Source: Coriobacteriales bacterium (GTDB taxonomy: Bacteria > Actinomycetota > Coriobacteriia > Coriobacteriales > UMGS124). Taken from it: DNA of 64,000 nt. The position numbers and the translations under genes are program-made. Below, in pieces: positions 1 to 64,000 of this stretch. Under the pieces are notes generated by a model, which was not told the DNA's origin, did not search any database, and worked only from the letters and a program-made list of their open reading frames with translations. Numbering within the stretch: position 1 is the first letter of the stretch; each line of letters begins with the position of its first letter. Where the stretch lies: the NCBI GenBank assembly GCA_017515595.1, contig JAFWFL010000080.1, positions 1,200 to 65,199 of the forward strand. The letters are read 5' to 3'.

Positions 1-29
1 CTCTATGTGTAGCGCAGAATTAGTGTTAT

Positions 30-1538
30 TTATGCATTGAGATCAACATAATTGTCAACAATATCTGTTCCAATGCCGTACTCATCCACAAAATACCACG
101 CCAATGTACCTGTATGAGAGTCCTCGGGACCAAGGTTAATTATGTTGTACAAATGGATATGTATAAGACCGTCAGAGCCATAACCGTACTCTACATATTG
201 CGGTGTAACGCCGTAATGGTTCCAATAATAGGCAACTGCAAGGTCAGCCAGCTCGTCTGCTGAATATGCCTGTTTTTGGCCGGCATCTATGTAAGCATAA
301 TCCTCACCGGGAACCAAATCAGAGGGCACGCTTTCGCCGCCGTTGTCGCCCGTGAACGAATGTTCATTGTAGTCTACCAAAAGCTCGTCAAAATGCCACT
401 CGGGCTCGGTCCCGGCAGGGTTTGGAGCTGCAAATACCGTGTAAGAAGCTACCGGAACATAACCGCCGTACTGGCCTGCGCCTGAGTCATACTGCCTGAC
501 TTCGCCGGTAAACACAAGACGGCCTCTCTCGATTCCTTTAAGGGTTGCCCCGCCAAAAATAATGTTTCCGGCATCGCCAAAATCACCGTACGAGTTGACT
601 TCATAGACACCGTTAGAATAAGACAATGCTATGCTTTGTGCGAAATCATTGATAACAGCAGGGTCTGCCTCACCAAACAGGCTTATGCACAGGGACTCGA
701 GATTCTGGGCAGTTATGGTATGAGGATCAGTTAATGTACCGGGCAGAATACGCATGTCGTTCTTGGCATTATGATAAATGTATTCATAAATAAGTAACGC
801 TTTGGTATGCGCGTTTACCTTATCCATGCGCAAATCAATGGCATAGAGATCGCGCCAGCCAACCTCCCACCTATAGAGATAGTTTGCCATGGTGCTTATG
901 CGCTTGGTAAGAGTATCGGGAACAACAATTGAGCGGTCGCCGTCTTTTACTACTTCAGACGTGGTAAAGTGGAGCTCTGAAATGCAGGTATCATCACACA
1001 GGGAACCGGGACGCACCGAGTTTATGGTTATACGAACCGCTCCGTCGCTTACTAAAGGCTCGTCAAAAACAAAGGTAAAACCCTGGTATCCGTTTGCATC
1101 CACATAGGTATAGCTGCCTGAAGTTACAAACGTTGGGGCAATTTGCGGAATGTCAAAAGTACGGGACTTACCCGCGGCTGTTACCGTAATGCGTGTAGGT
1201 GCGCCGTTTGCATCAAAAAGATAGGCGCTCTTCCAGTATCCGGCCTTGATGGTTCCACCGGTAATAAGCGTCCCGCTGGGATAGAAATAATCAAAATATT
1301 CGCCTTCGCCGTTACCGGGAACACCTTCTACCCATGCGGTTGTATTGTCATTATCAATAATGTTCTCTATTTGATACGAGGCAATACTGTCTGCGGGCAG
1401 CGTTGAACTCGCAGCCACACCGGTAGGATCAGCCGCAAATGCACTTGTCGCACCCATAAACAATGCTGCTCCCAAAAGAGCCGAGAGCGCCGCGCACATT
1501 GCTCTTCTGCTGCCTTTGAATATAGTTTTCTTCATCAT
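30..1538 (-). CDS. Secreted hypothetical protein with a signal peptide and a discoidin/galactose-binding-like N-terminal module
   Basis: 502-aa ORF. The N-terminus MMKKTIFKGSRRAMCAALSALLGAALFMGATSAFA/ADP reads as a Sec signal peptide. The following ~130 aa (YQIENIIDNDNTTAWVEG..GEGEYFDYFYP) resemble a jelly-roll binding module. The rest is unrecognised. Confidence 0.55.
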   Translation of the reverse strand: MMKKTIFKGSRRAMCAALSALLGAALFMGATSAFAADPTGVAASSTLPADSIASYQIENIIDNDNTTAWVEGVPGNGEGEYFDYFYPSGTLITGGTIKAGYWKSAYLFDANGAPTRITVTAAGKSRTFDIPQIAPTFVTSGSYTYVDANGYQGFTFVFDEPLVSDGAVRITINSVRPGSLCDDTCISELHFTTSEVVKDGDRSIVVPDTLTKRISTMANYLYRWEVGWRDLYAIDLRMDKVNAHTKALLIYEYIYHNAKNDMRILPGTLTDPHTITAQNLESLCISLFGEADPAVINDFAQSIALSYSNGVYEVNSYGDFGDAGNIIFGGATLKGIERGRLVFTGEVRQYDSGAGQYGGYVPVASYTVFAAPNPAGTEPEWHFDELLVDYNEHSFTGDNGGESVPSDLVPGEDYAYIDAGQKQAYSADELADLAVAYYWNHYGVTPQYVEYGYGSDGLIHIHLYNIINLGPEDSHTGTLAWYFVDEYGIGTDIVDNYVDLNA

Positions 1539-1578
1539 GCTAACCTCCTTTTGCGGTCCTCACATCATCAAATACTTG

Positions 1579-2856
1579 TTAGTCTACCATGCGAATAACC
1601 GCCGACGTGCCCATGAGAAGGCCATCCTGACAGGTAAGGCTGTTAAGCGCTGCCTCAAGGGTCTTATATGCCGCAGGCTCGGTAAACATCACGTAATGTA
1701 TAATTCCGGACGCCTGGTCATGGTATGCGCAAGGCGCTTCTTTAAGCACAAAACCAGCCTTCTTTGCAAATACCTGCACATCAAAAGCTGCTGAGAGGCT
1801 CACAGGGAGACGCAGATAGTAGCTAAACTCCGCGTCTTTTTGTGATACAAAGGCTGCACGCTTGCTCCACGGCTTGCCAAGACGCACACCGCCACCGCAT
1901 TCAATATTGCGGGCAATTTCAATAACATCGCTTATAACCGCGCTTGCAGTTGGGTGACTGCCGGCGCCGGCGCCGTAATACATAGTTTCGCCCACAAAGT
2001 CGCCCACTACATAGATGGCGTTCATAACACCCTTAACCTGTGACAACGGGTGCTCGGCAGGGAGCATTGACGGATGTACGCGCACGTCAACTCCGTCTTT
2101 GGTGTTGTTACCAATAGCAAGCAGCTTGATACAGCAGCCCCGCTCTTTGGCAATCTTCAGGTCAATGGCATCAAGGGTACGGATTCCCTGCGTAGCAACG
2201 TCATCAATGGTTACCAGACTCTTGTAGGCAATCGAAGAAAGAATTGCGATCTTTGCGGCCGCATCAAGACCGTCAACATCAGCCGTGGGATCAGCCTCCG
2301 CATAACCTTTGCTCTGTGCCTCAGCAAGTGCTTCTGCGTACGAGAAACCCTCATCCATGCGGGTAAGCATGTAGTTGGTAGTACCGTTGACGATACCCAT
2401 GATGCTTATAATGCTGTTAGCGGTAAGCGAGTGCATAAGCGGCCGGATGATAGGAATTCCTCCGCCTACACTTGCTTCAAAAGCAACTTCGAGTCCGAAC
2501 TCATTGGCTCGCGTCAGAATCTCATCACCCGCACGGGCCAAGAGCGCCTTGTTGGCGGTTACCACGTGCTTACCCGCCTCGAGTGCTTCGCAGATTATGC
2601 TTTTGGCAATTGTGGTCCCGCCAATAAGCTCAATAATAATCTGAATCTCGGGATCATTAATGAGGTCATGATAATCAAGGGTAAAAATATCGCTCACATG
2701 ATGCGCTTCTGCTTGCTCGGGAATCAGTGAGCACACACGCGCCAATTCGAGATCAAGCCCAAGGTCACGGGCAAAGTCATCGTGATGTGTCTGCAAAACG
2801 TCAATGCAACCGCCGCCAACGGTTCCTGTTCCAACCAAACCAATCTTTATTGACAT
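1579..2856 (-). CDS. hom: Homoserine dehydrogenase
   Basis: 425 aa. N-terminal Rossmann motif IGLVGTGTVGGG. Central NGTTNYMLT and GYAEADPTADVDGLDAAAKIAIL motifs typical of Hom. ACT-like C-terminal tail. Confidence 0.9.
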   Translation of the reverse strand: MSIKIGLVGTGTVGGGCIDVLQTHHDDFARDLGLDLELARVCSLIPEQAEAHHVSDIFTLDYHDLINDPEIQIIIELIGGTTIAKSIICEALEAGKHVVTANKALLARAGDEILTRANEFGLEVAFEASVGGGIPIIRPLMHSLTANSIISIMGIVNGTTNYMLTRMDEGFSYAEALAEAQSKGYAEADPTADVDGLDAAAKIAILSSIAYKSLVTIDDVATQGIRTLDAIDLKIAKERGCCIKLLAIGNNTKDGVDVRVHPSMLPAEHPLSQVKGVMNAIYVVGDFVGETMYYGAGAGSHPTASAVISDVIEIARNIECGGGVRLGKPWSKRAAFVSQKDAEFSYYLRLPVSLSAAFDVQVFAKKAGFVLKEAPCAYHDQASGIIHYVMFTEPAAYKTLEAALNSLTCQDGLLMGTSAVIRMVD

Positions 2857-2915
2857 ACCAATCCTCTCTTTAGAAACCTTATATCAGCAGATGTCACACA
2901 AACAGTCAGATTTTA

Positions 2916-3533
2916 CTACAAGATGAGCTCATAGCCAATGCGCTCCTTGGTAGGCTCTTCTTTTAGTGTTATCAAGAGCTCGCAGCAACGGGTAAACCCG
3001 GCCTTCTCGAGCACATGTTGCATGGGAAGATTACCGGCATGGGTATCTACGCGTACACTCATAAAACCGTCCTGTGCACTCATGTGCTTTGCGGCTTCAA
3101 CCATCATTGATGCAATACCCTTCCGGCGGGCTTCATTGGCAACCGCAACACGATGAATACAGCTGTATGTTGGAACTCCTGCTTTGAGTGTATTGGGAGA
3201 AGAAGTAAGCCAGGCGCCGCTTGTAATGTTGTCATAGTCTGCTTCTCCGCCTCCGCAAACCGCCATGCACCCCAAAACATGAGCAGGCTCCCGGGCGTCA
3301 ACCGCAACCCAGGTCCAGCCCTGGGAAATATCGTTGATAAGTGTGTCCTTACGCGGAGTCCCGCCCTGCCATTGGTCTATGCCCAAAGCCCCCAATGCTG
3401 CCCTGGCTTCATCTGTTACCCGAATCAGCTCATCGAGATCCTGCGGCTTTGCCTGCCTTAGCATTATGTCTGATACATTGTCCATGTAACCAGGCCTTTC
3501 TCCCCAATCGTCCGCTCTCAAACGCATGCCCAC
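2916..3533 (-). CDS. GNAT family N-acetyltransferase
   Basis: 205-aa ORF with an acetyl-CoA binding-type segment (HRVAVANEARRKGIASMMV). The real start may be the ATG at 3485 (MDNVSD..), which is preceded by GGGGAGAAAGG. Confidence 0.75.
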   Translation of the reverse strand: MGMRLRADDWGERPGYMDNVSDIMLRQAKPQDLDELIRVTDEARAALGALGIDQWQGGTPRKDTLINDISQGWTWVAVDAREPAHVLGCMAVCGGGEADYDNITSGAWLTSSPNTLKAGVPTYSCIHRVAVANEARRKGIASMMVEAAKHMSAQDGFMSVRVDTHAGNLPMQHVLEKAGFTRCCELLITLKEEPTKERIGYELIL

Positions 3534-3663
3534 AAGACAGTCTCTCTACAACAAAAAGAACAGCTCCGGGTTAATCAATACCGGTATTTCTTTCAGGAGT
3601 ATTATCAGCTATCACTCATGTATGTTCTGTCTGGTCTCACTGAGCACATAGAGCATCCATACC

Positions 3664-3708
3664 TTTTCGAGCCTGACAAAAGGTGTGTCCTTTTGTCAGG
3701 CTCGAAAA
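3664..3708. repeat. Palindromic repeat copy 1 (core CCTGACAAAAGG-TGTGT-CCTTTTGTCAGG, arms extended to 20 bp)
   Basis: Perfect 20-bp inverted arms at 3664-3683 and 3689-3708 around a 5-nt loop. The copy lies about 80 nt downstream of the cysK stop. The same 12-bp-arm core recurs at 39901, 39940 and 53984. Confidence 0.85.
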
Positions 3709-3789
3709 CAAAAAGGAAGCCGGCTCTTTTTGGGAGAGCAAGCCGGCTTCTGCTGGAAAGCAAAAGAATACAGGGAGGAGAGAGTCCTG

Positions 3790-4725
3790 TTATTCTTCTG
3801 CAAAGAGTGGGGTCGAAAGATAACGGTCACCGGTATCAGGAAGCAGCACCACAATGGTTTTGCCCTTGTTCTCGGGGCGTTTTGCGAGCTCAATAGCAGC
3901 CCATGCGGCTGCGCCTGAGGATATGCCTACCAGAACGCCCTCTTTGTGACCAATAAGCTTACCGGTTGCAAATGCGTCCTCGTTAGCCACGGGAATAATC
4001 TCGTCATAAATACCGGTATTCAAAACATCAGGCACAAATCCTGCACCAATACCTTGGATCTTATGCGCTCCCGCTGCGCAGCCTGAAAGCACTGCAGAGC
4101 TTGCCGGCTCTACGGCGACAACCTTTACCTCGGGTTTGCGTGACTTGAGATACTCGCCTACGCCGGTAATGGTTCCGCCTGTACCGACACCGGCTACAAA
4201 GATGTCTACTTCGCCGTCGGTATCGGCATAAATCTCGGGACCTGTTGCCTCAAAATGCGCCTTGGGGTTTGCGGGGTTTACAAACTGGCCGGGAATAAAG
4301 CTGTTGGGGATCTGTGCCGCAAGCTCCTCGGCTTTTGCGATAGCGCCTTTCATGCCCTTCGAGCCTTCTGTAAGCACAAGCTCCGCGCCGTATGCCTTCA
4401 TAATCTGGCGGCGCTCAACACTCATGGTCTCAGGCATGGTAATAATAAGGCGGTACCCCTTTGCAGCGGCAACCGCAGCAAGACCAATACCGGTATTTCC
4501 CGATGTGGGCTCAATGAGAACTGAGCCGGGAACAAGTATCCCTTTTGCTTCTGCATCCTCAATCATAGCCTTGGCAATACGGTCTTTAACCGAACCGGCA
4601 GGGTTAAAGTATTCCAGTTTAGCAACAACCTTGGCCTCAAGGCCGAGTTCTTTTTCTATATGAGTCAGCTCAAGCAATGGAGTTTTGCCTATCAGCTGGT
4701 CTGCAGCAGTATAAATCTGTGCCAT
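3790..4725 (-). CDS. cysK: Cysteine synthase A (O-acetylserine sulfhydrylase)
   Basis: 311 aa. [20 protein letters not shown], the PLP-lysine context NPAGSVKDR, and the TSGNTG and [10 protein letters not shown] loops are all canonical CysK/CysM motifs. SD GAAGGAGAG lies upstream. Confidence 0.92.
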
Positions 4726-4807
4726 AAAGTTCTCTCCTTCTCATGAATATCATATCGAGCAAACAACACGTGTTATGGCGCCAACTGTTGTTGACCGTAA
4801 AATAGTC

Positions 4808-4838
4808 TTATATTCCTATAGTGTCAATAGGAATATAA
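4808..4838. promoter_or_regulatory. Perfect 12-bp inverted repeat TTATATTCCTAT-N7-ATAGGAATATAA upstream of cysK (candidate operator)
   Basis: Arms at 4808-4819 and 4827-4838 are exact reverse complements. The site sits 83-113 nt upstream of the cysK start codon (4725) and about 60 nt downstream of the murA stop. Confidence 0.4.
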
Positions 4839-4899
4839 AAGATAACAGAACAAAATACCGACTACGGGTTATCGTTTTTTCTCAAGTGCGGTGCATCTG

Positions 4900-6171
4900 C
4901 TAATCAGGCATATCTATGTGTGCCATAACGGCGCCTATAGCGTTGAACTTCTCAACAAAGGCTTCGTAGCCGCGTTTGATGTGGAAGGTATCCGAGACAA
5001 GCGTGTAACCCTCTGCAATAAGGCCCGCGAGAACAAGAGCTGCTCCTCCGCGGAGATCAGGAGATTTAACGCGGGCGCCCATAAGTTTGACCGGACCTTT
5101 AACAAGAGCATGACGGTCTTCTACACGAATCTCAGCACCCATGCGAATAAGATCCGCTACAAGCATAAAGCGGTTTTCAAAGACATTTTCGGTAATAAAA
5201 CTCGAACCGTTTGCCTGGGTTGCCAAAACCATAAACTGTGCCTGCATGTCGGTTGGGAAACCGGGGAAGGGCAATGTTTGAATATCAGCCGGAACAAGGG
5301 TTTTCTCGGGCGCGCAAACAGTAACACGGTTTTCACCGCGTTCAACACGTATGCCCATGTATTCCATTTTACGCAGCGGGATATCAAGATGCACCGGATT
5401 AAAACCCTCTACCGTAAGCTCATCTGCCGATAACGCTCCGGCTACCAAAAACGTTCCCGCTTCTATGCGGTCGCCAACGGTTGTATGATCGCAGGCATGG
5501 AGCTCGTCTACGCCGTGAATCTCTACTACGTGAGAACCGGCATCGCGTACATCAGCGCCCATTTTGTTGAGCATGTTTGCCAAATCAACAATCTCGGGTT
5601 CGCGGGCAGCGTTTTCTATAATGGTTGTGCCTTTGGCAGTGATAGCACCCATCATAATATTCTCGGTCGCACCTACGCTCGGGAAATCGAGCGTTACCAG
5701 CGCGCCTTTGAGACCGCTTGAGGCATCGGCAACAATGTCGCCGTGGTCATTATCAAAATGAACACCAAGCATTTTTAAGCCCGCGAGATGCTGGTCAATG
5801 GAGCGGGCTCCAATGTTGCAGCCTCCCGGCATTGCTACAACCGCATGCTTAAAACGGGTAATAAGCGGACCGAGAATAGAAATGCTCGCACGCATTTTTG
5901 ATACGAGTTCATAAGGAGTAACCCATTTATCTGCTGCAGAAGTATCTATAGTAAGCCGGTGCTGTGTCTCATCATAATCAACAGAAGCGCCGAGCATAGT
6001 GAGCACCTGACCCATAAGCCCAACATCAGAGATATTTGGCACGTTTGAAAGGTGATACACACCCGGAGCCATCATGGTTGCAGCCATAAGCTTGAGAGCC
6101 GAGTTTTTAGCACCCCCAACATGAACGGTTCCATGTAATTTGTGGCCGCCTTCAACTCTTATGACGTCCAT
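4900..6171 (-). CDS. murA: UDP-N-acetylglucosamine 1-carboxyvinyltransferase
   Basis: 423 aa. [32 protein letters not shown]-terminus. Active-site Cys context [23 protein letters not shown]. Confidence 0.95.
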
Positions 6172-6198
6172 GGGTACCTCCTAAAGCTTCTCTTGCAA

Positions 6199-6234
6199 TA
6201 AAAAAACCGGGCGCTTTGAATGAGCGCCCGGTTT
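6199..6234 (-). terminator. Rho-independent terminator after atpC
   Basis: Minus-strand stem CCGGGCGCT/AGCGCCCGG (6207-6215 / 6223-6231) followed by a run of 8 U (plus-strand A-run 6199-6206). It lies 30 nt after the atpC stop. Confidence 0.8.
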
Positions 6235-6264
6235 ACGTGTCATGGGCTTCTCGATACTTACAGC

Positions 6265-6681
6265 TTAGCCCTTAACGGTATTCAGCTGAAGATCAAACCA
6301 AGCCTTTTGCTCTTTGTAATATGCGGCTGAGCTATCATCTGCTGCAAGCTTCGCAATAATATCCTCGACTTTGGCGAGTTCTTCGCGAGCCTTGGCAACA
6401 TCAATTTCAGAAATGTCCAGGGCATCATTGGCAAGAACAATAACCCTTTCACCATCAATCTGGGCATAACCGCCCGAGACAATATACTCAACCTTGCCGG
6501 TCTTTGCTGCATCCGCAGGTGTAATGCTCACTACACCGGGCTGCAGGGCAGAGACCAGCGGTTCGTGCATCTGCATAACACCAAATGAGCCCAGCTCTCC
6601 CGGAAGGCGCACGAGTGTGGCCGCATCAGAATAGATGGTCTTAACCGGTGTTACGATGTCGCAGCTCATTGTCTCTGCCAT
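6265..6681 (-). CDS. atpC: F1 ATP synthase epsilon subunit
   Basis: 138 aa. Last gene of the atp operon. Sequence (IVTPVKTIYS..VSGGYAQIDGERVIVLA) fits the epsilon beta-sandwich plus helical tail. Confidence 0.9.
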   Translation of the reverse strand: MAETMSCDIVTPVKTIYSDAATLVRLPGELGSFGVMQMHEPLVSALQPGVVSITPADAAKTGKVEYIVSGGYAQIDGERVIVLANDALDISEIDVAKAREELAKVEDIIAKLAADDSSAAYYKEQKAWFDLQLNTVKG

Positions 6682-6711
6682 ACGTTGCTACCTCAATCCT
6701 TATACTCGCGC

Positions 6712-8133
<1,422 letters not shown>

Positions 8134-9030
8134 CTACTCTTCTTTCTTTTGAGCCGCGGCGCCGGCAACGATCTCGTTGAGCTCGGTGGTAATGGCGCCC
8201 TGGCGTGCGCGGTTATACTGGCGCTGCAGGGTGTTGGAAATCTCTGTCGCGTTGTCTGTAGCAGACTTCATTGCCTTACGACGGGCGCCTTGCTCGCCTG
8301 CTGCCGAGTCTATGAGTCCATGATAAACCATGGTCTCTACATAGGCCGGTAACAGCTTGTTAAGCACGGCAGCCTCGTCAGGCTCAAAGTCAAATGATGC
8401 CACGGCTTTTGCCTCAGCCTCGGCTGCATCAGCAGCTTCTTCTTTGGCAATTTCTACCGGCAAAATCTGCTCTGTACGCAAATCCTGGTCTGCGGCATTA
8501 CGCGCATGGTTGTACCACAGGATAACTTCATCGACCTTGCCCTGCTCATAGAGGTCGCGCACGTAAGAAGCAATACGGCTCGCCTGGTCAAACGTCGGGT
8601 CAGCCGAAAGCCCTGCAAATTGCATGTCGGGGGTGACACCACGGTATGCAAAGTACCCAATGGCCTTCTTGCCACACAAGATATAGCTTGTTTGGATGCC
8701 CTCTGCTGCATATGCCTTTGCCTTCTTCTCAGCTGCACGAAGCACCTGCTGGTTAAAGGCACCTGCAAGTCCACGGTCAGAAGCAATTACAATAAAGATT
8801 GCGTTCTTCTTCTCTGTGTGGTTTGCAAGCAGAGGATGGGAATCCCCGCTGGCTTTGCCCGCAAGGTTACCCAGCATTTCAAGCATGGCCTGTGAGTACG
8901 GAGTCGCCGCCACGACACGATCAGTCGCCTTTCGGATCTTTGCGGTAGCTACCATTTCCATGGTACGCGTGATCTGCTTTGTGCTCTTGACCGAATTTAT
9001 GCGCTTCTTGATGTCGCGGAGGTTGGCCAT
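8134..9030 (-). CDS. atpG: F1 ATP synthase gamma subunit
   Basis: 298 aa. MANLRDIKKRINSVKSTKQITRTMEMVATAKIRKA is the canonical gamma N-terminus. Confidence 0.95.
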   Translation of the reverse strand: MANLRDIKKRINSVKSTKQITRTMEMVATAKIRKATDRVVAATPYSQAMLEMLGNLAGKASGDSHPLLANHTEKKNAIFIVIASDRGLAGAFNQQVLRAAEKKAKAYAAEGIQTSYILCGKKAIGYFAYRGVTPDMQFAGLSADPTFDQASRIASYVRDLYEQGKVDEVILWYNHARNAADQDLRTEQILPVEIAKEEAADAAEAEAKAVASFDFEPDEAAVLNKLLPAYVETMVYHGLIDSAAGEQGARRKAMKSATDNATEISNTLQRQYNRARQGAITTELNEIVAGAAAQKKEE

Positions 9031-9032
9031 GG

Positions 9033-10604
9033 TTACACCTGGCTCTCGGCAACAAACTGCTCGTGATACGCAGCAATAGCCTCGCTCATCTTAGCGGCAA
9101 GCTCGTCAGAAACCTTGCCGGCCTTGATTTGAGCGTTAAACTCGGGATGCGTTGCACGAATGTGCTCAAGGAGTCCTGTGCGGAACGGCACAACCTGCTC
9201 AAGGGGCAGATCATCAAGATAACCCTTGACGCCTGCGAAAATCGCGACAACCTGGTCTGCAACGTCCATAGGCATGTAACGACCCTGTTTGAGAAGCTCG
9301 AGCATGTGCGAACCACGGGTAAGTGCATCCTGGGTTGCCTTGTCGAGGTCGCTGCCAAACTGGGTGAATGCCTGGAGCTCACGGTATGAAGCAAGGTCAA
9401 GACGCAGGTTACCTGCGAACTGCTTCATAGCCTTAATCTGAGCCGAACCACCTACGCGAGATACCGAGAGACCTACGTCTACAGCGGGGCGCTGGCCCTG
9501 GAAGAACATGTCGGTCTGAAGGAAGATCTGGCCGTCGGTAATGGAAATTACGTTGGTAGGAATGTAAGCCGAGATGTCGCCTGCCTGCGTCTCAATAACG
9601 GGAAGAGCGGTAAGTGAACCGCTGCCGTTTGCCTCATTGAGCTTAACAGCGCGCTCGAGAAGACGTGAGTGCAGGTAGAAAATGTCGCCGGGGTAAGCCT
9701 CGCGTCCCGGGGGACGGTCGAGGGTCAGTGACATCTGACGGTATGCAACGGCCTGCTTTGAAAGGTCGTCGTATACGCAAAGTACATGGCCGCCGTGGTT
9801 CTCTGCATTGGCAGGCTTGCCGTCCTTGCCGTTGTACATAAAGTACTCGCCAATTGCGGCGCCGGCCATAGGAGCGATGAACTGCATAGGAGCAGCATCA
9901 GAAGCAGCAGCCGAAACAATAACGGTGTAATCGAGAGCGCCATACTTTTGCAGGGTCTCACGAATTGCCGCAACCGTAGAAGCCTTCTGACCAATGGCAA
10001 CGTATACACAAATCATGTTCTCGTTCTTTTGGTTAATGATTGTGTCGATGCCAATTGCGGTCTTACCCGTCTTACGGTCGCCAATGATGAGCTCACGCTG
10101 GCCGCGTCCAATGGGGATCATGGCGTCAATAGCCATCAAACCGGTTTGTACGGGTTCGCATACAGGGGTACGGCTCATAACGCCGGGTGCCTTGAACTCA
10201 ATGGGACGTGCGCCTTCATACTCGATGGGTCCCAGACCATCGATAGGCTCACCAAGTGGGTTAACTACGCGTCCAAGCATCCCACGTCCAACGGGGATCT
10301 CAAGAATACGACCGGTAGTGTGGACCTCGTCGTTCTCCTTGATAACAGATACATCGCCGAGAAGTACGGCGCCTACCTCTTCTTCCTCAAGGTTTTGTGC
10401 AAGGCCGTATACCTTTTTACCAGTGCTGGCGCTTACAAACTCAAGCAACTCGCCGGCCATAGCGCCACGCAAGCCCTCAATACGGGCAATACCGTCGCCA
10501 ACCTGGATAACACTACCAATCTCACGCGTGTCAACCGTGGTGTTGAGAGCATCAAGCTGCTTCTTAAGAGCAGCCTCGATGTTCTTAGCGGTAATCTCCG
10601 CCAT
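9033..10604 (-). CDS. atpA: F1 ATP synthase alpha subunit
   Basis: 523 aa. Walker A GDRKTGKT and canonical alpha motifs ([16 protein letters not shown]). Confidence 0.97.
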
Positions 10605-11173
10605 TACTTATCACCTCCGGTAGATGCGGTCGAAAGTACCTGGCGTGCATGAGCGAGCTGGGTTTTTACGCTTGCGTCCATGCGCTTGCCGTGTACGTTC
10701 ATAATGATGCCTCCCAGGATCGACTTGTCGACCGTCTCATTGAGACGAACCGAGTGACCCAGGTCAGCCTGAAGTTTCTTACAGATGACGTCGCGCAAAT
10801 GATCATCGAGTTCTACCGCCGTGGTGACGTCAACAACCACGGTATCAAGGGCCTTCTCAGCCTCGAGCTCATAGTTAGATGCAACACGGCCGAGGAGCTT
10901 AAGGTCTCCGCGCTCGGCCATAACGCATGCTACACTCACAACCTCGGGAGAAATATCCTTGAATGCATCCTTAATGAATGCCTTCTTGTTCTCGGCAGGG
11001 ACACCGGTGTCCTCGAGGAACTCGCGCACCTGGACAGACTTGAGTATAGACGTGCGTACCTTTTTGATATTGTCAATATCATCAAATACGCGGTCTGCGC
11101 TCTTCGCAGCCTCGAGGAGGCATGCGGTGTAGGTTGCCACCTGTTGTTTGACCAGTGTGCGATTAGTTGGCAT
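10604..11173 (-). CDS. atpH: F1 ATP synthase delta (OSCP) subunit
   Basis: 189 aa, positioned between atpF and atpA. Its start overlaps the atpF stop by 11 nt. The C-terminal ..[21 protein letters not shown] matches the delta signature. Confidence 0.88.
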
Positions 11174-11777
11174 TGAGGGTACCTGCTTCCGCTATGTACT
11201 TCTCAATCAACTTGCGCTGGTTCTCATCAGAGAGATCTTCGCCAATGAGACGTCCTGCTACTGAGACTGAGAGGTCTGCAACTGACTTTTGGAGATCTGC
11301 CACTGCAGCAATCTTCTCTTTCTCGATAGTCTTTTTAGCCTTCGCGATCATCTCGTCTGCCTGAACCTGAGCCTGTGCAGTAATGTCTGCCTTTACCTGC
11401 TCACCGGCATGACGAGCCTCATCAACGATGCCCGCTGCTTCGCGGCGTGCATCTGCGATCTGCTGCTTGTACTCCTCAAGAACACGCTGAGCCTCGATCT
11501 TGGCAGCTTCTGCCTCGTCGAGATTGTTCTTGATGGTCTCCTGACGCTTGTCAAGAATACCTACAAACATAGGCCAAGCGAACTTGGCGAGAAGATACCA
11601 GATGATGGCGAACGCAATGAGTGCTGGGATGAACTCCGCTGGCTTAGGTATAAGAATGCTCATACCCGGGCCCGACTCAGCAGCTTCCTCGGCCCATGCG
11701 AGAGCCGGAGTTGCGACAACTGCAGCCGAGGCAAGAAGTGCCGCTGCCTTGGGGCTGACGCCGTTGCGAATGCTCAT
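11163..11777 (-). CDS. atpF: Fo ATP synthase b subunit with a 38-aa signal-peptide-like N-terminal extension
   Basis: 204 aa. Long charged coiled-coil C-terminal part and a single TM (FIPALIAFAIIWYLLAKFAWP). The extra N-terminus is MSIRNGVSPKAAALLASAAVVATPALAWA. A strong SD GGAGGTG sits 5 nt before the ATG at 11777. Confidence 0.88.
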   Translation of the reverse strand: MSIRNGVSPKAAALLASAAVVATPALAWAEEAAESGPGMSILIPKPAEFIPALIAFAIIWYLLAKFAWPMFVGILDKRQETIKNNLDEAEAAKIEAQRVLEEYKQQIADARREAAGIVDEARHAGEQVKADITAQAQVQADEMIAKAKKTIEKEKIAAVADLQKSVADLSVSVAGRLIGEDLSDENQRKLIEKYIAEAGTLNAN

Positions 11778-11818
11778 TGAATCACCTCCATCGAAACTAG
11801 TAGTTTATCTTTTAGCTC

Positions 11819-12034
11819 TTAAGCAAAGATGAACTGGTTGGTTCCGACGATAAGTGCAGCTACGAAGCCAATGAGGGCCAAAGCCTCAACGAAAGCAGCG
11901 CCAAGAATAAATACGGTGAACAAACGACCCTGCATCTCCGGCTGACGAGCCATACCGGTTGCGGCACCAAATGCCGCAAGGCCAATGCCAATGCCGGCGC
12001 CAATTACGCCAAGACCATAACCAACAACGCCCAT
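11819..12034 (-). CDS. atpE: Fo ATP synthase c subunit
   Basis: 71 aa, two hydrophobic helices. The polar loop ARQPE and the carboxylate context FVEALAL are typical of the c-ring proteolipid. Confidence 0.93.
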   Translation of the reverse strand: MGVVGYGLGVIGAGIGIGLAAFGAATGMARQPEMQGRLFTVFILGAAFVEALALIGFVAALIVGTNQFIFA

Positions 12035-12145
12035 ACAATCCTCCTAAAGGACGGCCGCCCAACCCTTTGCTGGGCGATAGCCAATAAAAACCTTATATGT
12101 CCACGGTTGACTGCAACCGTAAAGACCAACTAAAAGATATGCACG

Positions 12146-12931
12146 TTAGTGCGCGTCTGCCTCGGCAAGCTGAATATATACTGCCGAGAGCATGGCAAAT
12201 ACGTATGCCTGGATTGCCGCAACAACAATTTCTACGGCATAAATAACAACGAGAATGGCAAGCCATGCGATGCTTGCGATTCCAAGGAAGTTACCTGCAG
12301 AAATAAGAGCGGTAAAGAAAAGGCTTGTAAGAAGAGCAAATGAACCAAGGCAAATGTGACCTGCGAACATATTGGCAAAAAGACGGACAGCCAGAGTGAT
12401 AAGACGCAGGAAGGTTGAGAAGGCTTCAATAATGCCTACAAGAACATTCATGGGGAAGCCCACACCTGCCGGAGCAAAGCTCTTGATGTAGCCAAGACCG
12501 CCCATCTTCTTAACGGCTACTACAATAAAGTAAATGAACGAATAAAGCGCGAGCGCAAAGGTAACGCCAATAGTGCCGGTACCGGGTTTGCAACCGGGGA
12601 TTACACCAATTACATTGTTTACCAAAATAAAGAAGAAAATGGTAAGCAAGAACGGTGCATGCTTATCTGCGGTCTTGCCAAGCGTTGCTTTGATAACATC
12701 GTTGCGAACAAACTCGACAACAAACTCAAAGCCATTAATAAAGCGACCCCTCGGAACCAACGACTCGCGATTACGTGCCGCCCAGATGATCAGGAACAAA
12801 ACAACAATGGCAACGCACATCCAAAAGATGTACTGCGTTAAGCCAAAGGTATCAGTTCCTATCATCGCAGGCGCAAGGAACTCGTTCACGAGCTCGCTAA
12901 CCTGCTCCGGGAATGATGCTAGAATATCCAT
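12146..12931 (-). CDS. atpB: Fo ATP synthase a subunit
   Basis: Polytopic membrane protein with the essential Arg context (LAVRLFANMFAGH). I place the start at ATG 12931 (MDILASF..), 7 nt after GGTGAGGAG. The track start at 12949 is a TTG that overlaps this SD. Confidence 0.92.
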   Translation of the reverse strand: MDILASFPEQVSELVNEFLAPAMIGTDTFGLTQYIFWMCVAIVVLFLIIWAARNRESLVPRGRFINGFEFVVEFVRNDVIKATLGKTADKHAPFLLTIFFFILVNNVIGVIPGCKPGTGTIGVTFALALYSFIYFIVVAVKKMGGLGYIKSFAPAGVGFPMNVLVGIIEAFSTFLRLITLAVRLFANMFAGHICLGSFALLTSLFFTALISAGNFLGIASIAWLAILVVIYAVEIVVAAIQAYVFAMLSAVYIQLAEADAH

Positions 12932-12967
12932 CGCACAACTCCTCACCAACTACTACGTTACAAACCC

Positions 12968-13270
12968 TCAACCACGCTTACGAACAAACAGAACCAAACT
13001 CACCGCCACGCCAATGATAAAACTCAGCATCAGCGCTGCCATAAACACCAAAAGCATGTCTCTGAATACAAACCAGCCCATCAATATGGCGCCTGACATC
13101 AGCACAAACGAGATGCCCACTGCTATCAATGCCGGCCGCATTGACGTGCTTCTTTGCTTCTTGAGAAGCCGCAGGACAAATATATAGGGAAAGCTGCCCG
13201 CAATTCCGCATGCCACACCCACAAGTATAGGCAAAACCATATCCATAGGTGCGACCAAACCTCCCCTCAT
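12968..13270 (-). CDS. Small membrane protein at the head of the atp operon (AtpI/AtpZ-like)
   Basis: 100 aa with three or four hydrophobic helices, immediately upstream of atpB as in other atpI-BEFHAGDC operons. No diagnostic motif. Confidence 0.55.
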   Translation of the reverse strand: MRGGLVAPMDMVLPILVGVACGIAGSFPYIFVLRLLKKQRSTSMRPALIAVGISFVLMSGAILMGWFVFRDMLLVFMAALMLSFIIGVAVSLVLFVRKRG

Positions 13271-13433
13271 GCCCTACATACTCAGAGCAATCTTAAATGA
13301 TATCTGTCATGTGTGTATGTTTCAACCTCACAAAACGGTCATCGGCAAAATTTATCCAAAGTTTGCTCGATGTTCTCACAATTAACACACAGCAAATACA
13401 AGAGTGTTTCTTGATGATGAATTACTGCTACAA

Positions 13434-14114
13434 CTAAACCGTACCAAAAATACGGTCTCCCGCGTCACCCAAACCCGGAACAATATAGGCGCGCTCATTG
13501 AGATACTCATCAACCGCACCAACATATATATTAACATCAGGGTCTGCATCGAGCACACGGGCAATACCCTCGGGAGCGCCAAGCACGCAAAGGATTCGAA
13601 TGTCTTTTACATTGGCCTGACGCAGGTATTCTACAGCCGCAACCAAAGAACCGCCTGTTGCAAGCATGGGGTCAACCACCAGACAGGTGCGCTGGTCAAC
13701 ATCTGGCGGGAACTTGCAGTAATAGGTATGCGGCTCACGGGTCATGGGATCGCGATACAAACCAATATGGCCTACACGAGCTGCGGGTATAAGATCAAGC
13801 AGACCGTCAACCATACCCAAACCGGCGCGCAAAATGGGAATTACCGCTACTTTTTTACCGGCAATCATTTGGCAGTCAGACCAGGCAATTGGGGTTTCTA
13901 CCTTCACGTCGCGCAGGGGGAAGTCGCGTGTTGCCTCATATCCTTCAAAAAGTGCTATCTCACGAACCAGCTCGCGGAACTGCTTGCAACTGGTCTCTTT
14001 GTCGCGCAGAATGGCGAGCTTGTGCTGTACCATTGGGTGATCAATGAGATGCAGCCGGGGATTCTGGAGTATCTTGGTCTTAAGGGCGGCCGATTCTTCC
14101 GGGGTAATTGACAT
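13434..14114 (-). CDS. upp: Uracil phosphoribosyltransferase
   Basis: 226 aa. PRPP-binding loop LVVDPMLATGGS and C-terminal YIVPGLGDAGDRIFGT are canonical Upp. SD AAAGGAG. Confidence 0.93.
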   Translation of the reverse strand: MSITPEESAALKTKILQNPRLHLIDHPMVQHKLAILRDKETSCKQFRELVREIALFEGYEATRDFPLRDVKVETPIAWSDCQMIAGKKVAVIPILRAGLGMVDGLLDLIPAARVGHIGLYRDPMTREPHTYYCKFPPDVDQRTCLVVDPMLATGGSLVAAVEYLRQANVKDIRILCVLGAPEGIARVLDADPDVNIYVGAVDEYLNERAYIVPGLGDAGDRIFGTV

Positions 14115-14136
14115 AACGCAAATCTCCTTTCATGAA

Positions 14137-14679
14137 TTAACTCAAAGAACCAAGCTTCTCATCAAGCTTTGCGTTTATACGCTCGGCAAGCGTATCACGC
14201 AAAGGTGTTACCTGAGGCCCGTCTACATGAGCCTTTTTTCCTGCTTCATCAAGCTCCATTATTTTGCCTATACGCAAAGCATGGCGCCCGCCTTCAAACT
14301 GGGCGACAAGGAATACTTTAAGAATTTGCTTGTTGACATCAAGCGTAACATAACGCCCCGAAAGCGTAATGACATTTGCGTCATTGTGACGGCGCGCCAA
14401 ATCAGCAAACTCGGGAAGAATTACATTGGCGGCACGAATACCTGCCATTTTATTGGCTGCAATAGACATTCCAATGCCGGTGCCGCACACAAGCACGCCA
14501 CGGTCTGCTTCGCCGTTTGTTACCGCCTTGCAAACAAGGACAGCATAATCCGGGTAATCTACCCGCTCTGCTGAGGCCGGGCCCAGGTCAATAACCTCAT
14601 GACCCAATTCCTGCAAATAAGGTATTAACTCGGCTTTTTGATCAAAACCAGCATGATCAGAAGCAATTGCAATGCGCAT
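14137..14679 (-). CDS. rpiB: Ribose-5-phosphate isomerase B
   Basis: MRIAIASDHAGF.. and LVCGTGIGMSIAANK are RpiB/LacAB signatures. The start is set at ATG 14679, preceded by GAGAAGGAGAG; the longer track ORF reaching 14739 lacks an SD. There is a ~35-aa C-terminal extension. Confidence 0.88.
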   Translation of the reverse strand: MRIAIASDHAGFDQKAELIPYLQELGHEVIDLGPASAERVDYPDYAVLVCKAVTNGEADRGVLVCGTGIGMSIAANKMAGIRAANVILPEFADLARRHNDANVITLSGRYVTLDVNKQILKVFLVAQFEGGRHALRIGKIMELDEAGKKAHVDGPQVTPLRDTLAERINAKLDEKLGSLS

Positions 14680-14899
14680 GATCTTAGCTCTCCTTCTCAA
14701 TAACGGTTCGGTCCGCAAAACAAATCGAAAATCATCCAAAACACACCTATTTCTTTCATCTCTGTACTATACCGCTAAAGTGAAGATATTCTCGGCAGAA
14801 TTAAAGACTTACGGGCGAAACGCAAAAACAATCGTCAAACGTAGAAGCTTTGGAGTATACTGACAAAGAACCGTTAATGAAATGATTGGGGAGGCTGCT

Positions 14900-15916
14900 A
14901 TGGGTTCGTACGCTGACAAGGGGTTTTCTCGGCATATTTGCGTTTGTCTGGAGTTTCTCTCGGAGGAACACAAACAAGTCATAGCAGATGCCGCTCATAA
15001 TTTTGGATTCGATGTACGTTTTTTTGAGGACGAGAAAGACGCCGGGCTTGCGGAGTGTCTCCGGGAGGCTGAGGTTCTGTTTGCCCACTCGCCTGAGCTT
15101 GTGCGTGCGGCTTCAGACAAGCTCTCGTGGTATTGCTGCGCATATGCCGGCGTAGACCCCTATTGTGCCGACCCCGGCATGTTCGCAAACCCGAATTGTC
15201 TTTTGACAAACTCCTCGGGTGCTTACGACGAAACCATTGGCGAGCATCTTATTATGGTTGCGCTTATGCTTTTGCGCCGCATGCCCGAGTATGCTCATAT
15301 AATTGCCGGGAGAATCTGGAAGCGCGACCTTGCGGTACGCTCTATTTGCGACGTACGCATTACCGTACTGGGAGCCGGGAACATTGGGTCATCATTCGCC
15401 CGTAAAGCCGCAGCTCTTGGCGCACAAAATATAATTGGCGTAAACAGATCAGGCAAACAGCGCGAACCGTATGCCGAGATGTATGCGCTTGACGGACACG
15501 ACGGCAAGGGCGGGCTTGACGCGGTCCTCCCCCAAACCGACATGCTTGTGATGGCATTGCCCGGCACCAAAGACACGGTGGGCATTCTTTCGCGCGAACG
15601 TATAGCACTGCTCCCTCAGGATGCCCTCGTGATCAATATTGGACGCGGAAGCGCCATTGACCAGCCGGCAATTATTGATGCGCTTAACTCCGGTCATCTG
15701 GCAGGGGCTGCGCTCGACGTTATGACACCTGAACCTTTGCCTGCAAGCGACCCGCTCTGGGATGCAAAAAACGCCCTTATTACACCTCACATTTCGGGGA
15801 ACATGACGCTTACCTGGACCCGCGATGAGTGCGTTCGTCTGTTTTTGGAAGACCTTGCCAACTATGCCAATGGCAGGCCTCTTGTGCGGCTGGTTGATAA
15901 GACTGCCGGCTATTAA
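14900..15916 (+). CDS. D-isomer-specific 2-hydroxyacid dehydrogenase family protein, NAD-binding
   Basis: NAD fold VLGAGNIGSSFARKA and catalytic region NIGRGSAIDQPAIIDALNSGHLAGAALDVMTPEPLP..ITPHISG. The start is set at ATG 14900, 6 nt after GGGGAGG. The stop shares a TTAA (15913-15916) with the convergent LuxR gene. Confidence 0.85.
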   Translation: MGSYADKGFSRHICVCLEFLSEEHKQVIADAAHNFGFDVRFFEDEKDAGLAECLREAEVLFAHSPELVRAASDKLSWYCCAYAGVDPYCADPGMFANPNCLLTNSSGAYDETIGEHLIMVALMLLRRMPEYAHIIAGRIWKRDLAVRSICDVRITVLGAGNIGSSFARKAAALGAQNIIGVNRSGKQREPYAEMYALDGHDGKGGLDAVLPQTDMLVMALPGTKDTVGILSRERIALLPQDALVINIGRGSAIDQPAIIDALNSGHLAGAALDVMTPEPLPASDPLWDAKNALITPHISGNMTLTWTRDECVRLFLEDLANYANGRPLVRLVDKTAGY

Positions 15917-17574
15917 GCCTGTTTGGCGTCATCAATAATATCTATAAGCTCCTGGCGTGAATGAATGCCAAGCTTACTATAGACATTTTTTATATGTGAC
16001 CGCACGGTATTGATTGATACACCCAAAAGGTCGGCCGTTTTCTCAAGGCTGTACCCGCGCGAGAAATACTGCGCTGTTTCGCTTTCGCGCGCGGTGAGAG
16101 CATAGGTTTTTGCGACGTAATCCAGGGCGTCTTCGAATGTGCGGCCTTCAGGGAGGGGGCCGTTGGGTTCGCTCGGGGTTTCTGCGGGTTTCTCGGCCTG
16201 TAAAGACAATGAATCGCCCGTTGTCTCTTGAACGGGGCTTGCGGCGCCGGCTTGCTTCATAAGCATGTTATTCAAAAGCACTATAACACCTATGAGCAGG
16301 ATAAATATTATGCCCATGCTCACATATGAGGTTACCATTGAGGAATCAAACAATGCCTCGCGCAAGATTGCCGGAACGCCAATAAAGCGGGCAATACCTG
16401 AGATAGACTCGGGAATAAAGAGCATGAGACCCAACAATCTCGTAAGCCCAAACGGCATGTTTGGCGCCGAGAAAATCGCGAACAAGAACATGAGCAGCGT
16501 GAAACATACCCGCGCTGTGGTAATAAAGTCGCTCCCGAGAATACGCAGTTCTTCATCAGGCGAGAAGACCAAAAGAAACACTCCGGCAAAAAACAGTACC
16601 ACAAATACGGTCCAGTTCCAGAATATAACACGCTTGACCGGGAATTCCCGGACGAGGAGGATCACTGATATCAAAACCACCACAACATTAATGACGGTCA
16701 TCATTGTGGTATGCCAGGTAAGTCCCGTATTAACATACCAGGGATTTGTGACACCGCGGGCAACGTTACCGGTAAAACAAAAGAGCGCAAACAAGATCAT
16801 GAATGCAAACGGAATACCCGCTGATGCGAGCGATTGTGAAAGCGAAGGGATGGGTTTTTGCTCAGGGACTTCTATGCTCAGTCCACGTGACGGATGTGTA
16901 AGGAGAACCAAGCAACCAATGGTAAGCACAGGACAAAGCAAACGTATGATCCCTTGCAATACTATGGGCATCAACAGAACCGCATTGCTAAAAAAGCACA
17001 GGCCAAATGATAAAAACGCTGCGATTGCCGCCTTTTGTGCGGGCATCTCCATAAGCGCAGAGCCATACCACAAGACTGCCGCCATAAAATAAAGCGCGCT
17101 TAAAACCGCTCCTACTGATAAGACCGCTCCAAGGATTTCTTGCGGAACAGGAATCCAGAGCGCAAGCTCACTGATAATACCAATAACTGCAAGACACACA
17201 GCAAACACAAGAGACTCATGCCGGTGCATCCAATAAGCTATGCGCGGAGCAAGAAGCGCAACACATAAAGAAAAAAGCGCAAACGCTATGGCAAACGAGG
17301 TATAAGCAATTTGGGAGGTAGCGGTATCATACGCAAAAGAAGCAACCAAAAACGAGAGATGGTGAGCCCTGAAGTACGGCCAAAGCGGCGCCATACCCAA
17401 AGCAGGTAAAACAATATGCGCGAGTCCTTTGTCCGCAACGCCCACAAGCCTCTCCCTTGCTTTGCTGCCCACAAAATCATTTTTAAAATTGTAGCACGTC
17501 CAAGACCGTACATGACAACAAAACCGTAAGAGTTCCGTTTTATGCATGATGCGGTTCATATGAACGGAGAACAT
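15913..17574 (-). CDS. Polytopic-membrane LuxR-family transcriptional regulator
   Basis: About 10 or more hydrophobic segments followed by a C-terminal LuxR/FixJ HTH (TARESETAQYFSRGYSLEKTADLLGVSINTVRSHIKNVYSKLGIHSRQELIDII). The start codon is uncertain because no SD is seen at any of the first Met codons. Confidence 0.8.
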   Translation of the reverse strand: MFSVHMNRIMHKTELLRFCCHVRSWTCYNFKNDFVGSKARERLVGVADKGLAHIVLPALGMAPLWPYFRAHHLSFLVASFAYDTATSQIAYTSFAIAFALFSLCVALLAPRIAYWMHRHESLVFAVCLAVIGIISELALWIPVPQEILGAVLSVGAVLSALYFMAAVLWYGSALMEMPAQKAAIAAFLSFGLCFFSNAVLLMPIVLQGIIRLLCPVLTIGCLVLLTHPSRGLSIEVPEQKPIPSLSQSLASAGIPFAFMILFALFCFTGNVARGVTNPWYVNTGLTWHTTMMTVINVVVVLISVILLVREFPVKRVIFWNWTVFVVLFFAGVFLLVFSPDEELRILGSDFITTARVCFTLLMFLFAIFSAPNMPFGLTRLLGLMLFIPESISGIARFIGVPAILREALFDSSMVTSYVSMGIIFILLIGVIVLLNNMLMKQAGAASPVQETTGDSLSLQAEKPAETPSEPNGPLPEGRTFEDALDYVAKTYALTARESETAQYFSRGYSLEKTADLLGVSINTVRSHIKNVYSKLGIHSRQELIDIIDDAKQA

Positions 17575-17590
17575 AAGAGCTTGAATAGCA

Positions 17591-17620
17591 TTGACACTTA
17601 TATCTCGTTATCTCTAAGAT
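17591..17620 (+). promoter_or_regulatory. Candidate sigma70-type promoter for hicAB (TTGACA-N18-TAAGAT)
   Basis: TTGACA at 17591-17596 and TAAGAT at 17615-17620, about 100 nt upstream of hicA. The region is AT-rich, so chance matches are likely. Confidence 0.3.
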
Positions 17621-17640
17621 AATTCAAATACATTGTGAGT

Positions 17641-17697
17641 TATATATTAATTCGCTTAATATTAAATCTATTTAATACTTAAGTAGATTAATATATA
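17641..17697. promoter_or_regulatory. AT-rich nested palindrome upstream of hicA (candidate TA autoregulation operator)
   Basis: TATATATTAAT (17641-17651) is the exact reverse complement of ATTAATATATA (17687-17697). An inner ATTAAAT/ATTTAAT pair lies between them. Confidence 0.35.
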
Positions 17698-17716
17698 CAT
17701 ACCGAAAGGAAACACA

Positions 17717-17893
17717 TTGACAAAGCAAAGAATGCTGATCAAAGAACTCATAGATGCCGGATTTAAGTACATTAAAACAAACGGAGGACATGATAAGTAC
17801 CGAAAAGATAAGATAACAATTGCAATTCCTCATCATAGAGAAATAAGTGACCAGATGGCAGACATCATTAGAAAAGAAGCAGGTTTAAAATAA
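17717..17893 (+). CDS. hicA: HicA-family mRNA interferase toxin
   Basis: 58-aa ORF, below the track cutoff: (M)TKQRMLIKELIDAGFKYIKTNGGHDKYRKDKITIAIPHHREISDQMADIIRKEAGLK. It matches the HicA/YcfA pattern (G-G/S-H, PHH, C-terminal ..AGL). The TTG start at 17717 lies 4 nt after GAAAGGAAA; an alternative ATG is at 17732. Confidence 0.8.
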   Translation: MTKQRMLIKELIDAGFKYIKTNGGHDKYRKDKITIAIPHHREISDQMADIIRKEAGLK

Positions 17894-17935
17894 TCCAATT
17901 CTACTTTTTATTCTTATCATACGATCGGAGCAAAA

Positions 17936-18385
17936 ATGATTTTTATTCGAGAATTTGAATTATTCGAGAATGAAGGTATGACACTAGCAATTCCTCATGA
18001 TATGCCAGGTGGTACAGAGGGCTATAATTTTCAGGATGCAATCGAAATGGCCGCGGACTGGCTTAGGATGATGGCGGAGGATGCTCTTATACGTGGAGTT
18101 GATCTTCCCGGTGGAAATCTGGGTCAAGAACCGGAACATGGCGGTAAAATGGTTATCATTGCCATCCAGGCTGATCTAAAAAACGTCCCATCAATAACTG
18201 CGCTCGAAGCTGCTCAAAAACTTGGCATATCTCAAGCCCGTGTAAAACAGCTTTGCGATTCCGGACTTCTTGAGTCATGGAAAATTGGCAGAACGCGTAT
18301 GGTCTCACTCGATTCTGTCAATGCTCGTCTTGCAGAGCAGCCAAAAGCCGGACGCCCAAAACAAACTGAAGTAGTTTCTGCATAA
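17936..18385 (+). CDS. hicB: HicB-family antitoxin with a C-terminal HTH DNA-binding domain
   Basis: 149 aa, 42 nt downstream of hicA. HicB-like N-terminal part (..EGMTLAIPHDMPGGTEGYNFQDAIEMAADWL..). C-terminal HTH ITALEAAQKLGISQARVKQLCDSGLL. SD GGAG. Confidence 0.78.
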   Translation: MIFIREFELFENEGMTLAIPHDMPGGTEGYNFQDAIEMAADWLRMMAEDALIRGVDLPGGNLGQEPEHGGKMVIIAIQADLKNVPSITALEAAQKLGISQARVKQLCDSGLLESWKIGRTRMVSLDSVNARLAEQPKAGRPKQTEVVSA

Positions 18386-18478
18386 ACCCAAAATATTCAA
18401 CAACCATAATCAACAAACATAAATAACTGAAATATGGTGAATTACGTAGCTCATAAAACGGAAAAGAAACAAAATGGT

Positions 18479-19033
18479 TTATTGTTTTTCATCATCTGAA
18501 ATCATCCATCGTTTTGGTGTTTTGATTTGATGAAAGCGAATCGAGGGTCTTGTAAGTCTTATGTCGGTAAACCCCTGAATTGTATCAACCACATCACTAT
18601 TGCAAGAATCATTAAGAAGTATTAATGATAAAGCACCAGTTGGACACGCTTCGACACAAGCCGGTATTTCTCCTCTATCCTGACGGGTTGCGCACATGTT
18701 GCAACGGGTTACTTTATTGGTAGAAGCATTGTATTGCGGAGCATGGTAGGGGCAAGCTGTCACACACCTACGGCAACCATTACATAGACTCGAATTTATT
18801 TCAACAATCCCGTCATGTCTCTTATTAAATGCCCGCTCGGGACATACTCGGAAACACTCCGGATTTTCGCAGTGATTACATGCCATCGAGAGAAAAACTC
18901 CCTCTTCGATCTCAATTACGTGACGCCAGTGAATATGAGAAGGAGTTAGGTTTTCATTACGGCACGCCATTTCGCATGCCCGGCATCCAATACAAAGGCT
19001 GACATCAACAAGAAAAGCCTTCGGGTTGTTCAT
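18479..19033 (-). CDS. 4x[4Fe-4S] ferredoxin-type subunit (DmsB/PsrB-like) of the Tat-less molybdoenzyme
   Basis: 184 aa with four Cys clusters: CIGCRACEMAC, CNHCENPECFRVCP, CNGCRRCVTACP and CNMC..ACVEACP. Its start overlaps the upstream catalytic-subunit gene by 29 nt. Confidence 0.88.
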   Translation of the reverse strand: MNNPKAFLVDVSLCIGCRACEMACRNENLTPSHIHWRHVIEIEEGVFLSMACNHCENPECFRVCPERAFNKRHDGIVEINSSLCNGCRRCVTACPYHAPQYNASTNKVTRCNMCATRQDRGEIPACVEACPTGALSLILLNDSCNSDVVDTIQGFTDIRLTRPSIRFHQIKTPKRWMISDDEKQ

Positions 19034-21014
19034 ATGGGCTCACCTTTCTGATGCGGACCTTGCAATCAAAAAACGGGCAACTCTCTGCTGAAGGAAATGA
19101 CCCTCCAAAAAGATTGTTTACACAGAACCGATCGCTCTGTTCAACATAGACAACATTATTGGGAAGTTTTGCATTAACACAAGCCTCAGAAAGCATCGAT
19201 CCTCTTGCAGAGCACACCTCAATGGTATCTCCATTACGAATCTCTTGATTTGAGGCAATATGTGAGGATATCTCAGCGGTTGGCATCTTCTTTTGCATGG
19301 GATTAAGCCAGGTGAGAGTCTCATATTGAGAGTGAAATTTCAAAAGAGACTGAGGTGTAAGTAAATAATAAGGATAATCACAAACTGACAGACTGATTTC
19401 TGAATGTAAGTCAGATAATAAAGAACTATCAAAACAATATCTCCAGGTATCCGGGAGAGGTTCTTTGATTTTCTTAAATGACTGTTTGCGCAAATCATCA
19501 ATAGAGTTAAAACCGTACTCATCCTCCATCTGAGGAATAAAAAACTTGCATATCCAGTCAAGTGCGTTCATTTCTGATGGAAATGCCGAGAAACCCGGTT
19601 TGATTCGGTTTATATAGCTTGATAGTTCTCGGGCAATTTGCAGATCACTCTTTGATTCATAAAATGACGGAAGAGTTTTTTCATTCAAGGTAAGCCAATT
19701 ATGCCAAAAACTGACAATCAGATCTTCTTCCTCAAAAAAGGACGCTGCCGGCAACACAATGTCTGCTTGGCGGGCTGTTTTTGTGAGATACAAATCAACA
19801 CACACAACTAGCTCCAGCTGGCTAAATAAGTCATACCAAGCAGCTAAGTCAAAACCCTGTGAAAGAGGGTTGGCACAAGAAACCCAAAGCATTTTGAGAG
19901 GAGGATCCTGCAGGCCAAGAGCTTCTTGAGGAAAGGTATTTATATTAACAAATCTTCCCTCGCCATCAGTGCTGTGAGGTTTGCAGTACTCTATCATAAA
20001 CTCAGCAGGATCAGTGTAAGCTTTATTGTAAAAGTACAGACCTCCACCGGCAGTATAATAACTCCCTGTTAACGCAATCAATGCACTGATTGCGTTAACC
20101 GCTTTTCCAGCGCCACGATACCGTTGCATCCCAAACCCTGTCAGACATGCTATCGCGTTATGCTCCAAGAACAATTTACATAAACAATCAAAAGCTTCCG
20201 TTGAGAGTCCTGTATGAGAAAGTACCTCATCTATTAAAAGCCTATCGAGCTCCCGGGCAAATTCAGCGTAACCACATGTGTGTTCCTTTATAAAGCCTTC
20301 ATCTATGTGTTTTACTTCAACGAGCCGTTTGGCAATACCCAATGCCAGCCATTCATCAGAATGAGGCTCGATTTGAAAATAGTAATCTGCTCTCTTTGCT
20401 GTATTGGTAAAAACCGGATCTATAACAACAAGAGGAACGCTTTTGTCTTTACGGGCTTTGTAAATAATACGCATCAGATTGATATTTGTAGATGTAGGAT
20501 TTCCTCCCCAAATAACAATAAGATTAGCTTTATGCATGTCTTCAGGATCAGGGTGAGGAAAACTTCCCATGGTCTTCTCGAGCACATGTATTCCGGTGTC
20601 GGCGCATATGTTTCCTGTCAAATTGGTACACGATCCCAAACCGGCAAACATACCTTCAACAGCATGGTGAAGAAGGCCAATGTTTCCCGTTCCTTTATAG
20701 TATCCAATGGCTTTATTGGACCCAAAGGTTTTGTTGAGCTCAATTATCTTTAATGAAATAATATCATAAGCCTGGTCCCAGGAAATACGCCGCCATTCCC
20801 CTGATCCGCGGCGCAGTTGTTTGAGTGGATATCTTAAACGATAATCATCAAGTGTATATTGAATAAGTGAATAGCCTTTTGCACAAAGACTCCCTTGGGT
20901 ATAGCCATGCTTTGAATCGCCAATTACTCTTATTAGTCTTTCACCTTTTACATTGGAAAACATTGCGCATGATCCGTAGCAGTGACGCGGACAGGCATTG
21001 CGAAATTGAGTCAT
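19005..21014 (-). CDS. Molybdopterin (bis-MGD) oxidoreductase catalytic subunit, no Tat leader (predicted cytoplasmic), substrate unknown
   Basis: 669 aa from ATG 21014 (MTQFRNACPRHCYGSCAM..GSLCAKGY = C-x3-C-x3-C..C FS0 cluster motif). Overall layout is that of COG0243-type molybdopterin oxidoreductases (..VIWGGNPTSTN.., ..VVIDPVFTNTAKRAD..). No RR motif is present in any upstream in-frame extension. Confidence 0.85.
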   Translation of the reverse strand: MTQFRNACPRHCYGSCAMFSNVKGERLIRVIGDSKHGYTQGSLCAKGYSLIQYTLDDYRLRYPLKQLRRGSGEWRRISWDQAYDIISLKIIELNKTFGSNKAIGYYKGTGNIGLLHHAVEGMFAGLGSCTNLTGNICADTGIHVLEKTMGSFPHPDPEDMHKANLIVIWGGNPTSTNINLMRIIYKARKDKSVPLVVIDPVFTNTAKRADYYFQIEPHSDEWLALGIAKRLVEVKHIDEGFIKEHTCGYAEFARELDRLLIDEVLSHTGLSTEAFDCLCKLFLEHNAIACLTGFGMQRYRGAGKAVNAISALIALTGSYYTAGGGLYFYNKAYTDPAEFMIEYCKPHSTDGEGRFVNINTFPQEALGLQDPPLKMLWVSCANPLSQGFDLAAWYDLFSQLELVVCVDLYLTKTARQADIVLPAASFFEEEDLIVSFWHNWLTLNEKTLPSFYESKSDLQIARELSSYINRIKPGFSAFPSEMNALDWICKFFIPQMEDEYGFNSIDDLRKQSFKKIKEPLPDTWRYCFDSSLLSDLHSEISLSVCDYPYYLLTPQSLLKFHSQYETLTWLNPMQKKMPTAEISSHIASNQEIRNGDTIEVCSARGSMLSEACVNAKLPNNVVYVEQSDRFCVNNLFGGSFPSAESCPFFDCKVRIRKVSPYEQPEGFSC

Positions 21015-21151
21015 ACGGCAATACCCCCTCAATCAGACAACAGCGTGGGCTTCAACTCATCCCGCCTGCATTTTTAGCTGGCACCAACAAAAATAATACG
21101 TAATTATACTTGAAGTATTGTTTAGTTTTGAACCCAGCATCTTACAAAAGA

Positions 21152-22408
21152 TTATATAGTTTTATCGATGATATGCAAGCGCTTAATCTTAAACACAGCA
21201 ACAAGATTTAAACGCGTCTCCATGTCATTAAGAGAGCAATCCAGAATAGACTCTATTTTTGAAAGCTTGTATCGCAGGGTATTTCGGTGCAAAAAAGTAA
21301 TCTGTGCGGTCTCGTTTACACTAAAACCGCATTCTACAAAGCTTTCGAGAATACTTAGAAGATCCTCCTTTTCGTCTTCATACTCAAGAAGCGGCCCAAG
21401 AATTTGATGAAAGTACCCTCGTAGATCTTCAAGATCGTGTTTAAACAGAATACAGTCAAGACCCATTTCATTGAAAAACGAAATTTTTTCTCCCTTTAAG
21501 GTGCCAATCTCAAGAGCAATTTTCGCTTCTTGGAAGCTACGGAAAAGATCTACGGGCTCCTGATATGGCTGTCCTACACCACATGCGAGAGACGATATGC
21601 CGTTGTTCTCGTCAAATGATTTGAGAATATCCTCAAAGAGGCCAATTACTTCTCGTTTTTGATCAGATTTGCAGTTTCCTTTTGTTTCAATTACTGCTGT
21701 TATCATATTCCTGCTGATAGTTGTCCCCGTACTTGTCCCCCATTTTGAAGCGAGAACCCTGTCAACAGTAGTCTTAAGTATCTCTGCTGAATAGGAGTTT
21801 TGCAGAGTAGTAGAATAATCATAGGTACTGACCACCAGAACAAGATGCGGATGGTGAAACTCCCAGCCCCATATTTTGCCCATAGAAATAATATCGCTAT
21901 TGCTTTTTATGTTGCCAAATAACAGGTCATAGAAAAAGGCTTCTTTTAGTCTGCGGTTTTCTTGTTTGATACTTACTCGATTTTTGATGTGTGTCACATA
22001 AAGTGATAACGCCACTTCTATTGAGTCGTTAAACCTAGTGGGGATAGAACTATCTTCATCGCACAGAACGAGACAATATCCAAGCACTTGCTCATTCTGG
22101 GTTATAGTCCATCCGAATGAGCGGTATTGATTTTCTGTTCCCACTAAAACGCATGAAAAGGTGTATTCGTTCTCATTAACAGGCTTGCGCTGTATAATAC
22201 GATAGCCATTAGTTCCGAGGTTGTCCGGCGATGCAGCAACCACCTCTCCGTCAGCAGCCAAAACAACAACGGGACTATTTATCATAAGAGACAGGGCATC
22301 TGTAAGGGCACTGACATTCCGACCGGATGCTATAATCAATTGTTTAATGGTAACCTGCGATGCAGCATTATCATTGTCTGATTTCATGCTCTCACCTGTA
22401 ATTCTCAA
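21152..22408 (-). CDS. PucR/CdaR-family transcriptional regulator
   Basis: 418 aa. The C-terminal HTH ..NETAQITFLHRNTLRYKLSKIESIL is the PucR C-terminal HTH signature. The alternative start ATG 22387 (MKSDNDN) follows GGTGAG. Confidence 0.82.
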   Translation of the reverse strand: MRITGESMKSDNDNAASQVTIKQLIIASGRNVSALTDALSLMINSPVVVLAADGEVVAASPDNLGTNGYRIIQRKPVNENEYTFSCVLVGTENQYRSFGWTITQNEQVLGYCLVLCDEDSSIPTRFNDSIEVALSLYVTHIKNRVSIKQENRRLKEAFFYDLLFGNIKSNSDIISMGKIWGWEFHHPHLVLVVSTYDYSTTLQNSYSAEILKTTVDRVLASKWGTSTGTTISRNMITAVIETKGNCKSDQKREVIGLFEDILKSFDENNGISSLACGVGQPYQEPVDLFRSFQEAKIALEIGTLKGEKISFFNEMGLDCILFKHDLEDLRGYFHQILGPLLEYEDEKEDLLSILESFVECGFSVNETAQITFLHRNTLRYKLSKIESILDCSLNDMETRLNLVAVFKIKRLHIIDKTI

Positions 22409-22416
22409 AGACAGGG

Positions 22417-23109
22417 TTATTGCCAGGCATTATCCAACTCAAGAATAATATCAGCATAGTTTTTAAGGAACCGGGCAACAGCAAGAGCGGCTTGCGGATA
22501 GAGCAGGCATGGCATTGCGGTTTGGATAGCATTTGCGAAACTATCAATCCATACAAGCAGGTGCTTGTTTAAAAAATGCTGTTGGCTAAGCAGGCTTTTC
22601 TTGGCGTTTTCCATATCTCCCTGCTCGTAATATGAAAAAGCAGAGGCGGCCAGGTGTGCCATAAAATCTAACTCAAGAGCAAGATGATCATCTGCTTCAT
22701 GCGGATAATTACTCGGAACATAGCCATGCTGTTTATACAGCCTGCGCACATCAAATGTGCAAGACTGGAAAAGCATACGCTCATCAGTTGCAAAAACTGA
22801 TTCCCAAGGCGGGGCCGGAAGTTTTGATGGCCCAACTAAAAGATGCGTGTATTCGCTTAACAAACTGTCAAGCAAGCTGTCGTGATCTGCCAATCTTTTT
22901 GATGTAATATCCTCAAAAGCATTAAGAAGTATTTGCAGGTTTTCATCATTTTCATTGAATACCATGCCAAGTACGCTGAATGTATACTTATCAGCAAACA
23001 CATCAAGCATGGCATCATCTGGCTCGCTTCCAAAAATTCGATGAAAAAGCTGGTAGCTGTAATGGCACGCAGCCAGTATAACGGCAATGCTATCGTCTTG
23101 TGTAGCCAT
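22417..23109 (-). CDS. TorD/DmsD-family redox-enzyme maturation chaperone (module 1)
   Basis: LLVGPSKLPAPPWESVF..YPHEADDHLALELDFMAHLA is the TorD/DmsD signature. The start is set at ATG 23109 by alignment with the paralog at 37504. The track start at 23127 is a TTG. Confidence 0.85.
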   Translation of the reverse strand: MATQDDSIAVILAACHYSYQLFHRIFGSEPDDAMLDVFADKYTFSVLGMVFNENDENLQILLNAFEDITSKRLADHDSLLDSLLSEYTHLLVGPSKLPAPPWESVFATDERMLFQSCTFDVRRLYKQHGYVPSNYPHEADDHLALELDFMAHLAASAFSYYEQGDMENAKKSLLSQQHFLNKHLLVWIDSFANAIQTAMPCLLYPQAALAVARFLKNYADIILELDNAWQ

Positions 23110-23133
23110 GAATAAAACCGCCTTCAATGTCCC

Positions 23134-23163
23134 GAACCCCTTCCGTCAAACCGGAAGGGGTTC
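23134..23163 (-). other. 12-bp GC-rich hairpin between the Fe-S subunit gene and the chaperone gene (module 1)
   Basis: GAACCCCTTCCG (23134-23145) and CGGAAGGGGTTC (23152-23163) are exact complements with a 6-nt loop. There is no U-tract on the coding strand. Confidence 0.7.
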
Positions 23164-23223
23164 AGAGGTTATTTCTGATGAATGTATATTATCATGCATT
23201 CACTCTGATTACAGACATATATT

Positions 23224-23802
23224 CTAAACTTGTTTTTCTCTGAAATCCGGTAATTCAGCGCATGCTTTGCAGGAAATCAGAAGAGAAGGCTCTGTCATGC
23301 CTGCTGATGGCAGAATGGGGAGTTCACTCACAACGTCATCACCATGCTTCGCTCTGAGCTCATCTAAATCTCCAAATTCAAGAGCCCTCATTGGACATGC
23401 GTCAACACATGCCGGATTCCATCCATTATCGCGAAGCTGTTTGCAGCTGTCGCACTTTTGAACTATGCCCAGAGACTCAATATACTGCGGAACTGAATAA
23501 GGACAAGCTTGGATGCATGACAGGCAGCCAATGCATAGTTCATCATCGTGTTGTACGGTTCCATCTTCAGCAACAAACATGGCTCCAACAGGACATACGG
23601 GAACACATGCCGGATTTGCACAGTGGTTGCAAGTTCCCGAATAGTGATATGCTTTGGTTTGAGGGAATACTCCAACTTCAAAGGTTCGAACATTCCGGAA
23701 AAGAACTCCTATTTCAAGATTATTCTTATCCTTACAAGCAACTTGGCAGGCACGGCATCCGGTGCAGATGGTTTGATCAAAATAGAATCCCAGGGTACCC
23801 AT
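23224..23802 (-). CDS. DmsB-like 4x[4Fe-4S] electron-transfer subunit (module 1)
   Basis: 192 aa with CTGCRACQVAC, CNHCANPACVPVCP, CIGCLSCIQACP and CDSC..ACVDACP. Its ATG overlaps the stop of the A subunit (TAATG). Confidence 0.9.
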   Translation of the reverse strand: MGTLGFYFDQTICTGCRACQVACKDKNNLEIGVLFRNVRTFEVGVFPQTKAYHYSGTCNHCANPACVPVCPVGAMFVAEDGTVQHDDELCIGCLSCIQACPYSVPQYIESLGIVQKCDSCKQLRDNGWNPACVDACPMRALEFGDLDELRAKHGDDVVSELPILPSAGMTEPSLLISCKACAELPDFREKQV

Positions 23803-26510
23803 TACTCGTCATCTCCTTCCACAACAGCGATTCTCTGAGGACGTTCGACATCGGGGAGAAGGGGTTCTCCTGCGTACTTCTCAAACGTTACAATATTCGA
23901 ATTGAAAGCCTCAACACCTTGACCCTGAAGCAGTGCACTTGTCAGAATATTGTCTGCACCGCCCCTGTCGATGCCGGTTTCGGGATCAGGATCTACCCAA
24001 GAACCATGAGGGAGGCTAACAATACCAGGCATAAGCCTCTCGGTAACAACAGCCCTACGCAACGTCTTGCCATTCATGTTCTCGATAAGAACGGTATCGC
24101 CGTCTTCAATTCCCTTTTCGCGAGCATCTGATGCATTGAGATATACAGGGTTCGGAAATGCCTCACGCAGCTGAAGTACGTTGTCAAAACCGCTATGGGC
24201 ACGACGCAGGTAATGCGGGTTGATAATTTGATATGGGTATGCACCTTTCTCTTTGGTTTCCCAATTTTCAAAGGTACATTCATAGCCATTCTTAGGAGGT
24301 ACGTAAGTAGGCAAGGGTTTAATCTCACTCCAGCCTGCTGCATTGATTCGCTCGGCAAGCCCGGTCGAGTAGATCTCGATCTTTCCGCTGGCTGAAGAAG
24401 GCAGAGGATGAGCTTCAGGATCATTACGGAATGCTTCGAAAGCAATATAGCCATAGTTGTCACCGGGGCTACGCTTTACCTGATAGTATCCCGTCTTCAA
24501 GAATTCTTCGAGAGAAATCTTGCCTTCTTGCGGAGTACCCTCAACACCCCATGATTCAATATCTTCTTCAGTGATCGTAATGAGAGGACCATAGTCAACG
24601 CCATTGTCCTGGATTACTGTACAGCTCTTAAGCTCATTAAAGAATTGCTGCTTGGGTCCAAACGGATACACGCTGTCAACGTCAACTCCCAACCGCTTAC
24701 ACAACTCAATATCAATCTCTTGATCAGTTTTTGCTTCAAAGAGAGGCGGCACAACGTTGCGGTAAGCAATAACAACTTCGCGGTTGGGGAAGGAGTTTCT
24801 GGGGAAACCACCAATGGTTTCCCATTCAGTGGTTGTAGGAAGAACAAGGTCAGAGAACATCGCGCTGGTTGAGAGTGTGTAATCCTGTGTGACTACAAAC
24901 TCGACCTGTCTAACTGCTTCGATACCGCTGTTCATATCTTCAGCGGTCTGAAGCTTGTTCATATACTTATAGAAATAAATCATTTCGATATCGATATCTC
25001 GCTCTTCCCTCGGAAGATAGAGACTCTTCCCACAGAAATTATATTTGTGGGTAAGGATTGCATTCCATACCTCGCCCAGATGGATAGCATCATCAACCGG
25101 GTTTGATATTGTAGGAAGTCCGGCTGATCCGGGATTGACCAGCGAGAGACCGCCATTTGCGGTAAAATAGCTGTGGCTTGGGCCTGTCATGTGTCCCGAC
25201 TTACCCATATGGCCGGTCATGGCACCAATTGTCGCAATCATCTGAGGAAGGTTATCGGAATTCTGCGTACGTGCGCTTGCCCAACCACAAACAATGGCAA
25301 CCTTTTTGTCAACACGCATCTCCTGGGCAAGATACCTAATGCGCTCAGGTTCAAGACCGCAGATCTCAGATGCCCATTCAGGTGTCTTAGGAATACCGTC
25401 ATAAGTACCAAGCACATAATCCTTAAAGTTCTCTTCAGGATTAACACCTTCAGGCATATGATCTGCATCAAAACCCAAAGTACAACGGTCAAGGAAGTCC
25501 CAATCAATAAGAGGATTGTTTTCAGGATCATCTTCAGTGATCAGCGTATAGGCAACACCAAGGAGTAATGCCATATCGGTACCGGGGCGTACAGGCAACC
25601 AATCAGCGTCCATAGCTTGGGCAAGGTCATTGTAATAAGGATCAACAGCAATAAACTTGGCACCGGTTTTCTTTGCCTGAGCCCAATGATAATTATTAGT
25701 ACCGGCAGAATTCCATGCAGTATTGAGTGAAATCATAATGATGGTCTCACAATTACGCAGATCAAGCCTGTCGTTAATAGTATCGCGAGACGTGTATGAA
25801 GCCGCCCATTGAATATAGCCGGGGCGGTCAAAGACAGGATAGCTATAAGGCATATAGCCCATTAAAAACGGAGTAACCTGCCAAGAACCATATGAAGTAG
25901 AACCATAGTGAGACACGGCTCCACCATAAGAATTAATAGCGTTACAAGGTCCACCAAATGAAAGGATAGAACGGTTTCCGTACTTCTCGACAACGCGTTT
26001 AATCTCGCTGGACAGGATATCAAAAGCCTCATCCCATGAAATACGCACCCATTCATCCCTGCCGCGCAGCGATTTGTCTCCGCCACCTGGCTCCCAATGC
26101 TTACGCTTCATAGGGTACTTAAGACGGTCAGCTCCAAACACATTCTTGCGCTGGGAACGGCCGCGAATACAACCGCGTTGCTGAGGATAATCTGGTGAAT
26201 CCTCGTGAGTATCGTCTGTTTTCTGACGTACAACTTCGCCGTCTACAACTAATGCATAGTTAGCGCACTGACTACCACAATTGAACCAGCAGGCTGCGGG
26301 AATCCATTCTCCCTTATCACTCACAGCGATGTCCACGGAAGAATTGGTATCTTCTGCTTCAGTTTGTTCTGCACTCACCATATCTGCAAGTGCTAAACCA
26401 TTACCCATATGGCTTGTAAAGGCCAATCCAACGGCACCAACTGCAGCTGCATTCAGGAAGTCTCTCCGGTCAACCATTTTGCCGGCTGCTTGTTTAAGGA
26501 AATCTGACAT
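23802..26510 (-). CDS. Tat-exported DMSO-reductase-family molybdoenzyme, DmsA-like catalytic subunit (module 1)
   Basis: The start is set at ATG 26510, preceded by GGAGGAGTCA. Twin-arginine leader MSDFLKQAAGKMVDRRDFLNAAAVGAVGLAF. FS0 motif CWFNCGSQC..C. DmsA-like blocks DRLKYPMKRK, GTYDGIPKTPEWASEICG and SGKIEIYS. Confidence 0.9.
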   Translation of the reverse strand: MSDFLKQAAGKMVDRRDFLNAAAVGAVGLAFTSHMGNGLALADMVSAEQTEAEDTNSSVDIAVSDKGEWIPAACWFNCGSQCANYALVVDGEVVRQKTDDTHEDSPDYPQQRGCIRGRSQRKNVFGADRLKYPMKRKHWEPGGGDKSLRGRDEWVRISWDEAFDILSSEIKRVVEKYGNRSILSFGGPCNAINSYGGAVSHYGSTSYGSWQVTPFLMGYMPYSYPVFDRPGYIQWAASYTSRDTINDRLDLRNCETIIMISLNTAWNSAGTNNYHWAQAKKTGAKFIAVDPYYNDLAQAMDADWLPVRPGTDMALLLGVAYTLITEDDPENNPLIDWDFLDRCTLGFDADHMPEGVNPEENFKDYVLGTYDGIPKTPEWASEICGLEPERIRYLAQEMRVDKKVAIVCGWASARTQNSDNLPQMIATIGAMTGHMGKSGHMTGPSHSYFTANGGLSLVNPGSAGLPTISNPVDDAIHLGEVWNAILTHKYNFCGKSLYLPREERDIDIEMIYFYKYMNKLQTAEDMNSGIEAVRQVEFVVTQDYTLSTSAMFSDLVLPTTTEWETIGGFPRNSFPNREVVIAYRNVVPPLFEAKTDQEIDIELCKRLGVDVDSVYPFGPKQQFFNELKSCTVIQDNGVDYGPLITITEEDIESWGVEGTPQEGKISLEEFLKTGYYQVKRSPGDNYGYIAFEAFRNDPEAHPLPSSASGKIEIYSTGLAERINAAGWSEIKPLPTYVPPKNGYECTFENWETKEKGAYPYQIINPHYLRRAHSGFDNVLQLREAFPNPVYLNASDAREKGIEDGDTVLIENMNGKTLRRAVVTERLMPGIVSLPHGSWVDPDPETGIDRGGADNILTSALLQGQGVEAFNSNIVTFEKYAGEPLLPDVERPQRIAVVEGDDE

Positions 26511-26988
26511 TGACTCCTCCATCTTAATCAAACAACAAAAAATAGAAAGAGGCCAGATGATAAGTATCGTATTATGCGTTATTTTATGATTTGTTTAGGC
26601 TTTGGCGCCAAAAGCCCACTCTCTCATATGCAAAAACGAAATCCCTCATCTCTCCGATGTCATTTTAACACATCAATTATTCAAACCATATGTTTTAAAG
26701 CACACATTACGGTCCGTTTTTTGTGCACGGGTTACAGTACAAACGCATTCGTGTTGTCATGAATTAGGGAAATATCTGTGCGCAGGAACAATACTGAAGA
26801 GTCCGTTGCTCTTTTATGTTGTGTCCCATGATTTATGTGATCCATGTTTTACCTGCGGGTTTGTAAAATCATCAATGAGATGTGAGGACATTTTTGAGCG
26901 GGTAGGGCACACTTATGGGCAAGCCAGACGTCGTGAAGACATACGAATGGCGTTTATTCAAACTGTTCTCATGAAAGGGGAACTTAGC

Positions 26989-28545
26989 ATGGAAATGAAT
27001 CGTAGGCAATTTGTTGCTTCATCCGCAGCCGCTGCAGCTCTCGCCGCAAGCGCAGGTATTGTTTCTTCTGCAGCAGCAGACGAGGCTCCTGCCCAGTCAT
27101 GGCGTGTCCGCCCGGCAGCCGTAACCGAGTTTGCCGAGGAAATCGACGCTGACGTTGTTGTTGCCGGCGCCGGCATCAGCGGTGTTTGCGCAGCTCTCAA
27201 GGCTGTTCAGATGGGCGCAAAGACTGTTGTTCTTCAGAAGAGCCCCTACGTTATGACCCACGGCGGCAACTTTGGCGCCATCAACGACCGTTTCCAGAAG
27301 GAAGCCGGCAACCCCGAGATTGACCCCATGGACATTCTTCAGCATCACCTCAAGTACAACAACTATCGTCCGCAGTTTGAGTACGCAAAGTGCATCTTCG
27401 CCGAGAGCGCCGAGACTCTCGAATGGATTGCCGACTCAACCGACACCACCTGGAAGGCCTCCACTCCTCGTGAGACCAACAAGATGGACTGGGACAACAC
27501 CACCTTTGTTACCGGCCACAGCAACAGCGCCGGCAAGGCAATTGACCTTGCAAACGTTATCATGAACAAGGCCATTGAGCTTGGCGCCGAGCTTCTGCTC
27601 TCAACCCCCATTGTTGACACCATCGAGGACGAGAACGGCCGCGTTATCGCCGCTGTTGCCCAGCGTCTCGAGGATGGCGCTTACATCAAGGTAAACGCTG
27701 CTAAGGCCGTTATCCTCTCCACCGGCGACTACGGTTCAAACTATGAGATGTGCGCCGAGATGTGCCCCTGGGTTGTTGGCACCCACAACTACTACAACCC
27801 CAACGACAACACCGGTGACGGCCACAAGATTGGTACCTGGCTGGGCGCCAAGATGGAGACCCTGCCCCACACCAAGATGGCCCACATCCACAACTCAATC
27901 GACGGCAGCAACCTCACCGACTCTCCCGTCAAGAGCGACCCCTTCCTCTGGGTTAACCAGGACGGCAAGCGTTTCGCCAACGAGCACATGGAGTATGCAA
28001 TGGTCTGCAACACCGTGCGCGAGCAGCCGGGCGACGTCTTCTATGTAGTTCATGACGCAAACTACAACGCTCAGCGCGCAGCCTTCCTCAACGCCAAGGG
28101 CGAAATCAAGGACGAGCAGATCGAGACCGCAATCGAGCTTGGTTACACCGTTAAGGCCGACACTCTTGAGGAGTGCGCAGCTGCCATGGACATTCCTGCA
28201 GAGGCTCTTCTTGAGACCGTTGCCCGTTACAACGAGCTCGCAGCTGCCGGTATGGACGAGGACTTTGGCAAGCCTGCTCAGGATCTTCAGCCCATCGAGA
28301 CCGCTCCGTTCTATGTAACCCGCACCTACACCCCCATGGACGTAACCATGGGCGGCCTTATGGTCAACACGAAGATGCAGGTTCTCAAGGAGGACGGCAG
28401 CATCATTGAGGGTCTTTATGCAACCGGTAACACCGCCGGCGGCTTCTACGGCGGCATTGACTATGACCTCGAAGTAGACGCATTCAGCCTTGGCCGCGCC
28501 GTAACTTCCGGCCGCCTTGCCGCTCAGTACGCCTGCGCCGAGTAA
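26989..28545 (+). CDS. Tat-exported FAD-dependent oxidoreductase (fumarate-reductase/flavocytochrome-c flavoprotein-like)
   Basis: The start is set at ATG 26989 (MEMNRRQFVASSAAAAALAASAGIVSSAAA, a Tat leader), after AAAGGGGAA. Rossmann motif DVVVAGAGISGVCAAL. C-terminal GLYATGNTAGGFYGG. The 129 upstream codons of the track ORF are rejected. Confidence 0.87.
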   Translation: MEMNRRQFVASSAAAAALAASAGIVSSAAADEAPAQSWRVRPAAVTEFAEEIDADVVVAGAGISGVCAALKAVQMGAKTVVLQKSPYVMTHGGNFGAINDRFQKEAGNPEIDPMDILQHHLKYNNYRPQFEYAKCIFAESAETLEWIADSTDTTWKASTPRETNKMDWDNTTFVTGHSNSAGKAIDLANVIMNKAIELGAELLLSTPIVDTIEDENGRVIAAVAQRLEDGAYIKVNAAKAVILSTGDYGSNYEMCAEMCPWVVGTHNYYNPNDNTGDGHKIGTWLGAKMETLPHTKMAHIHNSIDGSNLTDSPVKSDPFLWVNQDGKRFANEHMEYAMVCNTVREQPGDVFYVVHDANYNAQRAAFLNAKGEIKDEQIETAIELGYTVKADTLEECAAAMDIPAEALLETVARYNELAAAGMDEDFGKPAQDLQPIETAPFYVTRTYTPMDVTMGGLMVNTKMQVLKEDGSIIEGLYATGNTAGGFYGGIDYDLEVDAFSLGRAVTSGRLAAQYACAE

Positions 28546-28574
28546 AACACACGCTCAATCATACGCAGTCAGTA

Positions 28575-28609
28575 AAGGCCGTGCAGTTTAAACTGCACGG
28601 CCTTTTTTA
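28575..28609 (+). terminator. Rho-independent terminator after the flavoprotein gene
   Basis: Stem GGCCGTGCAGT/ACTGCACGGCC (28577-28587 / 28592-28602) followed by TTTTTT (28603-28608). Confidence 0.85.
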
Positions 28610-28612
28610 TGG

Positions 28613-28645
28613 CTTCCCCTTGAGGGGAAGGCTTCTTTATTTTTG
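28613..28645. terminator. Second hairpin (CTTCCCC-TTGA-GGGGAAG) plus a T-rich tail in the convergent intergenic region
   Basis: 7-bp GC stem at 28613-28630 followed by GCTTCTTTATTTTT. It lies between the convergent genes ending at 28545 (+) and 28647 (-) and probably serves both directions together with the previous hairpin. Confidence 0.5.
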
Positions 28646-28646
28646 G

Positions 28647-29918
28647 TTATGCTCCGCGAGTTCCTCTTGAAGGCGTGATGATATGACGCAGGTCAATATC
28701 TTCCGGCCCCAAGTATTCCGGTTCAGGGGCTGAAGGCTGAGCGGCAGTCTTTGCTTTTTCTGTCTCAAATTCATTAACCGGAACTGCTGAATGAAGCTGG
28801 ATTGACCTGCAGGCATGAGACAGCTCGGCCATAGTGTTTGCGTCTGCCTGTGAAGAATCACACAGAGCAGCCAGCTGAATATAACCATCCTTACCAAATA
28901 CCATGGTTATCCAGCCAACATAGGGTGTGCCCTCAGCCTCTGCGGTAAACGTTACATAATATACATAAGAAGAGTCTACGGCATAGTGCAGCCACTGAAG
29001 CTTCTCGACATTCTTGAGGTGGTTATTTGAGGCGATAAATGAATCAAAGGTTTTATTTGCATCGCTCTCGGGATCGTTCGAAACAGAGCTGTCAATGTAA
29101 ATCTGCAGGTTTGCATCATAGCTATCAGCCGGGATATACGTGATAAGCGTGGTGTCACCAAACCCCTGTGCGAGCGGCTTCCAATCTGCTGCGACCTGAT
29201 AGGTAAATATGTCGTTATCCACTGTAATGAGATGAGTGTCCAATTGAGAAAGCAAATCAGCCGAGAGTGCATTTTGGCCCATGGCGGGTGCAACCGATTC
29301 ATGAAGAATACTGGCCATAAGCAGGTCTTCCTGGTTGTCTGACGGGAATACCGAGAAAACCGTGCTGTATGCGTCTGCGCTAAACACCGTGGTAAACAGT
29401 GCAAGAAGAGACACTCCGTCAGCCTCTCCCACCACACTTGTCATAACAACGGCCGACCCATCAAGTTCATAGCTGCTAAAGCCTGCAATTTGCGGGTTTT
29501 CAAAGCCATATGCAGTCGTAATATCAAGTGCAAGCTTTTGAGCATCCTTAATAAAATCAGTTGATTTATTGGGAACAGGGTTTGTCATAACGCAGAAGCT
29601 CATATCAGAGGACTCAAAAAATGAAATGAGTCCATCCTCAGAGATATTACTTTCCCATATACCCACAACCGGGAAAAATACATACTCGTTGCCAAGCTCA
29701 ATAAGCACCGGAGTATCGGACGGCGCAACAAAGGTATCCTTGGATTCAGACTTGATGCTCTCATCCAGTACCTGGAAAACCTTATCCAGCCCAAATGGGC
29801 TTTTAGTCTCTGAAGCATGCGCATATACCGGCGTTACTACCGCCGTTGCTAACAACCCGCCCATAAGAACAGCTGCGATTTTCTGGACTTGTGCGGACAA
29901 ACTCCGACCTCGAACCAT
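28647..29918 (-). CDS. Secreted hypothetical protein
   Basis: 423 aa. Signal peptide MVRGRSLSAQVQKIAAVLMGGLLATAVVTPVYAHA. No recognisable catalytic motif. SD AAAGGA. Confidence 0.6.
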   Translation of the reverse strand: MVRGRSLSAQVQKIAAVLMGGLLATAVVTPVYAHASETKSPFGLDKVFQVLDESIKSESKDTFVAPSDTPVLIELGNEYVFFPVVGIWESNISEDGLISFFESSDMSFCVMTNPVPNKSTDFIKDAQKLALDITTAYGFENPQIAGFSSYELDGSAVVMTSVVGEADGVSLLALFTTVFSADAYSTVFSVFPSDNQEDLLMASILHESVAPAMGQNALSADLLSQLDTHLITVDNDIFTYQVAADWKPLAQGFGDTTLITYIPADSYDANLQIYIDSSVSNDPESDANKTFDSFIASNNHLKNVEKLQWLHYAVDSSYVYYVTFTAEAEGTPYVGWITMVFGKDGYIQLAALCDSSQADANTMAELSHACRSIQLHSAVPVNEFETEKAKTAAQPSAPEPEYLGPEDIDLRHIITPSRGTRGA

Positions 29919-29999
29919 AAGTCAATCCTTTCAGAGTACCGGACACCAACTCTTTTTACGTACTATAGCAAAAACGCTCTTTAAAGCAAACCGGAGTCT

Positions 30000-31352
30000 T
30001 TAGAACAGCAGGGGCTGGTCAAAAGCATAGAGAGCTTCGTTGATTTCAAATATGTCATAATTGCCCTTAAGGATAAAGTACTCAACAATAACGTCTGCTT
30101 TGCTGCTGCTTGAAAGCGCATATCCCGCACGCTGAAGCAAATCTTCTGTTTCTTCGAGATTGAGTTCGAGGGCAACCGCCAGTGCGAGAGCGGTCTTTTT
30201 GGTAGGACGGTATCCCTCATCACTGCGAATCTTGCTAAACAGCTGCCTGCTCATATTTGCACGCTTGTATACCTGGGCATCTGTTAACCCTCGTGCGTCA
30301 ATAAGAGCAATAAGCGTGGTCGAGAAGGGCTCGTCGAGGCTATCGAGCAGGGCTGCCAAATTCGATGGTTCCCGCACTGACCCCGGAGCTTTTTTCGCTC
30401 CAGAAACGGGAGCACCAAAATCTGCCTGCGGTTCCCACGAGTATTTCTCGGCTGCTTCTTTAGGGGCATAAGAAGACGGGGCTTTTTGCTCACGCGAGCT
30501 ACCTGCAAGTAGCTCTTTGATGCGCGTCGCAATGTTTCTTGCGCCGTCTCCCAAGGTAGATACCGGAGAAGGCATCGCGGAGCGCTTTGATGCTTTGTCC
30601 TGTACACTATCCGGCCTTGCAGAGCCTGATGCACTCCGTGTTTCTTGGTACATACGAGGCTGTGAAGGCTCCGGTTGAGGATAGCCCAGGAGCTCCTCCG
30701 GCATATTGAGAGAATAATCACGGTAAGCCTCTTCAGGCTCAGACAAAAAAACCGATTCTCCCTCAACGCTGCCGGGAAACCTCATACTCTTTGATAAACG
30801 CGACCTAGCACGAGTATCTACATAGTGGTCATCTATATATTCAGCCAGGTCGCTAAAGGCTTTAAGGCCTTCTGTTACCGATTCTTTGTTATAGAGAACG
30901 AGCCTGATTTCAACATCTTCATGCTTATCGAGAAATGTCTCAATGGCGTTGTTGGCAACTGACAGAGCGAGCTTTTGCGGGAATCCATACGTCCCTGCAC
31001 TAATGAGGGGCAAGGCAACTGACTTTGCCCCAGCATCTGTAACTGCACATGACAGAGCATTCATATAAGTGCTGAACAGCAGCTCCTGCTCGTTTGCAGT
31101 CCCGCCCTGCCAAACGGGGCCAACTGCATGAACAATCGTCTTGGCAGGTAAATTGAACCCCGGCGTTGCAACCGCATGACCCGTTCTGCAGGATCCAATT
31201 GCATCACACGCAGCCTGTACCTGCTCAAAACCGGCAGCTTCTGCCACCGCTGCCCCTACGCCACCGGTAATTTTAAGCCGCTCATTGGCTGCCACAACTA
31301 CCGCGTCAACTTTTATATGTGCAAGATCATTGCGCTCTACAAAAAACGGCAT
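30000..31352 (-). CDS. Macro-domain (ADP-ribose/O-acetyl-ADP-ribose binding/hydrolase) protein fused to a C-terminal XRE-like HTH domain
   Basis: The N-terminal ~165 aa (..IKVDAVVVAANERLKITGGVGAAVAEAAG..IVHAVGPVW..VALPLISAGTYGFP) is a MacroD/YmdB-type macro domain. About 170 aa of low-complexity Ser/Pro/Ala-rich linker follow. The C-terminus is LIDARGLTDAQVYKRANMSRQLFSKIRSDEGYRPTKKTALALAVALELNLEETEDLLQRAGYAL (HTH). Confidence 0.8.
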   Translation of the reverse strand: MPFFVERNDLAHIKVDAVVVAANERLKITGGVGAAVAEAAGFEQVQAACDAIGSCRTGHAVATPGFNLPAKTIVHAVGPVWQGGTANEQELLFSTYMNALSCAVTDAGAKSVALPLISAGTYGFPQKLALSVANNAIETFLDKHEDVEIRLVLYNKESVTEGLKAFSDLAEYIDDHYVDTRARSRLSKSMRFPGSVEGESVFLSEPEEAYRDYSLNMPEELLGYPQPEPSQPRMYQETRSASGSARPDSVQDKASKRSAMPSPVSTLGDGARNIATRIKELLAGSSREQKAPSSYAPKEAAEKYSWEPQADFGAPVSGAKKAPGSVREPSNLAALLDSLDEPFSTTLIALIDARGLTDAQVYKRANMSRQLFSKIRSDEGYRPTKKTALALAVALELNLEETEDLLQRAGYALSSSSKADVIVEYFILKGNYDIFEINEALYAFDQPLLF

Positions 31353-31374
31353 AGGAGTTCTCCATATATGTTGA

Positions 31375-33048
31375 TTAGTCTACAACGCCGTCTTGGGTGC
31401 GAATAAGCTTACGCTTGATTTTGCCGCCAATGGTTTTGGGGAGCTCATCTACATACTCAATAATACGAGGATACTTGTAGGGAGCAGTCTCCTTTTTGAC
31501 CCAATTCTGCAGCTCTTTGGTGAGCTCATCGCTGGGATGCCAGCCTTTGGCAAGAACAACGGTAGCCTTAACCACTTTGCCTCTGATGGGGTCAGGAGCT
31601 GCAGTAACGGCGCACTCAATGACAGCGTCATGCTTGACAAGGGCGCTTTCTACCTCAAACGGTCCAATGCGGTATCCCGAGCACTTAATCACGTCATCAT
31701 CGCGGCCAACAAACGAGATATAACCGCCGCTGTCGCGCCAGGCCATATCATGGAGGTTGTACACGTCTCCGCCAACAGTCTCGGCGGTCTTCTCGGGCAT
31801 ACCGTAATAGCCCACAAAGAGTCCGGGCGGGTAGGCGTCTCTCAGGCGGGTTACACAAATGGCGCCTTCTTCGCCGTCCTCAACCTCGTGACCTTCGTCA
31901 TCCAAAAGCTTGATATTAAGCAGAGGGCTCGGCTTGCCCAAAGAACCGGGATGCGGCTCGAGCCAGGGGAAGGTTGCAATTAAAACGGGGCCCTCGGTTT
32001 GGCCAAAGCCCTCACGTACCTTCTTGCCGGTGAACTGCTCCCACTTAATGCTAACCTCAGCGTTCAAGGGCTCGCCTGCGGTGGCAAAGTTCTGAATGCT
32101 GCTCAGATCATAGGCTGCTACGTCTTCCTGCAGCATAAAGCGGTACATGGTGGGCGGAGCGCAGAACGTGGTAAGCTTGTAGTCCTGCATCTTTTGCAAA
32201 AGGTTGGTAGGAATGAACTTGTCCATGTCATAACAAAAGATGGTGGCGCCGCAAATCCATTGGCCGTAGATTTTGCCCCAGCCAAATTTGGCCCAGCCGC
32301 TGTCGGTCACGCTCATGTGGAGCTTGTTTTCCTGTACCTGCTGCCAGTATTTTGCTGTCAAAATGTGGCCGAGCGGGTGAGCATAGTTGTGCATAACCGC
32401 TTTGGGGTTGCCCGTGGTTCCGCTCGTAAAATAGATAAGCATAAGGTCTTTGGAAGTAACTGCGTCAGCGCCTGTGGGGCGTTCCCACTCGTCTGATTCC
32501 TTGCTGAGTATCTCGTCGAACGAAATCCAGCCTTCGCGCTCACCGGCAACAACAACATGCTGCTCAATGGTAGGAGCCTGCTCAAGAGCGCCTTCTGCCT
32601 GGGTGCAGACATAGTCATCATTGATGCAAAGGATCATTTTGACATTTGCGCTTTGGGCGCGGTATACAATGTCCTTGGTGGTAAGTTGCAGCGTTGCGGG
32701 AATAATGGTAGCCCCAAGCTTACACAAGGCTGCGGCAACAACCCAGTACTCCCACCTACGGCGCAAAATGGCCATACAAACATCGCCCTTTTTGATGCCG
32801 AGTTTTTTGAAACCGTTTGCCGCTTTATTGGAAAGACGCGAAATATCGGTAAAGGTAAATGTACGATCCTCACCGTGGTCATTACACCACACCAAAGCGC
32901 GCTTGAGCGGCTCTACGCGGGCCCACTCATCTACCACGTCATAGCCAAAGTTAAAGCTCTCGGGCACATAAATTTGGAAGTTCTCATAAAAGTCCTCGTA
33001 TGAGTCAAACTCTATGCGGGGGCAGTATTTCTTAAGTATATGGTCCAT
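31375..33048 (-). CDS. AMP-forming acyl-CoA synthetase (medium-chain/ACSM-like)
   Basis: 557 aa. AMP-binding motif YFTSGTTGNPKAV, then ..TAGEPLN.., then the A10 motif LPKTIGGKIKRKLIR with the conserved Lys. Confidence 0.88.
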   Translation of the reverse strand: MDHILKKYCPRIEFDSYEDFYENFQIYVPESFNFGYDVVDEWARVEPLKRALVWCNDHGEDRTFTFTDISRLSNKAANGFKKLGIKKGDVCMAILRRRWEYWVVAAALCKLGATIIPATLQLTTKDIVYRAQSANVKMILCINDDYVCTQAEGALEQAPTIEQHVVVAGEREGWISFDEILSKESDEWERPTGADAVTSKDLMLIYFTSGTTGNPKAVMHNYAHPLGHILTAKYWQQVQENKLHMSVTDSGWAKFGWGKIYGQWICGATIFCYDMDKFIPTNLLQKMQDYKLTTFCAPPTMYRFMLQEDVAAYDLSSIQNFATAGEPLNAEVSIKWEQFTGKKVREGFGQTEGPVLIATFPWLEPHPGSLGKPSPLLNIKLLDDEGHEVEDGEEGAICVTRLRDAYPPGLFVGYYGMPEKTAETVGGDVYNLHDMAWRDSGGYISFVGRDDDVIKCSGYRIGPFEVESALVKHDAVIECAVTAAPDPIRGKVVKATVVLAKGWHPSDELTKELQNWVKKETAPYKYPRIIEYVDELPKTIGGKIKRKLIRTQDGVVD

Positions 33049-33083
33049 GATATTTGCTCACTCGCTACCGTTCTCACAAAGCT

Positions 33084-33635
33084 TTACTCGGCAATAATGG
33101 TTACAAACTTGGCGGGGACGTCTCCGCCGCAACGCTGGCCGTGCGGAATTGCTGGATTAAAATAAATGCTGTCGCCGCAATTGAGTTTAAACTCTTTATC
33201 GCCCCAGGTTACAATTACGCAGCCCTCAATAACATAGTTAAACTCCTGCCCGCCGTGATCTACAAGCTTGGCAGGCTCATCGCTCGGGTCAAGCACAACC
33301 AAAAGAGGCTGCATGATTTTATTGCTAAAACGCCAGGCAAGGTCCTCATAGTAATAACCGGGATAACGGTCTACTTCGCGGCCTTCTCCGCAGCGGACAA
33401 CCTGGTATGTGTCGAGCTTTGCGGCCGTGCCGGTTAATACCTCGGTAAACTCAACGCCAAAGCGCCTGGCAATATGGTAAATAGCCGAGATAGGTACGTC
33501 TTCACCGTTTTCTTCCCAACCAAGGTACGTCTCAACGCTTACTCCCAGGTCTTGCGCAATATCCTCGGCAGAAGTATCGCAAGCCTCACGCAACCCGCGA
33601 AGCCGCTCTCCTATAAGCCGCATTTCCTCGACCAT
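33084..33635 (-). CDS. XRE-family HTH regulator with a C-terminal cupin domain
   Basis: N-terminal HTH (IGERLRGLREACDTSAEDIAQDLGVSVETYLGWE). C-terminal cupin (..NYVIEGCVIVTWGDKEFKLNCGDSIYFNPAIPHG). The start is set at ATG 33635, 5 nt after GAGGAG. The track start at 33641 is a GTG. Confidence 0.82.
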   Translation of the reverse strand: MVEEMRLIGERLRGLREACDTSAEDIAQDLGVSVETYLGWEENGEDVPISAIYHIARRFGVEFTEVLTGTAAKLDTYQVVRCGEGREVDRYPGYYYEDLAWRFSNKIMQPLLVVLDPSDEPAKLVDHGGQEFNYVIEGCVIVTWGDKEFKLNCGDSIYFNPAIPHGQRCGGDVPAKFVTIIAE

Positions 33636-33676
33636 ATACACTCCTCACTCTCATACAGCATACATACCAGCCTCAA

Positions 33677-33715
33677 AGAGCACCTTGTTTCAAGAAGGTG
33701 CTCTCTTCATTTTTT
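33677..33715 (+). terminator. Orphan terminator-like hairpin in the divergent promoter region
   Basis: AGAGCACCTT (33677-33686) pairs with AAGGTGCTCT (33695-33704) and is followed by TCATTTTTT. No plus-strand gene lies upstream. It is about 320 nt upstream of the dmsA-like start at 34035. Confidence 0.35.
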
Positions 33716-34034
33716 GATAAATAGTAATTATCGCAAGAAGAGCCTCATATTATATGCAGACATTACGGATATCGGGAAATGTGCATGTGAACAACCACTA
33801 TTCACTGGGGGATGGGTTTTACCAAATGTTAAGTTAGTAAACCTCGTACCTGCATATTCTTAGTAATTCATACATTTTTATGACATGCTTTTTGGACTTT
33901 AGGGTCTTTGGATGATACCCGGAACGGGCTTTGCGGCTCATACTTACAGAACCGGGCGTTTTGGCAATTTGTTTTTTAGTCTTTTGCCACCCACCCGCGG
34001 AGAGAATACCAAAAGGGATCAAGGAGGGAGAAAC

Positions 34035-36701
34035 ATGTCGAAATACCTCGATAAGGCCGCAAGCCCGTCTCTTGACAGGCGCCAGTTCCTACAGGTTGCC
34101 GGAGCGGTAGGCGCGCTCGCAGCGACAGGGCTCGCGGGTATCGACAATTCGCTTGCTTTTGCAGACGAGAATGCCCCAAGCCAGGCAGACCTGGAAGAGG
34201 GCAAATGGGTGCCGTTTAACTGCACCACCATGACCTGCGCATACCGTTGCCTTAACCAGGCATACGTAGTTGACGGTGTGATTACGCGCCAGGGTACAGC
34301 TGACATTCATGAAGATACCGAGGACTTTCCGCAGTTCAGGCCCTGTGCAAAAGGCCTGAGCACGCGTCGCATTGTCACAAGCGCCGAGCGTCTTAAGTAC
34401 CCCATGAAGCGTAAGAACTGGAATCCCGGCGGCCAGGATTACCATCCTGAGCTGCGCGGTGTTGACGAGTGGGAGCGCATTAGCTGGGAAGAGGCTATAG
34501 ACCTGATCGCCGGCGAGTTCACCCGCATTAAGGATGCCTACGGCAACCGTTCATTCCTCTCGCTTGGCGAGCTTGAGCCACACCTTGTTGCAGGACTCAT
34601 TGGCAGCCCCATTCTCAATGCCATTGGCGGATGCCTTACCACCTGGGGCCAGGCCTCACAGGGCGGCTTCCCGGTAGTTGGCTATAAGATGCGCGGCGCC
34701 TGGTCAATGGGTGTTGCCGACTCGCAGGACCGCATTGGTCTCAGGCACTCCAAGCTCATTGTATTCTGGGGTACCAACCCCGCATGGTCCGCAAGCGGCG
34801 GAGACATGCATGCGTTCCTGAGCGCCAAGAAGGCCGGAGCCAAGATTATCTTTATTGACCCTTACTTCAACGAAACCGCAAAAACCGTTGCCGACGAGTG
34901 GATTCCCTGCCATGTTGGCACCGACGGCGCCCTTCTCGAAGCTCTCGCATACGAGATGATTGTCAATAACCTCCAGGATCAGGAATTCCTTGACAAATAC
35001 TGCCTTGGCTTTGACGCTGACCACATGCCCGAGGATGCTAAGACAGACGAGAACTTTAAGGATTACATCCTTGGCACCTATGACGGTATCCCCAAGACGG
35101 CAGAGCGTGCAAGCGAAATCTGCGGCACCCCTGTTGAGATGATCAAGAACCTTGCATACGAGATTGCCACTACCAAGCCCATGGCCTGGAAGTCTTCAGG
35201 CGCTCCAGCACGCACCTATTACGGCAACCGCTATGCACAGCTCTTCTTTACCGTTGGCTGGATGACCGGCAACGTTGGCAAAATTGGCAGCGAAGTTTCT
35301 GCTGGTGCATCCCAGCCCATGAGCCACCTGGGCACCCCCGGCGGTACCGGTATGGTTGCCTACGGCGCTTCCGGATACAAGTATCCGCCTAACCCCATTT
35401 GCACCGAGCCTCGCGGCGGTGGCTATTTCCAGGCTGGATACTACAATCCTGAGCAGGAATATGGTATTCCGTTTACTCAGACCTTTAAAGCAATTGTTGA
35501 CGGCAAGTATGCACTCCCCGGCCCCAACGGCCGCACACAGGAGTGCGACATCCGCTGTATTGTACGTGATGACTGCCACCAGCCGGCAAGCCAGCAGAGC
35601 GGTGGTTGGTATGTTCAGGATGCATTCCGCAAAGAAACCGTTGAGTTTGTACTGGTACAGGACCGCTATCTGGTAACCGACGCACAGTATGCTGACATTG
35701 TACTTCCTGTTACCACCTCTCTTGAGGATGACTACAGCCTGCCGTCACAGCAGGCATCCGAGCTCTGCCTCTTTGGTCAGAAGGTTATTGAGCCTTACTT
35801 TGAGTCCAAGAGCGACCCTGAAATCTTCTTTATGCTCTGCGATAAGCTTGGCATTGGAGAAGACATTGCCCCGCGTATGACCGTAAAGCAATCCCAGATG
35901 AACAAGGTCATGGGCGCCACCATTCTTTCTGAGGACGGCACTCGTGTACCGCTTGTCGCCATTACCCAGGAAGACCTTGACGCCGAGGGCGTAACCGGCG
36001 AACCGCATGACGGCCTGGTACCGTTTGCCGAGTTCAAGGCTAATGGCGGCTATCAGATTGAGCGCAAGGACGGCGACCACTTTATCAATATCTTCCACAA
36101 GGCATTTATTGATGATCCTGAGGCCAATCCTGTGAACACTGCTTCAGGCAAGTATGAGATTTATTGCCAGTCGCTTAAGGATTACTACGAGTGGTGCTGC
36201 TTCAATGACATTGACGCACTTCCTAAGTACAAGGCTGCTCCGCAAGGCGCTGAACAGGCACGCGAAGAAGCAGAGTATAAGTATCAGCTCATCACCCAGC
36301 ATACCATCCGTCATTCACACAGTTCGTTTGGCAATGTCAAACAGCTTGACGAGATGTATCCTATGGACTTTGTTATGAGCGCTTATGATGCCGGGAAGGC
36401 CGGCTTTAAGAAGGGCGACTGGGTACTGGTTACGAGCATGGAAGGCGGCCAGGTTGTGCGCCGTCTCAACGTGATTCCGCAGCTTATGCCCGGTACGGTA
36501 TTCCTGGGCCAGGGCAGCTGGCGTCAGATTGACCAGGCAACCGGCATTGACATGGGCGGAAACACCAACACGCTCTGCCGTAGCGAGCTTTTGGGTGACG
36601 CATATCAGTGCTATAACGGCAACCTTGTTAAGATTGAGCTTTACAACGGACCGACGCCTGAGCTTGACTACAAGCGTGCACCTATCGTAGCAGGACTGTA
36701 A
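34035..36701 (+). CDS. Tat-exported DMSO-reductase-family molybdoenzyme, DmsA-like catalytic subunit (module 2)
   Basis: The start is set at ATG 34035, after AAGGAGGGAG. Tat leader MSKYLDKAASPSLDRRQFLQVAGAVGALAATGLAG. FS0 motif CTTMTCAYRC..C. Blocks ERLKYPMKRKNW, GTYDGIPKTAERASEICG and SGKYEIYC are shared with module 1. Confidence 0.9.
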   Translation: MSKYLDKAASPSLDRRQFLQVAGAVGALAATGLAGIDNSLAFADENAPSQADLEEGKWVPFNCTTMTCAYRCLNQAYVVDGVITRQGTADIHEDTEDFPQFRPCAKGLSTRRIVTSAERLKYPMKRKNWNPGGQDYHPELRGVDEWERISWEEAIDLIAGEFTRIKDAYGNRSFLSLGELEPHLVAGLIGSPILNAIGGCLTTWGQASQGGFPVVGYKMRGAWSMGVADSQDRIGLRHSKLIVFWGTNPAWSASGGDMHAFLSAKKAGAKIIFIDPYFNETAKTVADEWIPCHVGTDGALLEALAYEMIVNNLQDQEFLDKYCLGFDADHMPEDAKTDENFKDYILGTYDGIPKTAERASEICGTPVEMIKNLAYEIATTKPMAWKSSGAPARTYYGNRYAQLFFTVGWMTGNVGKIGSEVSAGASQPMSHLGTPGGTGMVAYGASGYKYPPNPICTEPRGGGYFQAGYYNPEQEYGIPFTQTFKAIVDGKYALPGPNGRTQECDIRCIVRDDCHQPASQQSGGWYVQDAFRKETVEFVLVQDRYLVTDAQYADIVLPVTTSLEDDYSLPSQQASELCLFGQKVIEPYFESKSDPEIFFMLCDKLGIGEDIAPRMTVKQSQMNKVMGATILSEDGTRVPLVAITQEDLDAEGVTGEPHDGLVPFAEFKANGGYQIERKDGDHFINIFHKAFIDDPEANPVNTASGKYEIYCQSLKDYYEWCCFNDIDALPKYKAAPQGAEQAREEAEYKYQLITQHTIRHSHSSFGNVKQLDEMYPMDFVMSAYDAGKAGFKKGDWVLVTSMEGGQVVRRLNVIPQLMPGTVFLGQGSWRQIDQATGIDMGGNTNTLCRSELLGDAYQCYNGNLVKIELYNGPTPELDYKRAPIVAGL

Positions 36702-36732
36702 GCAGCCAACAAAAAAGATTGGAGGCCTGACA

Positions 36733-37371
36733 ATGGCTAAACAGCTTGGTTTTTATATCAATGCCGACAATTGCATAGGCTGCAAGGCGTGCGTTGCAGC
36801 CTGCAAGGATAAGAATGACCTGCCCCTCGGCGAAAAAATGCGCCGCGTATTTGAATACGCCGGTTGTGATTGGGATGTGTCTGAGACGGGCGCCTGCATG
36901 CCGTCAAACTTCTTTGCATACTCGATTTCTATCGCATGTAACCATTGCGCTGAGCCCGCCTGCGTGGCCAGCTGCCCGGTTGGCGCTATGACAAAGCGCG
37001 AAGAAGACGGTATTGTTTACGTTGACAAAGAGCTCTGCATTGGATGCGGAACTTGCGCACAGGTATGCCCATACGGCGCTCCGTACCTTGGTGTTGACGA
37101 TCTCTCATGCAAGTGCGACTTCTGCATGGATCTCATTGACGAGGGCAAAACGCCGTATTGTGTTGCCATTTGCCCCACTCGCTGCCTCGAATTTGGCGAC
37201 ATCGAGGAGCTTCGTGCCAAGTACGGCAACGTTGACGGTATCGAGCCTATTCCTATGAATACCGGTACCATGCCGTCACTCGTCATTGGCACCAACCGTC
37301 TGAACCCCGACGGTTCAATCCCCGGCACACTCATCACCACTGAGCAGGAACTTGTGAGCGAAGCGGTATAA
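36733..37371 (+). CDS. DmsB-like 4x[4Fe-4S] electron-transfer subunit (module 2)
   Basis: 212 aa with CIGCKACVAAC, CNHCAEPACVASCP, CIGCGTCAQVCP and CDFC..CVAICP. SD GGAGG. Confidence 0.9.
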   Translation: MAKQLGFYINADNCIGCKACVAACKDKNDLPLGEKMRRVFEYAGCDWDVSETGACMPSNFFAYSISIACNHCAEPACVASCPVGAMTKREEDGIVYVDKELCIGCGTCAQVCPYGAPYLGVDDLSCKCDFCMDLIDEGKTPYCVAICPTRCLEFGDIEELRAKYGNVDGIEPIPMNTGTMPSLVIGTNRLNPDGSIPGTLITTEQELVSEAV

Positions 37372-37383
37372 TGTAGTATTCAT

Positions 37384-37431
37384 TGACGGGGCAGCACATT
37401 CAGAAATGAGCTTTCTGGCACTGCCCCGTCA
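37384..37431 (+). other. Long GC-rich hairpin between the Fe-S subunit gene and the chaperone gene (module 2)
   Basis: TGACGGGGCAG (37384-37394) pairs with CTGCCCCGTCA (37421-37431). An inner CAGAAA/TTTCTG pair is present. There is no U-tract. Confidence 0.7.
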
Positions 37432-37503
37432 GTGTCTATAATACGCAATAGGCTGTATAATGGCATATATGCGGTTCGTAAGTAAAAAGGAGCAGGTAAG
37501 AAC

Positions 37504-38184
37504 ATGGGTCAGGGAGAAAATCAGGGCGTCTCGATTATCCTTGCTGCACGTACGGCAATTTATAATTTGCTGCACGCTATCTTTGGCGGCGATCCTCAAG
37601 AACGGGTTTTAGAAGCGCTCTCGGACGGTAGCCTTATGCAGCTTATCTCAGTATTCTGTGATGACGGAGACAGTCTGCAACTGTCTGCCCAGCACCTTGA
37701 AGAGCACACTCGGGCTCTTAAAACCTCAGATCCTGATATCCTTGACAAACTGAGCTCTGTCTACTGCAGACTTTTTGTGGGACCCGGCAAAGTAGAAGCT
37801 GAACCATGGGAATCTGTTTATAACGAAGGCGAGGCTATGCTTTTCCAAAAGTCGACGCTTGACGTGCGCAAAGCATATGTTGCACAGGGGTTTATTCCCA
37901 AGAGCTACCCCCATGTGGCAGATGACCACATTGCCCTCGAGCTTGATTTTATGAGACAACTTGCGAAACGCATGGAAGAGACTTTGGCTTCTGACAGCGG
38001 TGAGTATGAAGTTTTGCGACAGGCTTCAGCGAAATTCCTCTCTTCACATATGCTTAACTGGGTTCCTTTGTTCTATGCAAAAGTAGAATCAGCACGCGAA
38101 CAGTTAATATATCGTGAGGCAGCAGCTTTGCTTAATGAATTTTTAAAAATCGATCTCGAAGTATTGGACGAATTAGCCAAATAA
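37504..38184 (+). CDS. TorD/DmsD-family redox-enzyme maturation chaperone (module 2)
   Basis: 226 aa. LFVGPGKVEAEPWESVY..YPHVADDHIALELDFMRQLA. SD AAGGAG. Confidence 0.87.
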   Translation: MGQGENQGVSIILAARTAIYNLLHAIFGGDPQERVLEALSDGSLMQLISVFCDDGDSLQLSAQHLEEHTRALKTSDPDILDKLSSVYCRLFVGPGKVEAEPWESVYNEGEAMLFQKSTLDVRKAYVAQGFIPKSYPHVADDHIALELDFMRQLAKRMEETLASDSGEYEVLRQASAKFLSSHMLNWVPLFYAKVESAREQLIYREAAALLNEFLKIDLEVLDELAK

Positions 38185-38199
38185 CATACTGCTTGTGTA

Positions 38200-39654
38200 C
38201 TATCCCATAAAGCGCTCGACCACGTCGAGAAGTTCACCTTTACTCGTGATACCAAGCTTACGGTAGATACGCTGTCGATGGCTCGAGACAGTGCCGGCTG
38301 AGATGTTGAGCGTCTGCTGTATATAGGCGGTTTCTCTCCCGCGTGCCAAAAGCGCAAAGACCTCGGTCTCACGCTGAGAAAGAGCATAGTACTTGGCAAT
38401 TTTGGTTATAACCGTATCAAGTGATTCAGTTGTGACCTGGGGCAGTTTGCTTGCAAGTGTTGCCTTGTAGAGTTCATGCTCAGAGAATAAGAAAAGATAT
38501 GCCAACAGCATGGCTGAAACAGAAACCAAAACAAGTATTCCAATTGACTCATCGTGAGCAATAGCATGCCCCGCCCAGACCGTACGCACGGTAAACAATG
38601 AAGCAAGATAACCGGTCCAATAAAGGGCAAGTTCCAGAGAAAGCGCTTTGTCTGTGGGTAGTTTTGACCGCATAGCGATAAGCGGTGAGAACATCCAGAA
38701 TACAAGCTGGAACCCAAGTCTGCCGGTAAGGGCCATAAGGTACGAGAAGAGCGGTGATGTCTGGTGTAACAGATAAAAAACACCGCTTACAACCAAAAGA
38801 AGCGGAACAATACGATACATAGATTGCAAAGAGATATTTGGCGCAAAAAGCAATACGAGAGCTATAGCCACCAAAACCGCAATTATTACCACACGAAGAA
38901 CGGTCAGCAAGGTACCGGGCGTCTCCGAAACGGCAATTACATCGAGCTCGGCTGCAAACGAACAAAAGATTGACGCTGCGGCAAAAACTCCCATTGCAAT
39001 ACTTGCTCTTATAGCAAGATTTGGGTCTACCTTTTCTTTATCAGGTTCGTCCATAATCTGACTTCCATTCAGCTGTGCTGTTTTTGCCTGAACGTTCCAA
39101 ACACGAAGCAGAAAGAAAGCCGAAAGAGGCCCGCAAACAATGCCAATAACTTCATAAACAACGGTTAGATTGTCGACGCCAATATTGAGAATGACACCAA
39201 GTAAGTAACCTACCGCGATACCCGCTACAGCTACAACCCTGTCCATATGCGAAAAGGTAACACCCCAGAAGATAAGCATGAGTGCCACGCCAACACCGGC
39301 AAGAAGACCAAATAAAACACCAAAAACCGGTCCATCCAATGGGAATAGCAGAGATCCTGCCGCCATACAGACAACACCCACTGTGAGTATTTTTTTCTCG
39401 TTAACTCGACCGTAAATACCTCTGCAGGCAGACACTGCAAATGTTGCTATAAAAAAGAACGCATAGAAATCATACCGTCCAATACCTGCAATATTATACT
39501 GTGACGGGATAACGTTATTAAGCATATAATAAATAGAAATATGCAGCATAAGCAGGCCAAAGCCTGCAACTGAGAAAATAAAAGAAGCGTAATCAGTCTC
39601 TGAAAAGCTTAACAGACTCGGCTTTTGGGTTGTGTCTGCAGTCTGGTTGTTCAC
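38200..39654 (-). CDS. Polytopic-membrane LuxR-family transcriptional regulator
   Basis: 484 aa. About 10 or more hydrophobic segments, then LSQRETEVFALLARGRETAYIQQTLNISAGTVSSHRQRIYRKLGITSKGELLDVV. GTG start preceded by GGGAGAGG. Confidence 0.85.
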   Translation of the reverse strand: MNNQTADTTQKPSLLSFSETDYASFIFSVAGFGLLMLHISIYYMLNNVIPSQYNIAGIGRYDFYAFFFIATFAVSACRGIYGRVNEKKILTVGVVCMAAGSLLFPLDGPVFGVLFGLLAGVGVALMLIFWGVTFSHMDRVVAVAGIAVGYLLGVILNIGVDNLTVVYEVIGIVCGPLSAFFLLRVWNVQAKTAQLNGSQIMDEPDKEKVDPNLAIRASIAMGVFAAASIFCSFAAELDVIAVSETPGTLLTVLRVVIIAVLVAIALVLLFAPNISLQSMYRIVPLLLVVSGVFYLLHQTSPLFSYLMALTGRLGFQLVFWMFSPLIAMRSKLPTDKALSLELALYWTGYLASLFTVRTVWAGHAIAHDESIGILVLVSVSAMLLAYLFLFSEHELYKATLASKLPQVTTESLDTVITKIAKYYALSQRETEVFALLARGRETAYIQQTLNISAGTVSSHRQRIYRKLGITSKGELLDVVERFMG

Positions 39655-39900
39655 TTAACCGCCTCTCCCTGCTTATCTTCCATCATATGTGAAAGAATGT
39701 ACCATATTGAACCTTGCAATAATACGACGGCTCTAAGTACGCACACATAATATACTTCATCCTCCGTTTAACTAATCCCAGGCTCCCATGAACGGTGACG
39801 TTTGGCCTGTGTTTAGGTGTCATCAAGAGAATAGCCTGATCATGAATCGCTTAGTTGGTATACAATTTTACCTTGTAAAGTTGAGTATCGCTTGATGAAA

Positions 39901-39929
39901 CCTGACAAAAGGTCTGTCCTTTTGTCAGG
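39901..39929. repeat. Palindromic repeat copy 2 (CCTGACAAAAGG-TCTGT-CCTTTTGTCAGG)
   Basis: Exact 12-bp arms and a 5-nt loop, in the divergent intergenic region between the LuxR gene and ackA. Confidence 0.85.
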
Positions 39930-39939
39930 CAATAAGGAA

Positions 39940-39968
39940 CCTGACAAAAGGACGGACCTTTTGTCAGG
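39940..39968. repeat. Palindromic repeat copy 3 (CCTGACAAAAGG-ACGGA-CCTTTTGTCAGG)
   Basis: Exact 12-bp arms. The loop is the reverse complement of the copy-4 loop, so the orientation is inverted. The copy ends 24 nt before the ackA ATG. Confidence 0.85.
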
Positions 39969-39992
39969 CATCTCTCGCGAGGGAGGCTGTTT

Positions 39993-41204
39993 ATGCAGGT
40001 ATTAGTTGTTAATGCGGGTAGTTCTTCGCTCAAAAGTCAGCTTATTGAGACTGACGGCAAAGTTGCGAGCATGAAGTGCCTGGCCGAGAAGGTGGGTACT
40101 GACAACGCATTTATGTCGGTTGCATTTGCGCCTGATTTCCAAAAAACCATGTACAACATTGCCGGTTTGAGCGTTGTCCAATGTCTTCAGAAACTTCTTG
40201 AAGTTTTGGGGGATGACCCGGAATCACCTATAAGCGGCATTGACCAAATAGATGCTATTGGCAACCGCATTGTTGCAGGTGGCGAATACTTTACCAAGGC
40301 TACCCTGATAGATGACGAAGCCCGTGCCAATCTTACCAAATGCGAGGAACTTGCTCCGCTTCATAACCCCACAGCCGACGCCTGCATTGACATGATGCGC
40401 AAACTCATGCCCAATACGCCCCAGGTAGCGGTATTTGACACGGCGTTTCATGCGACAATGCCGCCAAAAGCATACATGTACCCGTTGCCCTGGAGCTACT
40501 ATGAGGATTACCATATTCGCCGCTACGGAGCCCACGGAACCTCGCATCGCTATGCAGCCCAGCAGGCGGCAAACCTTTTGGGGCGGCCTCTGCGCGATTT
40601 AGGCCTTATTACCTGCCATCTTGGTAACGGCGGCTCTATCACCGCGGTTAACCACGGCAAATCTATTGATACCACCATGGGATTTACCCCGCTCGAGGGT
40701 CTTATGATGGGCACGCGCAGCGGCAGCATTGACCCTGCTATTGTGACATATATCATGCGCCGCGAAGGCAAGACCTTTGACGAGATGGACGAGATTCTCA
40801 ACAAAAAGTCGGGCATTTTGGGCATCAGCGGCTTGGGAAGCGACATGCGCGACGTCCTCAAAGCAGCCAACAATGGGAACGAGCGCGCGGAGCTCGCCAT
40901 TGACATGTATGTCTATAAAGTTCAAAAGGCCATTGGCAGCTACTATGCCATCATGCGCCGCACCGACGCCGTTGTAATGACAGCAGGCATTGGAGAGAAC
41001 TCAGCCGAGCTCCGCGAGCGCATATTTGCAGGCCTTGCTCACATGGGCATGATTCTTGATAAAGACCGCAACCAGGTAGAAGGCGCAATTGGCGTAAACC
41101 GCGTTATCTCCATTGATGATTCGCCCATCAAAATTTGTGTTGTTACCACAGATGAAGAAATGCGTATAGCCCGCGAAACCGACAACCTCGTATCACAGCA
41201 ATAA
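39993..41204 (+). CDS. ackA: Acetate kinase
   Basis: 403 aa. MQVLVVNAGSSSLKSQL, ..RRYGAHGTSH.. and ..GIGENS.. are canonical AckA motifs. SD GGGAGG. Confidence 0.95.
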   Translation: MQVLVVNAGSSSLKSQLIETDGKVASMKCLAEKVGTDNAFMSVAFAPDFQKTMYNIAGLSVVQCLQKLLEVLGDDPESPISGIDQIDAIGNRIVAGGEYFTKATLIDDEARANLTKCEELAPLHNPTADACIDMMRKLMPNTPQVAVFDTAFHATMPPKAYMYPLPWSYYEDYHIRRYGAHGTSHRYAAQQAANLLGRPLRDLGLITCHLGNGGSITAVNHGKSIDTTMGFTPLEGLMMGTRSGSIDPAIVTYIMRREGKTFDEMDEILNKKSGILGISGLGSDMRDVLKAANNGNERAELAIDMYVYKVQKAIGSYYAIMRRTDAVVMTAGIGENSAELRERIFAGLAHMGMILDKDRNQVEGAIGVNRVISIDDSPIKICVVTTDEEMRIARETDNLVSQQ

Positions 41205-41214
41205 TTGCTCCAGC

Positions 41215-42630
41215 TTAGACCAAAGAGGCACAGCTTAAAGCGATCTCGTTCTCGTCGCGGACAGGGGTCATATCAAATATATACCGCATATAATACCCGG
41301 TGAGAGCATCTATGTCTGCCCACTGTTCAACAAGGTCAGGGCGGCGCTCCATTTGATTGAGCGTACCGGTAAAATAGTGGTAGTTTACCTGAGCGCTAAA
41401 ATCTACCAGCTCGGCGGCATTAGCGTATCCTTGAGATTCAAGCCAGACTACGGCATCGTCGCGCTTGTTCCCTCTAAAGAAATCACGGGCATAGGTTGCG
41501 AAGTCAAGCAGGTCCGGATTGGTATACCCCTCCTCAGCTGCCCATGCCGAGACGCCCTCGTCAAACGGCTGAGTCTCATAGGTAAGCACGAGCGGGCCTC
41601 TCAGCCCCTTATTCAAATCTGTCTGAACCGTGAGTTCAGAAGTACCGGTTTTCTCGTCTTGGCCGAGAAGCCCGGGCGAGCTATTCGCATAAAGCCTGAC
41701 GTATGCATATTGGCAGGGAGACACGCTTAACGCTGATGTTGCGACATCAAGGAAACCGTCTTCATCAATCATATAATGCTGCAGGTGCAAATGCCCGCAA
41801 AAGTTTGCGAGAACACCGTATTGCTTATAGAGGCTAAGAAGCTCGCTGGCATTGTTTATTTTATATCCGTAATCTATAAAAGTCTGTTGAAGCATGCTTT
41901 GATGACTAAAAGCAATAACGCGTGCCTGTGCACGGGATGCATCTTGGAGCTGCCGCTCTATCCAGGCAAGCGTTTGCTCAGGCACAGTACCCAAAGACTC
42001 CACGGCATTCACGTCTACCAGTAAGAACCGCAGCGCCGGGGCATATTCCCACACGTAACTAAGCGACGCTTCATCGCGTGCGATTGTTTGAGGGCAAAGG
42101 CTGCCGTCATACCCACACGCCCCGTACATACGTGCAAATTCCCCGGCATCAACACTCTCTACGAGCGTGTAACCGTTCCCCTCAAAACTTGCCGCCTGGT
42201 TACAATTAACATCATGATTACCGGGAATCACAAGCACGGGAATCCCTGCGAGGGTCACGCGGGACAAAAGAACGACCATGTCTTCATGGCTCAAGCGGGC
42301 TCCGTTAAAGGTAAGATCCCCTGGTATCACAAGAACATGAGGCTTTTGGGTAATCACAAACTTTGTAAACGCATCCATAAGCTCATACACATACTCGGTA
42401 ACCTTGCCGTCGGCTGAGGTAATGAGTGCTTCAAAATATGCACCGTGATCTGTGAGCTTAGGCGATATTACATGCATGTCGCTTGCGATCATTATGTTTA
42501 CCAAAGGATCGTTGGTTACTGCAGGCTCAGATTCACCGGCCAAAACGCGCAAAGGGAGTCCACACGCGAGCGCCCCAAACCCTGCAATACTCATCTGCAA
42601 GAATTCGGAGCGGCTCAGCGTATGACTCAT
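41215..42630 (-). CDS. Secreted calcineurin-like metallophosphoesterase
   Basis: 471 aa. Signal sequence MSHTLSRSEFLQMSIAGFGALACGLPLRVLA, Tat-like but with a single Arg. Metallophosphoesterase motifs ASDMH, PGDLTFNG, PGNHD and CGHLH. Confidence 0.78.
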   Translation of the reverse strand: MSHTLSRSEFLQMSIAGFGALACGLPLRVLAGESEPAVTNDPLVNIMIASDMHVISPKLTDHGAYFEALITSADGKVTEYVYELMDAFTKFVITQKPHVLVIPGDLTFNGARLSHEDMVVLLSRVTLAGIPVLVIPGNHDVNCNQAASFEGNGYTLVESVDAGEFARMYGACGYDGSLCPQTIARDEASLSYVWEYAPALRFLLVDVNAVESLGTVPEQTLAWIERQLQDASRAQARVIAFSHQSMLQQTFIDYGYKINNASELLSLYKQYGVLANFCGHLHLQHYMIDEDGFLDVATSALSVSPCQYAYVRLYANSSPGLLGQDEKTGTSELTVQTDLNKGLRGPLVLTYETQPFDEGVSAWAAEEGYTNPDLLDFATYARDFFRGNKRDDAVVWLESQGYANAAELVDFSAQVNYHYFTGTLNQMERRPDLVEQWADIDALTGYYMRYIFDMTPVRDENEIALSCASLV

Positions 42631-42661
42631 TATGATCCTCTGTTACAAAATCACTTTGTTT

Positions 42662-44035
42662 TTAGAGGAAGAATATCAAGGTATCTATAACAAATACCGG
42701 CAAAAGTATCGCACATGACCAGCCCATATAACCAAAGAACGAGGGCATCTTGATGCCGGAACTCTCGGCAATATTTTTGACCATAAAGTTGGGAGCATTG
42801 CCGATGTAGGTCATAGCACCCATAAATACGGCGCCGGCGCTAATGGCGAGAAGCATGGGGATCGCAACGGTTCCCACGGTTGTGAGCACACCCTCTGCTG
42901 CGCCAAGCGAACCCGCAGTGGTAAGGAATACCACGTAGGTGGGCGAGTTATCAAGGAACGAGCTGAGAGCACCGGTTGCCCAGAAGAACTTAAGCGGGCT
43001 GTCAATACCAAGCGAGCTGCCGTTGGCACGGAGCAAAATAAGAGCGGGAATCATGGTGATGAAGATGCCGATAAAGAGTTTGGCAACCTCGGCAATAGGG
43101 GCCCATTCAAACACGTTCTTCTCGCGAATTTGCTTTTTGGTAGTTACGAGCGAGAGAGCCATCGCAAGAAGAATAAGGCCTATTTGAACAACATAATCAA
43201 TACCAACATGAGTACCAAAGATATCAAAACCGTACGTTTGACCGGTTGCCGAGTCAATACAGGCTTCCATCTGGGGAATTGCGCCGTTGAGAATAACGGC
43301 GATGATAATAATTGCGAGGAAAATAAAGTTGTGGGCGCCGTCAATACCAAGCGGGAGCTTCTCCTCTACCTGCTGCTCAAGAGCGAGTGAATCTGAACCT
43401 TCCTGGCCTTCCTTTGCAATGAAGTGACGGTCAATAGCAATAAATGCCACAATGAGAATAACCGTATTAAGAATAAGCAACGGCCAGATGTGCTGGAGCG
43501 TCCAGAAGAAGGGCACACCGCGCAAATAGCCCAGAAATAAAGGCGGATCGCCCAGAGGCGTAAGGCAGCCGCCAATGTTGGCAACCAGGAAAATAAAGAA
43601 GATTACAATATGCGCCTTGTGCCTGCGCCACAGGTTCGCACGCAAGAGCGGACGAATAAGAAGCATGGCAGCTCCGGTAGTACCCACCCAGCTTGCAAGT
43701 GCGGTACCAATGAGCAAAATGATAACGTTATTACGCGTAGTACCTGCTATAGTGCCGCGTACATGAATGCCTCCGGCAACGGTAAAAAGACCGAGCAAAA
43801 GCACAATGAAGGGTATGTAATCACCCACAATGGTCTCGCTGAGTTCTTCTGCCGTAATGTGAAGGCCATAACCAATGGTAAACGGTATCAAAAAGAGAAA
43901 AGCCCAAAAAGCGGCAACCAAAAGCTGGTGTTTTTCATACCATTCGCCAATAACCAAAGGCATAATAGCAATTGAGAGCAGCATACCCACAAAGGGAATA
44001 ATGCTCCAAAGAGGCAGGGTCTCGGCTATTTCCAT
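42662..44035 (-). CDS. ArsB/NhaD-superfamily (citrate-transporter-like / putative Na+/H+ antiporter) permease
   Basis: 457 aa, about 12 TM. Its overall look matches proteins usually annotated as sodium:proton antiporter of the ArsB/NhaD clan. No diagnostic motif checked. Confidence 0.6.
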
Positions 44036-44288
44036 GAGTACTCCTCACAAGCGCGGTCAAAACAATTGATGATTGTACACTAGCTCGTACCAAAAATTGT
44101 TTCTTATAGGTAAGAAATCAGGTCTTCTCGGTAAAACAGTATAGTTTTTAAATGCCCGGGAGGATTGCAAGCTCCAAATTCTCTTTTCTGTTTACGGTTT
44201 GTGTGTAGAGATAAAGACATGAATTGATAATAATGTTCTGCCATACTTTACAAACTTGTGGTTATAAAAGCGTCATTGGAGGCAGAGA

Positions 44289-45257
44289 GTGTCTCAAACT
44301 ATTGTAAGTCAGTTCATTTTAATTATCGGCCTTTTGGCGGTTGGTTATGTCTGCCGGAAGCTCGATGTAATAGATGAAAACGCCGGGAAATATCTCTCCA
44401 AAATATTGCTCTGTTTAACAATTCCGGCAACAGCCATAGAGGCGGCTATTGGCAAGCCTTTGGAGAACCTCGCGAACGTACTGGTATTCTTGGGTATCGC
44501 ATCTGCGCTCTTTGTGGTGGTACCGCTCATAGGCAAGCTTTTGTGCAAAATCATGAAATGGAGCGAGGTCTACCGCCTGATGCTTACATTTGGCAACACC
44601 GGCTTTGTGGGAATCCCGGTGAGCGCGGCTGTGTGGGGCCAGGAATCAGTGTTTTATGTAACGCTCTTTATGATGACATTTAATATTGCATTCTTTACCT
44701 GGGGCGTTGCTACCATGAAGCGCATCAGCGGGTACAATGTCAATGCCGAGGCCTTGGGCCGGCCAAAGCCTTCTTTTAAGCAACGCGTTGCAAAAACATG
44801 GCGCGATCTTTTGAACCCGGGCATTATATCTGCGCTTTTGGCGTTGCTGATTTTTCTTTTCCAGATTCCCATACAGGAGGATCTTGCCCGGCTTATTTCT
44901 ACCGTCGCCTCAATCAACACACCGCTTGCAATGATTGTTATTGGCGCCTCTTTGGCGAGCGTCCCCATAAAGGACATCTTTAACGACAAATATGTGTATC
45001 TATTTGCTGCAATCAAGCTTATGGCTTTGCCCGCGCTCGTGCTGGCTGTGCTGGCATTCTGCCCAATCGACCCGCTGCTGGTTGGTATCTTTGTGGTTCT
45101 CGAATGCATGCCCGTTGCCGGGAACCTCTCGATGATCGCCATCCAATACCACGGCGACATCAACCTCGTCAGCAAAGCCACAGCCCTGACTACGCTGTTC
45201 TTTATACCTTCTGTGCTGTTTTGGTCTTACATAGTGCGTCTTGTAGTTGCAATATAA
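44289..45257 (+). CDS. AEC (auxin efflux carrier / malate permease-like) family transporter
   Basis: 322 aa, about 10 TM with a central hydrophilic loop. GTG start 7 nt after GGAGG. The N-terminus ..IIGLLAVGYVCRKLDVIDENAGKYLSKILLCLTIPA is typical of AEC proteins. Confidence 0.72.
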   Translation: MSQTIVSQFILIIGLLAVGYVCRKLDVIDENAGKYLSKILLCLTIPATAIEAAIGKPLENLANVLVFLGIASALFVVVPLIGKLLCKIMKWSEVYRLMLTFGNTGFVGIPVSAAVWGQESVFYVTLFMMTFNIAFFTWGVATMKRISGYNVNAEALGRPKPSFKQRVAKTWRDLLNPGIISALLALLIFLFQIPIQEDLARLISTVASINTPLAMIVIGASLASVPIKDIFNDKYVYLFAAIKLMALPALVLAVLAFCPIDPLLVGIFVVLECMPVAGNLSMIAIQYHGDINLVSKATALTTLFFIPSVLFWSYIVRLVVAI

Positions 45258-45264
45258 ATACTTT

Positions 45265-47763
45265 TTAGATCGCTTCTACCCATCCGCCATCAGCTATCAT
45301 GGCAGGAGCTACTGCACGGGCAATCATGTTCATGTACTCAGCAGGACCGTCGGGCTGCTTCAGGTGCTCATGGTCATCCCAGAGGAGTTCATCTACCCTG
45401 CCACTCACAACTGCAGGCCAGTCTATGTAATAAACGTTGTCATAGATACTCGCACAGCCCTGAAGGTTCAAATTCGCGGCTTCCATAAAACCATCTTCGT
45501 GGAAAGTACCCACCAAGAAGAGCTGGCGGCCTTCCAAGAGCTCAACAATTGCATCCATGGTCTCCGGCTGAGGAGTTGTATTGTTAAAGCAGGCCATGAT
45601 AATGATGTTGCCTACTCCACCCTGCTCAAGATAGCCACGCAAAACCTCGAGACCCTGCTCGGGACGACGTCCTATGTAGCAGTCATGAAGACCGTCGGGG
45701 AAGCTCGAGTAAAAGTCTTCTTCTGCATCACCCGGAACCGAGTCACCAATAAGGATGGGGTTCAAAACACCCCAATTGAGGTTATCTTCAGACTCGTGGA
45801 CAATGAGAGCTCCCTCAGGAATAGTTGCCTCAGCAGCCACAGGCTGAGATGCTTCTGCCGGAGGCTCGGTTGTAGCCGTTGCCTCGGTCCCGTCTGCCGT
45901 CTGCTGCGTAACTGCTTCGCCGGTATTCTCGGCAAGCTGAGCCTGGTTTGCACGCTCCTCGCGCTTCTCGGCCAGATCCATAGCTTTATCTGCGCCAACG
46001 CCGGTGCTTACAATGGCGTCTTTGGGAACAAGCGTTGTCTCGGGAACGGCAAAGCAGCCAATCACGGCGCCTAACAGGGCAAGCGTGCCTACTCCGGCCG
46101 GAATAAGGGCGGCAAGCTGGGATCTGTCTGCAAAATCAATGCCGCGCTCTTTAATTGAATCAATAACCTCCGTAAGCTTACCCTGAGCAAGCGGCTGCTC
46201 AAAGAAGCGGAAGGTGACCTCGGCCAAGCCAAGCGAAATCGCTACGGCGAGGAGCTGTATCCACCAGGCAGACGTGGGATTCCCTGCACCAAGCAGCTGA
46301 ATAATGGGATAATGCCACAGGTAAAGGGCAAATGAGCGTGAACCGAGCCACACCATGGGCAAAACGCTAAAAACTTTCGCAAGCCAGCTGCCGGGCATCA
46401 TGAGGCAGCACAAAAGCACTATGGTGAGCAGGCTCACAAATACCATACCACCATAATAGAAGAACGTAGCGTTGGCAGGAACAAAGAACATGATAACCAA
46501 TAGCACTACGAGCGCAACAACGCCGGCTACATTGGCTGCGAGCGTGGGTACAAGCTCAACTTCTGCCGCATTCTCATCGCGGCCAAAGTGCGAACCTTCA
46601 TCTGTCTGTGATTGTGCAGACCTGTGACGCTGGACAAGAAACAGAATGTCCTCTCCAAAATCAGGAATTGAACCGAGCGGCCATAGGCAAGCCAGGCAAG
46701 CGCCAAGAGCTACCGAGAAGAGACGCGTATCTGTTCCGTAATACACACGGCTTGGATCAGCATTGGGATCAAAAAGTACCGCCATCAATATGGCTGAGAT
46801 AACCGCAAGCACCAGGAACACTATACTCATATGCCTGCGGCTCAACTTTGCCACACGCATACCTGCGAGCACAATAAGCGGCAAAACAATGCATACCTGC
46901 GCATCAAGTGCGACATACCACAAGTGGGTAAGCGGAGAAGGCCCGCCAATTGCATCAAAATACGAAGCGCCGCTTGCAATGTAAGACCAGTTTAAGAAGA
47001 ACAAAAGCGAAGGGGCAATGTCGGGACGCATCTTGGTAAGAAGCACGTGGTTAAAGATGATGCAAAGCACTGCTACCACAAGCACCACAAGAGCCATCGC
47101 GGGCCATATGCGCTTAAAACGCTTGATCCAAAAGTCCTTGAGGCTAATCGAATCAAAACGCTCAAACTCACGCATCAGGCTGCATGTTACAAGGTACCCC
47201 GTAAGCACCAGGAACATAACAACACCCATGTGTCCGCTTGGGAACCAGGTAAGACCCAGGTGATATAACACAACCGATACAATTGCAAGCGCGCGCAGGC
47301 CTTCTATGGAATCAATGCGATTGCCAAAACGCGGCGCACGCTTTTTAACAGCCTGCTCATACGCAGACGGCGGTTCACTATAGTCTTCCTCTGCCTGAGG
47401 TTCTTGCTGGCCATACGTTACATAGGCATAATCATCCTGGTCAGGCTGCATTTGCGAGGTACGTCTCGCATAGCCATACTCATCTTGTGTCTGCTGCGGC
47501 TGCTGAGTACGTCTTACGTAGGTGTAATCATCCTGAACCTGCTGCGGTTGCTGGGTACGCCAGGCATAGGTATAATCATTCTGCTCAGTGCGCTGTGCAG
47601 CGCTCTTTTGTTCATAAGATGAATAAGCTTTTTGCTGCTCATAAGAGCGGGCTTGCCTTGACGTTCTCTCATATGCGCTATACGGAGAATCTGACCCTGC
47701 TTCAGTCTCCCTGCGATAGTTTGAGCTGTAAGAATCATAGTCATAGTGCTTTGTGTTATCCAT
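45265..47763 (-). CDS. Acyltransferase-3 (OafA/YrhL-type) membrane O-acyltransferase with a C-terminal SGNH-like domain and an N-terminal Gln/Tyr-rich repeat region
   Basis: AT3 signature IDSIEGLRALAIVSVVLYHL plus about 10 TM. The C-terminal extracytoplasmic domain has LIGDSVPG (a GDS-type block). The start is set at ATG 47763, after AAGAGG. The track start at 47847 is a TTG. Confidence 0.82.
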   Translation of the reverse strand: MDNTKHYDYDSYSSNYRRETEAGSDSPYSAYERTSRQARSYEQQKAYSSYEQKSAAQRTEQNDYTYAWRTQQPQQVQDDYTYVRRTQQPQQTQDEYGYARRTSQMQPDQDDYAYVTYGQQEPQAEEDYSEPPSAYEQAVKKRAPRFGNRIDSIEGLRALAIVSVVLYHLGLTWFPSGHMGVVMFLVLTGYLVTCSLMREFERFDSISLKDFWIKRFKRIWPAMALVVLVVAVLCIIFNHVLLTKMRPDIAPSLLFFLNWSYIASGASYFDAIGGPSPLTHLWYVALDAQVCIVLPLIVLAGMRVAKLSRRHMSIVFLVLAVISAILMAVLFDPNADPSRVYYGTDTRLFSVALGACLACLWPLGSIPDFGEDILFLVQRHRSAQSQTDEGSHFGRDENAAEVELVPTLAANVAGVVALVVLLVIMFFVPANATFFYYGGMVFVSLLTIVLLCCLMMPGSWLAKVFSVLPMVWLGSRSFALYLWHYPIIQLLGAGNPTSAWWIQLLAVAISLGLAEVTFRFFEQPLAQGKLTEVIDSIKERGIDFADRSQLAALIPAGVGTLALLGAVIGCFAVPETTLVPKDAIVSTGVGADKAMDLAEKREERANQAQLAENTGEAVTQQTADGTEATATTEPPAEASQPVAAEATIPEGALIVHESEDNLNWGVLNPILIGDSVPGDAEEDFYSSFPDGLHDCYIGRRPEQGLEVLRGYLEQGGVGNIIIMACFNNTTPQPETMDAIVELLEGRQLFLVGTFHEDGFMEAANLNLQGCASIYDNVYYIDWPAVVSGRVDELLWDDHEHLKQPDGPAEYMNMIARAVAPAMIADGGWVEAI
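47380..47580 (-). repeat. Coding tandem repeat, 48-nt (16-aa) period, about 4 units
   Basis: D-[DE]-Y-x-Y-x-x-R-T-x-Q-x-Q-x recurs at exactly 16-aa spacing: (N)DYTYAWRTQQPQQVQ / DDYTYVRRTQQPQQTQ / DEYGYARRTSQMQPDQ / DDYAYVTYGQQEPQAE / EDY. It is visible at DNA level, e.g. ctgctgcggctgctgagtacg.. vs ctgctgcggttgctgggtacg.. Confidence 0.85.
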
Positions 47764-47990
47764 ACCACAAACCTCTTTACCAACATGTTTGCCAACACAA
47801 AAATGACAGGATTCATAATAGCAGGAATTGCACAAAAAACATACCAAGCTTTAATTTCTCACGCAAATGGTACGTACTCCTTGCTCATGGGCGCTTTATG
47901 TACGTCATGAACAGCTTTGGACAGCCTAAAAAAGGCGCGCAGAAAGTTCGTGTTCTTACGGGAGTTTCTCATAATGTTCGTATTTTGCGC

Positions 47991-48020
47991 TTGACATGCG
48001 AGTAGAATGATTTCTTTAAT
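47991..48020 (+). promoter_or_regulatory. Candidate promoter for queA (TTGACA-N18-TTTAAT)
   Basis: TTGACA at 47991-47996 and TTTAAT at 48015-48020, 25 nt upstream of the queA ATG. Confidence 0.3.
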
Positions 48021-48044
48021 GTTTGTTGAGCTCCGGAGTGTGTC

Positions 48045-49142
48045 ATGCGTACTGATGATTTTGATTACAATTTACCACGGGAACTAATTGCCCAGGCACC
48101 TGCCGAGCCTCGGGATTCCTGCAGGCTTTTGGTGCTCCATCGTGATGACGGCTCTTTGGAGTTCAAAGTTTTTAGCGATATCCTTGATTACCTTAATGAG
48201 GGCGACCTTTTGGTTGCAAATGAAACCCGCGTTATGCCGGCGCGCCTTTTGGGACATAAAGTTCAGACCGGCGGAGCGGCTGAAGTATTTTTAACACGCA
48301 GACGAGAAGATCTCGAACCCCACGGGAGCATTTGGGAATGCCTGGTAAAACCCGGCAAGCGTCTTGCTCCGGGAGCGGTTGTTGAGTTTTGCGACGGAAG
48401 TCTGCCTGAGGATTCTCCCCGAGAAGTCGTACTGCAGGCATATATTGGCGAGCGTCTGCCGCAGCAGGGCCTGCGCCTCGTAACCTTTGAACCTTGTGGC
48501 GGGCTTTCACTCGGAGAAGCCATGCACTTGGCAGGCCGCGTGCCTCTGCCTCCCTATATTACGCAGTATCACGGCGATCCCGAGAAATACCAGACGGTGT
48601 ATGCACGCCAGGAGGAGCACTCGGCCGCAGCACCTACGGCGGGTCTCCACTTTACCCCTGAGCTTATTCAAAAAGCCAAGGACAAAGGCATTGGCTGGGA
48701 AACTGTTGAGCTTGAGGTTGGTATTGATACCTTTAGGCTCGTAGAAGAAGATGACCCGCTTGAGCACAAAATGCATACTGAGGTATACCGCGTGCCACAG
48801 CGTGTTGTTGACGCAATTCATGCAACTCATGCGGCCGGCAAGCGCGTTATAGCTGTGGGAACAACCTCGGTTCGCTCGCTTGAAAGCGCCTGGGACCCAA
48901 ATGCCGGAGAGAACGGCGATATTGTTGAGCGCATTAATGCCTCTACCTCGCTTTTCTTGCTGCCCGGCAGTGAGTTTCATGTTGTTGACGCCATGATTAC
49001 CAACTTCCATGTCCCACGTTCAACACTCATGATGCTTGTAAGCGCGTTTGCCTCGGTTGACCAGATTATGAATGCATACCAGGCTGCCATTGACAGGCGA
49101 TTTAGAATGCTCTCGTTTGGCGATGCGATGCTCATTGTGTAG
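48045..49142 (+). CDS. queA: S-adenosylmethionine:tRNA ribosyltransferase-isomerase
   Basis: 365 aa. MRTDDFDYNLPRELIAQAPAEPRDSCRLLVL and ..GTTSVRSLES.. are canonical QueA. Confidence 0.94.
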   Translation: MRTDDFDYNLPRELIAQAPAEPRDSCRLLVLHRDDGSLEFKVFSDILDYLNEGDLLVANETRVMPARLLGHKVQTGGAAEVFLTRRREDLEPHGSIWECLVKPGKRLAPGAVVEFCDGSLPEDSPREVVLQAYIGERLPQQGLRLVTFEPCGGLSLGEAMHLAGRVPLPPYITQYHGDPEKYQTVYARQEEHSAAAPTAGLHFTPELIQKAKDKGIGWETVELEVGIDTFRLVEEDDPLEHKMHTEVYRVPQRVVDAIHATHAAGKRVIAVGTTSVRSLESAWDPNAGENGDIVERINASTSLFLLPGSEFHVVDAMITNFHVPRSTLMMLVSAFASVDQIMNAYQAAIDRRFRMLSFGDAMLIV

Positions 49143-49215
49143 AAATACTTTACATTGCAGCGTTACGAGAGCAACAACCGGTCTTTATTCAATAACCTTT
49201 TAGAAAGGCTTTATC

Positions 49216-50223
49216 ATGATAGCTGTCATTAAACAGAGCGCAACCCAACACCAGCTTGAAAACCTTGTAGCCTGGCTCGAGAGCAAAGGTCTTGAGGTTA
49301 ACGTTTCTGAAGGCAAAGAAGCAACCATTGTTGGTTTGATTGGCGATACCTCAAAAGTTGATATGATGCTCCTTGAGTCAATGGACATCATTGAGCAGGT
49401 AACGCGCGTGACTGACCCGTTCAAAGCTGCTAACCGCAAATTTCACCCCGAAAACTCCGTTATCCAAATCACACCTGAAATCGCAATTGGCGGCGGACAT
49501 TTTCAGGTGATGGCCGGCCCCTGCTCGGTTGAGGGAGAAAATCTCATTTCCATCGCCCGGGCTGTTAAAGCAGCCGGCGCAACTATGCTGAGAGGTGGCG
49601 CGTTTAAGCCCCGTACCAGCCCGTATGCAAACCAAGGCATGGGCAAAGAAGGTCTGGAACTCCTTTGCGCAGCCCGTGCCGAGACGGGCATGCCCATTGT
49701 GACCGAAATTATGGATCCGCGCGACGTAGACCTCTTTATTGATATGGACATTGATGTACTCCAGGTAGGCGCGCGGAATTCTCAGAACTTTAACCTGCTC
49801 AAGGAAGTTGGCCGCGCAGGCAAGCCGGTGCTTCTCAAGCGCGGCATGGCAGGCACCATTGATGAGCTCCTTATGAGCGCCGAGTACATTATGAGCGAAG
49901 GTAACCCCAACGTTATTCTCTGTGAGCGCGGTATCAGGACATACGAGAAGCGCACACGCAACACCTTTGACCTGAACGCGGTACCGGTACTGCATTATTT
50001 AACGCATCTCCCTGTAGTCGCTGATCCAAGCCATGCAACCGGCTACACCCGTTATGTCGCGCCCATGGCCCTTGCCGCAACGGCAGCCGGAGCTGACGGA
50101 CTTGAGATTGAAGTCCATGATAACCCGCAATGTGCCTGGTCAGACGGACCACAAGCACTTTTGCCCACGCAGTTTGCCGAGCTTATGCCCAAGATCAACG
50201 CGATACGGGAGGTAGTCGCATGA
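49216..50223 (+). CDS. aroF: 3-deoxy-7-phosphoheptulonate (DAHP) synthase, type I-beta, with an N-terminal ferredoxin-like regulatory domain
   Basis: 335 aa. The N-terminal ~65-aa small domain is followed by a KDO8PS-like barrel (..GPCSVE.., ..MLRGGAFKPRTSPY.., ..LKRG.., ..DPSHATG..). Confidence 0.9.
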   Translation: MIAVIKQSATQHQLENLVAWLESKGLEVNVSEGKEATIVGLIGDTSKVDMMLLESMDIIEQVTRVTDPFKAANRKFHPENSVIQITPEIAIGGGHFQVMAGPCSVEGENLISIARAVKAAGATMLRGGAFKPRTSPYANQGMGKEGLELLCAARAETGMPIVTEIMDPRDVDLFIDMDIDVLQVGARNSQNFNLLKEVGRAGKPVLLKRGMAGTIDELLMSAEYIMSEGNPNVILCERGIRTYEKRTRNTFDLNAVPVLHYLTHLPVVADPSHATGYTRYVAPMALAATAAGADGLEIEVHDNPQCAWSDGPQALLPTQFAELMPKINAIREVVA

Positions 50224-51332
50224 CACTGACCCCGCCTCTCACTGAGTATGCAACCGTGCGTGTTGAGGCGTCCGGATCATATGATATTGTCATTGGGAAA
50301 AACCTTTTAGCCGGTTGTGCAAAGCGCATTTGCGATGCGGTTCCCGGCAATGATAAAAAGGTTCTCGTGATTTCTGACACCAATGTGTTTGCATGCTACG
50401 GTAACACCGTTCTTACGAGTCTTGCATCGTTTGGTTTTGAAGCTCATTCGTTTGTTTTTGAAGCAGGCGAGCACAGCAAAAACCTCGAGACCTATGCCCA
50501 GGCTCTGAGTGCCGCAGCTACAAGCCGGCTCACACGGTCAAGCATTATTGTTGCCTTGGGTGGAGGGGTATGCGGCGACCTTGCCGGCTTTGTTGCAGCT
50601 ACCTATATGCGCGGCTGTGCGTTTATTCAGATACCTACCTCGCTTTTGGCAATGGTAGATTCAAGCGTTGGTGGCAAAACCGCCGTTGACCTGCCCGAGG
50701 GTAAGAATCTTGTAGGTGCCTTCTGGCAGCCTAAGCTTGTGATTTGTGACGTTACCTGCTTGCACACGCTCCCCGAGTATTACATGACTGATGGAATGGG
50801 AGAAGTTCTCAAATATGCCGTTATGCAGGATGCACACCTGTTTGACCTGCTTAACAATCCCGCGAGCGTAAAGCGCGAAGAGCTCATACGCTGCTGCATT
50901 GAGATCAAACGTGACATTGTTGAGGCAGATGAGCGCGAGCATGGCCAGCGGAAGCTCCTTAATTTGGGACACACCATGGGCCATGCGATTGAGCGTATGA
51001 GCAGCTATAGCATATCTCATGGCCGGGCGGTTGCCGCAGGTATGTGCATCATGGCCCGCGCATGCGCTGAAGCCGGAATATGCCCTGCTCAAGACGCCTT
51101 GCGTATTGTAGAGCTGGTTAAATCCTACGGTCTGCCCACGCAGACCGAGTTCGAACTCAATGACCTTATGAATGCTGTCACACTCGACAAAAAACGGAGC
51201 GGTACCTGCGTTGACGCAATCACTATTGAGGGCATTGGCTCTGCAGCCATTAAACGGATAACGCTCGATGAATTTGCAACATTTATTGCACCCGGCCTTA
51301 CTAAAACACCGGGTGATGTCATATGCCGGTAA
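50220..51332 (+). CDS. aroB: 3-dehydroquinate synthase
   Basis: The start ATG 50220 overlaps the aroF stop (ATGA). Motifs GGGVCGDLAGFVAATYMRG, VDSSVGGKTAVD and NLGHTMGHAIE. The track ORF from 50130 is an out-of-context extension. Confidence 0.92.
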   Translation: MTLTPPLTEYATVRVEASGSYDIVIGKNLLAGCAKRICDAVPGNDKKVLVISDTNVFACYGNTVLTSLASFGFEAHSFVFEAGEHSKNLETYAQALSAAATSRLTRSSIIVALGGGVCGDLAGFVAATYMRGCAFIQIPTSLLAMVDSSVGGKTAVDLPEGKNLVGAFWQPKLVICDVTCLHTLPEYYMTDGMGEVLKYAVMQDAHLFDLLNNPASVKREELIRCCIEIKRDIVEADEREHGQRKLLNLGHTMGHAIERMSSYSISHGRAVAAGMCIMARACAEAGICPAQDALRIVELVKSYGLPTQTEFELNDLMNAVTLDKKRSGTCVDAITIEGIGSAAIKRITLDEFATFIAPGLTKTPGDVICR

Positions 51333-52741
51333 ATAATTCGCTGCCACAGGATGCTGTCATAACACCCAGCATGCTAAAGGGTACTCTGCCTGCAATTGCT
51401 TCAAAATCTGCCGCACACCGCATGCTCATCGCCGCAGCCTTGAGCGACCGTGCCACAAATATTACCTGCTCAAGCACTTCAGATGATATCGAGGCAACAA
51501 AAGCGTGTCTTAAAGCTCTGGGTGCCCGCATTACGAATTATGAAGGCGGGTTCACCGTTTCTCCCCTTGACCGGTACGCCTTGAGGCAAGAACCCATGCG
51601 AACATTGCTTTGCGGAGAAAGCGGCTCTACCCTGCGCTTTATGGTTCCTGTTGCCGCAGCTCTTGGCGCAAATGCCCGGTTTAGCGGAGAAGGCCGCTTG
51701 CCTGCGCGTCCCATGTCTCCGTTGCGTGAAGAGCTTATTGCGCACGGATGCGAAGTTTCGCCCCAGGGCATGTGGCCGCTCACGGTAGCAGGGTCTTTGC
51801 AAAGCGGTGTATTTGTGTTGCCGGGCAATGTTTCTTCGCAATTTGTCACCGGTCTTTTGCTCGCGCTGCCCGTTACCGGAGCAGGCGGCGCTGTCCTTAT
51901 TACAGGCACCGTTGAGTCAAAGCCGTATATTGATCTCACCTGTGAAGTGCTCCGCTCGTTTGGCGCTCATGTCACCTGTACCTGGCAGCAGCCCAAAGCT
52001 GAGTTTTGTAAAGACCACCCTGAGTTTGCCGAGAAACTCCTCGGCATTGATGAATGCGAGGTTGTCTCGGCCTTAATGCTTGCACCTGGCACAGTATATA
52101 CTTCTCCCGGAAGCATCAATGTTGAAGGAGACTGGTCTAACAGCGCATTTTGGCTCGCAGCCGGAGCGCTTGGCGAACAGGTGTGCGTAAAGGGCTTGTG
52201 CAGCTCTTCTACACAGGGCGATAAGGTCGTTGTTGATATTCTTCAGCGGTTTGGCGCATCAGTACAGTGTTTGAGTACAGATAGTATGTTTGCTTCTTAC
52301 TGCGCCGGCAATGCAGGTTTACCGCTTAAGGGTATAGAAATTGATGTTCACGATGTGCCTGATCTTGTACCTGTTCTCGCCGTTGTAGCCGCAACCGCAC
52401 AGGGCACTACGGTCTTTAAAAACGCGGCCCGGTTACGCCTCAAAGAGTCTGACCGTATTGCAACTACAACCGAGCTATTGGAGCAACTCGGCGCACGCGT
52501 TGAATCCGGCCCAGATACCCTCAAAGTTTGGGGTACCGGCACTCCCGCTCCGGAGCCGTGCTTTTGCTCCTGTACAGTTGATTCGCACGGGGACCACCGC
52601 CTTGCGATGGCAGCGGCTGTTGCTGCATGCAGGGCAAACGGGCCTGTACATATAAAGCAGGCTCAGGTCGCAGCCAAGTCATATCCAACGTTTTATGATG
52701 ATTACCGGGCGCTGGGCGGGAACGTTATCCTGAACCCGTAG
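51323..52741 (+). CDS. aroA: 3-phosphoshikimate 1-carboxyvinyltransferase (EPSP synthase), atypical active-site motifs
   Basis: 472 aa. EPSPS blocks SSQFVTGLLLALP, SKPYIDLT, LKESDRI and GDHRLAMAAAV. The N-terminal motifs read IASKSAAHR and CGESGSTLRF. It overlaps the aroB end by 10 nt. Confidence 0.9.
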   Translation: MPVNNSLPQDAVITPSMLKGTLPAIASKSAAHRMLIAAALSDRATNITCSSTSDDIEATKACLKALGARITNYEGGFTVSPLDRYALRQEPMRTLLCGESGSTLRFMVPVAAALGANARFSGEGRLPARPMSPLREELIAHGCEVSPQGMWPLTVAGSLQSGVFVLPGNVSSQFVTGLLLALPVTGAGGAVLITGTVESKPYIDLTCEVLRSFGAHVTCTWQQPKAEFCKDHPEFAEKLLGIDECEVVSALMLAPGTVYTSPGSINVEGDWSNSAFWLAAGALGEQVCVKGLCSSSTQGDKVVVDILQRFGASVQCLSTDSMFASYCAGNAGLPLKGIEIDVHDVPDLVPVLAVVAATAQGTTVFKNAARLRLKESDRIATTTELLEQLGARVESGPDTLKVWGTGTPAPEPCFCSCTVDSHGDHRLAMAAAVAACRANGPVHIKQAQVAAKSYPTFYDDYRALGGNVILNP

Positions 52742-52795
52742 CACACTCGCATCAACGCTTTTCAACATATTACTCTTAACAGAAATGAGAAAACT

Positions 52796-53983
52796 ATGAC
52801 ACAGTCACCTTGCCAGGGAACAAACGCCACACCCAATACCGGCGAACTGAGCAGCCTAAGAGTACGTATTGACGAGATCAACAGCCAAATTCTCTCGCTT
52901 TTTGAAGAACGTATGCAGGTAGCCGGCAGCATTGCCGAGGTCAAACGGGCAGAGGGGCGTGTTGTGACTGACCCCGCACGCGAGCGCCAGATTCTTCAGA
53001 ATATTCGCAGCATGGCGCAAAAGGATATGGAAAGCTATGCTACAGTATTGTTCTCGCTGCTCATGGAGCTTTCGAGCGCATACCAGGGACAGCTTTTGCA
53101 TCCAACGTCTCCGCTTAAGGAGCGTATTGATACCGCTCTTTCTGAGACCGAGCTTTTGTTCCCTCCGGCTGCAAGCGTTGCCTGCCAGGGCGTGGAAGGC
53201 GCATATTCCCAGCTCGCGTGCGAGAAATTCTTTAAGCATCCGAGTATCTCGTTCTTCAAAAACTTTGAGGGCGTCTTTAGCGCCGTTGATGCCGGATTCT
53301 GCGAATTTGGCGTCCTACCGCTCGAGAATTCCTCGGCAGGCTCGGTATCGCGCGTTTATGACCTGATGATGAAATATGATTTCCATGTGGTGCGTACCTG
53401 TAGGCTTAAGGTTGACCACAACCTCCTTGCAAAACCGGGCACATCCATAGAAGATATCAAAGAGGTGTTCTCGCACGAGCAGGCTCTGACCCAGTGTGCC
53501 GGATATCTCGAATCTCTCGGCAATATCAAAGTGACAACTGTCTCCAACACCGCAGAAGCCGCGCGTACGGTTGCCCAAAGCGATCGCCGTGACATCGCGG
53601 CGCTCAGCAGCCGTGCCTGCGCCGAGCTGTATGGTCTTGCCACACTTGCGCGCTCGGTCAACGATACTGCGAACAATTACACGCGCTTTGCCTGCATCTC
53701 TAAGGAACTCAAGATCTACCCGGGTGCCGATAGAACATCGCTTATGATGGTTCTCCCTCACGAGCCGGGTTCGCTCTATAAGATTCTCGCCCGCTTTTAC
53801 GCGCTCGATCTCAACCTCACCAAACTCGAAAGCCGCCCCATTCCCAACCGCGACTTTGAGTTCATGTTCTACTTTGATTTTGATACTCCGGTTTACGCAC
53901 CCGAGTTCAGCACCCTTATCTGCGAACTCGGCGACCTTTGTGAAGAGTTTGACTATCTGGGCAGCTACTCAGAAATGGCGTAA
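52796..53983 (+). CDS. pheA: Bifunctional chorismate mutase / prephenate dehydratase (P-protein)
   Basis: 395 aa. N-terminal CM helix bundle (LRVRIDEINSQILSLFEERMQVAGSIAEVK). PDT domain (..LPLENSSAGSV.., ..TRF..). C-terminal ACT domain (ESRP). Confidence 0.92.
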   Translation: MTQSPCQGTNATPNTGELSSLRVRIDEINSQILSLFEERMQVAGSIAEVKRAEGRVVTDPARERQILQNIRSMAQKDMESYATVLFSLLMELSSAYQGQLLHPTSPLKERIDTALSETELLFPPAASVACQGVEGAYSQLACEKFFKHPSISFFKNFEGVFSAVDAGFCEFGVLPLENSSAGSVSRVYDLMMKYDFHVVRTCRLKVDHNLLAKPGTSIEDIKEVFSHEQALTQCAGYLESLGNIKVTTVSNTAEAARTVAQSDRRDIAALSSRACAELYGLATLARSVNDTANNYTRFACISKELKIYPGADRTSLMMVLPHEPGSLYKILARFYALDLNLTKLESRPIPNRDFEFMFYFDFDTPVYAPEFSTLICELGDLCEEFDYLGSYSEMA

Positions 53984-54015
53984 CCTGACAAAAGGTCCGT
54001 CCTTTTGTCAGGTTA
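53981..54015. repeat. Palindromic repeat copy 4 (TAA-CCTGACAAAAGG-TCCGT-CCTTTTGTCAGG-TTA)
   Basis: 15-bp arms. The left arm includes the pheA TAA stop codon (53981-53983). Confidence 0.85.
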
Positions 54016-54023
54016 CGCAAAGT

Positions 54024-54054
54024 GCCCCGGAGGGTTTCTCCGGGGCGCTTTTTG
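54024..54054 (+). terminator. Rho-independent terminator after pheA
   Basis: GCCCCGGAG (54024-54032) pairs with CTCCGGGGC (54038-54046), followed by GCTTTTTGTT. Confidence 0.8.
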
Positions 54055-54084
54055 TTACTTTGGTTTTAACGTGCTAGGCGCAAA

Positions 54085-55677
54085 TTATTTACCAATGTAC
54101 TTGGCGGCTTCCATGGCGATGATGCGGCCGGAGTTGTTGGCCCAAGATGCCTGAGAACCGGGGCAAATCATAACGTCGTAGCTGTCGCCGTAGAGGCAGC
54201 CGGCGTCAGAACCACCGGCATAGAGGCCGGGGATAACCTGATGGGCTTCGTTCTCAACTTCGCAGTTAACGTTGATCATGATGCCACCGCAGGTGGTGTA
54301 ATAACCGTCACCGGTCTGGCCAATGTAGAACGGAGGCTCCATGGTGCGGAGGAACTCAGCGGGCTTATGGAAGTCCTCGTCAAAACCGGCAGCGCAGTAA
54401 CCATTGTAGGTGTCAAGGGTCTCCTGGAGCTTAGCAGCGTCGAGACCCCAAGCAGCAGCCATTTCCTCAACGGTGTCGCACTTAACAAGGTTGCCCTCTT
54501 CTACGAGGTAATCGATGTCCTCACGGACGCCCTCCATGGGGGTGCCGGGTGATACGAAGGAGAAGACCATGCCGTACGGGCCTTCCTGCTCCCAAGTTAC
54601 AAGGTCATTCTCGGAGAAGATGATGAAGGTCTTGTCCTGGTTGCGCTGTGCAAGGCCAACGCCTGCGAAGTCGGTGATCCATACTGACTCGTCGATCCAG
54701 CGCTCAGCGTTGCCGTTGATCCAAAGGGTAGGCTGTACAGAAGCACAGTAGTCCATATGAGTCCAGATAGCGCCATTGATGCACGGACCGCACCACATAA
54801 CGGTGCCAAGGCCCTCAGCCATGTAAGCGCCGGCATCGCGGGCCATCTTGATGCCGTCAGCGGTCATGCCGGGAACACCCTGCGGGAGGATGAGCTCGTT
54901 GCGGGTCTCGGATACTGCATAGAGGAAGTCCTTGTTCTGAGGATAGCCACCGGTGCAAACAGCAACTGCAGGAGCATTTACCTGTACAAAGGTGCCGTCA
55001 GCGCGCTCGGCGATTACACCCTTAACCACGCCGTCCTCAACGATGATCTTCTTAACGGGGGTCTCAAGCTCAATCTGAACGCCGAGGTTAGCGGCAGCGG
55101 CGCGCATGCTGTCCTGGAAGGTTGCGCCAGGTCCCATGTTCAGATCGCGCTCGTATACGTGCCAAACCTTGTCGCCGTTACCAATGGCGATGGCGCCCTG
55201 GAAACCAACACCGAGGTCCTCAAGCCACTGTACGGTCTCAGCGGTCTGATTGAAGAAGCGGTTGTAAAGAGCACGGTTGGGGATGTAGTGATGATACTTC
55301 ATCGACTGCTCAACCTTGTCAAAAACGGTGATGTCACCAGTGCCGGCAGCCTCGTTGTACTTTGTGCCAAGAGCAAAAAGACCCTCGGTACCAATGAATG
55401 AACCGCCGGTTACCTCGCGCTTCTCCAACACGATGGGCTCAAGACCAAGCTGCTTGGCCTGGCAGGCGCAAGCCATGCCGGTGCCGCCTGCACCGATGAT
55501 AGCGATGTCGGCCTCGAGGAACTCGGTGGGTTCGCCAATGGGGTCAAGATCCCAAACGCTGCTGGTCTCAGAAATAACCTTTGCCTCAGCGGGCTTAACG
55601 GTGCTTGCTACTGCTGCTGCACCGGCAACTGCTGCAGCGCTTGCGACAAAACTACGACGGCTGATGTTCTCTGACAT
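54085..55677 (-). CDS. Tat-exported FAD-dependent oxidoreductase (fumarate-reductase flavoprotein-like), paralog of 26989..28545
   Basis: 530 aa. Tat leader MSENISRRSFVASAAAVAGAAAVAS. Rossmann motif DIAIIGAGGTGMACAC. C-terminal GLYAGGSDAGCLYG. SD AAGGAGG. Confidence 0.87.
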   Translation of the reverse strand: MSENISRRSFVASAAAVAGAAAVASTVKPAEAKVISETSSVWDLDPIGEPTEFLEADIAIIGAGGTGMACACQAKQLGLEPIVLEKREVTGGSFIGTEGLFALGTKYNEAAGTGDITVFDKVEQSMKYHHYIPNRALYNRFFNQTAETVQWLEDLGVGFQGAIAIGNGDKVWHVYERDLNMGPGATFQDSMRAAAANLGVQIELETPVKKIIVEDGVVKGVIAERADGTFVQVNAPAVAVCTGGYPQNKDFLYAVSETRNELILPQGVPGMTADGIKMARDAGAYMAEGLGTVMWCGPCINGAIWTHMDYCASVQPTLWINGNAERWIDESVWITDFAGVGLAQRNQDKTFIIFSENDLVTWEQEGPYGMVFSFVSPGTPMEGVREDIDYLVEEGNLVKCDTVEEMAAAWGLDAAKLQETLDTYNGYCAAGFDEDFHKPAEFLRTMEPPFYIGQTGDGYYTTCGGIMINVNCEVENEAHQVIPGLYAGGSDAGCLYGDSYDVMICPGSQASWANNSGRIIAMEAAKYIGK

Positions 55678-55706
55678 GAATTCCTCCTTGTATTAGGATT
55701 GAATAA

Positions 55707-55728
55707 CCAACAATACTATTTTTGTTGG
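55707..55728. promoter_or_regulatory. Short inverted repeat CCAACAA-N8-TTGTTGG in the LysR/flavoprotein divergent region (candidate LysR site)
   Basis: 7-bp arms at 55707-55713 and 55722-55728. A second CCAACAAT word occurs near 55873. The evidence is weak. Confidence 0.2.
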
Positions 55729-55958
55729 ATTTGATACCGCTCTTGCGGATGTCGAGAGTATTGTTGCATGCTCCAAAACAAAAAGATAGGCCTTTTTCTG
55801 TAACTGAAAATTGGTGCCTGTGAATCGTGGTTTCAACCACTCGGGGTGAGTTTTGACCGCACGGGTTACCGTGCCAACAATAGCACTTGAACATCTGTTG
55901 TTTAAAGCGTAAAATAAAAAGTTCGAGTGTGCAAAGATTCATTAACTTGGGAGACGTC

Positions 55959-56873
55959 ATGAATACTGAACAGCTCCGTTATTTTGAACTGGCATATCAG
56001 GAACGGAATTTCTCGGCTGCGGCACGCTTGGTACCCTGTACCCCGCAAGGGCTCGCAAAAGCAATTCATGCGCTCGAGAAGGAGCTTAATGTCACACTCT
56101 TTGAAAACGACGAGCTTACCGGCTTGCCGCTGCCAACACCCTATGCCCATGAGCTGTTTGAATATGCTGCGGTAAGCGACAGTAACCTGAGGCTGCTCTA
56201 TGAATCATTTGACCGGTTGCGCGGAGAAGAACATAAGCGCATCAGGCTGGGCTGTTCTCTGGGAATCATTGGCACTTTTGGTTCAAGCTTTATTACGGAT
56301 TTTGAGCGGCTCCATCCTCATATTGAAGTAGCACATTGGGAAATGAATGATTACCTTTGTGACCAGGGACTTATAGACGGAACCTATGACCTGGCTCTCG
56401 AGATTGGTCCGTTTGTCTCGGGCGTCAAAGCGGTGGAGCTCTACCGGTGCCCTATGTATTTTTGGGTTAACAAAGATGACCCTCTCGCAACAAAGAAGAG
56501 TCTTACCATTCAGGACCTAGACGGCAAAGATATTGCGATTCCGGGAGAAGGCTTTAAGTGCTACGACCGCCTGAGAGAAGAAGCGCTCAAAGCAAACATT
56601 AATCTGGGCCGGATATTAGAAATGAGCGAGATTTTCCAGCTCTACGAGTTCGCCATTGAGAACCAGGGCCTTGGCTTCTCGGTACGCCACCTTACCCAGC
56701 TCAAAACATTTACCCGTGCCCAAGAGGTTGTAGCCATCCCCTTTAACGGACCTGCCTGGTACTTTGGCATCCAGCGCCTCTCCACCCACGCCCTCGGCAC
56801 CGCCGAGGCAACCTTCTGGGACTGGTGCATAACCTACTCCCACCGCCTCCCCAGCGACCCTCTGGGGAAATAA
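55959..56873 (+). CDS. LysR-family transcriptional regulator
   Basis: The start is set at ATG 55959 (MNTEQLRYFELAYQERNFSAAARLVPCTPQGLAKAIHALEKELNVTLFE, a LysR wHTH). It is divergent from the flavoprotein gene. The track ORF from 55887 adds 24 unsupported codons. Confidence 0.88.
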   Translation: MNTEQLRYFELAYQERNFSAAARLVPCTPQGLAKAIHALEKELNVTLFENDELTGLPLPTPYAHELFEYAAVSDSNLRLLYESFDRLRGEEHKRIRLGCSLGIIGTFGSSFITDFERLHPHIEVAHWEMNDYLCDQGLIDGTYDLALEIGPFVSGVKAVELYRCPMYFWVNKDDPLATKKSLTIQDLDGKDIAIPGEGFKCYDRLREEALKANINLGRILEMSEIFQLYEFAIENQGLGFSVRHLTQLKTFTRAQEVVAIPFNGPAWYFGIQRLSTHALGTAEATFWDWCITYSHRLPSDPLGK

Positions 56874-57067
56874 AAGCAGTCCCTAGCAGAGTAAACCGCC
56901 AAGTTTGTGTCTGATAATTACGGCAGGGTGTCGGTTGCGTTAATAACACATTACAATACGTGTGCGTAAAAAGCCTGTAACACGTGCATTCTATGATCAT
57001 TGGATGACGGACTTTGTTTGTTTAAGCCAAGCCTTGGATGGCTTGTGAATGATCGAGAGGGGGGCGC

Positions 57068-58408
57068 ATGAGCAGGCTGTCTGATGCTCTGTTGGCAGGC
57101 ACCTCAAAACCTGTGCAAATACCTGCGCTTTTGGTACTAGAAGACGGAACGGCGTTCTATGGCACTGCGTGCGGCGCAGAGGGCGAAGCGTTTGGAGAAA
57201 TTTGCTTTAACACATCGCTTGAGGGCTATTTTGAGGTCATTACCGACCCCTCATATGCCGGACAAATTGTTACCATGACCTATCCTCAAATTGGCAACTA
57301 CGGTGTTAACCTGGATGATGCCCAGGCAGAGCACCCGGCGCTGCGCGGCCTTGTGGTACGCGATATGTGCTTTTCGCCCTCTAACTGGCGCAGCGAACTC
57401 ACACTCCCGCAATATCTCAAACACGAGGGTGTTGTTGCAATTGAGGGTATAGATACCCGGGCTCTCGTGCGCCATGTGCGCGACCATGGCGCAATGAAAG
57501 CAGCTATTTCTACCATTGATACCAATGTGGAGAACCTCCTTGCAAAGGTTCGCGCAAGCGAATCGATTCTTGGCGTGAATCTCGCAAAAACCGTGTCGTG
57601 CCAAAGCGCATATATGTTTACCACCGGCAATCTCCCGGCAAGCAAGGCGTTTGCCCTCGCTGACCCTGCGCCAAAGAAGTATAAGGTCATTGCCTATGAC
57701 TGCGGAGCAAAGCGCTCGATCCTCGAAGGATTGGTGCGCGTAGGCTGCGAGGTCGAGGTTGTGCCGTGGAATACTCCCGCTCAGGAGGTTCTCGTATCTT
57801 CTCCTGACGGCGTGTTCCTCTCAAACGGCCCCGGCGACCCTGATGCCGTTATAGAGACATACCGCCAGGCAGAGCTGCTTTTGGGCAATGTCCCTGTCTT
57901 TGGTATTTGTCTGGGACACCAAATGATGTGCAAAGCCGCAGGTGCGCGCATTGAGAAGCTGAGATTTGGCCATCACGGCGGCAACCATCCCGTCATGAAC
58001 CTCCTTTCGCATCAAACCGAGATCACCGCACAAAACCACGGGTTTAACCTCTGCTATCCAAGCCTGGGCCCCCTGTGTGCCGAGCTCTCTGGCGGCGTGT
58101 CTCACCATGCAGATGACCTGCGTTTTTGGGTAGAACGCGGCATTGCTCCCGTGGTCGAAAACAAGCGCTACGGCAAAATACAGCTTACCCACGTTAACTT
58201 AAACGACGGCACTGCCGAGGGAATGGCCTTTTTGGATATCCCCGCGTTTTCTGTCCAGTACCACCCCGAGGCAAACCCCGGGCCAACAGATTCTCACTAT
58301 TTGTTCACCGCATTCACACGCCTTATGGACCAATGCGACAACTATCTCGATATCAATATTTCACAGGACAGGCTCGCGGGCTGGGATTTTAAACGGCAGG
58401 GTGCATAG
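57068..58408 (+). CDS. carA: Carbamoyl-phosphate synthase small (glutaminase) subunit
   Basis: 446 aa. Catalytic GICLGHQ and ..VQYHPEA.. motifs. It is longer than typical CarA, with an insertion and a C-terminal tail. Confidence 0.93.
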   Translation: MSRLSDALLAGTSKPVQIPALLVLEDGTAFYGTACGAEGEAFGEICFNTSLEGYFEVITDPSYAGQIVTMTYPQIGNYGVNLDDAQAEHPALRGLVVRDMCFSPSNWRSELTLPQYLKHEGVVAIEGIDTRALVRHVRDHGAMKAAISTIDTNVENLLAKVRASESILGVNLAKTVSCQSAYMFTTGNLPASKAFALADPAPKKYKVIAYDCGAKRSILEGLVRVGCEVEVVPWNTPAQEVLVSSPDGVFLSNGPGDPDAVIETYRQAELLLGNVPVFGICLGHQMMCKAAGARIEKLRFGHHGGNHPVMNLLSHQTEITAQNHGFNLCYPSLGPLCAELSGGVSHHADDLRFWVERGIAPVVENKRYGKIQLTHVNLNDGTAEGMAFLDIPAFSVQYHPEANPGPTDSHYLFTAFTRLMDQCDNYLDINISQDRLAGWDFKRQGA

Positions 58409-58441
58409 CACTAAAGTCCGCATACGAAAGGATAAGACACC

Positions 58442-61400
58442 ATGCCAAAGCGCACAGATATAAAGACAATCCTCGTCATAGGCTCAGGACCTATTGTCAT
58501 TGGACAGGCATGCGAATTTGACTACTCGGGAGCGCAGGCCTGCAAGGTGCTGCGCGAAGAAGGTTACCGCGTTGTTCTGGTCAACAGTAACCCCGCAACC
58601 ATTATGACCGATCCTCATATGGCTGACCGCACCTATGTTGAGCCCATTACCGCTGAGTTTGTCGAGAAAGTTATCGCACGTGAGCGCCCTTGTGCTTTGC
58701 TCCCCACGCTCGGCGGGCAAACCGCTCTCAATACTGCCGTTGAACTGGCCGAGAATGGCGTGCTTGACCGCTATCATGTAGAGATGATTGGTTGCGACCT
58801 CAAGGCAATCCAGCGCGGAGAAGATCGCAAACTCTTTAACGAATGTATGGAGGATCTTGGCATTGAGACAGCCCGCAGCGGTTATGCTTACTCGGTTGCC
58901 GACGCATTATCAATCGTTGAAGATATTGGTTACCCGGTAGTATTGCGTCCCTCGTATACCTTAGGAGGCGCCGGCGGCGGCATCGCCCACAATCAGGAAG
59001 AGCTCGAGCTCATTGTTTCTCAGGGCATTGAGCTTTCTCCCGCAAAGGAAGTCCTTGTAGAAGAGTCAATTGAGGGATGGAAAGAGTTTGAGATGGAGGT
59101 TGTACGCGATAAAGCCGGTAACGGCATTATTGTGTGCTCAATCGAAAACCTCGACCCCATGGGTGTCCACACCGGTGACTCAATAACCGTAGCTCCCGCA
59201 CAAACACTCTCTGATGTTGAATACCAGCGCATGCGCGCAGCGTCGCTCGCGGTTCTCGAGAAGATTGGTGTTGAGACCGGCGGCTCAAACGTGCAGTTCG
59301 CGGTGAACCCCAATGACGGACGCATGGTCATTATCGAGATGAACCCCCGCGTTTCGCGTTCCTCGGCGCTCGCCTCAAAGGCAACGGGCTTCCCCATTGC
59401 CAAGGTCGCGGCCCGTCTCGCCGTGGGCTATACGCTGCCTGAGATTCTCAATGACATTACCAAAGCTACGCCGGCCTGTTTTGAGCCAAGTATTGACTAC
59501 TGCGTGGTCAAAGTACCCCGCTTTGCATTCGAGAAATTTAAGGATTCCGACGACACACTTACAACCCGTATGAAGGCGGTTGGCGAGGTCATGGCCATTG
59601 GGCGCACGTTTGAAGAAGCCCTTGGTAAGGCGCTCCGTTCGCTCGAAAACGGACGATCAGGCCTTGGCGTTGACGGTCATGCGCCGGCTGCAGATTCCAA
59701 AGAGGGATACCGCGATCTTCTTGCCCGTCCTACCTGCGACCGCATTGTCTATGTGGGTTGCGCGCTGCGCCATGGCTGGACTCCACAGGAGATTCACGAG
59801 GTCACCGGTATAGACCGCTTCTTCCTTGACAAGATGGCAGACATTGTCGCAGTTCAGGAAGCCCTGCGCGGCATAGATGTTGAACAAATTGATGCAGACG
59901 CATTTTGGGTTGCGAAGCGGCATGGCCTCTCGGATGCTCAAATTGCCTTCCTCACCGGGTCAACCGAGCGTACGGTACGCGCGCGTCGCAAGGCTCTGGG
60001 CGTCATACCTGCCTTTAAGACGGTAGACACCTGCGCAGCCGAGTTCGCAAGCTCAACGGCGTACCACTATAAGACCTATGACACAGCCGAGTCTGAGATT
60101 GCTGATGCCCCTGATGAGCAGCAAAAGCCCAAAGCCCTCATCTTGGGCGCCGGCCCCAACCGCATTGGCCAGGGGATTGAGTTTGACTATTGCTGCGTGC
60201 ACGCAAGCTACGCGCTCGCCGAGGCCGGATTCCAAACCATTATGGTTAACTGTAACCCCGAGACGGTCTCCACAGACTACGATACATCGCATAAGCTTTA
60301 CTTTGAGCCGTTAACCTTTGAAGACGTGATGGATATTGTCGAAGCCGAAAAACCCTACGGTGTTGTGGCGACTCTTGGCGGGCAAACACCGCTCAAGCTT
60401 GCGAAAGCGCTCGAAAACGAGGGTGTTGTCCTTATGGGTACTGATGCCGACGCCATAGATCTGGCCGAGGACCGCGACAGTTTTGCAGCCCTTCTCGACA
60501 ACTTGGGAATTATGTACCCGCCCTCAGGCGATGCCTCTACGCTCGAAGAAGCTGTGCATGTGGCTGCGACCATTGGTTACCCGCTCCTGGTGCGTCCAAG
60601 CTATGTACTCGGCGGGCGCGGTATGGCCATTGTGTATGACGCGACCCAGCTCAAACGCTATATGGCAGAAGCAGCCAAGGTCTCACCCGACCACCCGGTT
60701 TATCTCGACAGATTCCTGGAATCAGCGATAGAGGTTGACCTGGATTGCGTTTGCGACGGCAAAGACGTATACATTGGCGGCGTGCTCGAACACATAGAAG
60801 AAGCAGGCATTCACTCGGGTGATTCGGCATGCTGCATACCGCCGTTCACGCTCTCTGATTCTTTGGTGCACCAAATGTGCGACATCGCCCATCGCCTCGC
60901 TTTGAGCATTGGCGTCCAGGGCCTCATGAACGTCCAGTTTGCGATTAGGGATCAGACGGTCTATGTCATTGAGGCTAACCCACGCGCGAGCCGCACGGTT
61001 CCCTTTGTCTCCAAAGCCACAGGAGTGCCGCTTGCCAAAGTCGCAGCCCGTGTTATGGCAGGCGAGAAACTCGCGCATATGAACCTTCCGCAAAATGCGC
61101 TTGATCTTGAGTATTTTGCCGTGAAGGAAGCCGTAATGCCATTTGGCCGGTTCCCCGGGTCAGATGTGGTACTCGGCCCCGAGATGAAGTCAACCGGCGA
61201 GGTCATGGGCATTGCGCCAACGTTCCCGGCAGCTTATGCAAAGACCCAGCTCGCAATTTCTTATGGTCTGCCCCTCAGCGGCAATGTATTCATAAGTGTG
61301 GCAGACCGAGACAAGCGTTCGATCGTGTCGATTGCCCGCGACTTTGTGCACCTTGGATTCACCCTGGTCAGCACAAGCGGAACCGCAAAAACGCTCAAAG

Positions 61401-61675
61401 CCTGCGGTGTGCCGTGCAAGGTGATTCGCAAGATCAACGAGGGACATCCCAACATTGTGGACATGATCTCCCAAGGTGAGATTCAGCTCATAGTCAACAC
61501 CCCCTTTGGCCACGGCGCCCGTGCCGACGGCTATGAACTGCGTCTCGCAGCCGTGCGCTACGGAGTAACCTACGCCACCACTATAGCAGCAGCCCAAGCC
61601 TTTGCCGCCGCCATGGAAGTAGCCCGCCAAGACGGTCTTGACGTGGTAGCCCTCCAGGACCTGAAGCAGTGGTAG
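58442..61675 (+). CDS. carB: Carbamoyl-phosphate synthase large subunit
   Basis: 1077 aa. Duplicated ATP-grasp halves (two IGQ..EFDYSG/EFDYCC starts). Canonical CarB throughout, including an MGS-like C-terminal domain. Confidence 0.97.
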
Positions 61676-61691
61676 ACTTTTAGACAGACCA

Positions 61692-61744
61692 AAAGAGGGC
61701 TGTGTGTTGTTTCTAAATTTCACAACGCACAGCCCTCTTTTATG
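61692..61744. terminator. Bidirectional rho-independent terminator between carB and the convergent large-protein gene
   Basis: 19-bp stem AAAGAGGGCTGTGTGTTGT / ACAACGCACAGCCCTCTTT (one G-U pair), flanked by an A-run on the left and TTTTAT on the right. Confidence 0.85.
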
Positions 61745-61769
61745 TTCAGCTCATTGCTGCCGGTTATCC

Positions 61770-62495
61770 CTATGCTCCGCTCTTACCGCAGACTGAGCAG
61801 GGATCTCCCTTGTGGGGTTCTGCGTATTCTTTACCGCACAGCTTACAGGCATAGTAATGAAAGAAAGTATCATATTTGCCTGTTAAAACATAATCGTGAC
61901 CAATATCACCCTCTGTCCCGTAGGGAGGTTTAAAGTTCTCGTGATACTCTTCACCGCATCTTGAGCAGAAATAACATTCGTAGCCGTAGTCTACGCAGGT
62001 TGGCGATGCGGTGTATTGCCACTGGTAATTGTGTCCTAATGCAGTACCGGGGTGAACCTCTTTATAGTCAAGTCCACATATTGAGCATTCCCAGTTAGTG
62101 GTTTCATCAAACGTACAGGTGGGAGGCGAACCGCCCATCTCATGCCAGTCATGACCGGTAGCGGGAACAGGATCTGCATACCCGCTCTTACATATTGAAC
62201 ATTCATAGTAGGTATAACCGTCTGTCTCACATGTTGGAGCCACATAGGCCACCGCAATGTAATTATGGCTGGTAGCAGGGATAGGAACGGTAATAACATC
62301 CTTACATTTTGTGCATTCGTAAACGGTATAACCGTCTGTGTCGCATGTAGGAGCTACCGTAACGGTTGCCATATATGCATGCTCGGTAGCGGGAAGTATA
62401 TCTTTGTAAGTCTCACTGCATCCGGTGCAGGTGTACAAAATGTAGCCCTCTGTAGTGCAGGTTGCTGCAACTGTTTCTGAAGCAACCCAGTTATG
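61770..62495 (-). repeat. Coding tandem repeats (about 38 aa x 5-6): H-x-[WY]-x7-9-C-x3-5-[GY]-x3-4-C-x2-C
   Basis: Units start at the His of HNWVASETVAATCTTEGYILYTCTGC, HAYMATVTVAPTCDTDGYTVYECTKC, HNYIAVAYVAPTCETDGYTYYECSIC, HDWHEMGGSPPTCTFDETTNWECSIC, HNYQWQYTASPTCVDYGYECYFCSRC and the degenerate last unit HDY..CKLC..CSVC. His spacing is 38, 38, 38, 40 and 45 aa. Confidence 0.85.
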
Positions 62496-64000
62496 AGTGG
62501 TGTGCTCGGCAGGTGTTGGCGTAGGTGTAGGAGTAGAAGACGTTGCGGGAGTTGTTGATGCTTCTGTTTTTGGCACAAAACCATGAGCGGTCATCTCATG
62601 CTGTGACCTTCCGGACAGAGGCTTTACTACAACGTTGCCTTTATATGATCCTTCTTTACCGTTCTGCATGACACCGTCTACATATATTACGCCTTTAACA
62701 ACAGAACCGGGTTCCAGCTCCAAACCGTATAAATAGCTGTCAGCCGTAACAATCCAGGTAGATTCTCCCTTGAGCGACACCGTAAGTCCATGCTGAATGT
62801 CAAAGGTTTTATCTGGGCAATAATCAGCAAAACCTTCCTGTTCACCTGCTTCTATCCATTGGTCAACCCCGTATTGGTTCATCGCACCATTAAACTTGGT
62901 TGAATCGAGCACCAAAGAGAAATCGCGATGATAATCCTCATGGGCAATATCGCCTGTTACCTCCATATCTTTCATGACTACAGAAATACCGTCGTAGGTT
63001 TCAGCTTTCTCTCCCATAATCATTGCTGCCGTATTACCGGCAATGATAGTCTGGATAAGGTAACCCGTTCCTTTTTCATCAGCAATAAGCTCGCAGTTGT
63101 CAAGCGTTATATCTGCATTGGTTGACGAGATAACTATAACGCTCCCTTTTGTATGATCAAGATAGGCCTGCGTTTGTTCAGGATACTTAACGCCTTTATC
63201 AAGTGAGAGATCAGTCTTTAAAACGGTATCATGTGCAACTATGCTTGCAGATAAAAGTGCAAGCTCCTGAGTGCCGTATATACTCTCAAGATATTCTTTT
63301 GTTTCCGGAGTGAGATTTCTGTTAGAGCAGATAACCATGAGGGCATTGCGTCCACCCTTAACAACACTGTCAAGCTGCTTGTCTAATCTCTTACTTTTAT
63401 CTCCGACAGAGAGAACCCCGGCAAGGTCTGCGTTGTTTTCTCCGTCTTCAATATTACCTAGAACTAGTTCGCCAAAGGTATCAGAGATGATACCGATCTC
63501 GGCGCCTTGAACCGCACTGCCGTATATTAAAAGATTACCAAGAAAATCAACGCATGCACCGCAGCCACCGTCAGTAGCAATCAGTTTTGAGCCATAGGTA
63601 TAAACGCTTTGCTCCTTGGCATTCTCAGAGGCAGGCAGTCCTTCATTGATGCAGAGAGCTCCCAGATCTTGCGCAGCAAGCGTAGAATTGAGGTAATAGC
63701 TTTGACTGTTCTCTTGGTCAAGTACCGTAAAGGTTCTTCCGCCTATGATGAGTTCAGGAAAAACATCTAATGCTGGAGTTGTTTTTAACGAGGTTTCTGT
63801 ACAAACATAAGAATTGCGAACAATAAGGCTTGCACGATTCAAAACCTGAACGGCAGGGGTATCTACGTAGATAAGCTCAATTTCATCGAGAACTTGGCTT
63901 CCCAAGGCAACCTGCAAAAATGCCTCATTCGCCTTGGCTGAATCAAATGTACCCCCATAACCATAGGCGTTACCTGTCGCAACTTGAGCTGTTGTACTCG
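61770..64000 (-). CDS. Large protein, 5'-truncated by the window edge, with a Thr/Pro linker and C-terminal His/Cys3 tandem repeats
   Basis: The reading frame stays open from 63917 to the window end (..STTAQVATGNAYGYGGTFDSAKANEAF-LQVALG..), so the TTG start in the track is an artefact. TSSTPTPTPTP linker. About 38-aa repeats fill the last 241 aa. Confidence 0.75.
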   Translation of the reverse strand, partial: STTAQVATGNAYGYGGTFDSAKANEAFLQVALGSQVLDEIELIYVDTPAVQVLNRASLIVRNSYVCTETSLKTTPALDVFPELIIGGRTFTVLDQENSQSYYLNSTLAAQDLGALCINEGLPASENAKEQSVYTYGSKLIATDGGCGACVDFLGNLLIYGSAVQGAEIGIISDTFGELVLGNIEDGENNADLAGVLSVGDKSKRLDKQLDSVVKGGRNALMVICSNRNLTPETKEYLESIYGTQELALLSASIVAHDTVLKTDLSLDKGVKYPEQTQAYLDHTKGSVIVISSTNADITLDNCELIADEKGTGYLIQTIIAGNTAAMIMGEKAETYDGISVVMKDMEVTGDIAHEDYHRDFSLVLDSTKFNGAMNQYGVDQWIEAGEQEGFADYCPDKTFDIQHGLTVSLKGESTWIVTADSYLYGLELEPGSVVKGVIYVDGVMQNGKEGSYKGNVVVKPLSGRSQHEMTAHGFVPKTEASTTPATSSTPTPTPTPAEHTTHNWVASETVAATCTTEGYILYTCTGCSETYKDILPATEHAYMATVTVAPTCDTDGYTVYECTKCKDVITVPIPATSHNYIAVAYVAPTCETDGYTYYECSICKSGYADPVPATGHDWHEMGGSPPTCTFDETTNWECSICGLDYKEVHPGTALGHNYQWQYTASPTCVDYGYECYFCSRCGEEYHENFKPPYGTEGDIGHDYVLTGKYDTFFHYYACKLCGKEYAEPHKGDPCSVCGKSGA

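Follow-up and report, generated by a model that had tools for sequence, protein, structure and literature searches.

The stretch of DNA analysed here (the whole 64 kb, referred to below as the window) comes from a metagenome-assembled 'Coriobacteriales bacterium', which exact protein look-ups place in ruminant gut samples. Its acetate kinase is 83-88% identical to proteins of Eggerthellaceae and Adlercreutzia, and the inventory of its open reading frames (ORFs) consists entirely of housekeeping genes, including the atp operon, murA, cysK, hom, molybdopterin oxidoreductase genes, ackA, aro genes, and carAB. Between these genes lie four copies of a palindrome, CCTGACAAAAGG-N5-CCTTTTGTCAGG, in which two 12-bp arms enclose a 5-nt loop. 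The unit measures 29 bp, or 41-45 bp where the stem is extended, and its density is four per 64 kb in the window.

Copy 1 (3664..3708, core 3672-3700) is located between cysK (3790-4725, minus strand) and a GNAT acetyltransferase gene (2916-3533, minus strand), the latter being paired with the homoserine dehydrogenase gene. The loop of this copy reads TGTGT on the plus strand, and its arms are 20 bp long (TTTTCGAGCCTGACAAAAGG / CCTTTTGTCAGGCTCGAAAA); the corresponding RNA folds at -33.8 kcal/mol (z = -10). The cysK gene has a canonical intrinsic terminator of its own at 3705..3750 on the minus strand, with a stem at 3716-3750 (GAAGCCGGCT / AGCCGGCTTC) followed by CTTTTTGTTTT. This terminator was recognized from sequence and fold, with coordinates read by eye; it escaped the consensus terminator scanner, probably due to its 13-15 nt loop. 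Copy 1 is thus situated downstream of the cysK terminator, and the final TTTT of the terminator's T-tract (3705-3708) forms the outer arm of the palindrome.

Copies 2 and 3 form a doublet (39901..39968) in the 338-bp divergent region that separates a gene for a LuxR-type membrane regulator (38200-39654, minus strand) from ackA (39993-41204, plus strand). The left member, copy 2 (39901..39929), has 12-bp arms and the loop TCTGT. The right member, copy 3 (39940..39968), has 12-bp arms and the loop ACGGA, which reads TCCGT on the minus strand, so that its inverted orientation, already proposed in a preliminary description of this DNA, stands. The two are separated by a 10-bp spacer, CAATAAGGAA, and copy 3 ends 24 nt ahead of the ackA start codon (39993). 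As a single strand, the doublet folds into one 29-bp stem (-53.6 kcal/mol, z = -11.4), in which the loop TCTGT pairs with the loop ACGGA through one G.U pair among the others. Promoter prediction gave no sigma-70-like site in the doublet region. On the minus strand, a weak T-run follows copy 3, and the scanner flagged this copy there as terminator-like.

Copy 4 (53978..54018, core 53984-54012) carries the loop TCCGT and arms of 18 bp (GCGTAACCTGACAAAAGG / CCTTTTGTCAGGTTACGC). Its left outer arm, GCG-TAA, is the last alanine codon and the stop codon of a pheA-type gene (chorismate mutase/prephenate dehydratase), the overlap being limited to the outer 6 bp of the stem. The end of the encoded protein is conserved (...GSYSEMA* in the window vs. 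...GSYSEIA* in homologues), which indicates that the left flank of copy 4 is native coding sequence. A canonical intrinsic terminator abuts the palindrome at 54019..54056 on the plus strand, with a stem at 54024-54046 (GCCCCGGAG / CTCCGGGGC) and then GCTTTTTGTT. Terminators therefore adjoin two of the three palindrome loci, at distances of 0-7 nt. In contig L075, which comes from another sample, three clustered substitutions are found at the end of pheA and in the left arm; these could be either a strain polymorphism or a low-coverage error.

The 29-nt pattern has exactly four exact matches in the window, and no match with up to three mismatches was found in any of 100 dinucleotide-preserving shuffles. 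The positions given in the preliminary description (3672-3700, 39901-39929, 39940-39968, and 53984-54012), the four loop sequences, and the statement that the copies are intergenic or at gene ends were all reproduced, each of the four being placed between ORFs. A single 12-mer arm occurs eight times with no mismatch, each time as one arm of the four palindromes. With up to two mismatches allowed, the 12-mer has 12 matches, compared to 5.6 expected (at least 12 were obtained in 2 of 100 shuffles); this total is explained by the eight exact arm copies, and every match outside the arms has two mismatches. No lone copy of the 12-mer was present in the 64 kb at 0-1 mismatch, and a scan that tolerated up to seven mismatches and loops of 3-8 nt revealed no decayed copies with 1-6 arm mismatches in the window. 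Thirteen perfect hairpin loci with a stem of 9 bp or more were counted in the window, and four of these belong to the palindrome family (28 raw entries, vs. 1.85 in shuffles). Folded as single strands, the single units reach about -34 kcal/mol, with z about -10.

The four matches could in principle be a coincidence, a local duplication, or an artefact of assembly, given that no more than four copies are known and that the sequence derives from a metagenome-assembled genome. We consider this practically negligible. The shuffles lead to an expectation of zero, and the sequences flanking the copies are unrelated, which argues against segmental duplication. The copies are also internal to a 65-kb contig and were seen again elsewhere: the doublet lies ahead of ackA in contigs L077 and L078, and copy 4 lies behind pheA in L075, with the same neighbours in each case. 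These three contigs are independent assemblies that derive from two additional samples within the same study, and their agreement with the window indicates that the palindromes are real and stable in position rather than produced by assembly. Local coincidence or duplication, which the preliminary description had named as a possible undoing of the family, is ruled out by the shuffles, the unrelated flanks, and the separate assemblies.

The arms are perfectly complementary in all four copies and are also identical between them, with 24/24 positions invariant, so that any asymmetry resides in the loop alone. In the order of copies 1 to 4, the loops are TGTGT, TCTGT, ACGGA, and TCCGT, and variation from copy to copy is confined to loop positions 2 and 3. 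The palindrome begins with CCTG... and ends with ...CAGG, its stem is AT-rich in the middle, and the sequence that flanks it is different at every copy. By our own estimate, 24 fixed positions amount to ~48 bits, an information content beyond what binding-site selection is expected to sustain. We therefore infer that the copies descend from one another through a copying process, and that this copying is either recent or accompanied by recognition-based selection on the stem.

The longer stems of copies 1 and 4 appear to have a different origin from that of the core. In copy 1, the extension TTTTCGAG/CTCGAAAA adds 8 self-complementary base pairs (chance 4^-8); in copy 4, GCGTAA/TTACGC adds 6 (chance 4^-6). 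The 20-bp arms attributed earlier to copy 1 were found again, while the 15 bp attributed to copy 4 had to be corrected to 18 bp. The two extensions are unrelated to each other in sequence and specific to their loci, and in each of them one side is native and functionally constrained, namely the T-tract of the cysK terminator in copy 1 and the GCG-TAA of pheA in copy 4. It follows that the opposite side is the derived one, an inverted copy of its neighbour. Template switching at quasi-palindromes is known to yield such inverted copies (PMC8794818, PMC3820800). Judged from the end state of the two loci, intramolecular template switching is the most economical account of the long stems in copies 1 and 4, selection for longer pairing being the alternative. 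Once in place, the palindrome would fold back during replication, and short template switches would copy the adjoining native sequence across, thereby lengthening the stem of copy 1 to 20 bp and that of copy 4 to 18 bp.

The proximity of the palindromes to gene ends raises the question of whether they are intrinsic terminators, possibly bidirectional ones, that share a stem by chance. Two loci are indeed at gene 3' ends, and the scanner flags copy 3 on the minus strand. Such an explanation is nevertheless very improbable. The middle of the stem is AT-rich, copies 1, 2, and 4 lack a downstream T-run on both strands, and copies 1 and 4 each have a distinct canonical terminator next to them, which is GC-rich and has a T-tract. 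Unrelated terminators would not have 24 identical bases in common, and each of the other nine perfect hairpin loci (stems of at least 9 bp) has a stem sequence of its own.

Selection on the transcribed hairpin is a related explanation, according to which the palindrome would be a site of processing, by RNase III or otherwise, a protector of 3' ends, or an element of the ackA 5' leader, with a protein reading the stem. Perfect duplexes of 20, 29, and 18 bp can form at the three loci, with extreme folding energies (z about -10), and the extension of the stems into locus-specific flanks resembles selection for pairing, although template switching accounts for these extensions without selection. 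The orientation of the loop is inconsistent with respect to transcription: it would read ACACA in RNA from the cysK strand and UCCGU in pheA RNA, and both orientations occur ahead of ackA. Moreover, copy 1, being downstream of the cysK terminator, may lack cysK transcription, and the palindrome is absent ahead of ackA in a relative with 95% identity. No Rfam family corresponds to it, and the sub-threshold matches to miRNA-precursor models are those that any long hairpin would give. We regard this explanation as unlikely.

Catalogued families were searched for the palindrome in several ways. Rfam gave no match at gathering thresholds; the sub-threshold scores at the copies were 23-28 bits against cut-offs of 43-92 bits, and the models concerned were miRNA precursors for copies 1-3 and a Burkholderia sRNA for the region of copy 4. 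No blastn match to the palindrome was obtained in plasmids and phages, and viral contigs contained none. A full-text search of the literature for the 10-mer retrieved only chance matches to primers and genomes. The translated frames of the palindrome, used as a query against a protein database to detect spurious ORFs over other copies, yielded one unrelated match only. The possibility, raised at the outset, that the motif belongs to an already catalogued repeat or terminator family thus found no support in Rfam, plasmids, phages, viral contigs, or the literature.

According to Di Nocera et al. (PMC3733652), REPs are high-copy palindromes of 20-40 bp, most of which are tagged at one terminus with GTAG or CGTC. 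Those with the GTAG tag are associated with RAYT genes, and untagged REP-like stem-loop families occur in M. tuberculosis, D. radiodurans, Bordetella, Brucella, and cyanobacteria (PMC3733652). With the REP/BIME elements of Enterobacteria and Pseudomonas, the unit described here shares a short hairpin palindrome of 20-40 bp, an extragenic location (four of four copies), frequent placement at operon 3' ends by terminators, and the presence of single units together with closely spaced inverted pairs. In contrast to them, it lacks the GTAG or CGTC tag at its ends, CGTC being found only within the loop-stem junction of copies 3 and 4. Its arms are perfect and identical, with no mismatch or bulge that would give polarity; its host is actinobacterial (Eggerthellaceae), and no RAYT gene is located in the window. 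REPs typically number tens to hundreds per genome, and four units are present in these 64 kb. As it has no tag and is perfectly palindromic, the unit is grouped with the untagged families and not with the classical REPs. Like those families, it is a repeated extragenic stem-loop with neither a terminal tetranucleotide nor a known dedicated transposase, while its sequence and lineage are different from theirs. The earlier REP/BIME-like reading is thus supported in part: the hairpin, the extragenic position, the 3'-end loci, and the inverted doublet agree with it, and the terminal tag and imperfect palindrome of REPs are absent.

A closer parallel for the doublet is the REPIN, which consists of two inverted units with a short spacer that form one long hairpin (Bertels and Rainey; PMC3116915, PMC3337134). 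Copies 2 and 3 have the same layout, as a single instance in which the inverted orientation has a 50% chance at random, and single units exist beside the doublet. The differences are that each unit in the window is already a full palindrome, with its orientation visible in the loop alone, and that the spacer is 10 bp. Populations of REPINs, linked to RAYTs, are structured as a master sequence with its mutants, whereas the basis for comparison in the window is just four copies.

Genes that could mobilize such a unit were sought in the window. A Pfam scan of the 10 unassigned ORFs identified regulators and oxidoreductases and no transposase. A phmmer search of all six-frame ORFs of the window and the fetched loci, run with approximate versions of the IS200, IS608, and E. 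coli RAYT sequences, detected no Y1 transposase, a provisional result; XerD and Hin queries detected no recombinase in the window. The ORF inventory, the Pfam scan, and phmmer, with its approximate queries, thus agree with the first observation that no RAYT/TnpA-REP-like gene is encoded in this stretch.

Several other kinds of element were considered and rejected. A DNA uptake sequence would be expected to differ in its distribution: the inverted pairs of Neisseria DUS and Pasteurellaceae USS that double as terminators are likewise 10-12-mers at gene ends, but uptake sequences also occur singly and within genes in large excess, while no single copies are present in the 64 kb at 0-1 mismatch. 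The palindromes are not MITEs, as no direct repeats flank any copy and the related flanks are inverted. Integron attC sites (RYYYAAC ... GTTRRRY, with extrahelical bases in an imperfect stem) do not correspond to the ends CCTGAC/GTCAGG or to perfect stems, and the window shows no cassette organization. A SECIS element was dismissed, the UGA in CC-UGA-C being out of frame and intergenic, and so was a conserved ackA operator, which is absent in the closest relative.

Related sequences were searched for in two collections that do not include the source organism. In 185,579 species genomes (one genome per species), the pattern TGACAAAAGG-N3-8-CCTTTTGTCA, which is looser than the 12-bp arms, was found at 69 loci. 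For the most part, these loci are solitary hairpins scattered over unrelated phyla, many of them ordinary terminators or long stems. With ~10^8 natural hairpins in the collection, roughly 10^2 would be expected to have any given 10-bp apical stem, and singletons were for this reason treated as chance. A scan of JGI metagenomes gave five unrelated hairpins. Multi-copy families with the same 10-bp arms were nonetheless encountered: a groundwater 'Actinomycetes' MAG contains 12 loci of GGTTGACAAAAGGGTC... with a centre of 3-7 nt, a termite-gut Coriobacteriia MAG contains at least 10 loci of CATGACAAAAGGGACsGTCCCTTTTGTCATG together with extra half-sites, and further families are present in a Lachnospiraceae MAG and an Acidaminococcaceae MAG. 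They are mostly intergenic, and the searched 10-mer is all that they have in common with the family in the window. Natural hairpins and repeat families are so numerous that agreement of this kind may be accidental, and a large family whose consensus is 1-2 mismatches from the query would also give exact matches; common descent is therefore unproven.

Among the nearest relatives, ~40 kb of sequence (ackA loci at 95% and 88% identity, pheA loci at 72-73%) contained no copy. The pheA relatives have genomes of ~70% GC, a different synteny, and no motif. In the ackA relative with 95% identity, the upstream region is non-homologous and the palindrome is absent; the 88% relatives had nothing in 19 kb, and no orthologous empty site was found among the relatives' loci that were compared. 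The proposal that the palindrome is specific to this lineage is weakly supported by these ~40 kb of sequence, and it may be kept in this limited form.

The cross-lineage search also brought one independent lead for the alternative put forward in the preliminary description, a recurrent protein-binding site. Here the palindrome would be bound as a duplex by a dimeric HTH protein of the small serine-recombinase (resolvase/invertase) type, or one derived from it, with each monomer recognizing TGACA through the major groove and the A-tract through the minor groove. Such sites might serve for docking, as accessory or pseudo-recombination sites, or as targets of a domesticated nucleoid or regulatory protein. 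Two of the singletons bear on this. In a Paraburkholderia genome (L037), TGACAAAAGG-N4-CCTTTTGTCA is positioned 75 bp upstream of a small serine-recombinase gene (PF00239), and in a Hyphomicrobium genome (L066) the same sequence is 153 bp upstream of such a gene (PF00239). The Hyphomicrobium locus has a second, imperfect site, and a plasmid homologue (L091) has GCAAAATGGGTCCCTTTTGC upstream at the same position; a blastn comparison of the recombinase-adjacent sites with plasmids gave nothing. In the termite Coriobacteriia MAG, related half-sites, GACAA[AG][AG]GG, are arranged in direct and inverted arrays that bracket successive toxin-antitoxin cassettes. The arm also appears to resemble the Hin hix half-site, TTATCAAAAACC. 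Serine-recombinase sites (hix, gix, res subsites) share with the palindrome the 12-bp inverted arms, the A-tract by the centre, and the short spacer, and on these sequence features it is plausible that A-tract palindromes of such a shape are resolvase or invertase sites.

For the window itself, this interpretation is weakened by several observations. The palindromes lie among housekeeping genes, with no recombinase gene adjacent or encoded anywhere in the window. Their odd 5-bp spacer rules out a symmetric 2-bp staggered crossover; a crossover site proper (hix or res site I, with an even centre of 2-4 bp) was rejected on the same two grounds. The central sequence varies among the copies, and in the groundwater family (nzgw108) the centre of 3-7 nt fits a loop and not the fixed spacing of half-sites. 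A regulator would have no target at gene 3' ends, which is where two of the three loci are found, and the three other assemblies show no rearrangement at the junctions of copies 2/3 and of copy 4. The identity of 24/24 positions is not explained by selection on a binding site and would still require a copying mechanism, and the cross-lineage likeness may be chance. The proposed protein-binding site, with the lead from L037 and L066 set against the odd spacer and the 3'-end loci, is still a competing explanation, if a rather unlikely one. A more specific version draws on the termite half-site arrays and on the 10-bp arms by serine-recombinase genes in two Proteobacteria. It supposes that the palindrome is a chromosomal docking or recombination site for a recombinase-type protein of a system that moves small cassettes in Coriobacteriia, the solo sites and the doublet in the window being empty or scar sites; this is a distant prospect.

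The reading that we prefer, with a probability slightly better than even (roughly 0.55), is that the 29-bp unit is an untagged stem-loop element, REP-like and restricted to its lineage, which would combine a hairpin-recognizing enzyme, template-switched stems, and effects at the transcript level. Copying would have brought the unit to several extragenic sites of the host chromosome, the host being an uncultured Eggerthellaceae bacterium of the rumen. Its spread would have occurred in trans, through an unlinked enzyme that reads the invariant 12-bp stem as a single-stranded hairpin, by analogy with the RAYT/IS200-type nucleases that act on REPs. Recognition of the hairpin stem by such an enzyme would account for a stem that is invariant and a loop that is free to vary.

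Any effect of this REP-like element on the host would probably be exerted via the transcript. Next to the terminators of cysK and pheA, a stem of 12-29 bp would shield transcript 3' ends or prevent read-through, and at the pheA stop codon, where one stem starts, termination or the release of ribosomes would be impeded. In E. coli REPs, a stem located a few nucleotides from a stop codon is expected to lower expression. The doublet, in turn, would place a long stem in the ackA leader or just upstream of it.

In other respects, the palindrome family is an ordinary, uncatalogued example of a known REP-like kind. Copies 1 and 4 appear to offer a clear natural example of palindrome growth by copying of neighbouring sequence, in which the copied sides, a stop codon and a terminator T-tract, are the outcome predicted for template-switch mutation. 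Nearly all work on REP-like repeats concerns Proteobacteria, and a family of perfect palindromes in gut or rumen Eggerthellaceae would extend this picture. It would also be a compact marker by which strains could be typed and assembly breakpoints recognized in such MAGs. With one stem at the pheA stop codon and another, of 29 bp, before ackA, the palindromes are likely to influence the expression of central metabolic genes.

Copy 4 of the 29-bp palindrome family, whose stem (53978-54018) overlaps the last codon and the stop of pheA with its outer 6 bp, could be compared with the corresponding locus (L075) in a separate assembly of another sample of the same species. Between window positions 53965-53990 and L075 positions 4250-4280, three substitutions are found within 17 bp, while the surrounding sequence is identical. 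From the window to L075, these changes are TAC to TAA, TAA to TTA, and CCT to TCT. The pheA stop is thereby shifted, and the outer stem of copy 4 is disrupted together with one core pair. The differences reflect either true polymorphism or faulty assembly.

A perfect 32-bp palindrome, AAAGGCCGTGCAGTTTAAACTGCACGGCCTTT, is located at window positions 28574-28605 between two convergent genes, of which one, for a flavoprotein, ends at 28545 and the other at 28647. It is unrelated to the 29-bp family and is probably a bidirectional terminator. The region 16000-24000, in which no copy of the 29-bp family occurs, has a G+C content falling to 0.43, compared with about 0.50-0.53 in the rest of the window. 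It encodes a LuxR-type regulator, an HTH protein, a PucR-type regulator, and molybdopterin oxidoreductase genes, and may be an acquired island.

Similar palindromes were recorded in other organisms, where a species-genome scan used 10-bp arms and a 3-8 nt centre. In several Collinsella species (L016, L025, L026, L029, L039, L049, L058), one conserved orthologous locus contains TGACAAAAGGACAGTCCTTTTGTCA, which differs from the window unit by a single base in the centre, and, some 35 nt away, a CGAATATATGTTCG motif that resembles a LexA box. The groundwater 'Actinomycetes bacterium nzgw108' (JAHEXQ01, loci L005-L068) carries 12 intergenic hairpins; their TTGACAAAAGG arms are invariant, and the centre differs between loci in sequence and in length (3-7 nt). 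Two of these loci, L048 and L059, have two-sided, pairing-preserving changes just outside the arm (GGC/GCC, AAGT/ACTT); other loci are altered on one side only.

Multi-copy families are also present in an Acidaminococcaceae MAG (L004, L021, L069), where every TGACAAAAGG hairpin has a member of another palindrome family, GCTACAAAAGTGAC-A-GTCACTTTTGTAGC, within about 60 nt, both families sharing the shape ACAAAAG-GAC-N-GTC-CTTTTGT. In a reindeer-rumen Lachnospiraceae MAG (L001 2300-2450, 3540-3690, and 7230-7270), three copies of TGACAAAAGGGACTGTCCCTTTTGTCA occur with additional half-sites, and two of the three adjoin T-arm-like motifs, GGTTCGAATCC / GGATCGAATCC, which look like tRNA 3'-end fragments, a setting that resembles the ends of an integrated element.

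The half-site GACAA[AG][AG]GG is arrayed in direct and inverted orientations, with full palindromes among them, in the termite-gut Coriobacteriia MAG WRHL01 (L020 3128-5900 and L031 6185-7926). These arrays flank successive type II toxin-antitoxin cassettes (phd-PIN, relB, an antitoxin with a ParE-like toxin, and two mazEF pairs) set between housekeeping genes, and at an L020 cassette boundary a thiS-like gene has a duplicated 3' end (4059-4217 and 5638-5898). The arrangement looks like a cassette-insertion system.

Two further palindromes, which have the 10-bp arm sequence used in the scan and a 4-bp spacer, precede small serine-recombinase genes (PF00239), 75 bp upstream in a Paraburkholderia genome (L037 2697-2720) and 153 bp upstream in a Hyphomicrobium genome (L066 3034-3057). 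A related palindrome, CAAAAGGG/CCCTTTTG, forms a second, imperfect site in L066 (2928-2950) and occurs in a plasmid homologue (L091, about 410-430). The palindromes of all three loci are candidate res/hix-type sites.

Follow-up and report, generated by a model that had tools for sequence, protein, structure and literature searches.

The genome of Desulfitobacterium hafniense contains 53–57 molybdopterin-oxidoreductase genes, mostly of unknown function (PMC3306737). In the Mo clusters of D. hafniense DCB-2 (CP001336, 2.53–2.54 Mb), DmsA and DmsB (with TorD) adjoin a PucR gene, which is followed by a 663 amino acid Tat-less Mo enzyme and then by a 184 amino acid FeS protein. For Eggerthellaceae and Coriobacteriia, reductase arsenals with neighbouring transmembrane LuxR-type regulators are described by Little et al. 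(bioRxiv 10.1101/2022.12.26.521950, citing Dong et al. 2022). Horizontal transfer as well as duplication has been proposed for these arsenals.

In this work we analyzed a 64-kb stretch of DNA from an uncultured Coriobacteriales bacterium of the gut (the window), which holds a low-GC block at 17575–26988. The block links the same families as D. hafniense DCB-2, with identities of 65% for FeS, 53% for Mo, 60% for DmsB, 50–56% for DmsA, 49% for TorD and 41–44% for PucR. The DmsAB genes of Desulfitobacterium run divergently from PucR-Mo-FeS and are accompanied by DmsC membrane-anchor genes, and a 118 amino acid gene follows FeS, whereas in the window all genes are co-directional, TorD comes after DmsB, and both DmsC and the 118 amino acid gene are absent. 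The window also resembles the Coriobacteriia arsenals in that it encodes several flavin and molybdopterin reductases exported by Tat (the flavoprotein at 26989, DmsA2 at 33912, a second flavoprotein at 54085), two of which have an adjoining polytopic LuxR regulator. The block differs from such arsenals, as it has a cytosolic PucR-type regulator in place of a membrane LuxR, includes a cytoplasmic Mo enzyme and is unlike the other reductase loci of the window in composition.

The explanation that we consider probable is that the block is DNA of foreign origin which has become fixed in a Coriobacteriales chromosome of ~51% GC, with a core redox cassette of a Bacillota-type combination. We regard the acquired reductase cassette as real, yet as fairly ordinary for this bacterial group. 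The block resembles genomic islands and islets, chromosomal segments of unusual composition and horizontal origin that bring accessory metabolic genes, in its abrupt shifts of GC, GC3 and oligonucleotides, in accessory respiratory or redox genes that come with a regulator of their own and a toxin–antitoxin pair at one edge, and in a lineage-specific, non-syntenic location with relatives in another phylum. Unlike such islands, it comes without an integrase, recombinase, transposase, tRNA target or flanking direct repeats and without a plasmid, phage or ICE link; it is small (9.4 kb) and may well be mosaic.

Genes of the block and its borders

The gene calls of a preliminary description of this DNA were upheld by Pfam (HicA, HTH_17 protein, Fer4_11, Mo oxidoreductase, PucR, TorD, DmsB and DmsA). 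It had also placed three reductase sets in the block, of which we find two (Mo-FeS and DmsA-DmsB-TorD), as the flavoprotein lies outside.

The left flank is LuxR1, a LuxR/GerE regulator (15913–17574, minus strand; Pfam GerE E = 4.5e-12) with about ten hydrophobic segments by hydropathy, and its GC of 48% and GC3 of 0.51 are normal for the window. In the NCBI annotation LuxR1 has 510 amino acids, which puts its start near 17445. The left border (17575–17716) is intergenic and very AT-rich in the fine GC profile (28–30% GC). Upstream of hicA it contains a promoter-like site (17591–17620, plus strand; promoter scan) and a 19-nt inverted repeat (17641–17659/17679–17697, I7), which may serve as an operator.

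The hicA-type toxin gene (17717–17893, plus strand) encodes 58 amino acids from a TTG, with an alternative ATG at 17732, and has the lowest GC of the block (34%). It matches Pfam HicA_toxin (PF07927, E = 1.5e-7, 31.9 bits against a cut-off of 27) and phrog_353 'toxin' (E = 7e-11). The next gene encodes a putative HicB-like antitoxin of 149 amino acids (17936–18385, plus strand) with a C-terminal HTH_17 domain (Pfam E = 2.7e-7). As in HicAB type II systems, a small HicA-domain toxin gene immediately precedes one that encodes a DNA-binding protein, with a promoter-like site and an inverted repeat before the pair. The second protein departs from HicAB in its HTH_17 domain, which is of the MerR/excisionase type, and in having no Pfam HicB match up to E 10; its N-terminal domain is weakly HicB-like (phrog_497 'HicB-like', residues 4–83, E = 0.004). 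It has no match in the PDB, and its AlphaFold model is unusable (pLDDT 41).

The remaining genes form one co-directional cluster, DmsA(Tat)-DmsB-TorD-PucR-cytoplasmic Mo enzyme-FeS, all on the minus strand. DmsA1 (23802–26510) is a DmsA-type Mo-bisPGD catalytic subunit of 902 amino acids by Pfam, with a twin-arginine signal (…DRRDFLNAAAVGAVGLA…) read from the sequence and no DmsC anchor gene nearby. DmsB (23224–23802) is a four-cluster FeS subunit of 192 amino acids (Pfam Fer4_11) that scores 197 bits against NCBIfam DMSO_dmsB, slightly under the cut-off of 214. It is followed by a TorD/DmsD-family Tat-proofreading chaperone of 230 amino acids (22417–23109; Pfam Nitrate_red_del E = 3.5e-29) and a PucR/CdaR-family cytosolic transcriptional regulator of 411 amino acids (21152–22387; Pfam HTH_30 E = 9.5e-18, GGDEF_2 E = 2.8e-12). 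The cytoplasmic, Tat-less Mo/W-bisPGD oxidoreductase (19005–21014; 669 amino acids; Pfam Molybdop_Fe4S4, Molybdopterin and Molydop_binding) has an N-terminal 4Fe-4S domain and a Cys at the metal-ligand position; compared with FdhF, it has Cys at the Sec/Cys140 position and Ala at the His141 position. Against the NCBIfam equivalogs all of its scores are under the cut-off. Its partner is the four-cluster ferredoxin-type FeS subunit (18479–19033; 184 amino acids; Pfam Fer4_11 E = 7e-27), which lacks a signal peptide and overlaps the 3′ end of the Mo gene by 29 nt.

The right border (26511–26988) is a divergent intergenic region of 478 nt between dmsA and the flavoprotein gene, with 34–42% GC in the fine profile. 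The right flank is a Tat-exported flavin reductase (26989–28545, plus strand; 518 amino acids; Pfam FAD_binding_2), whose start and RRQF motif were read from the sequence.

Base composition

Seven hand-counted 100-nt samples had first suggested the block, and a recount gave exactly the same G+C inside (30 at 19321–19420, 36 at 21601–21700, 43 at 25021–25120 and 37 at 26601–26700) and outside (56 at 9301–9400 in atpA, 58 at 27601–27700 and 52 at 35041–35140 in the paralogous dmsA). The windowed check that had been proposed was run with the 64-kb window, not the whole genome, as background, and the block is an outlier in GC, GC3 and tetranucleotides. Its GC is 43.0% compared with 51.1% for the remaining window. 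A maximum-likelihood scan for two change points, which improves the log-likelihood by 108 relative to a model without change, sets the borders at 17475 and 27000; they differ from the edges first proposed by eye by about 100 nt and 12 nt. The GC3 of the eight block genes is 0.31–0.43 (mean 0.37) and that of the 40 other genes 0.41–0.70 (mean 0.54, sd 0.066; Mann-Whitney p = 1e-8). The tetranucleotide L1 distance to the rest of the window peaks at 0.25–0.33 over 16–27 kb, compared with 0.13–0.23 elsewhere. When corrected for base composition, the normalised tetranucleotide correlation has its minimum (0.71–0.77) in 5-kb windows starting at 18–24 kb, and the atp operon is the only other region with similarly low values. 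Lesser low-GC patches are found at 38–40 kb and 62.5–64 kb.

One possible explanation is that the block is native DNA, inherited vertically in an AT-drifting lineage in which these genes, with weak expression and under weak selection, drifted furthest. Such a drift is plausible, as the core genes of the lineage have 52–56% GC, well under the 61–64% of their relatives, and GC3 values of 0.41–0.43 are found in rpiB, TorD2, LuxR2 and the ORF at 61770–63917. However, the accessory reductase paralogues of the window have a GC3 of 0.61 (DmsA2), 0.70 (flavoprotein) and 0.66 (second flavoprotein), so low GC is not general to accessory reductase genes here and a simple decay of native DNA is disfavoured. 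The abrupt change at both borders and the differing normalised tetranucleotide usage also argue against it, as do the Bacillota-type named relatives, the conserved gene linkage and the interrupted LuxR-flavoprotein pair described below, and we consider native inheritance improbable.

Another explanation, for which we see nearly an even chance, is that the flanks, rather than the block, account for some of the contrast, the gene of the flavoprotein, and perhaps that of a 2-hydroxyacid dehydrogenase, having themselves been imported recently from other genomes. The region of 14.8–28.5 kb would then be a plasticity zone built by several transfers, which complements foreign origin of the block rather than excluding it. 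The flavoprotein GC3 lies about 2.5 sd over the window mean, and its DNA is 80–81% identical to contigs of 64–67% GC. For the dehydrogenase, the closest relatives among genomes are from Oscillibacter and Oscillospiraceae (53–59%), with no Coriobacteriia found, and synteny with relatives stops at rpiB (14.7 kb). The sharpness of the right edge is exaggerated, since the flavoprotein gene is in turn an outlier towards high GC. Yet the block is a compositional outlier even without the help of its flanks, because it lies 8 GC points below the rest and no equal-sized window outside it falls under 48.5% (mean 51.3%, sd 1.4).

Relatives and history of the cassette

The closest named relatives of the cytoplasmic Mo enzyme are from Desulfitobacterium (52–54%), Desulfosporosinus (50%) and Bacillaceae (~43%). 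For DmsA1 they are from Desulfitobacterium, Desulfosporosinus and Peptococcaceae (55–58%), with Gracilibacter also among the best, and neither Mo enzyme has Coriobacteriia among its named matches. D. hafniense DCB-2 has PucR-Mo-FeS next to a DmsAB of the DmsA1 type, and at least seven further loci show this linkage, with 40–57% GC across the whole set; several loci with the same gene set are low-GC metagenomic ones. A PucR homologue precedes Mo-FeS in L046, L048–L051, L069/70 and L085/86, and L075 has PucR, Mo and FeS in a different order. The horizontal acquisition put forward in the preliminary description is thus borne out by composition, by Bacillota-type relatives of the Mo enzymes, by conserved linkage and by the split LuxR-flavoprotein pair. 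The nearest named relatives are only 50–58% identical and so point to no particular donor.

The closest known copy of the cluster is L051, with the same co-directional order DmsA-DmsB-TorD-PucR-Mo and a DNA identity of 72–76%. As its GC is 57%, the cassette also lives in high-GC hosts. Identity to L051 is 84–88% for DmsA and 72% for DmsB and drops to 49–50% for TorD, 45% for PucR and 56% for Mo; the Mo protein of L051 resembles that of Desulfitobacterium (62%) more than that of the window. The preliminary description had treated the DNA as one block, but these identities suggest that it combines two histories or more. It is possible, though somewhat short of even odds, that the block was not transferred as one unit but is a mosaic of two or three pieces, each acquired or recombined separately: hicAB, TorD-PucR-Mo-FeS with a low-GC lineage as its source, and DmsA-DmsB sharing recent ancestry with a higher-GC, Coriobacteriia-like contig. 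This would fit the GC step within the low-GC region near the DmsB/TorD junction at ~23.2 kb (41.7% over 17.0–23.2 kb, 45.9% over 23.2–27.0 kb), the enrichment of AT-codon amino acids in Mo, PucR and TorD and not in DmsA and DmsB, and the absence of hicAB beside the cassette in every other locus examined. The same identity pattern could also result from unequal rates, as chaperones and regulators evolve fast, and the identical gene order in L051 fits inheritance as a single unit. L051 is moreover the sole close comparator, a scaffold with an N gap that ends within the Mo gene.

FYMINK, the fraction of AT-codon amino acids, is 0.29 in the Mo and PucR proteins compared with 0.18 in L051 and 0.24–0.27 in D. 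hafniense and L048, which fits a long stay in a genome of ~40% GC. DmsA1 is 64–65% identical to L052/L064. DmsAB could stem from another Coriobacteriia lineage, because the neighbour-joining tree of DmsA intermixes high- and low-GC loci.

The core (18.5–26.5 kb) is a self-contained accessory redox cassette with a single transcription direction. It comprises an exported reductase of the DMSO-reductase family (DmsA-DmsB) and its chaperone TorD, a cytosolic regulator of the PucR type, and a cytoplasmic Cys-ligated Mo/W enzyme with a ferredoxin-like subunit. Such a combination appears typical of Bacillota (Clostridia and relatives), Desulfitobacteriaceae included, and would have been exchanged across phyla. 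The direction and timing of the transfer are presumptive; PucR would presumably control the operon, the two Mo enzymes may be functionally coupled, and any role of hicAB is likewise presumed.

Chromosomal site and mobility

The cassette, with the hicA/hicB-like pair at its left end, sits between a membrane LuxR and the flavin reductase that is paired with it in relatives. Flavoprotein relatives of 79–86% identity are found on contigs of 64–69% GC, where each is immediately preceded by a LuxR gene, and the more distant named matches are from Adlercreutzia and Coriobacteriales. LuxR1 homologues (34–55% identity) occur near the flavoprotein orthologue in L053 and L055–L059, immediately upstream of it in L053, L056 and L057–L059 and two genes apart in L055. 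LuxR and flavoprotein are thus together in all five kinds of relative recovered (four adjacent, the fifth two genes apart), and here they are 9.4 kb apart. Both flanking genes are of Coriobacteriia type. At the right border, DNA homology to L056 sets in only at 26972, which is 17 nt ahead of the flavoprotein start codon ATG. As the LuxR gene of the pair-bearing relatives has the opposite orientation to that of the window, simple insertion is insufficient and an inversion or other rearrangement is also needed. An empty site was not found in any close relative, the pair-bearing relatives (64–69% GC) being distant. Synteny with atpD-based relatives covers 4.9–14.7 kb and ends at rpiB, and the block-bearing region is therefore lineage-specific.

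As in the first inspection by eye, the computational search of the block found no integrase, transposase, tRNA or flanking direct repeat. That the DNA was recently mobilised is not supported, given the lack of mobility genes and border repeats, of plasmid, phage or viral relatives, and of pseudogene remnants in the intergenic DNA (right border included), and given the divergence of the closest copy. Entry was most likely by recombination, or the scars of entry may since have eroded. The idea of the toxin–antitoxin pair as a stabilising passenger fares no better: hicAB is missing from the cassette in all other loci, so that co-transfer and a stabilising role are conjectural, and its second gene can be recognised only weakly as HicB. 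No close relatives turned up in plasmid, phage or viral collections.

The source is a metagenome-assembled genome, and an assembly or binning error could in principle have fused sequence from a low-GC organism with a contig of Coriobacteriales. We consider this very improbable, since the ENA MEGAHIT contig L001 (34 kb) is 100% identical to 13494–27574 (14,081 nt), a range that includes both junctions. The junctions are intergenic with intact genes on either side, and LuxR1 and the flanking proteins are the same in a third contig (39 kb).

Composition, borders and gene content of the block

The block at 17575-26988 has a GC content of 43.0%, against 51.1% in the rest of the window, and no window of equal size outside it falls below 48.5%. 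Taking the 64-kb window, not the whole genome, as the background, the block deviates in windowed GC, in GC3 and in tetranucleotide usage. The eight block genes have GC3 values of 0.31–0.43 (0.37) vs 0.41–0.70 (0.54) in the 40 others (Mann-Whitney p = 1e-8), the tetranucleotide distance to the rest of the window is maximal over 16-27 kb (0.25–0.33 vs 0.13–0.23 elsewhere), and the base-composition-normalised tetranucleotide correlation is minimal (0.71–0.77) in 5-kb windows starting at 18-24 kb. A two-change-point likelihood scan (log-likelihood gain 108) puts the breaks at 17475 and 27000, which confirms the low-GC block that a preliminary description had delimited near 17575 and 26988, and its seven 100-nt G+C hand counts were all exact on recount. 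The GC drop is made in two steps, with 41.7% before 23.2 kb and 45.9% beyond, and the right edge is sharpened by the flavoprotein gene, itself a high-GC outlier (GC3 0.70). Lesser low-GC patches occur in the window at 38-40 kb and 62.5-64 kb. The latter, a 44%-GC patch at the window end, holds a 715-aa ORF (61770-63917, minus strand) without a Pfam match, whose GC3 of 0.405 is the lowest outside the block and which may be a foreign segment.

One option to be considered for the block is an assembly chimera. This was ruled out by an ENA metagenome contig of 34 kb (L001), which is 100% identical to 13494-27574 over 14,081 nt and spans both block borders; the block, accordingly, is no product of misassembly. 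A further contig, of 39 kb, shares LuxR1 and the flanking proteins with the window.

The block encodes, on the plus strand, hicA (17717-17893, Pfam HicA_toxin) and a 149-aa HTH_17 protein (17936-18385), and on the minus strand DmsA with a twin-arginine signal (26510-23802), DmsB (23802-23224), TorD (23109-22417), a PucR-family regulator (22387-21152), a Mo/W-bisPGD enzyme without a signal peptide (21014-19005) and a four-cluster FeS protein (19033-18479). The minus-strand genes from DmsA to FeS form one co-directional array, which we call the cassette. Three reductase sets had been counted in the block at first; it holds two, both molybdoenzyme sets, and the Tat flavoprotein gene (26989-28545) lies outside.

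DmsA contains the Pfam domains Molybdop_Fe4S4, Molybdopterin and Molydop_binding, and a twin-arginine motif, RRDFL, can be read from its sequence; DmsB contains Fer4_11. Like the DmsABC-type DMSO reductase, the block thus combines a Tat-exported Mo-bisPGD catalytic subunit with a four-cluster FeS subunit, but the DmsC anchor that is encoded in Desulfitobacterium loci is not encoded here, and no DmsC-family ORF was found in 17.5-27 kb. DmsA scores 461 bits with the NCBIfam model TIGR02166 dmsA_ynfE (cut-off 778) and DmsB scores 197 with DMSO_dmsB (cut-off 214), and no block protein reaches the cut-off of an NCBIfam equivalog. Judged by its sequence, DmsA belongs to the DMSO-reductase superfamily, without a substrate-level assignment. 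The regulator has a C-terminal PucR HTH domain (PF13556, E = 9.5e-18) together with a GGDEF-like domain (PF17853, E = 2.8e-12), which assigns it to PucR/CdaR.

The best scores of the Mo enzyme are with cytoplasmic formate dehydrogenases, and it reaches 208 bits with Fdh-alpha vs a cut-off of 666. In the alignment with 7qv7 and 1aa6 its 'NICAD' stands opposite 'RLCHA' and 'RVXHG', with the Cys kept and the catalytic His (U/C140-H141 in E. coli FDH-H) replaced by Ala. Having Cys-Ala in place of Sec/Cys-His, the enzyme is not a canonical formate dehydrogenase, and this identity was rejected.

A second DmsA-DmsB-TorD module is located at 33912-39654, followed by a second polytopic LuxR regulator (LuxR2). 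The GC3 of DmsA2 is 0.61, and TorD2 and LuxR2 are low (0.43), unlike DmsA2 and DmsB2. DmsA1, the DmsA of the block, is only 37% identical to this module's paralogue, which rules it out as a recent duplicate.

The HicA toxin domain is found by PF07927 (E = 1.5e-7, 31.9 bits, cut-off 27) and by phrog_353 'toxin' (E = 7e-11). After a 42-nt gap follows the 149-aa protein, with its HTH_17 domain at the C-terminal (E = 2.7e-7), a layout shared with HicAB type II toxin-antitoxin systems, in which the toxin gene lies upstream of a DNA-binding protein in the antitoxin position. No N-terminal HicB domain was detected in this protein by Pfam at E up to 10, and it has no sequence match in PDB; residues 4-83 weakly match phrog_497 'HicB-like' (E = 0.004), so that its naming as HicB is a weak assignment. 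Its single-sequence AlphaFold model is unusable (pLDDT 41), and it has no match among plasmids, phages or IMG/VR. Since hicAB stands beside the cassette in none of the other loci, the proposal that the pair is a stabilising passenger is unsupported.

Relatives and origin of the reductase cassette

The closest named relatives of the Mo enzyme, besides itself, are from Desulfitobacterium (52–54%), Desulfosporosinus (50%) and Bacillaceae (~43%), and those of DmsA1 are from Desulfitobacterium, Desulfosporosinus, Peptococcaceae and Gracilibacter (55–58%); Coriobacteriia are absent from the named matches of both searches. The gene order PucR, Mo, FeS is found in D. hafniense DCB-2 (CP001336, 2.533-2.541 Mb) and in three metagenomic contigs (L048, L049 and L050), in all of which the trio adjoins a DmsA1-type DmsAB that is transcribed divergently. 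A JGI metagenome scan with DmsA1 revealed the same linkage in loci of 40–45% GC (L069/70, L074, L075 and L085/86), while high-GC gut loci (58–67%) have DmsA-DmsB(-TorD) only. Altogether, the combination of PucR, cytoplasmic Mo enzyme, FeS and DmsAB occurs in at least eight loci. Desulfitobacterium is culturable. D. hafniense is noted for its 53–57 Mo-oxidoreductase genes, mostly of unknown function, and Eggerthella lenta ranks next (PMC3306737).

Horizontal acquisition, as put forward in the preliminary description, is well supported for the reductase cassette by its composition and by its Bacillota-type relatives and linkage. The low GC could otherwise be explained by AT drift of weakly selected genes in DNA native to the lineage, and the window's lineage is indeed lower in GC than its relatives; this explanation is disfavoured, since accessory reductase paralogues elsewhere in the window show GC3 values of 0.61–0.70, the block borders are abrupt, its normalised oligonucleotide usage deviates, and both the named relatives and the gene linkage point away from Coriobacteriia. 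FYMINK is 0.29 in Mo and PucR vs 0.18 in L051, the closest copy of the cassette, and 0.24–0.27 in D. hafniense and L048, and is near that of a 40%-GC locus. This enrichment in amino acids with AT-rich codons suggests that these two genes resided for long in a low-GC genome.

L051 (ENA ERZ28653778 scaffold_13105, with an N gap inside dmsA) comes from a ruminant sample, is 8.6 kb long and has 57% GC; its co-directional order DmsA-DmsB-TorD-PucR-Mo is that of the window. The identity between the two copies is 84–88% in DmsA and 72% in DmsB, and 49–50% in TorD, 45% in PucR and 56% in Mo; the Mo enzyme of L051 is nearer to Desulfitobacterium (62%) than to the window's. The identity break coincides with the GC step at ~23.2 kb. 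Unequal evolutionary rates may also produce this pattern, but we consider that the window's copy is probably a mosaic, as the identities and composition suggest. In a rough neighbour-joining tree of DmsA the window groups with L052, a locus of 48% GC, in a clade of both high- and low-GC loci. Members of the cassette family have evidently crossed between phyla on more than one occasion. The neighbourhood upstream of the cassette in L051 differs from the window's and in another relative, L052/L064, a TetR gene lies upstream, so the cassette is found in unrelated contexts. In L051, the ORFs directly ahead of dmsA (positions 1-900) give weak phage head-tail joining matches under the Pfam cut-offs (HK97 gp10-like, E = 1e-3; tail completion gp17, E = 4e-4).

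The sole point of wider interest is this conserved and unstudied linkage of PucR, cytoplasmic Mo enzyme, FeS and DmsAB. One speculative reading, which we regard as rather unlikely, is that DmsAB, PucR, the cytoplasmic Cys-ligated Mo/W enzyme and FeS serve one pathway in two compartments, which would travel as one unit between Clostridia and Coriobacteriia and would let its host use a new electron acceptor in the gut. In such a pathway, extracellular reduction of a compound might be followed by conversion of the product within the cell, or the exported reductase might receive electrons from the cytoplasmic Mo enzyme.

Mobility and the regulator-reductase pair

Another question is how the cassette came to its present site. 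In agreement with the preliminary description, no integrase, recombinase or transposase is found in 17.5-27.0 kb, where every ORF falls in other families, and an ARAGORN search of the whole 64-kb window was negative for tRNA and tmRNA genes. The search for direct repeats at the two borders yielded only chance-level matches, the longest border-to-border exact match being 10 nt direct and 12 nt inverted, as in shuffled sequence. By blastx and tblastx, the intergenic stretches of the block (140, 93, 137 and 478 nt) contain no protein or pseudogene remnants. Among plasmids, the Mo enzyme is matched at 34% identity at best, so no plasmid is known to carry the cassette, and searches for plasmid, phage and viral relatives found none. 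With mobility genes, tRNA, border repeats, remnants and mobile-element relatives all lacking, the part of the early claim that called the block recently mobilised is unsupported. The block shares with a classical genomic island a composition unlike its surroundings (on the 64-kb background) but not the integrase, recombinase or transposase, the tRNA or tmRNA target or the flanking direct repeats; it is a compositional islet with accessory redox cargo.

Compositional islands with accessory redox genes are common, and this bacterial group has been noted before for reductase arsenals that are large and patchy in distribution. The block is a concrete case of how such arsenals can grow in gut Coriobacteriia, in which a complete, self-regulated, two-enzyme Mo cassette of Bacillota type has, on one side, a native regulator and, on the other, the reductase which that regulator accompanies in relatives; mobile-element machinery is not visible.

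Relatives of the flavoprotein at 79–86% identity lie on contigs of 64–69% GC, and its remoter named matches are from Adlercreutzia, Coriobacteriales and Bifidobacteriaceae. In relatives with a flavoprotein orthologue (68–86% identity) a LuxR gene is adjacent or two genes off, with no block between; these relatives are distant, as their GC of 64–69% indicates, carry LuxR in the opposite orientation to that of the window, and none is of the same genus. In the contigs L053, L056 and L057-L059 a LuxR/GerE gene lies directly upstream of the orthologue on the same strand, and in L055 the LuxR1 homologue is two genes away. These genes are specific homologues of LuxR1 (34–55% identity, full-length where the contig permits). 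In the window, LuxR1 (15913-17574, minus strand) is 9.4 kb from the flavoprotein gene and on the opposite strand. As the pair is kept together elsewhere, the block separates a conserved regulator-reductase pair here, yet simple insertion is not the whole story because the orientation of LuxR differs from that in relatives. DNA similarity to L056 starts only 17 nt ahead of the flavoprotein start codon, and blastx and tblastx found no trace of the relatives' LuxR-flavoprotein spacer in the intergenic DNA of the block, save for 12 nt at the ribosome-binding site.

LuxR1 has a C-terminal GerE domain (E = 4.5e-12) and ~10 hydrophobic segments, and its homologues adjoin flavoprotein orthologues in L053 and L055-L059. 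By its polytopic N-terminal, its GerE HTH and its reductase neighbour in relatives it matches the transmembrane LuxR-type reductase regulators of Eggerthellaceae; according to a preprint, 64 reductase genes of E. lenta have transmembrane regulators as neighbours (bioRxiv 10.1101/2022.12.26.521950).

Surroundings of the block

The flavoprotein gene (26989-28545, plus strand) has 80–81% DNA identity to contigs of 64–67% GC and may have been acquired recently from an Eggerthellaceae-like relative of high GC. Directly past its stop codon lies a perfect 16+16-nt palindrome (AAAGGCCGTGCAGTTT / AAACTGCACGGCCTTT) at 28574-28605, followed by a terminator-like hairpin at 28613-28630.

To the left, relatives found with atpD (61–64% GC) share murA, the atp operon, upp and rpiB with the window at 4.9-14.7 kb and past rpiB have an ABC transporter instead; as this synteny stops at rpiB, they could show no empty site. 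Between upp (or rpiB) and atpB relatives have a cytidine deaminase gene, where the window has a 480-nt gap without it (12950-13433). A D-2-hydroxyacid dehydrogenase gene (14882-15916, plus strand) of normal GC (54%) is convergent with LuxR1 and overlaps its 3' end by 4 nt. Among 185,579 species genomes its best relatives are from Oscillibacter and Oscillospiraceae (53–59% identity), the others being remoter taxa with no Coriobacteriia, and the gene may be a second, separate cross-phylum acquisition beside the block. Everything from 14.8 kb onwards resembles a plasticity zone. At the left end of the window, a secreted 502-aa protein (30-1538, minus strand) carries an NAD-glycohydrolase translocation F5/8 type C domain (PF25302, E = 4e-22).

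Follow-up and report, generated by a model that had tools for sequence, protein, structure and literature searches.

FdhH of E. coli (1fdi/1aa6) and the HDCR FdhF of T. kivui (7qv7_S) are Tat-less cytoplasmic enzymes of ~700 aa in which a compact four-domain bis-MGD fold combines an N-terminal FS0 cluster with a Cys/Sec ligand, and which are paired with a four-cluster ferredoxin. All of these features recur in A' and B', the catalytic and ferredoxin subunits encoded in the 64-kb stretch of DNA analysed here (the window), with C137 of A' equivalent to the ligand. However, A' is at most 19% identical to FdhF and has neither a His following the ligand Cys nor the RGQNNVQG Arg motif, and whereas FdhF is found with hydrogenase or formate genes, A' is found with a PucR regulator (R) and an exported Dms-type reductase. 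The monomeric periplasmic NapA of D. desulfuricans (2v45/2nap), the best structural neighbour of A', likewise has a Cys ligand, FS0 and a comparable size. Unlike A', it is Tat-exported, and A' is only 18% identical to it and has no nap accessory genes. With the S-/N-oxide and selenate reductases DmsABC and YnfEFGH, the likeness lies in the DmsB-like B' and in a C-terminal 'HSQ' MGD-binding motif common to both catalytic subunits; moreover, the R-A'-B' module is linked, both in gene position and in evolution, to DmsA-family operons that include DmsC and TorD/DmsD. A' differs from DmsA in its Cys rather than Ser ligand, in lacking a Tat signal and a membrane anchor, and in being 130-240 aa shorter. 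Psr/Phs enzymes (Thermus PsrA, 2vpw) resemble the Tat-bearing sister clade of A' in their Cys ligand and A-B-membrane-subunit layout, whereas A' itself is a cytoplasmic protein without an NrfD/PsrC subunit.

PucR-family regulators classically control the catabolism of purine, proline or sugar-diacid. R shares the GGDEF-like and HTH_30 architecture of PucR, CdaR, AdeR and PutR, but carries a GAF/PAS-like domain in place of PF07905 and goes with molybdoenzyme operons rather than with purine, proline or sugar-acid genes. The regulatory [NiFe]-hydrogenase HoxBC/HupUV stays in the cytoplasm and has no signal peptide, is a paralogue of an exported respiratory metalloenzyme, and is encoded together with the regulator of that enzyme's operon. 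For A'B' it is an analogy only; it belongs to an unrelated protein family and signals through a histidine kinase instead of a PucR-type one-component regulator.

Results

The unit consists of three genes on the minus strand.

22408..21152, minus strand: R, PucR-family regulator (probable true start ATG 22387; NCBI model, 411 aa)
21015..21151, minus strand: R-A' spacer, 137 nt, with one promoter-like site, TTCAAA-18-TATAAT, at 21132..21103
21014..19005, minus strand: A', Mo/W-bis-pyranopterin catalytic subunit, 669 aa, Tat-less, with an FS0 [4Fe-4S] motif and a predicted Cys ligand
19033..18479, minus strand: B', DmsB-like ferredoxin subunit of 184 aa; four [4Fe-4S] motifs, signal peptide absent

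The N-terminal sequence of A' is MTQFRNACPRHCYGSCAM...GSLCAKGY, and its ATG at 21014 is preceded, 9 nt ahead, by the Shine-Dalgarno sequence GAGGGGG. The longest frame opens at TTG 21032, just 6 codons upstream and immediately past an in-frame stop, which makes a Tat leader impossible. All orthologues (32/32) are also Tat-less and have 5-25 residues ahead of the CPRxC motif. Given the 6-codon extension and these Tat-less orthologues, the assignment of A' to the Tat-exported molybdoenzymes was rejected. The first-pass annotation had described a cytoplasmic 669-aa enzyme with the FS0 Cys motif and no Tat leader, a 184-aa four-cluster ferredoxin overlapping it by 29 nt, and a PucR-type regulator 137 bp upstream. 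Our reading of the ORFs, of the distance from R stop to A' start and of the cysteines of B' agrees with it in each respect, and the family-wide absence of a leader bears out the cytoplasmic location.

A' exceeded the Pfam gathering cut-offs for Molybdopterin (139.9 bits vs 24), Molydop_binding (41.1 vs 26.8) and Molybdop_Fe4S4 (36.3 vs 22.7) and is, on these profile scores, a member of the Mo/W-bis-pyranopterin (DMSO reductase / MopB) superfamily. In an alignment of 83 sequences, the FS0 cysteines 8/12/16/44 were invariant, and K46 and C137 were conserved in 81 and 82 sequences, respectively. C137 aligned with the Mo-ligand Cys/Sec of FdhF and was followed by A, S or L, never by His (0/83). 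B' starts with MNNPKAFLVDVSLCIGC and has no twin-arginine leader; its 16 Cys make up four cluster motifs and are all invariant in 31/31 orthologues. It scored 93.9 bits with Pfam Fer4_11 and 137 bits with TIGR02951 (DmsB), below the equivalog cut-off of 214.1. As judged by sequence conservation, the cofactor-binding residues of A' and B' are all retained.

R, which contains FLHRNTLRYKLSKIESIL, begins with a GAF/PAS-like domain, followed by a long helix, a GGDEF-like domain and HTH_30. HTH_30 (64.2 bits) and GGDEF_2 (47.4 bits) both exceeded their cut-offs, while the Pfam search returned no match to PF07905, the PucR N-terminal domain. In the AF2 model of R (pLDDT 83.7), the C-terminal half superposes on 9f80 and 3onq, both of the PucR family, and the N-terminal half resembles GAF sensor modules. 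R falls below all NCBIfam equivalog cut-offs, the nearest models being AdeR (56 bits vs 700) and CdaR (31 vs 612); its HTH_30 and GGDEF-like architecture and its fold match place it in the PucR/CdaR family. R and A' are just 3-30 nt apart in most relatives, compared to 137 nt in the window, where the promoter-like site in the spacer is weak evidence since the region as a whole shows no enrichment of such sites.

Comparison with NCBIfam models left A' below every cut-off. The best model was TIGR01591 (FdhF/FdhH; 208.5 bits vs 666.25), followed by PhsA (142 vs 694), TIGR02166 (DmsA/YnfE; 141.5 vs 777.7) and NapA (~100 bits vs cut-offs >900). Formate dehydrogenase alpha was rejected on its score, on the missing Cys-His dyad and on the missing Arg motif, as the RGQNNVQG region aligns to non-conserved sequence in A'; membership of DmsA/YnfE was rejected on its score, on the Cys instead of Ser ligand and on the lack of a Tat signal. 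Among solved structures, the best sequence matches were FdhF-type (7qv7_S, 3.6e-31), with PsrA at 1e-21; acetylene hydratase (5e-19) and transhydroxylase (8e-06) were weaker than the FDH, Nap and Pcr enzymes. The AF2 model of A' (pLDDT 90.4) superposes on many MopB family members with TM 0.75-0.86, the best being NapA 2v45 (TM 0.86, rmsd 3.8, 18% identity), and FdhH giving TM 0.84. A' sits within a large Tat-less clade that is sister to Tat-bearing enzymes often encoded beside it; the best solved relative of this Tat-bearing sister clade is PsrA (1e-58). By these sequence measures A' is outside every characterised clade, as had been claimed, with no more than 19% identity to solved structures.

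The 32 closest loci in other genomes came from Desulfitobacterium, Desulfosporosinus, Bacillaceae, Brevibacillus, Anaerolineales and one Eggerthellaceae MAG. The order R-A'-B' was retained in all 33 loci, which span Bacillota, Chloroflexota and Actinomycetota, with identities of 39-54%. There is also a second, more remote Tat-less lineage (33-37% identity) that comes with B' and a PucR-type R; in it B'-R form a single operon divergent from A', and an exported A-B-DmsC-like operon lies alongside in 20/22 loci. R, A' and B' hence stay together as a trio whatever the gene order. The searchable literature yielded no characterised member of the trio and no described pairing of a PucR-type regulator with a molybdoenzyme, which bears out the earlier view that the pairing is uncharacterised.

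The trio almost always has an exported DmsAB(C)D-type reductase operon as its neighbour. A Tat-DmsA-like, DmsB and TorD-like cluster lay within 7 kb in 30 of the 31 related loci with sufficient flank, and a TorD/DmsD-family chaperone gene was found in 29/33 loci. DmsC (16 loci), a radical-SAM gene (17) and a polyferredoxin (6) were other frequent neighbours. Dms-type genes, the radical-SAM protein and the polyferredoxin were the sole conserved neighbours; no catabolic gene or transporter was conserved near the trio in the related loci. The association is asymmetric: among 79 metagenomic loci that encode this subfamily of DmsA, only ~12 carry the trio. Pairwise identities correlated between A' and R (rho 0.88) and between A' and DmsA (rho 0.64). 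Partners can also be swapped, as two A' proteins that are 67% identical adjoin DmsA types just 32% identical.

In the window, the partner operon lies directly upstream of R and spans 22,417-26,531, giving the six-gene order dmsA(Tat)-dmsB-torD-like-R-A'-B'.

22417..23127, minus strand: chaperone of the TorD/DmsD family (236 aa; Pfam Nitrate_red_del, 102 bits), encoded immediately upstream of R
23224..23802, minus strand: DmsB-like four-cluster subunit of the exported reductase (TIGR02951, 197 bits)
23802..26531, minus strand: 'type-2' DmsA-like catalytic subunit, predicted to be Tat-exported (probable start ATG 26510)
26720..26743, no strand assigned: inverted repeat TTTGTGC-N10-GTACAAA in the dmsA promoter region, candidate R operator
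17400..27000, no strand assigned: AT-rich tract (GC 0.36-0.50) with the six genes and a HicB-like/HTH_17 gene

The DmsA-like subunit carries the Tat motif DRRDFL and a Ser-ligand region, and is 45-56% identical to the partner genes of related loci. The other DmsABD cluster of the window pairs instead with a LuxR-type regulator. The first-pass annotation had called the unit the most AT-rich part of the window. The lowest 1-kb GC of all 64 kb (0.394) is indeed at 21-22 kb, but the tract is wider, at ~17.4-27.0 kb between flanks of GC 0.54-0.58, and takes in the Tat-DmsA, DmsB and chaperone genes. It is probably a horizontally acquired island; for A', R and DmsA alike, the nearest homologues are in Bacillota, at only 42-56% identity. 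That the unit stands apart from the nearby DmsA paralogue did not hold, given that the upstream DmsA, DmsB and chaperone genes are co-inherited, share its AT-rich island and carry the repeat ahead of their operon. A dedicated chaperone is absent, as had been stated, only if the gene at 23127..22417 is assigned to DmsA. That no membrane subunit is encoded holds for the whole window, in which no DmsC homologue was found.

The window repeat stands ~190 bp ahead of dmsA on its upstream side and is a single match in 64 kb (0.00 expected); a third half-site is found beside it, at 26700-26706. In related loci, TTTGTRC half-sites in the dms promoter regions are arranged as GYACAAA-N14-TTTGTRC, unlike the everted, N10-spaced half-sites of the window. 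The exact N14 form occurred in 8 loci, every one in a divergent R/dms intergenic region with the repeat centre 42-147 bp upstream of R, and gave 0 matches in ~1.09 Mb of control loci. When up to two mismatches were allowed, ~17/32 loci carried the repeat in a dms promoter region; same-strand loci have it ahead of the dms operon and not of R. In these comparisons, the TTTGTRC inverted repeat of dms promoters appeared specific to the cluster. Because the cluster has no conserved DNA-binding protein other than R, we infer that R binds this candidate operator.

Discussion

We tentatively favor, with somewhat less than even confidence, the reading that the 3.9-kb unit makes up the cytoplasmic part of a six-gene block in which R controls the exported reductase and A'B' is a redox partner tied to R. 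Several observations count against it. The TTTGTRC repeat is detectable in only about half of the loci, and in the window its half-sites differ in arrangement and spacing from the N14 form. DmsC is absent from the window and also from the other Eggerthellaceae locus, which leaves the exported enzyme here without an obvious electron path. The window block encodes neither an electron donor for A'B' nor a transporter. The sequence of A' has no feature pointing to an S-/N-oxide substrate and its ligand is Cys, compared to Ser in DmsA and TorA, while the GAF-like domain of R is poorly conserved.

Less probably, A'B' is mainly a sensor and not a metabolic enzyme: a regulatory molybdoenzyme, paralogous to exported reductases but Tat-less, that would bind or turn over the oxidant in the cytoplasm and signal to R, by direct contact or through its redox state, to turn the exported reductase on, in analogy to HoxBC/HupUV. 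To our knowledge, a molybdoenzyme acting as a sensor has no precedent. The trio persists under varied gene orders, including a B'-R operon apart from A', and depends on its exported partner while the reverse is not true. The partner family switches while A' remains similar, and the Tat-less clade has as its sister group Tat-bearing enzymes, which often adjoin it. R is usually translationally close to A', suggesting matched, regulator-like expression, yet no R-A' or R-B' fusion was found, and the poor conservation of the R N-terminal domain argues against a fixed protein interface. R also has its own GAF-like ligand domain and may thus require no partner. Same-strand loci carry the operator before the dms operon and not before R-A'-B', but its absence upstream of R is weak evidence as the motif occurs in only about half of the loci.

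The first-pass annotation favored a substrate-inducible cytoplasmic enzyme for a small organic molecule. Taken as an autonomous enzyme acting on a purine, N-heterocycle or phenolic, with R regulating A'B' only and the Dms genes incidental, this view is in our judgement improbable. The PucR family is classically catabolic, the NCBIfam models nearest to R are AdeR and CdaR, and the R-A' spacer contains a promoter-like site. Yet linkage to Dms genes is near-universal and co-inherited, the operator-like repeat is placed at dms promoters, and the related loci share no catabolic gene or transporter near the trio, leaving such substrates without support. The assumption that regulators of the PucR type are not found with respiratory S-/N-oxide reductases fails for the R clade. 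Acetylene hydratase and transhydroxylase are cytoplasmic bis-MGD enzymes acting on organics, but their weak similarity to A' is below that of FDH, Nap and Pcr. Finally, a formate-dehydrogenase-like (or other) cytoplasmic dehydrogenase giving electrons to the exported reductase is very hard to sustain even though A' matches FdhF-type enzymes best (7qv7_S, TIGR01591), has the FdhH fold (TM 0.84) and is paired with a B' resembling the HycB/HydN-type partners of FdhH, as TIGR01591 stays at 208 bits against a cut-off of 666, His never follows the ligand Cys, the Arg motif region is not conserved and no membrane or NAD-linked module joins A'B' to the quinone pool.

Under the favored reading of a cytoplasmic half tied to R, the six-gene block was probably acquired as one piece from Bacillota. 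R would bind the repeat and switch on the exported reductase operon, whose transcription in the window probably continues into R, A' and B'. A'B' would be a soluble, catalytically active Mo/W-bisPGD reductase, with low-potential cytoplasmic electrons feeding A' via B'. It may act intracellularly on the same class of small, membrane-permeant, S-/N-oxide-like oxidant as the exported enzyme, or on the product of that enzyme, and would thereby be functionally tied to R. A'B' would then either be merely co-controlled with the exported enzyme or set the level of the ligand read by the GAF-like domain of R.

Domain content and classification of A', B' and R

The regulator (R), the Tat-less bis-MGD catalytic subunit (A') and its ferredoxin (B') form a trio of genes:

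22408..21152, minus strand: R, PucR-type regulator with Pfam HTH_30 and GGDEF_2 domains, ending 137 nt before A'
21014..19005, minus strand: A', 669 aa, N-terminus MTQFRNACPRHCYGSCAM, fourth Cys in GSLCAKGY
19033..18479, minus strand: B', 184 aa, 16 Cys in four cluster motifs, overlapping A' by 29 nt

The domains and coordinates of R confirmed the first-pass annotation of a PucR-type regulator 137 nt upstream of A', and the open reading frames and Cys count agreed with its A'/B' overlap and four-cluster ferredoxin. Its description of A' as Tat-less also stood. The frame opens at TTG 21032, just six codons upstream of ATG 21014, which is preceded by a GAGGGGG ribosome-binding site, and a twin-arginine leader is therefore impossible. 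Since all A' orthologues in the 32 closest loci also lack a Tat signal, a hidden leader was ruled out.

A' carries three Pfam domains of the Mo/W-bis-pyranopterin superfamily and scored below every curated NCBIfam cut-off, the best being formate dehydrogenase alpha (208 bits vs 666); on these cut-offs, assignment as FDH, Nas, Nap, Phs, Arr, DmsA, BisC or Tor was ruled out. The closest solved structures by sequence were FdhF-type enzymes (E ~1e-31), and Cys137 of A' (GNICADTG) aligns with their Mo-ligand Cys/Sec position. In an alignment of 83 A' family sequences, the four FS0 Cys were invariant, Lys46 was found in 81 and Cys137 in 82, and the residue following Cys137 was A, S or L, never His; the Arg motif region of FDH is not conserved in A'. 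The AlphaFold2 model of A' (pLDDT 90.4, pTM 0.91) resembled monomeric NapA (TM 0.86) and FdhH (TM 0.84), with identity always <=19%, and the fold search gave generic superfamily matches that pointed to no substrate. A' thus looks like a small version of FdhH or NapA in fold and cofactors, yet it tests as a member of neither family, nor of the DmsA, Phs, Nas, Arr, acetylene hydratase or transhydroxylase families. Based on the NCBIfam scores, the family alignment and the low identity of the fold matches, A' is a compact cytoplasmic member of this superfamily, predicted to be Cys-ligated, that belongs to none of the characterised clades. B' is DmsB-like, and its 16 Cys were all invariant among 31 orthologues.

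R belongs to the PucR family by domain content and matches no named regulator at equivalog level. In its model (pLDDT 83.7), a GAF/PAS-sensor-like alpha/beta domain and a long helix precede a C-terminal half that matches the PucR-family structures 9f80 and 3onq. The PucR N-terminal domain PF07905 was not found in R by Pfam.

No description of the R-A'-B' module and no paper mentioning a PucR-molybdoenzyme pairing was found in the literature searched, in keeping with the earlier view that the pairing is uncharacterised. A link to selenate was rejected: Dhaf_1954-1956, the cluster that selenate induces (PMC3306737), is a different locus from the module copy of D. hafniense at 2.538 Mb.

The trio travels with an exported reductase

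The A' protein itself was recorded only from a Coriobacteriales MAG, and the next best matches came from Desulfitobacterium (54% identity), Desulfosporosinus (~50%) and Bacillaceae (~43%). Scanning a single genome for each species yielded 80 loci, whose neighbourhoods were established by ORF calling and phmmer. We observed the order R, A', B' on one strand in all of the 32 closest loci (A' 39-54% identical), usually with an R-A' gap of 3-30 nt. A Tat-bearing DmsA-like protein, DmsB and a TorD-like chaperone were encoded within 7 kb in 30 of the 31 loci with enough flank; other frequent neighbours were DmsC (16 loci), a 441-aa radical-SAM protein (17 loci) and a polyferredoxin (6 loci). The window and L032, an Eggerthellaceae locus and the sole other one from Coriobacteriia, share the order DmsA-DmsB-chaperone-R-A', and both lack DmsC.

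Partner DmsA proteins fall into two groups: genuine TIGR02166 members, ~800 aa long, and a longer subfamily (type-2) scoring below that cut-off, which includes the 909-aa protein of the window. Across loci the type-2 partners are orthologues of one another, with 45-56% identity to the one in the window, and pairwise identities of A' correlate with those of type-2 DmsA (rho 0.64) and of R (rho 0.88). By these sequence comparisons, the block of six genes (dmsA, dmsB, the torD-like gene, R, A' and B') is co-inherited.

Several related loci carry further genes. The 441-aa radical-SAM protein (L003:4097-5452 and 16 other related loci) has a CHRNCYFC motif and falls below all NCBIfam cut-offs; in many Bacillaceae and Peptococcaceae modules its gene lies between the chaperone gene and R, and it is not in the window. 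In several loci from the two Tat-less lineages (L005:14506-15414, L035:3581-4663 and relatives), DmsC is followed by a cytoplasmic polyferredoxin of 300-360 aa, a possible electron partner for A'B' or maturation factor of the NapF type. An ORF of 118 aa with no Pfam match, also missing from the window, comes immediately after B' in locus L160 of Desulfitobacterium (12562-12918) and in the closely similar L163 (11560-11916) and L164 (7880-8236).

The six-gene block lies in an AT-rich island

The trio had been described as the most AT-rich part of the window. The 1-kb GC minimum (0.394, at 21-22 kb) does fall there, but the AT-rich tract extends over ~17.4-27.0 kb and also takes in the DmsA, DmsB and chaperone genes upstream of R. 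Since all six genes fall inside this tract, its composition points to acquisition of the block as a single unit, a putative foreign island. The island limits were set by GC content only, and a search of the window for tRNA genes came back empty. The reported absence of a membrane subunit held, as no DmsC-like anchor was found anywhere in the 64 kb; that of a dedicated chaperone depends on counting the TorD/DmsD-type gene immediately before R as a partner of DmsA.

At the low-coordinate edge of the island, 17936-18385 (plus strand) encodes a 149-aa HTH_17 protein whose N-terminus resembles, by eye, a HicB-type antitoxin, and the 400-bp GC minimum (0.355) lies at 17400-17799; this edge may be the island boundary. 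Just outside the tract, the product of 15913-17574 (minus strand) is 553 aa long, with numerous predicted membrane helices and, at its C-terminus, a LuxR/GerE HTH. In the high-GC DNA adjoining the island, an FAD_binding_2 flavoprotein (26602-28545, plus strand) has an internal Tat-like leader, MNRRQFVASSAAAAALAASAG, and its true start is probably near 26990.

A second reductase cluster of the window lacks DmsC and R-A'-B':

33912-38184, plus strand: second DmsABD cluster, with a Tat-type DmsA-like protein (929 aa), a DmsB-like protein (212 aa) and a TorD-like protein (226 aa)
38200-39654, minus strand: LuxR/GerE-family regulator, convergent, after the second DmsABD cluster

Set against this LuxR-type pairing, R occupies the corresponding regulator position in the island. 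The control logic of the island block would differ from that of the DmsABD genes 8 kb away, a native cluster paired with LuxR.

A candidate operator precedes the exported reductase operon

An inverted repeat, GYACAAA-N14-TTTGTRC, was common to the regions upstream of R in Bacillaceae and Desulfitobacterium. Exact copies occurred in 8 of 32 loci, centred 42-147 bp upstream of R and always in the divergent R/dms intergenic region, and none was found in ~1.09 Mb of control loci. With <=2 mismatches, the repeat was found in dms-operon promoter regions of ~17 of the 32 loci; in same-strand loci it precedes the dms operon and not R. The window holds no copy of the N14 repeat at <=2 mismatches, and its only operator-like forms are an N13 form with one mismatch and an everted N10 form:

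26720-26743: TTTGTGC-N10-GTACAAA inverted repeat, with a third half-site at 26700-26706, ~190 bp upstream of dmsA

This N10 repeat occurs once in the 64-kb window against 0.00 expected. Its arrangement and spacing differ from those of the N14 repeat, and the resemblance is suggestive of a counterpart. Because R is the sole conserved DNA-binding protein of these clusters, we infer that it binds the repeats and controls the exported reductase operon. PutR of B. subtilis, a PucR-family protein, reportedly recognises a TTGTG-type inverted repeat.

Other elements were observed in these regions. Upstream of R, the Bacillaceae loci L003, L006-L008, L010-L014, L017 and L018 have a second conserved block beside the N14 repeat, TTACGG-N3-5-TGTGAC(A/T)T(T/C/G)(C/G)ATTG, which resembles a Crp/Fnr-type half-site and is not in the window. 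The 137-nt R-A' spacer has a promoter-like site that may, on weak evidence, be an internal promoter. An operator common to this spacer and the dmsA upstream region was rejected, as the best candidate, TGTTGTYTGATTRAG (21027-21042 and 26522-26537, minus strand, upstream of or over the A' and dmsA start regions), was a 13/16 match, not above chance.

A large Tat-less clade with asymmetric dependence

When 98 family members were placed in a neighbour-joining tree, Tat-less and Tat-bearing proteins separated. A second Tat-less lineage, more distantly related (Bacillaceae, Moorella, Sporomusa, Desulfosporosinus), likewise occurs with B' and a PucR-type regulator, here as a B'-R operon divergent from A', and adjoins an exported chaperone-A-B-DmsC-like-polyferredoxin operon whose enzyme is most like PsrA. 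Six loci of this lineage (L057, L059, L065, L070, L074, L076) share a promoter motif before the exported operon, TTGTGAAA..GAGCAAA..GTGAC, and another in the B'/A' divergent region, GTAACAAGTTTAGAACAA; a small lipoprotein-like ORF lies ahead of the chaperone gene in second-lineage loci.

A profile searched against 1.84 billion representatives returned 2,845 clusters at E<=1e-30. Of these 50%-identity clusters, the 150 that scored best were mostly 640-700 aa long and matched from the N-terminus, indicating that the Tat-less clade is large. Conversely, a type-2 DmsA alignment recovered 79 metagenomic loci, only ~12 of which had R, A' or B' within 10 kb, and in many human-gut type-2 loci DmsA-DmsB stood alone. 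Partners are also swapped: two A' proteins 67% identical adjoin DmsA types merely 32% identical. Given this asymmetric occurrence and partner swapping, the trio behaves as an accessory module that would need an exported reductase, which itself would have no need for the trio.

Discussion

What emerges is an uncharacterised clade, Tat-less and widespread, that keeps a constant regulator partner and is constantly associated with exported respiratory reductases. The explanation that we tentatively favour is that R would activate the dms operon, and that A'B' would be a soluble reductase either merely co-controlled with the exported enzyme or setting the level of a ligand read by R. In the window, dms transcripts probably extend past the chaperone gene to include R, A' and B'. 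A'B' would most likely be active in the cytoplasm on the exported enzyme's class of small permeant oxidant, or on its product.

A rather unlikely alternative is that A'B' mainly senses the respiratory oxidant and, with R, switches on the exported reductase, which would make it the molybdoenzyme counterpart of the regulatory [NiFe]-hydrogenases. The cohesion of the trio across gene orders, the existence of a B'-R operon, the dependence of the trio on the exported reductase and the position of the operator before the dms operon all speak for such a role, which would then extend over a large, widespread clade, as most of the best 150 50%-identity clusters are Tat-less. However, R has a putative ligand domain of its own, its N-terminus is poorly conserved, and no Rosetta-stone fusion joining R to a Fer4 or Mo domain was found. 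The autonomous, substrate-inducible catabolic enzyme for purines or heterocycles proposed by the first-pass annotation is improbable, as it had no contextual support. An FDH-like electron donor is more doubtful still, since A'B' falls outside FDH on both motifs and cut-offs.

Dozens of bis-MGD enzymes of gut Coriobacteriia, Desulfitobacterium and soil Bacillaceae are unassigned, and one coherent, widespread module is now defined among them. Its architecture, unexpected and open to direct testing in cultivated strains, comprises a regulator, a candidate operator, an exported target operon and a cytoplasmic partner enzyme. Should A'B' pass information to R, the molybdoenzyme superfamily would gain its first metalloenzyme-based sensor, and the annotation of "orphan" cytoplasmic Mo enzymes near respiratory operons would change. 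Should A'B' be no more than a cytoplasmic reductase under shared control, the module would still show PucR-type control of anaerobic respiration operons and add a new Cys-ligated clade to the superfamily.

Follow-up and report, generated by a model that had tools for sequence, protein, structure and literature searches.

The 64-kb stretch analysed here (the window), from the genome of a gut bacterium of the Coriobacteriales, harbours a gene module, hereafter module 1, that encodes a DmsA/YnfE-like catalytic subunit (A), a DmsB-like ferredoxin subunit (B) and a TorD/DmsD-family chaperone (D), and lacks a gene for a DmsC/NrfD-type membrane anchor. The missing anchor gene is a real absence and not an annotation gap. 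Since the nearest relatives carry dmsC, the comparison of loci indicates that the gene was lost secondarily, within an island acquired by horizontal transfer. An anchor is also missing from about one in three related operons, and the absence is therefore a real but fairly ordinary variant with known precedents. As for the electron input, our preferred explanation, at a little under even chances, is docking of the AB pair on a menaquinol-oxidising subunit of the DmsC/NrfD type whose gene lies in another part of the genome.

The A subunit (23802..26510, minus strand) is a bis-MGD catalytic protein of 902 aa counted from an ATG. Its open reading frame spans 23802..26531, with a TTG at 26531, and the gene callers agree on the ATG at 26510 as the likely start. 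Pfam detected the Molybdop_Fe4S4, Molybdopterin and Molydop_binding domains. The NCBIfam model TIGR02166 (dmsA_ynfE) gave 461.5 bits against a cut-off of 777.7, so that the score of the curated family was not reached; by these profiles A is a relative of the DmsA/YnfE family and not a curated member. Alignment with E. coli DmsA revealed the FS0 cysteine motif CWFNCGSQC...C and the conserved column of the Mo-ligand serine (Ser of YSSAQ), which we take to be Ser-176 in the DmsA numbering. The solved structures that best match A are TMAO/DMSO reductases. The Tat leader described for A in the preliminary description was confirmed at 26385..26510 (minus strand; MSDFLKQAAGKMVDRRDFLNAAAVGAVGLAFTSHMGNGLALA↓D), with the twin-arginine motif DRRDFL, a hydrophobic stretch and a type-I (AxA) cleavage site ALA↓D. 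Compared with its homologues, the signal peptide possesses no lipobox cysteine. A was also considered as an ArrA orthologue and rejected, as the ArrA model NF041714 gave 76 bits against a cut-off of 1600.

The B subunit (23224..23802, minus strand; 192 aa, Fer4_11) is a four-cluster ferredoxin whose start overlaps the stop of A as TAATG, in agreement with the translational coupling proposed before. It scored 197 bits with the NCBIfam model DMSO_dmsB, just under the cut-off of 214, and aligned end to end with E. coli DmsB, with all four cysteine groups present. B has no signal peptide of its own, and the hydropathy scan found no transmembrane segment in it. B also aligned over its full length with its counterpart in the anchored relative L010, likewise of 192 aa, and this match in length and extent gives no hint of a changed docking surface. 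The chaperone D that had been placed after B was recovered at 22417..23109 (minus strand) by a Pfam match to Nitrate_red_del (PF02613, E = 3.5e-29), with weak matches to the NCBIfam models TorD and DmsD. Its open reading frame covers 22417..23127 (TTG at 23127), and an independent gene call likewise gave 230 aa from the ATG at 23109. In the spacer between B and D, a 15-bp stem-loop (23131..23166, minus strand) is present with no T run after it; the terminator scan did not call it as a terminator, and the 99-nt stretch that contains it folds with -37.3 kcal/mol (z = -5.35 against shuffles).

Throughout the 64 kb, we detected neither a gene for DmsC or NrfD, nor a remnant of one, nor a c-type cytochrome; for the locus itself, the preliminary description had already noted the lack of an anchor gene. 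The hydropathy scan, proposed there for the surrounding 10 kb, was run on every open reading frame of at least 40 aa in the window and revealed only seven credible multi-helix proteins, namely ATP synthase a, an adjacent small protein, two membrane LuxR regulators, a CitMHS transporter, an AEC transporter and an acyltransferase, none of which is an anchor. An eighth multi-helix frame (11289..11780) was discarded as antisense to an ATP-synthase gene. The search with tblastn, using E. coli DmsC, ten DmsC sequences from related loci (three of them Eggerthellaceae-related) and eight NrfD homologues as queries, gave a best match in the window of only E = 0.05. With the DmsC profile, run with filters off against all six-frame segments of at least 25 aa, the best E value was 0.71. 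Pfam searches for an anchor were negative as well, and the haem-c motif CxxCH was in no open reading frame of the window. Independent gene calls on two metagenome contigs with an identical locus did not include an anchor gene either.

Downstream of D follow a PucR-type regulator with GGDEF_2 and HTH_30 domains (21152..22387, minus strand) and a cytoplasmic molybdoenzyme of 675 aa without a Tat motif, accompanied by its own four-cluster ferredoxin of 184 aa (18479..21032, minus strand; Pfam), in the order that had been reported. In the closest relative, the place of the PucR gene is taken by dmsC. A low-GC island (17400..26800), with a GC content of about 0.34-0.49 against 0.50-0.58 in the flanks, comprises module 1, the PucR gene, the cytoplasmic pair and an excisionase-like HTH_17 gene detected with Pfam, which suggests horizontal acquisition. 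The host was correctly taken for a monoderm bacterium, since its AtpD is 91% identical to that of Coriobacteriia MAGs and L001, the orthologous locus, carries the label Eggerthellaceae.

The nearest relatives of A (53-65% identity), mostly from Firmicutes, possess the gene set of module 1 plus dmsC, and their B subunits are 57-65% identical. The closest of them, the metagenome loci L035 and L038 (A 64-65% identical), have the order A-B-D-DmsC, and a Campylobacter relative has A-B-DmsC-D. In Desulfitobacterium dehalogenans (CP003348), a PucR gene with 36% identity adjoins A-B-DmsC. PucR homologues also flank the anchored loci L036, L043 and L059-61; in L036 and L043 the cytoplasmic molybdoenzyme gene (cytA) and PucR together adjoin A-B-DmsC. 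The complete molybdoenzyme and ferredoxin pair adjoins PucR and A-B-DmsC in L043/44 and L059-61, while in L036 the molybdoenzyme alone adjoins PucR. The cytoplasmic pair is 39% (molybdoenzyme) and 52% (ferredoxin) identical to the counterparts in L043. In a second Coriobacteriia genome, the locus L001 keeps the anchorless order A-B-D-PucR-cytA. Between this locus and module 1, pN was 0.10 for A and 0.18 for B and pS was 0.81-0.87, and the resulting pN/pS values of about 0.12 (A) and 0.20 (B) were obtained after saturation of the synonymous sites. These ratios indicate purifying selection on A and B and, together with the shared anchorless order, that the module is maintained. The identical locus was also found in independent metagenomes, with the same gene order in two independent assemblies.

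An anchor is missing in 15 of 41 non-redundant related loci (37%). In Eggerthellaceae (Adlercreutzia, Slackia and others), at least 13 of 17 modules, from 14 genome loci, have A-B-D without an anchor. The loci L032 (Moorella), L049 and L074 possess anchorless modules directly beside an anchored A-B-DmsC. The B subunits of such anchorless modules and their anchored neighbours are 56-62% identical, against 54-75% for pairs that are both anchored, which gives no sign of a shared docking constraint. Reductases without membrane components have already been noted in Eggerthella and Gordonibacter (PMC4257093), and in ArrAB operons arrC is often missing and CymA, encoded at a separate place, is used instead (PMC2500031, PMC8076601). 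Given these precedents and the 15 anchorless loci, the premise of the preliminary description that a quinol-oxidising subunit is needed in the operon was too strong.

Module 1 has its accessory genes in common with Firmicutes-type DmsABC clusters with PucR, namely those for the TorD-like chaperone, the PucR regulator (30-36% identity) and the neighbouring cytoplasmic molybdoenzyme with its ferredoxin. However, these clusters have DmsC (PF04976) directly after B or D, whereas here PucR follows D. With DmsABC and YnfFGH of E. coli, module 1 shares a Tat-signal A with FS0 and the Ser ligand, a signal-less four-cluster B and a DmsD/TorD chaperone; it differs in lacking a C subunit, in an A that is about 90 residues longer and in its monoderm host. 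Shewanella ArrAB, likewise an exported pair of a Mo subunit and a four-cluster ferredoxin, has no anchor gene in its operon and receives its electrons from the separately encoded quinol dehydrogenase CymA (PMC2500031, PMC2762525). Nonetheless, A of module 1 is not ArrA, the window has no cytochrome c gene, and the host has no retaining outer membrane. [quoted passage not shown] The three E. lenta enzymes, which act on catechols, possess a Tat signal and a 4Fe-4S partner and have a membrane anchor encoded nearby (PMC7028382). Module 1 is without such an anchor, and the comparison with these enzymes is one of gene layout. The Gordonibacter Dodh-type enzymes have neither Tat signal nor anchor and are thus cytoplasmic, whereas module 1 has the Tat signal and lacks only the anchor. 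The A-B-D layout without an anchor recurs in Adlercreutzia, Slackia and other Eggerthellaceae, although the A subunits of these modules are only 35-47% identical to that of module 1. In nearly all of them a lipobox (e.g. AAGC↓AP) ends the Tat signal, from which a lipid tether to the membrane is predicted; the A subunit of module 1 has no such lipobox.

With the anchor gene absent from 64 kb, a partner encoded elsewhere is a reasonable inference. In the proposed scenario, a Firmicutes-type dmsAB(D)C cluster with pucR would have entered a Coriobacteriia genome and then lost dmsC, so that the AB pair would take its electrons through a subunit encoded elsewhere. Module 1 would be a working, Tat-exported DmsAB-type reductase for an S-oxide, N-oxide or similar substrate. 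Judging from the behaviour of the family, the chaperone would hold the A precursor until cofactor insertion, the signal-less B would cross the membrane bound to A, and the signal peptide would be cleaved at its predicted site. The exported AB pair would then draw electrons from menaquinol via a trans-encoded DmsC/NrfD-type subunit that also serves, or originally belongs to, one of the many paralogous reductases. The retention in A of the Tat motif, the FS0 cysteines and the Ser ligand column, and in B of all four cluster motifs, means that both subunits retain all features required for function and is in favour of this explanation. In E. coli, YnfH is reportedly able to substitute for DmsC. 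A candidate source of the anchor, from sequence comparison, is a stand-alone NrfD-GntR-Band_7 operon that is conserved in the family at 45-96% identity. In Adlercreutzia it is divergently transcribed from an anchorless module, and in L027 it adjoins a module equipped with a DmsC of its own. This operon was seen only in genera other than that of the source organism, where the trans partner remains hypothetical, as there is no anchor within the 64 kb. If docking is weak, nothing would hold an enzyme without a lipobox at the monoderm membrane, which counts against this explanation. The literature searched contained no experiments on the electron route of such a module.

A less probable explanation, although still one to be taken seriously, is that AB is a soluble extracytoplasmic enzyme of the wall zone reduced by another shared quinol dehydrogenase, such as a membrane-tethered multihaem cytochrome c of the NapC/NirT/CymA type or another carrier, following the model of Shewanella ArrAB and CymA. 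A common hub would fit the four Tat substrates of the window, of which two are Mo enzymes and two flavoprotein reductases, all without a partner gene, and the signal peptide of A, with a cleavage site and no lipobox, is consistent with a soluble product. The pairing of E. lenta Cgr2 with the membrane cytochrome Cgr1 also counts in its favour. Nevertheless, the window encodes no CxxCH protein, B is of the DmsB type, whose relatives dock on DmsC, and a soluble complex of 120 kDa in a monoderm cell would be at risk of loss to the medium. It is rather improbable that AB is non-respiratory. In that case it would serve as an exported reductase for detoxification or repair, or as a dehydrogenase operating in reverse, and would exchange electrons with a small carrier, soluble or extracellular, in place of a quinol-oxidising subunit. 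The score of A below the DmsA/YnfE cut-off (461 vs 778 bits) would be compatible with this, and the kept pairing with the cytoplasmic molybdoenzyme and PucR hints at a specific catabolic pathway over general respiration. However, the same gene set in the relatives includes dmsC, which points to quinol coupling in the ancestor, and no candidate carrier gene was found in the locus.

The low GC content of the island, the excisionase-like gene at its border and the loss of an anchor that the closest relatives possess could also be read as decay, in which dmsC was deleted after horizontal transfer and the remaining genes are non-functional. Yet all open reading frames are intact, the A-B coupling is preserved, the anchorless order is conserved in L001 at the low pN/pS given above, and the identical locus recurs in independent metagenomes, which makes decay quite improbable. 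Least probable is an anchor encoded in the locus that escaped recognition, either as a small or novel membrane protein or through misassembly. Its only point is that unusual proteins can escape hydropathy and profile scans. Against it, the helix-predicted open reading frames of at least 40 aa inside 22417-26531 all lie either within A, B or D or antisense to them, the spacers measure just 96 nt (B-D) and 9-30 nt (D-PucR), the profile and tblastn searches were negative, and the two independent assemblies agree in gene order.

The secreted molybdenum and flavin reductases of gut Coriobacteriia number in the tens and have dietary compounds, host molecules and drugs as their targets, and a survey of such reductase arsenals is silent on their link to the quinone pool (bioRxiv 10.1101/2022.12.26.521950). 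While the missing anchor by itself is a common variant, module 1 provides a clean natural case, with dmsC in its nearest relatives, none of its own, and continued purifying selection. If a shared membrane subunit does feed module 1, this subunit would allow many reductase activities to be controlled at a single point and would explain how horizontally acquired reductase cartridges work at once. A broader and more speculative idea, which we consider unlikely, is that Coriobacteriia run many of their exported reductases as interchangeable AB cartridges that share a small number of stand-alone subunits for quinol oxidation, with the conserved NrfD-GntR-Band_7 operon as one such hub. The horizontally acquired DmsAB could then have dispensed with its dmsC, since a compatible socket was already present in the host.

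The window also encodes a second module (34035..38184, plus strand; Pfam, NCBIfam and TM scan), consisting of a Tat-signal A whose signal ends in AFA↓D, a B subunit and a TorD-like protein. Similar to module 1, it is without an anchor gene, and the next gene, on the opposite strand, encodes a membrane LuxR regulator. Membrane LuxR-type regulators are typical neighbours of the catechol dehydroxylases of E. lenta and Gordonibacter.

Module 1 encodes a DmsA-like subunit (A, or A1), a DmsB-type four-cluster ferredoxin (B) and a TorD/DmsD-family chaperone (D), all on the minus strand. The gene of A lies in an open reading frame of 23802..26531, with a likely ATG at 26510 that is also the start picked by gene callers on identical metagenome contigs. 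Its product of 902 aa contains the Pfam domains Molybdop_Fe4S4, Molybdopterin and Molydop_binding; the best subfamily score was that of DmsA/YnfE, and at 461 bits it is below the curated cut-off of 778. In an alignment with E. coli DmsA, A retains the FS0 cysteine motif and, in the column of the molybdenum ligand, the serine. The N-terminus of A (MSDFLKQAAGKMVDRRDFLNAAAVGAVGLAFTSHMGNGLALA|DM) possesses a twin-arginine motif, a hydrophobic stretch and an AxA site, and no cysteine. The stop of A and the ATG of B (23224..23802, 192 aa) overlap in the sequence TAATG, and B can be aligned with E. coli DmsB over the full length, every cysteine group being present. Gene D (22417..23109) follows after a spacer of 96 nt, which contains a perfect, GC-rich 15-bp stem-loop (23131-23166, minus strand; z = -5.35 vs shuffles). 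The terminator scan called no terminator after B, and no T run follows the strong hairpin; the stem-loop may act in mRNA stability or processing and thereby set how much chaperone is made relative to AB. Downstream of D are a PucR regulator and then a 675-aa molybdoenzyme without Tat motif, together with its own ferredoxin.

A gene for a DmsC/NrfD-type membrane anchor is missing from the locus. Across the 64 kb, the hydropathy scan (ORFs of at least 40 aa) picked out seven ORFs as credible multi-helix proteins, and one more antisense to an ATP-synthase gene. Six of the seven are named by Pfam, namely ATP synthase subunit a, two membrane LuxR regulators, a CitMHS transporter, an AEC-family transporter and an acyltransferase, and the seventh is a small protein adjoining atpB without Pfam match. 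Every single-helix ORF within module 1 lies inside, or antisense to, one of the genes A, B and D. The search of the window with tblastn, using E. coli DmsC, ten other DmsC from related loci (three from Eggerthellaceae-related genome loci) and eight NrfD homologues as queries, yielded no hit below E = 0.05. A profile made from 11 DmsC sequences and compared, without filters, with every six-frame segment of at least 25 aa in the window gave a best E of 0.71 and revealed no remnant either. Together, TM scan, tblastn and profile rule out an unannotated anchor in the locus, and no stand-alone NrfD gene was found in the window. An FdnH-like C-terminal membrane helix on B was also ruled out, as hydropathy scan and alignment detected no hydrophobic segment in B. 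The preliminary description had reported the Tat leader, the translational coupling of A and B, the chaperone after B, the PucR regulator and cytoplasmic molybdoenzyme beyond it, no transmembrane helices from B or neighbouring ORFs, and no anchor gene. It was confirmed in every particular, the TM scan now extending over all 64 kb.

Its premise that the anchor must be encoded in the operon was too strong, given that Arr operons occur in two layouts, arrCAB or arrAB (PMC2500031, PMC8076601), and that many related loci are anchorless. Anchor status could be judged for 58 of the 80 metagenome loci with relatives of A, and de-replication at 90% identity grouped 57 of these into 41 clusters; DmsC is present in the operon in 26 clusters and absent in 15 (37%). 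In Adlercreutzia, Slackia and relatives, 14 genome loci contain 17 A-B(-D) modules, of which at least 13 lack any anchor within ~10 kb; a DmsC gene comes after B or D in just two of the loci, and one module has an NrfD gene at its side. A missing anchor is thus not very unusual. Reductases of Gordonibacter and Eggerthella without membrane components were already listed in a 2014 survey (PMC4257093), and module 1 belongs to this already known kind, the anchorless exported AB reductase. It matches neither described subtype of catechol dehydroxylase, those characterised in E. lenta having an anchor and those of Gordonibacter being cytoplasmic AB enzymes (PMC7028382, PMC11574389). Anchors are not discussed in a survey of reductase arsenals (bioRxiv 10.1101/2022.12.26.521950), and the literature search found nothing specific linking Eggerthella with DmsC, NrfD or a quinol dehydrogenase.

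In most anchorless paralogues of Eggerthellaceae the Tat signal ends in a lipobox (AAGC|AP, LAGC|AP, ISGC|AP etc.; A N-termini of loci L002, L004, L009, L011-L016, L020-L024 and L027), which predicts Tat-exported, lipid-tethered enzymes. No lipobox is present in A1 or in A2, the A subunit of module 2, so that a lipid tether on A is ruled out; A1 is without even the tether predicted for its anchorless cousins. In raw metagenome counts the link between anchorless operons and the lipobox was apparently strong (19/24 vs 11/29). It lacked significance once the set had been de-replicated (8/5 vs 10/14, Fisher p = 0.31), and the lipobox pattern misclassified some cases; therefore, we make no claim on such a link.

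A shares only 35-47% identity with paralogues from Eggerthellaceae genomes, whereas its closest relatives in a large protein collection reach 53-65%; named close relatives belong to Desulfitobacterium, Desulfosporosinus, Gracilibacter, Moorella, Symbiobacterium, Limnochorda, Sporomusa and Campylobacter. These relatives differ from module 1 in their neighbourhoods. D. dehalogenans has a divergent PucR gene and then A-B-DmsC, and in Campylobacter the order is A-B-DmsC-TorD. In the two closest loci (L035/L038, 64-65% identity), A-B-D is followed by a dmsC that overlaps the end of D, whose product is a clear DmsC (E = 4e-40 to that of D. dehalogenans). A ferredoxin, a cytoplasmic molybdoenzyme and PucR adjoin A-B-DmsC in L043/44 and L059-61, and in L036 a 667-aa cytoplasmic molybdoenzyme and PucR adjoin TorD-A-B-DmsC, the ferredoxin of the molybdoenzyme not being there. 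The window and its relatives thus have A, B, D, PucR and the cytoplasmic AB pair in common (30-65% identity gene by gene), and the set in the window is complete except for dmsC, with PucR in its place. The recurrence of exported DmsAB(C), PucR and a ~670-aa cytoplasmic molybdoenzyme in distant bacteria (window 18479-22408, L036, L043/44, L059-61) hints at one pathway with an outside and an inside step.

Module 1, PucR, the cytoplasmic pair and an excisionase-like HTH_17 gene (17936-18385, at the edge) form a low-GC island in the composition profile (17400-26800; GC 0.34-0.49 vs 0.50-0.58 in the flanks). One metagenome variant (L026) has a HicA toxin gene at the same edge. Because of this island, and because A, B, PucR and the cytoplasmic pair have their nearest relatives on Firmicutes-type contigs, we infer horizontal acquisition from a Firmicutes-like donor, plus dmsC loss, in either order. 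Module 1 would then be a clean case of derived dmsC loss in a horizontally acquired operon.

The host had been described as monoderm, and this agrees with the AtpD of the window, which shares 91% identity with proteins of Coriobacteriia MAGs and 83% with those of Atopobiaceae, and with the Eggerthellaceae label of L001 (a 5.4-kb contig), the sole genome record in which the locus has an orthologue; both point to a monoderm actinobacterium, whose family is assigned with less certainty than its class. Copies of the locus are present in ENA ERZ28018703 and SRA SRR12529301, and MAG JAFYTB01 is related.

Some anchor genes of this lineage stand apart from AB operons. A conserved operon of Eggerthellaceae contains a stand-alone NrfD-family gene, a GntR regulator and a Band_7/SPFH protein (L012:8864-9736, minus strand; L020-L024, 10001-10876; L027:8001-10355; L029/L030:8001-10438); the NrfD family comprises 70 clusters at 45-96% identity. 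In Adlercreutzia the operon is divergent from one anchorless Tat-A/B module, and another anchorless module is a few kb distant. In a more distant Eggerthellaceae MAG (L027) it stands beside a module with its own DmsC. The stand-alone NrfD protein is a candidate shared quinol-oxidising subunit.

We tentatively favour docking of AB on a separately encoded subunit. Chaperone D would guard the A precursor, B would be carried along through Tat export bound to A, the signal peptide of A would be cleaved (the mature Hcdh protein of E. lenta has no Tat signal; PMC7028382), and AB would dock via B on a menaquinol-oxidising subunit of DmsC/NrfD type, encoded at another place in the genome. This reading draws on the orphan NrfD genes of the family, an ancestor with DmsC, and a B that is still DmsB-type. 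It also draws on the frequent position of anchorless modules next to anchored ones. In E. coli, YnfH and DmsC can replace each other, which likewise speaks for it. Anchorless modules lie directly beside an anchored A-B-DmsC in Moorella thermoacetica (L032) and in loci L049 and L074; in L032 (CP136417, 1575006-1591579) TorD-A-B-radical SAM without anchor is directly upstream of a second A-B-DmsC. The A/B modules of L021-L024, L034 and L036 are likewise accompanied by a radical SAM gene. Comparison of B between anchorless and adjacent anchored modules detected no pattern that could serve as a docking signature.

Other routes are possible to different degrees. A soluble enzyme receiving electrons from a shared cytochrome-type or other quinol dehydrogenase is a rather unlikely arrangement; no ORF of the window contains a CxxCH motif. 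A non-respiratory role with a different donor seems improbable, and a decaying remnant is more improbable again. Between the window and L001, which keeps the anchorless order A-B-D-PucR-cytA (cytA being the cytoplasmic molybdoenzyme), synonymous sites are saturated (pS 0.81-0.87), whereas there are few non-synonymous differences (pN: A 0.10, B 0.18, D 0.33). The low pN, the reading frames, all intact, and the preserved A-B coupling favour a functional enzyme over a remnant. That an anchor in the locus was missed is highly improbable after three negative searches. An electron partner encoded elsewhere, as previously proposed, is a sound inference, and the earlier interpretation overall is partly supported.

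Four Tat substrates are encoded in the window, A1, A2 and two flavoprotein reductases, and for none of them was a membrane or cytochrome partner found in the window. Module 2 (34035-38184, plus strand) is a Tat-A/B/TorD module without anchor and lipobox, in which A2 (34035..36701) has its own B and chaperone; a LuxR regulator with a 10-helix membrane part follows (38200-39654, minus strand). Its relatives L007 and L008 (39-40% identity) both begin LuxR-TorD-A; L008 goes on with B-DmsC, and L007 stops inside A. The flavoprotein reductases (26875-28545, plus strand; 54085-55677, minus strand) are Tat-signal FAD_binding_2 proteins similar to fumarate/urocanate reductases. With no cytochrome or membrane partner nearby, the question of electron input extends to both. 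The missing anchor of module 1 also raises the broader question of how Coriobacteriia connect their large arsenals of reductases to the quinone pool. The first flavoprotein reductase has as its neighbour a protein of 423 aa (28647-29918, minus strand) whose N-terminus resembles a signal peptide and which has no match in Pfam.
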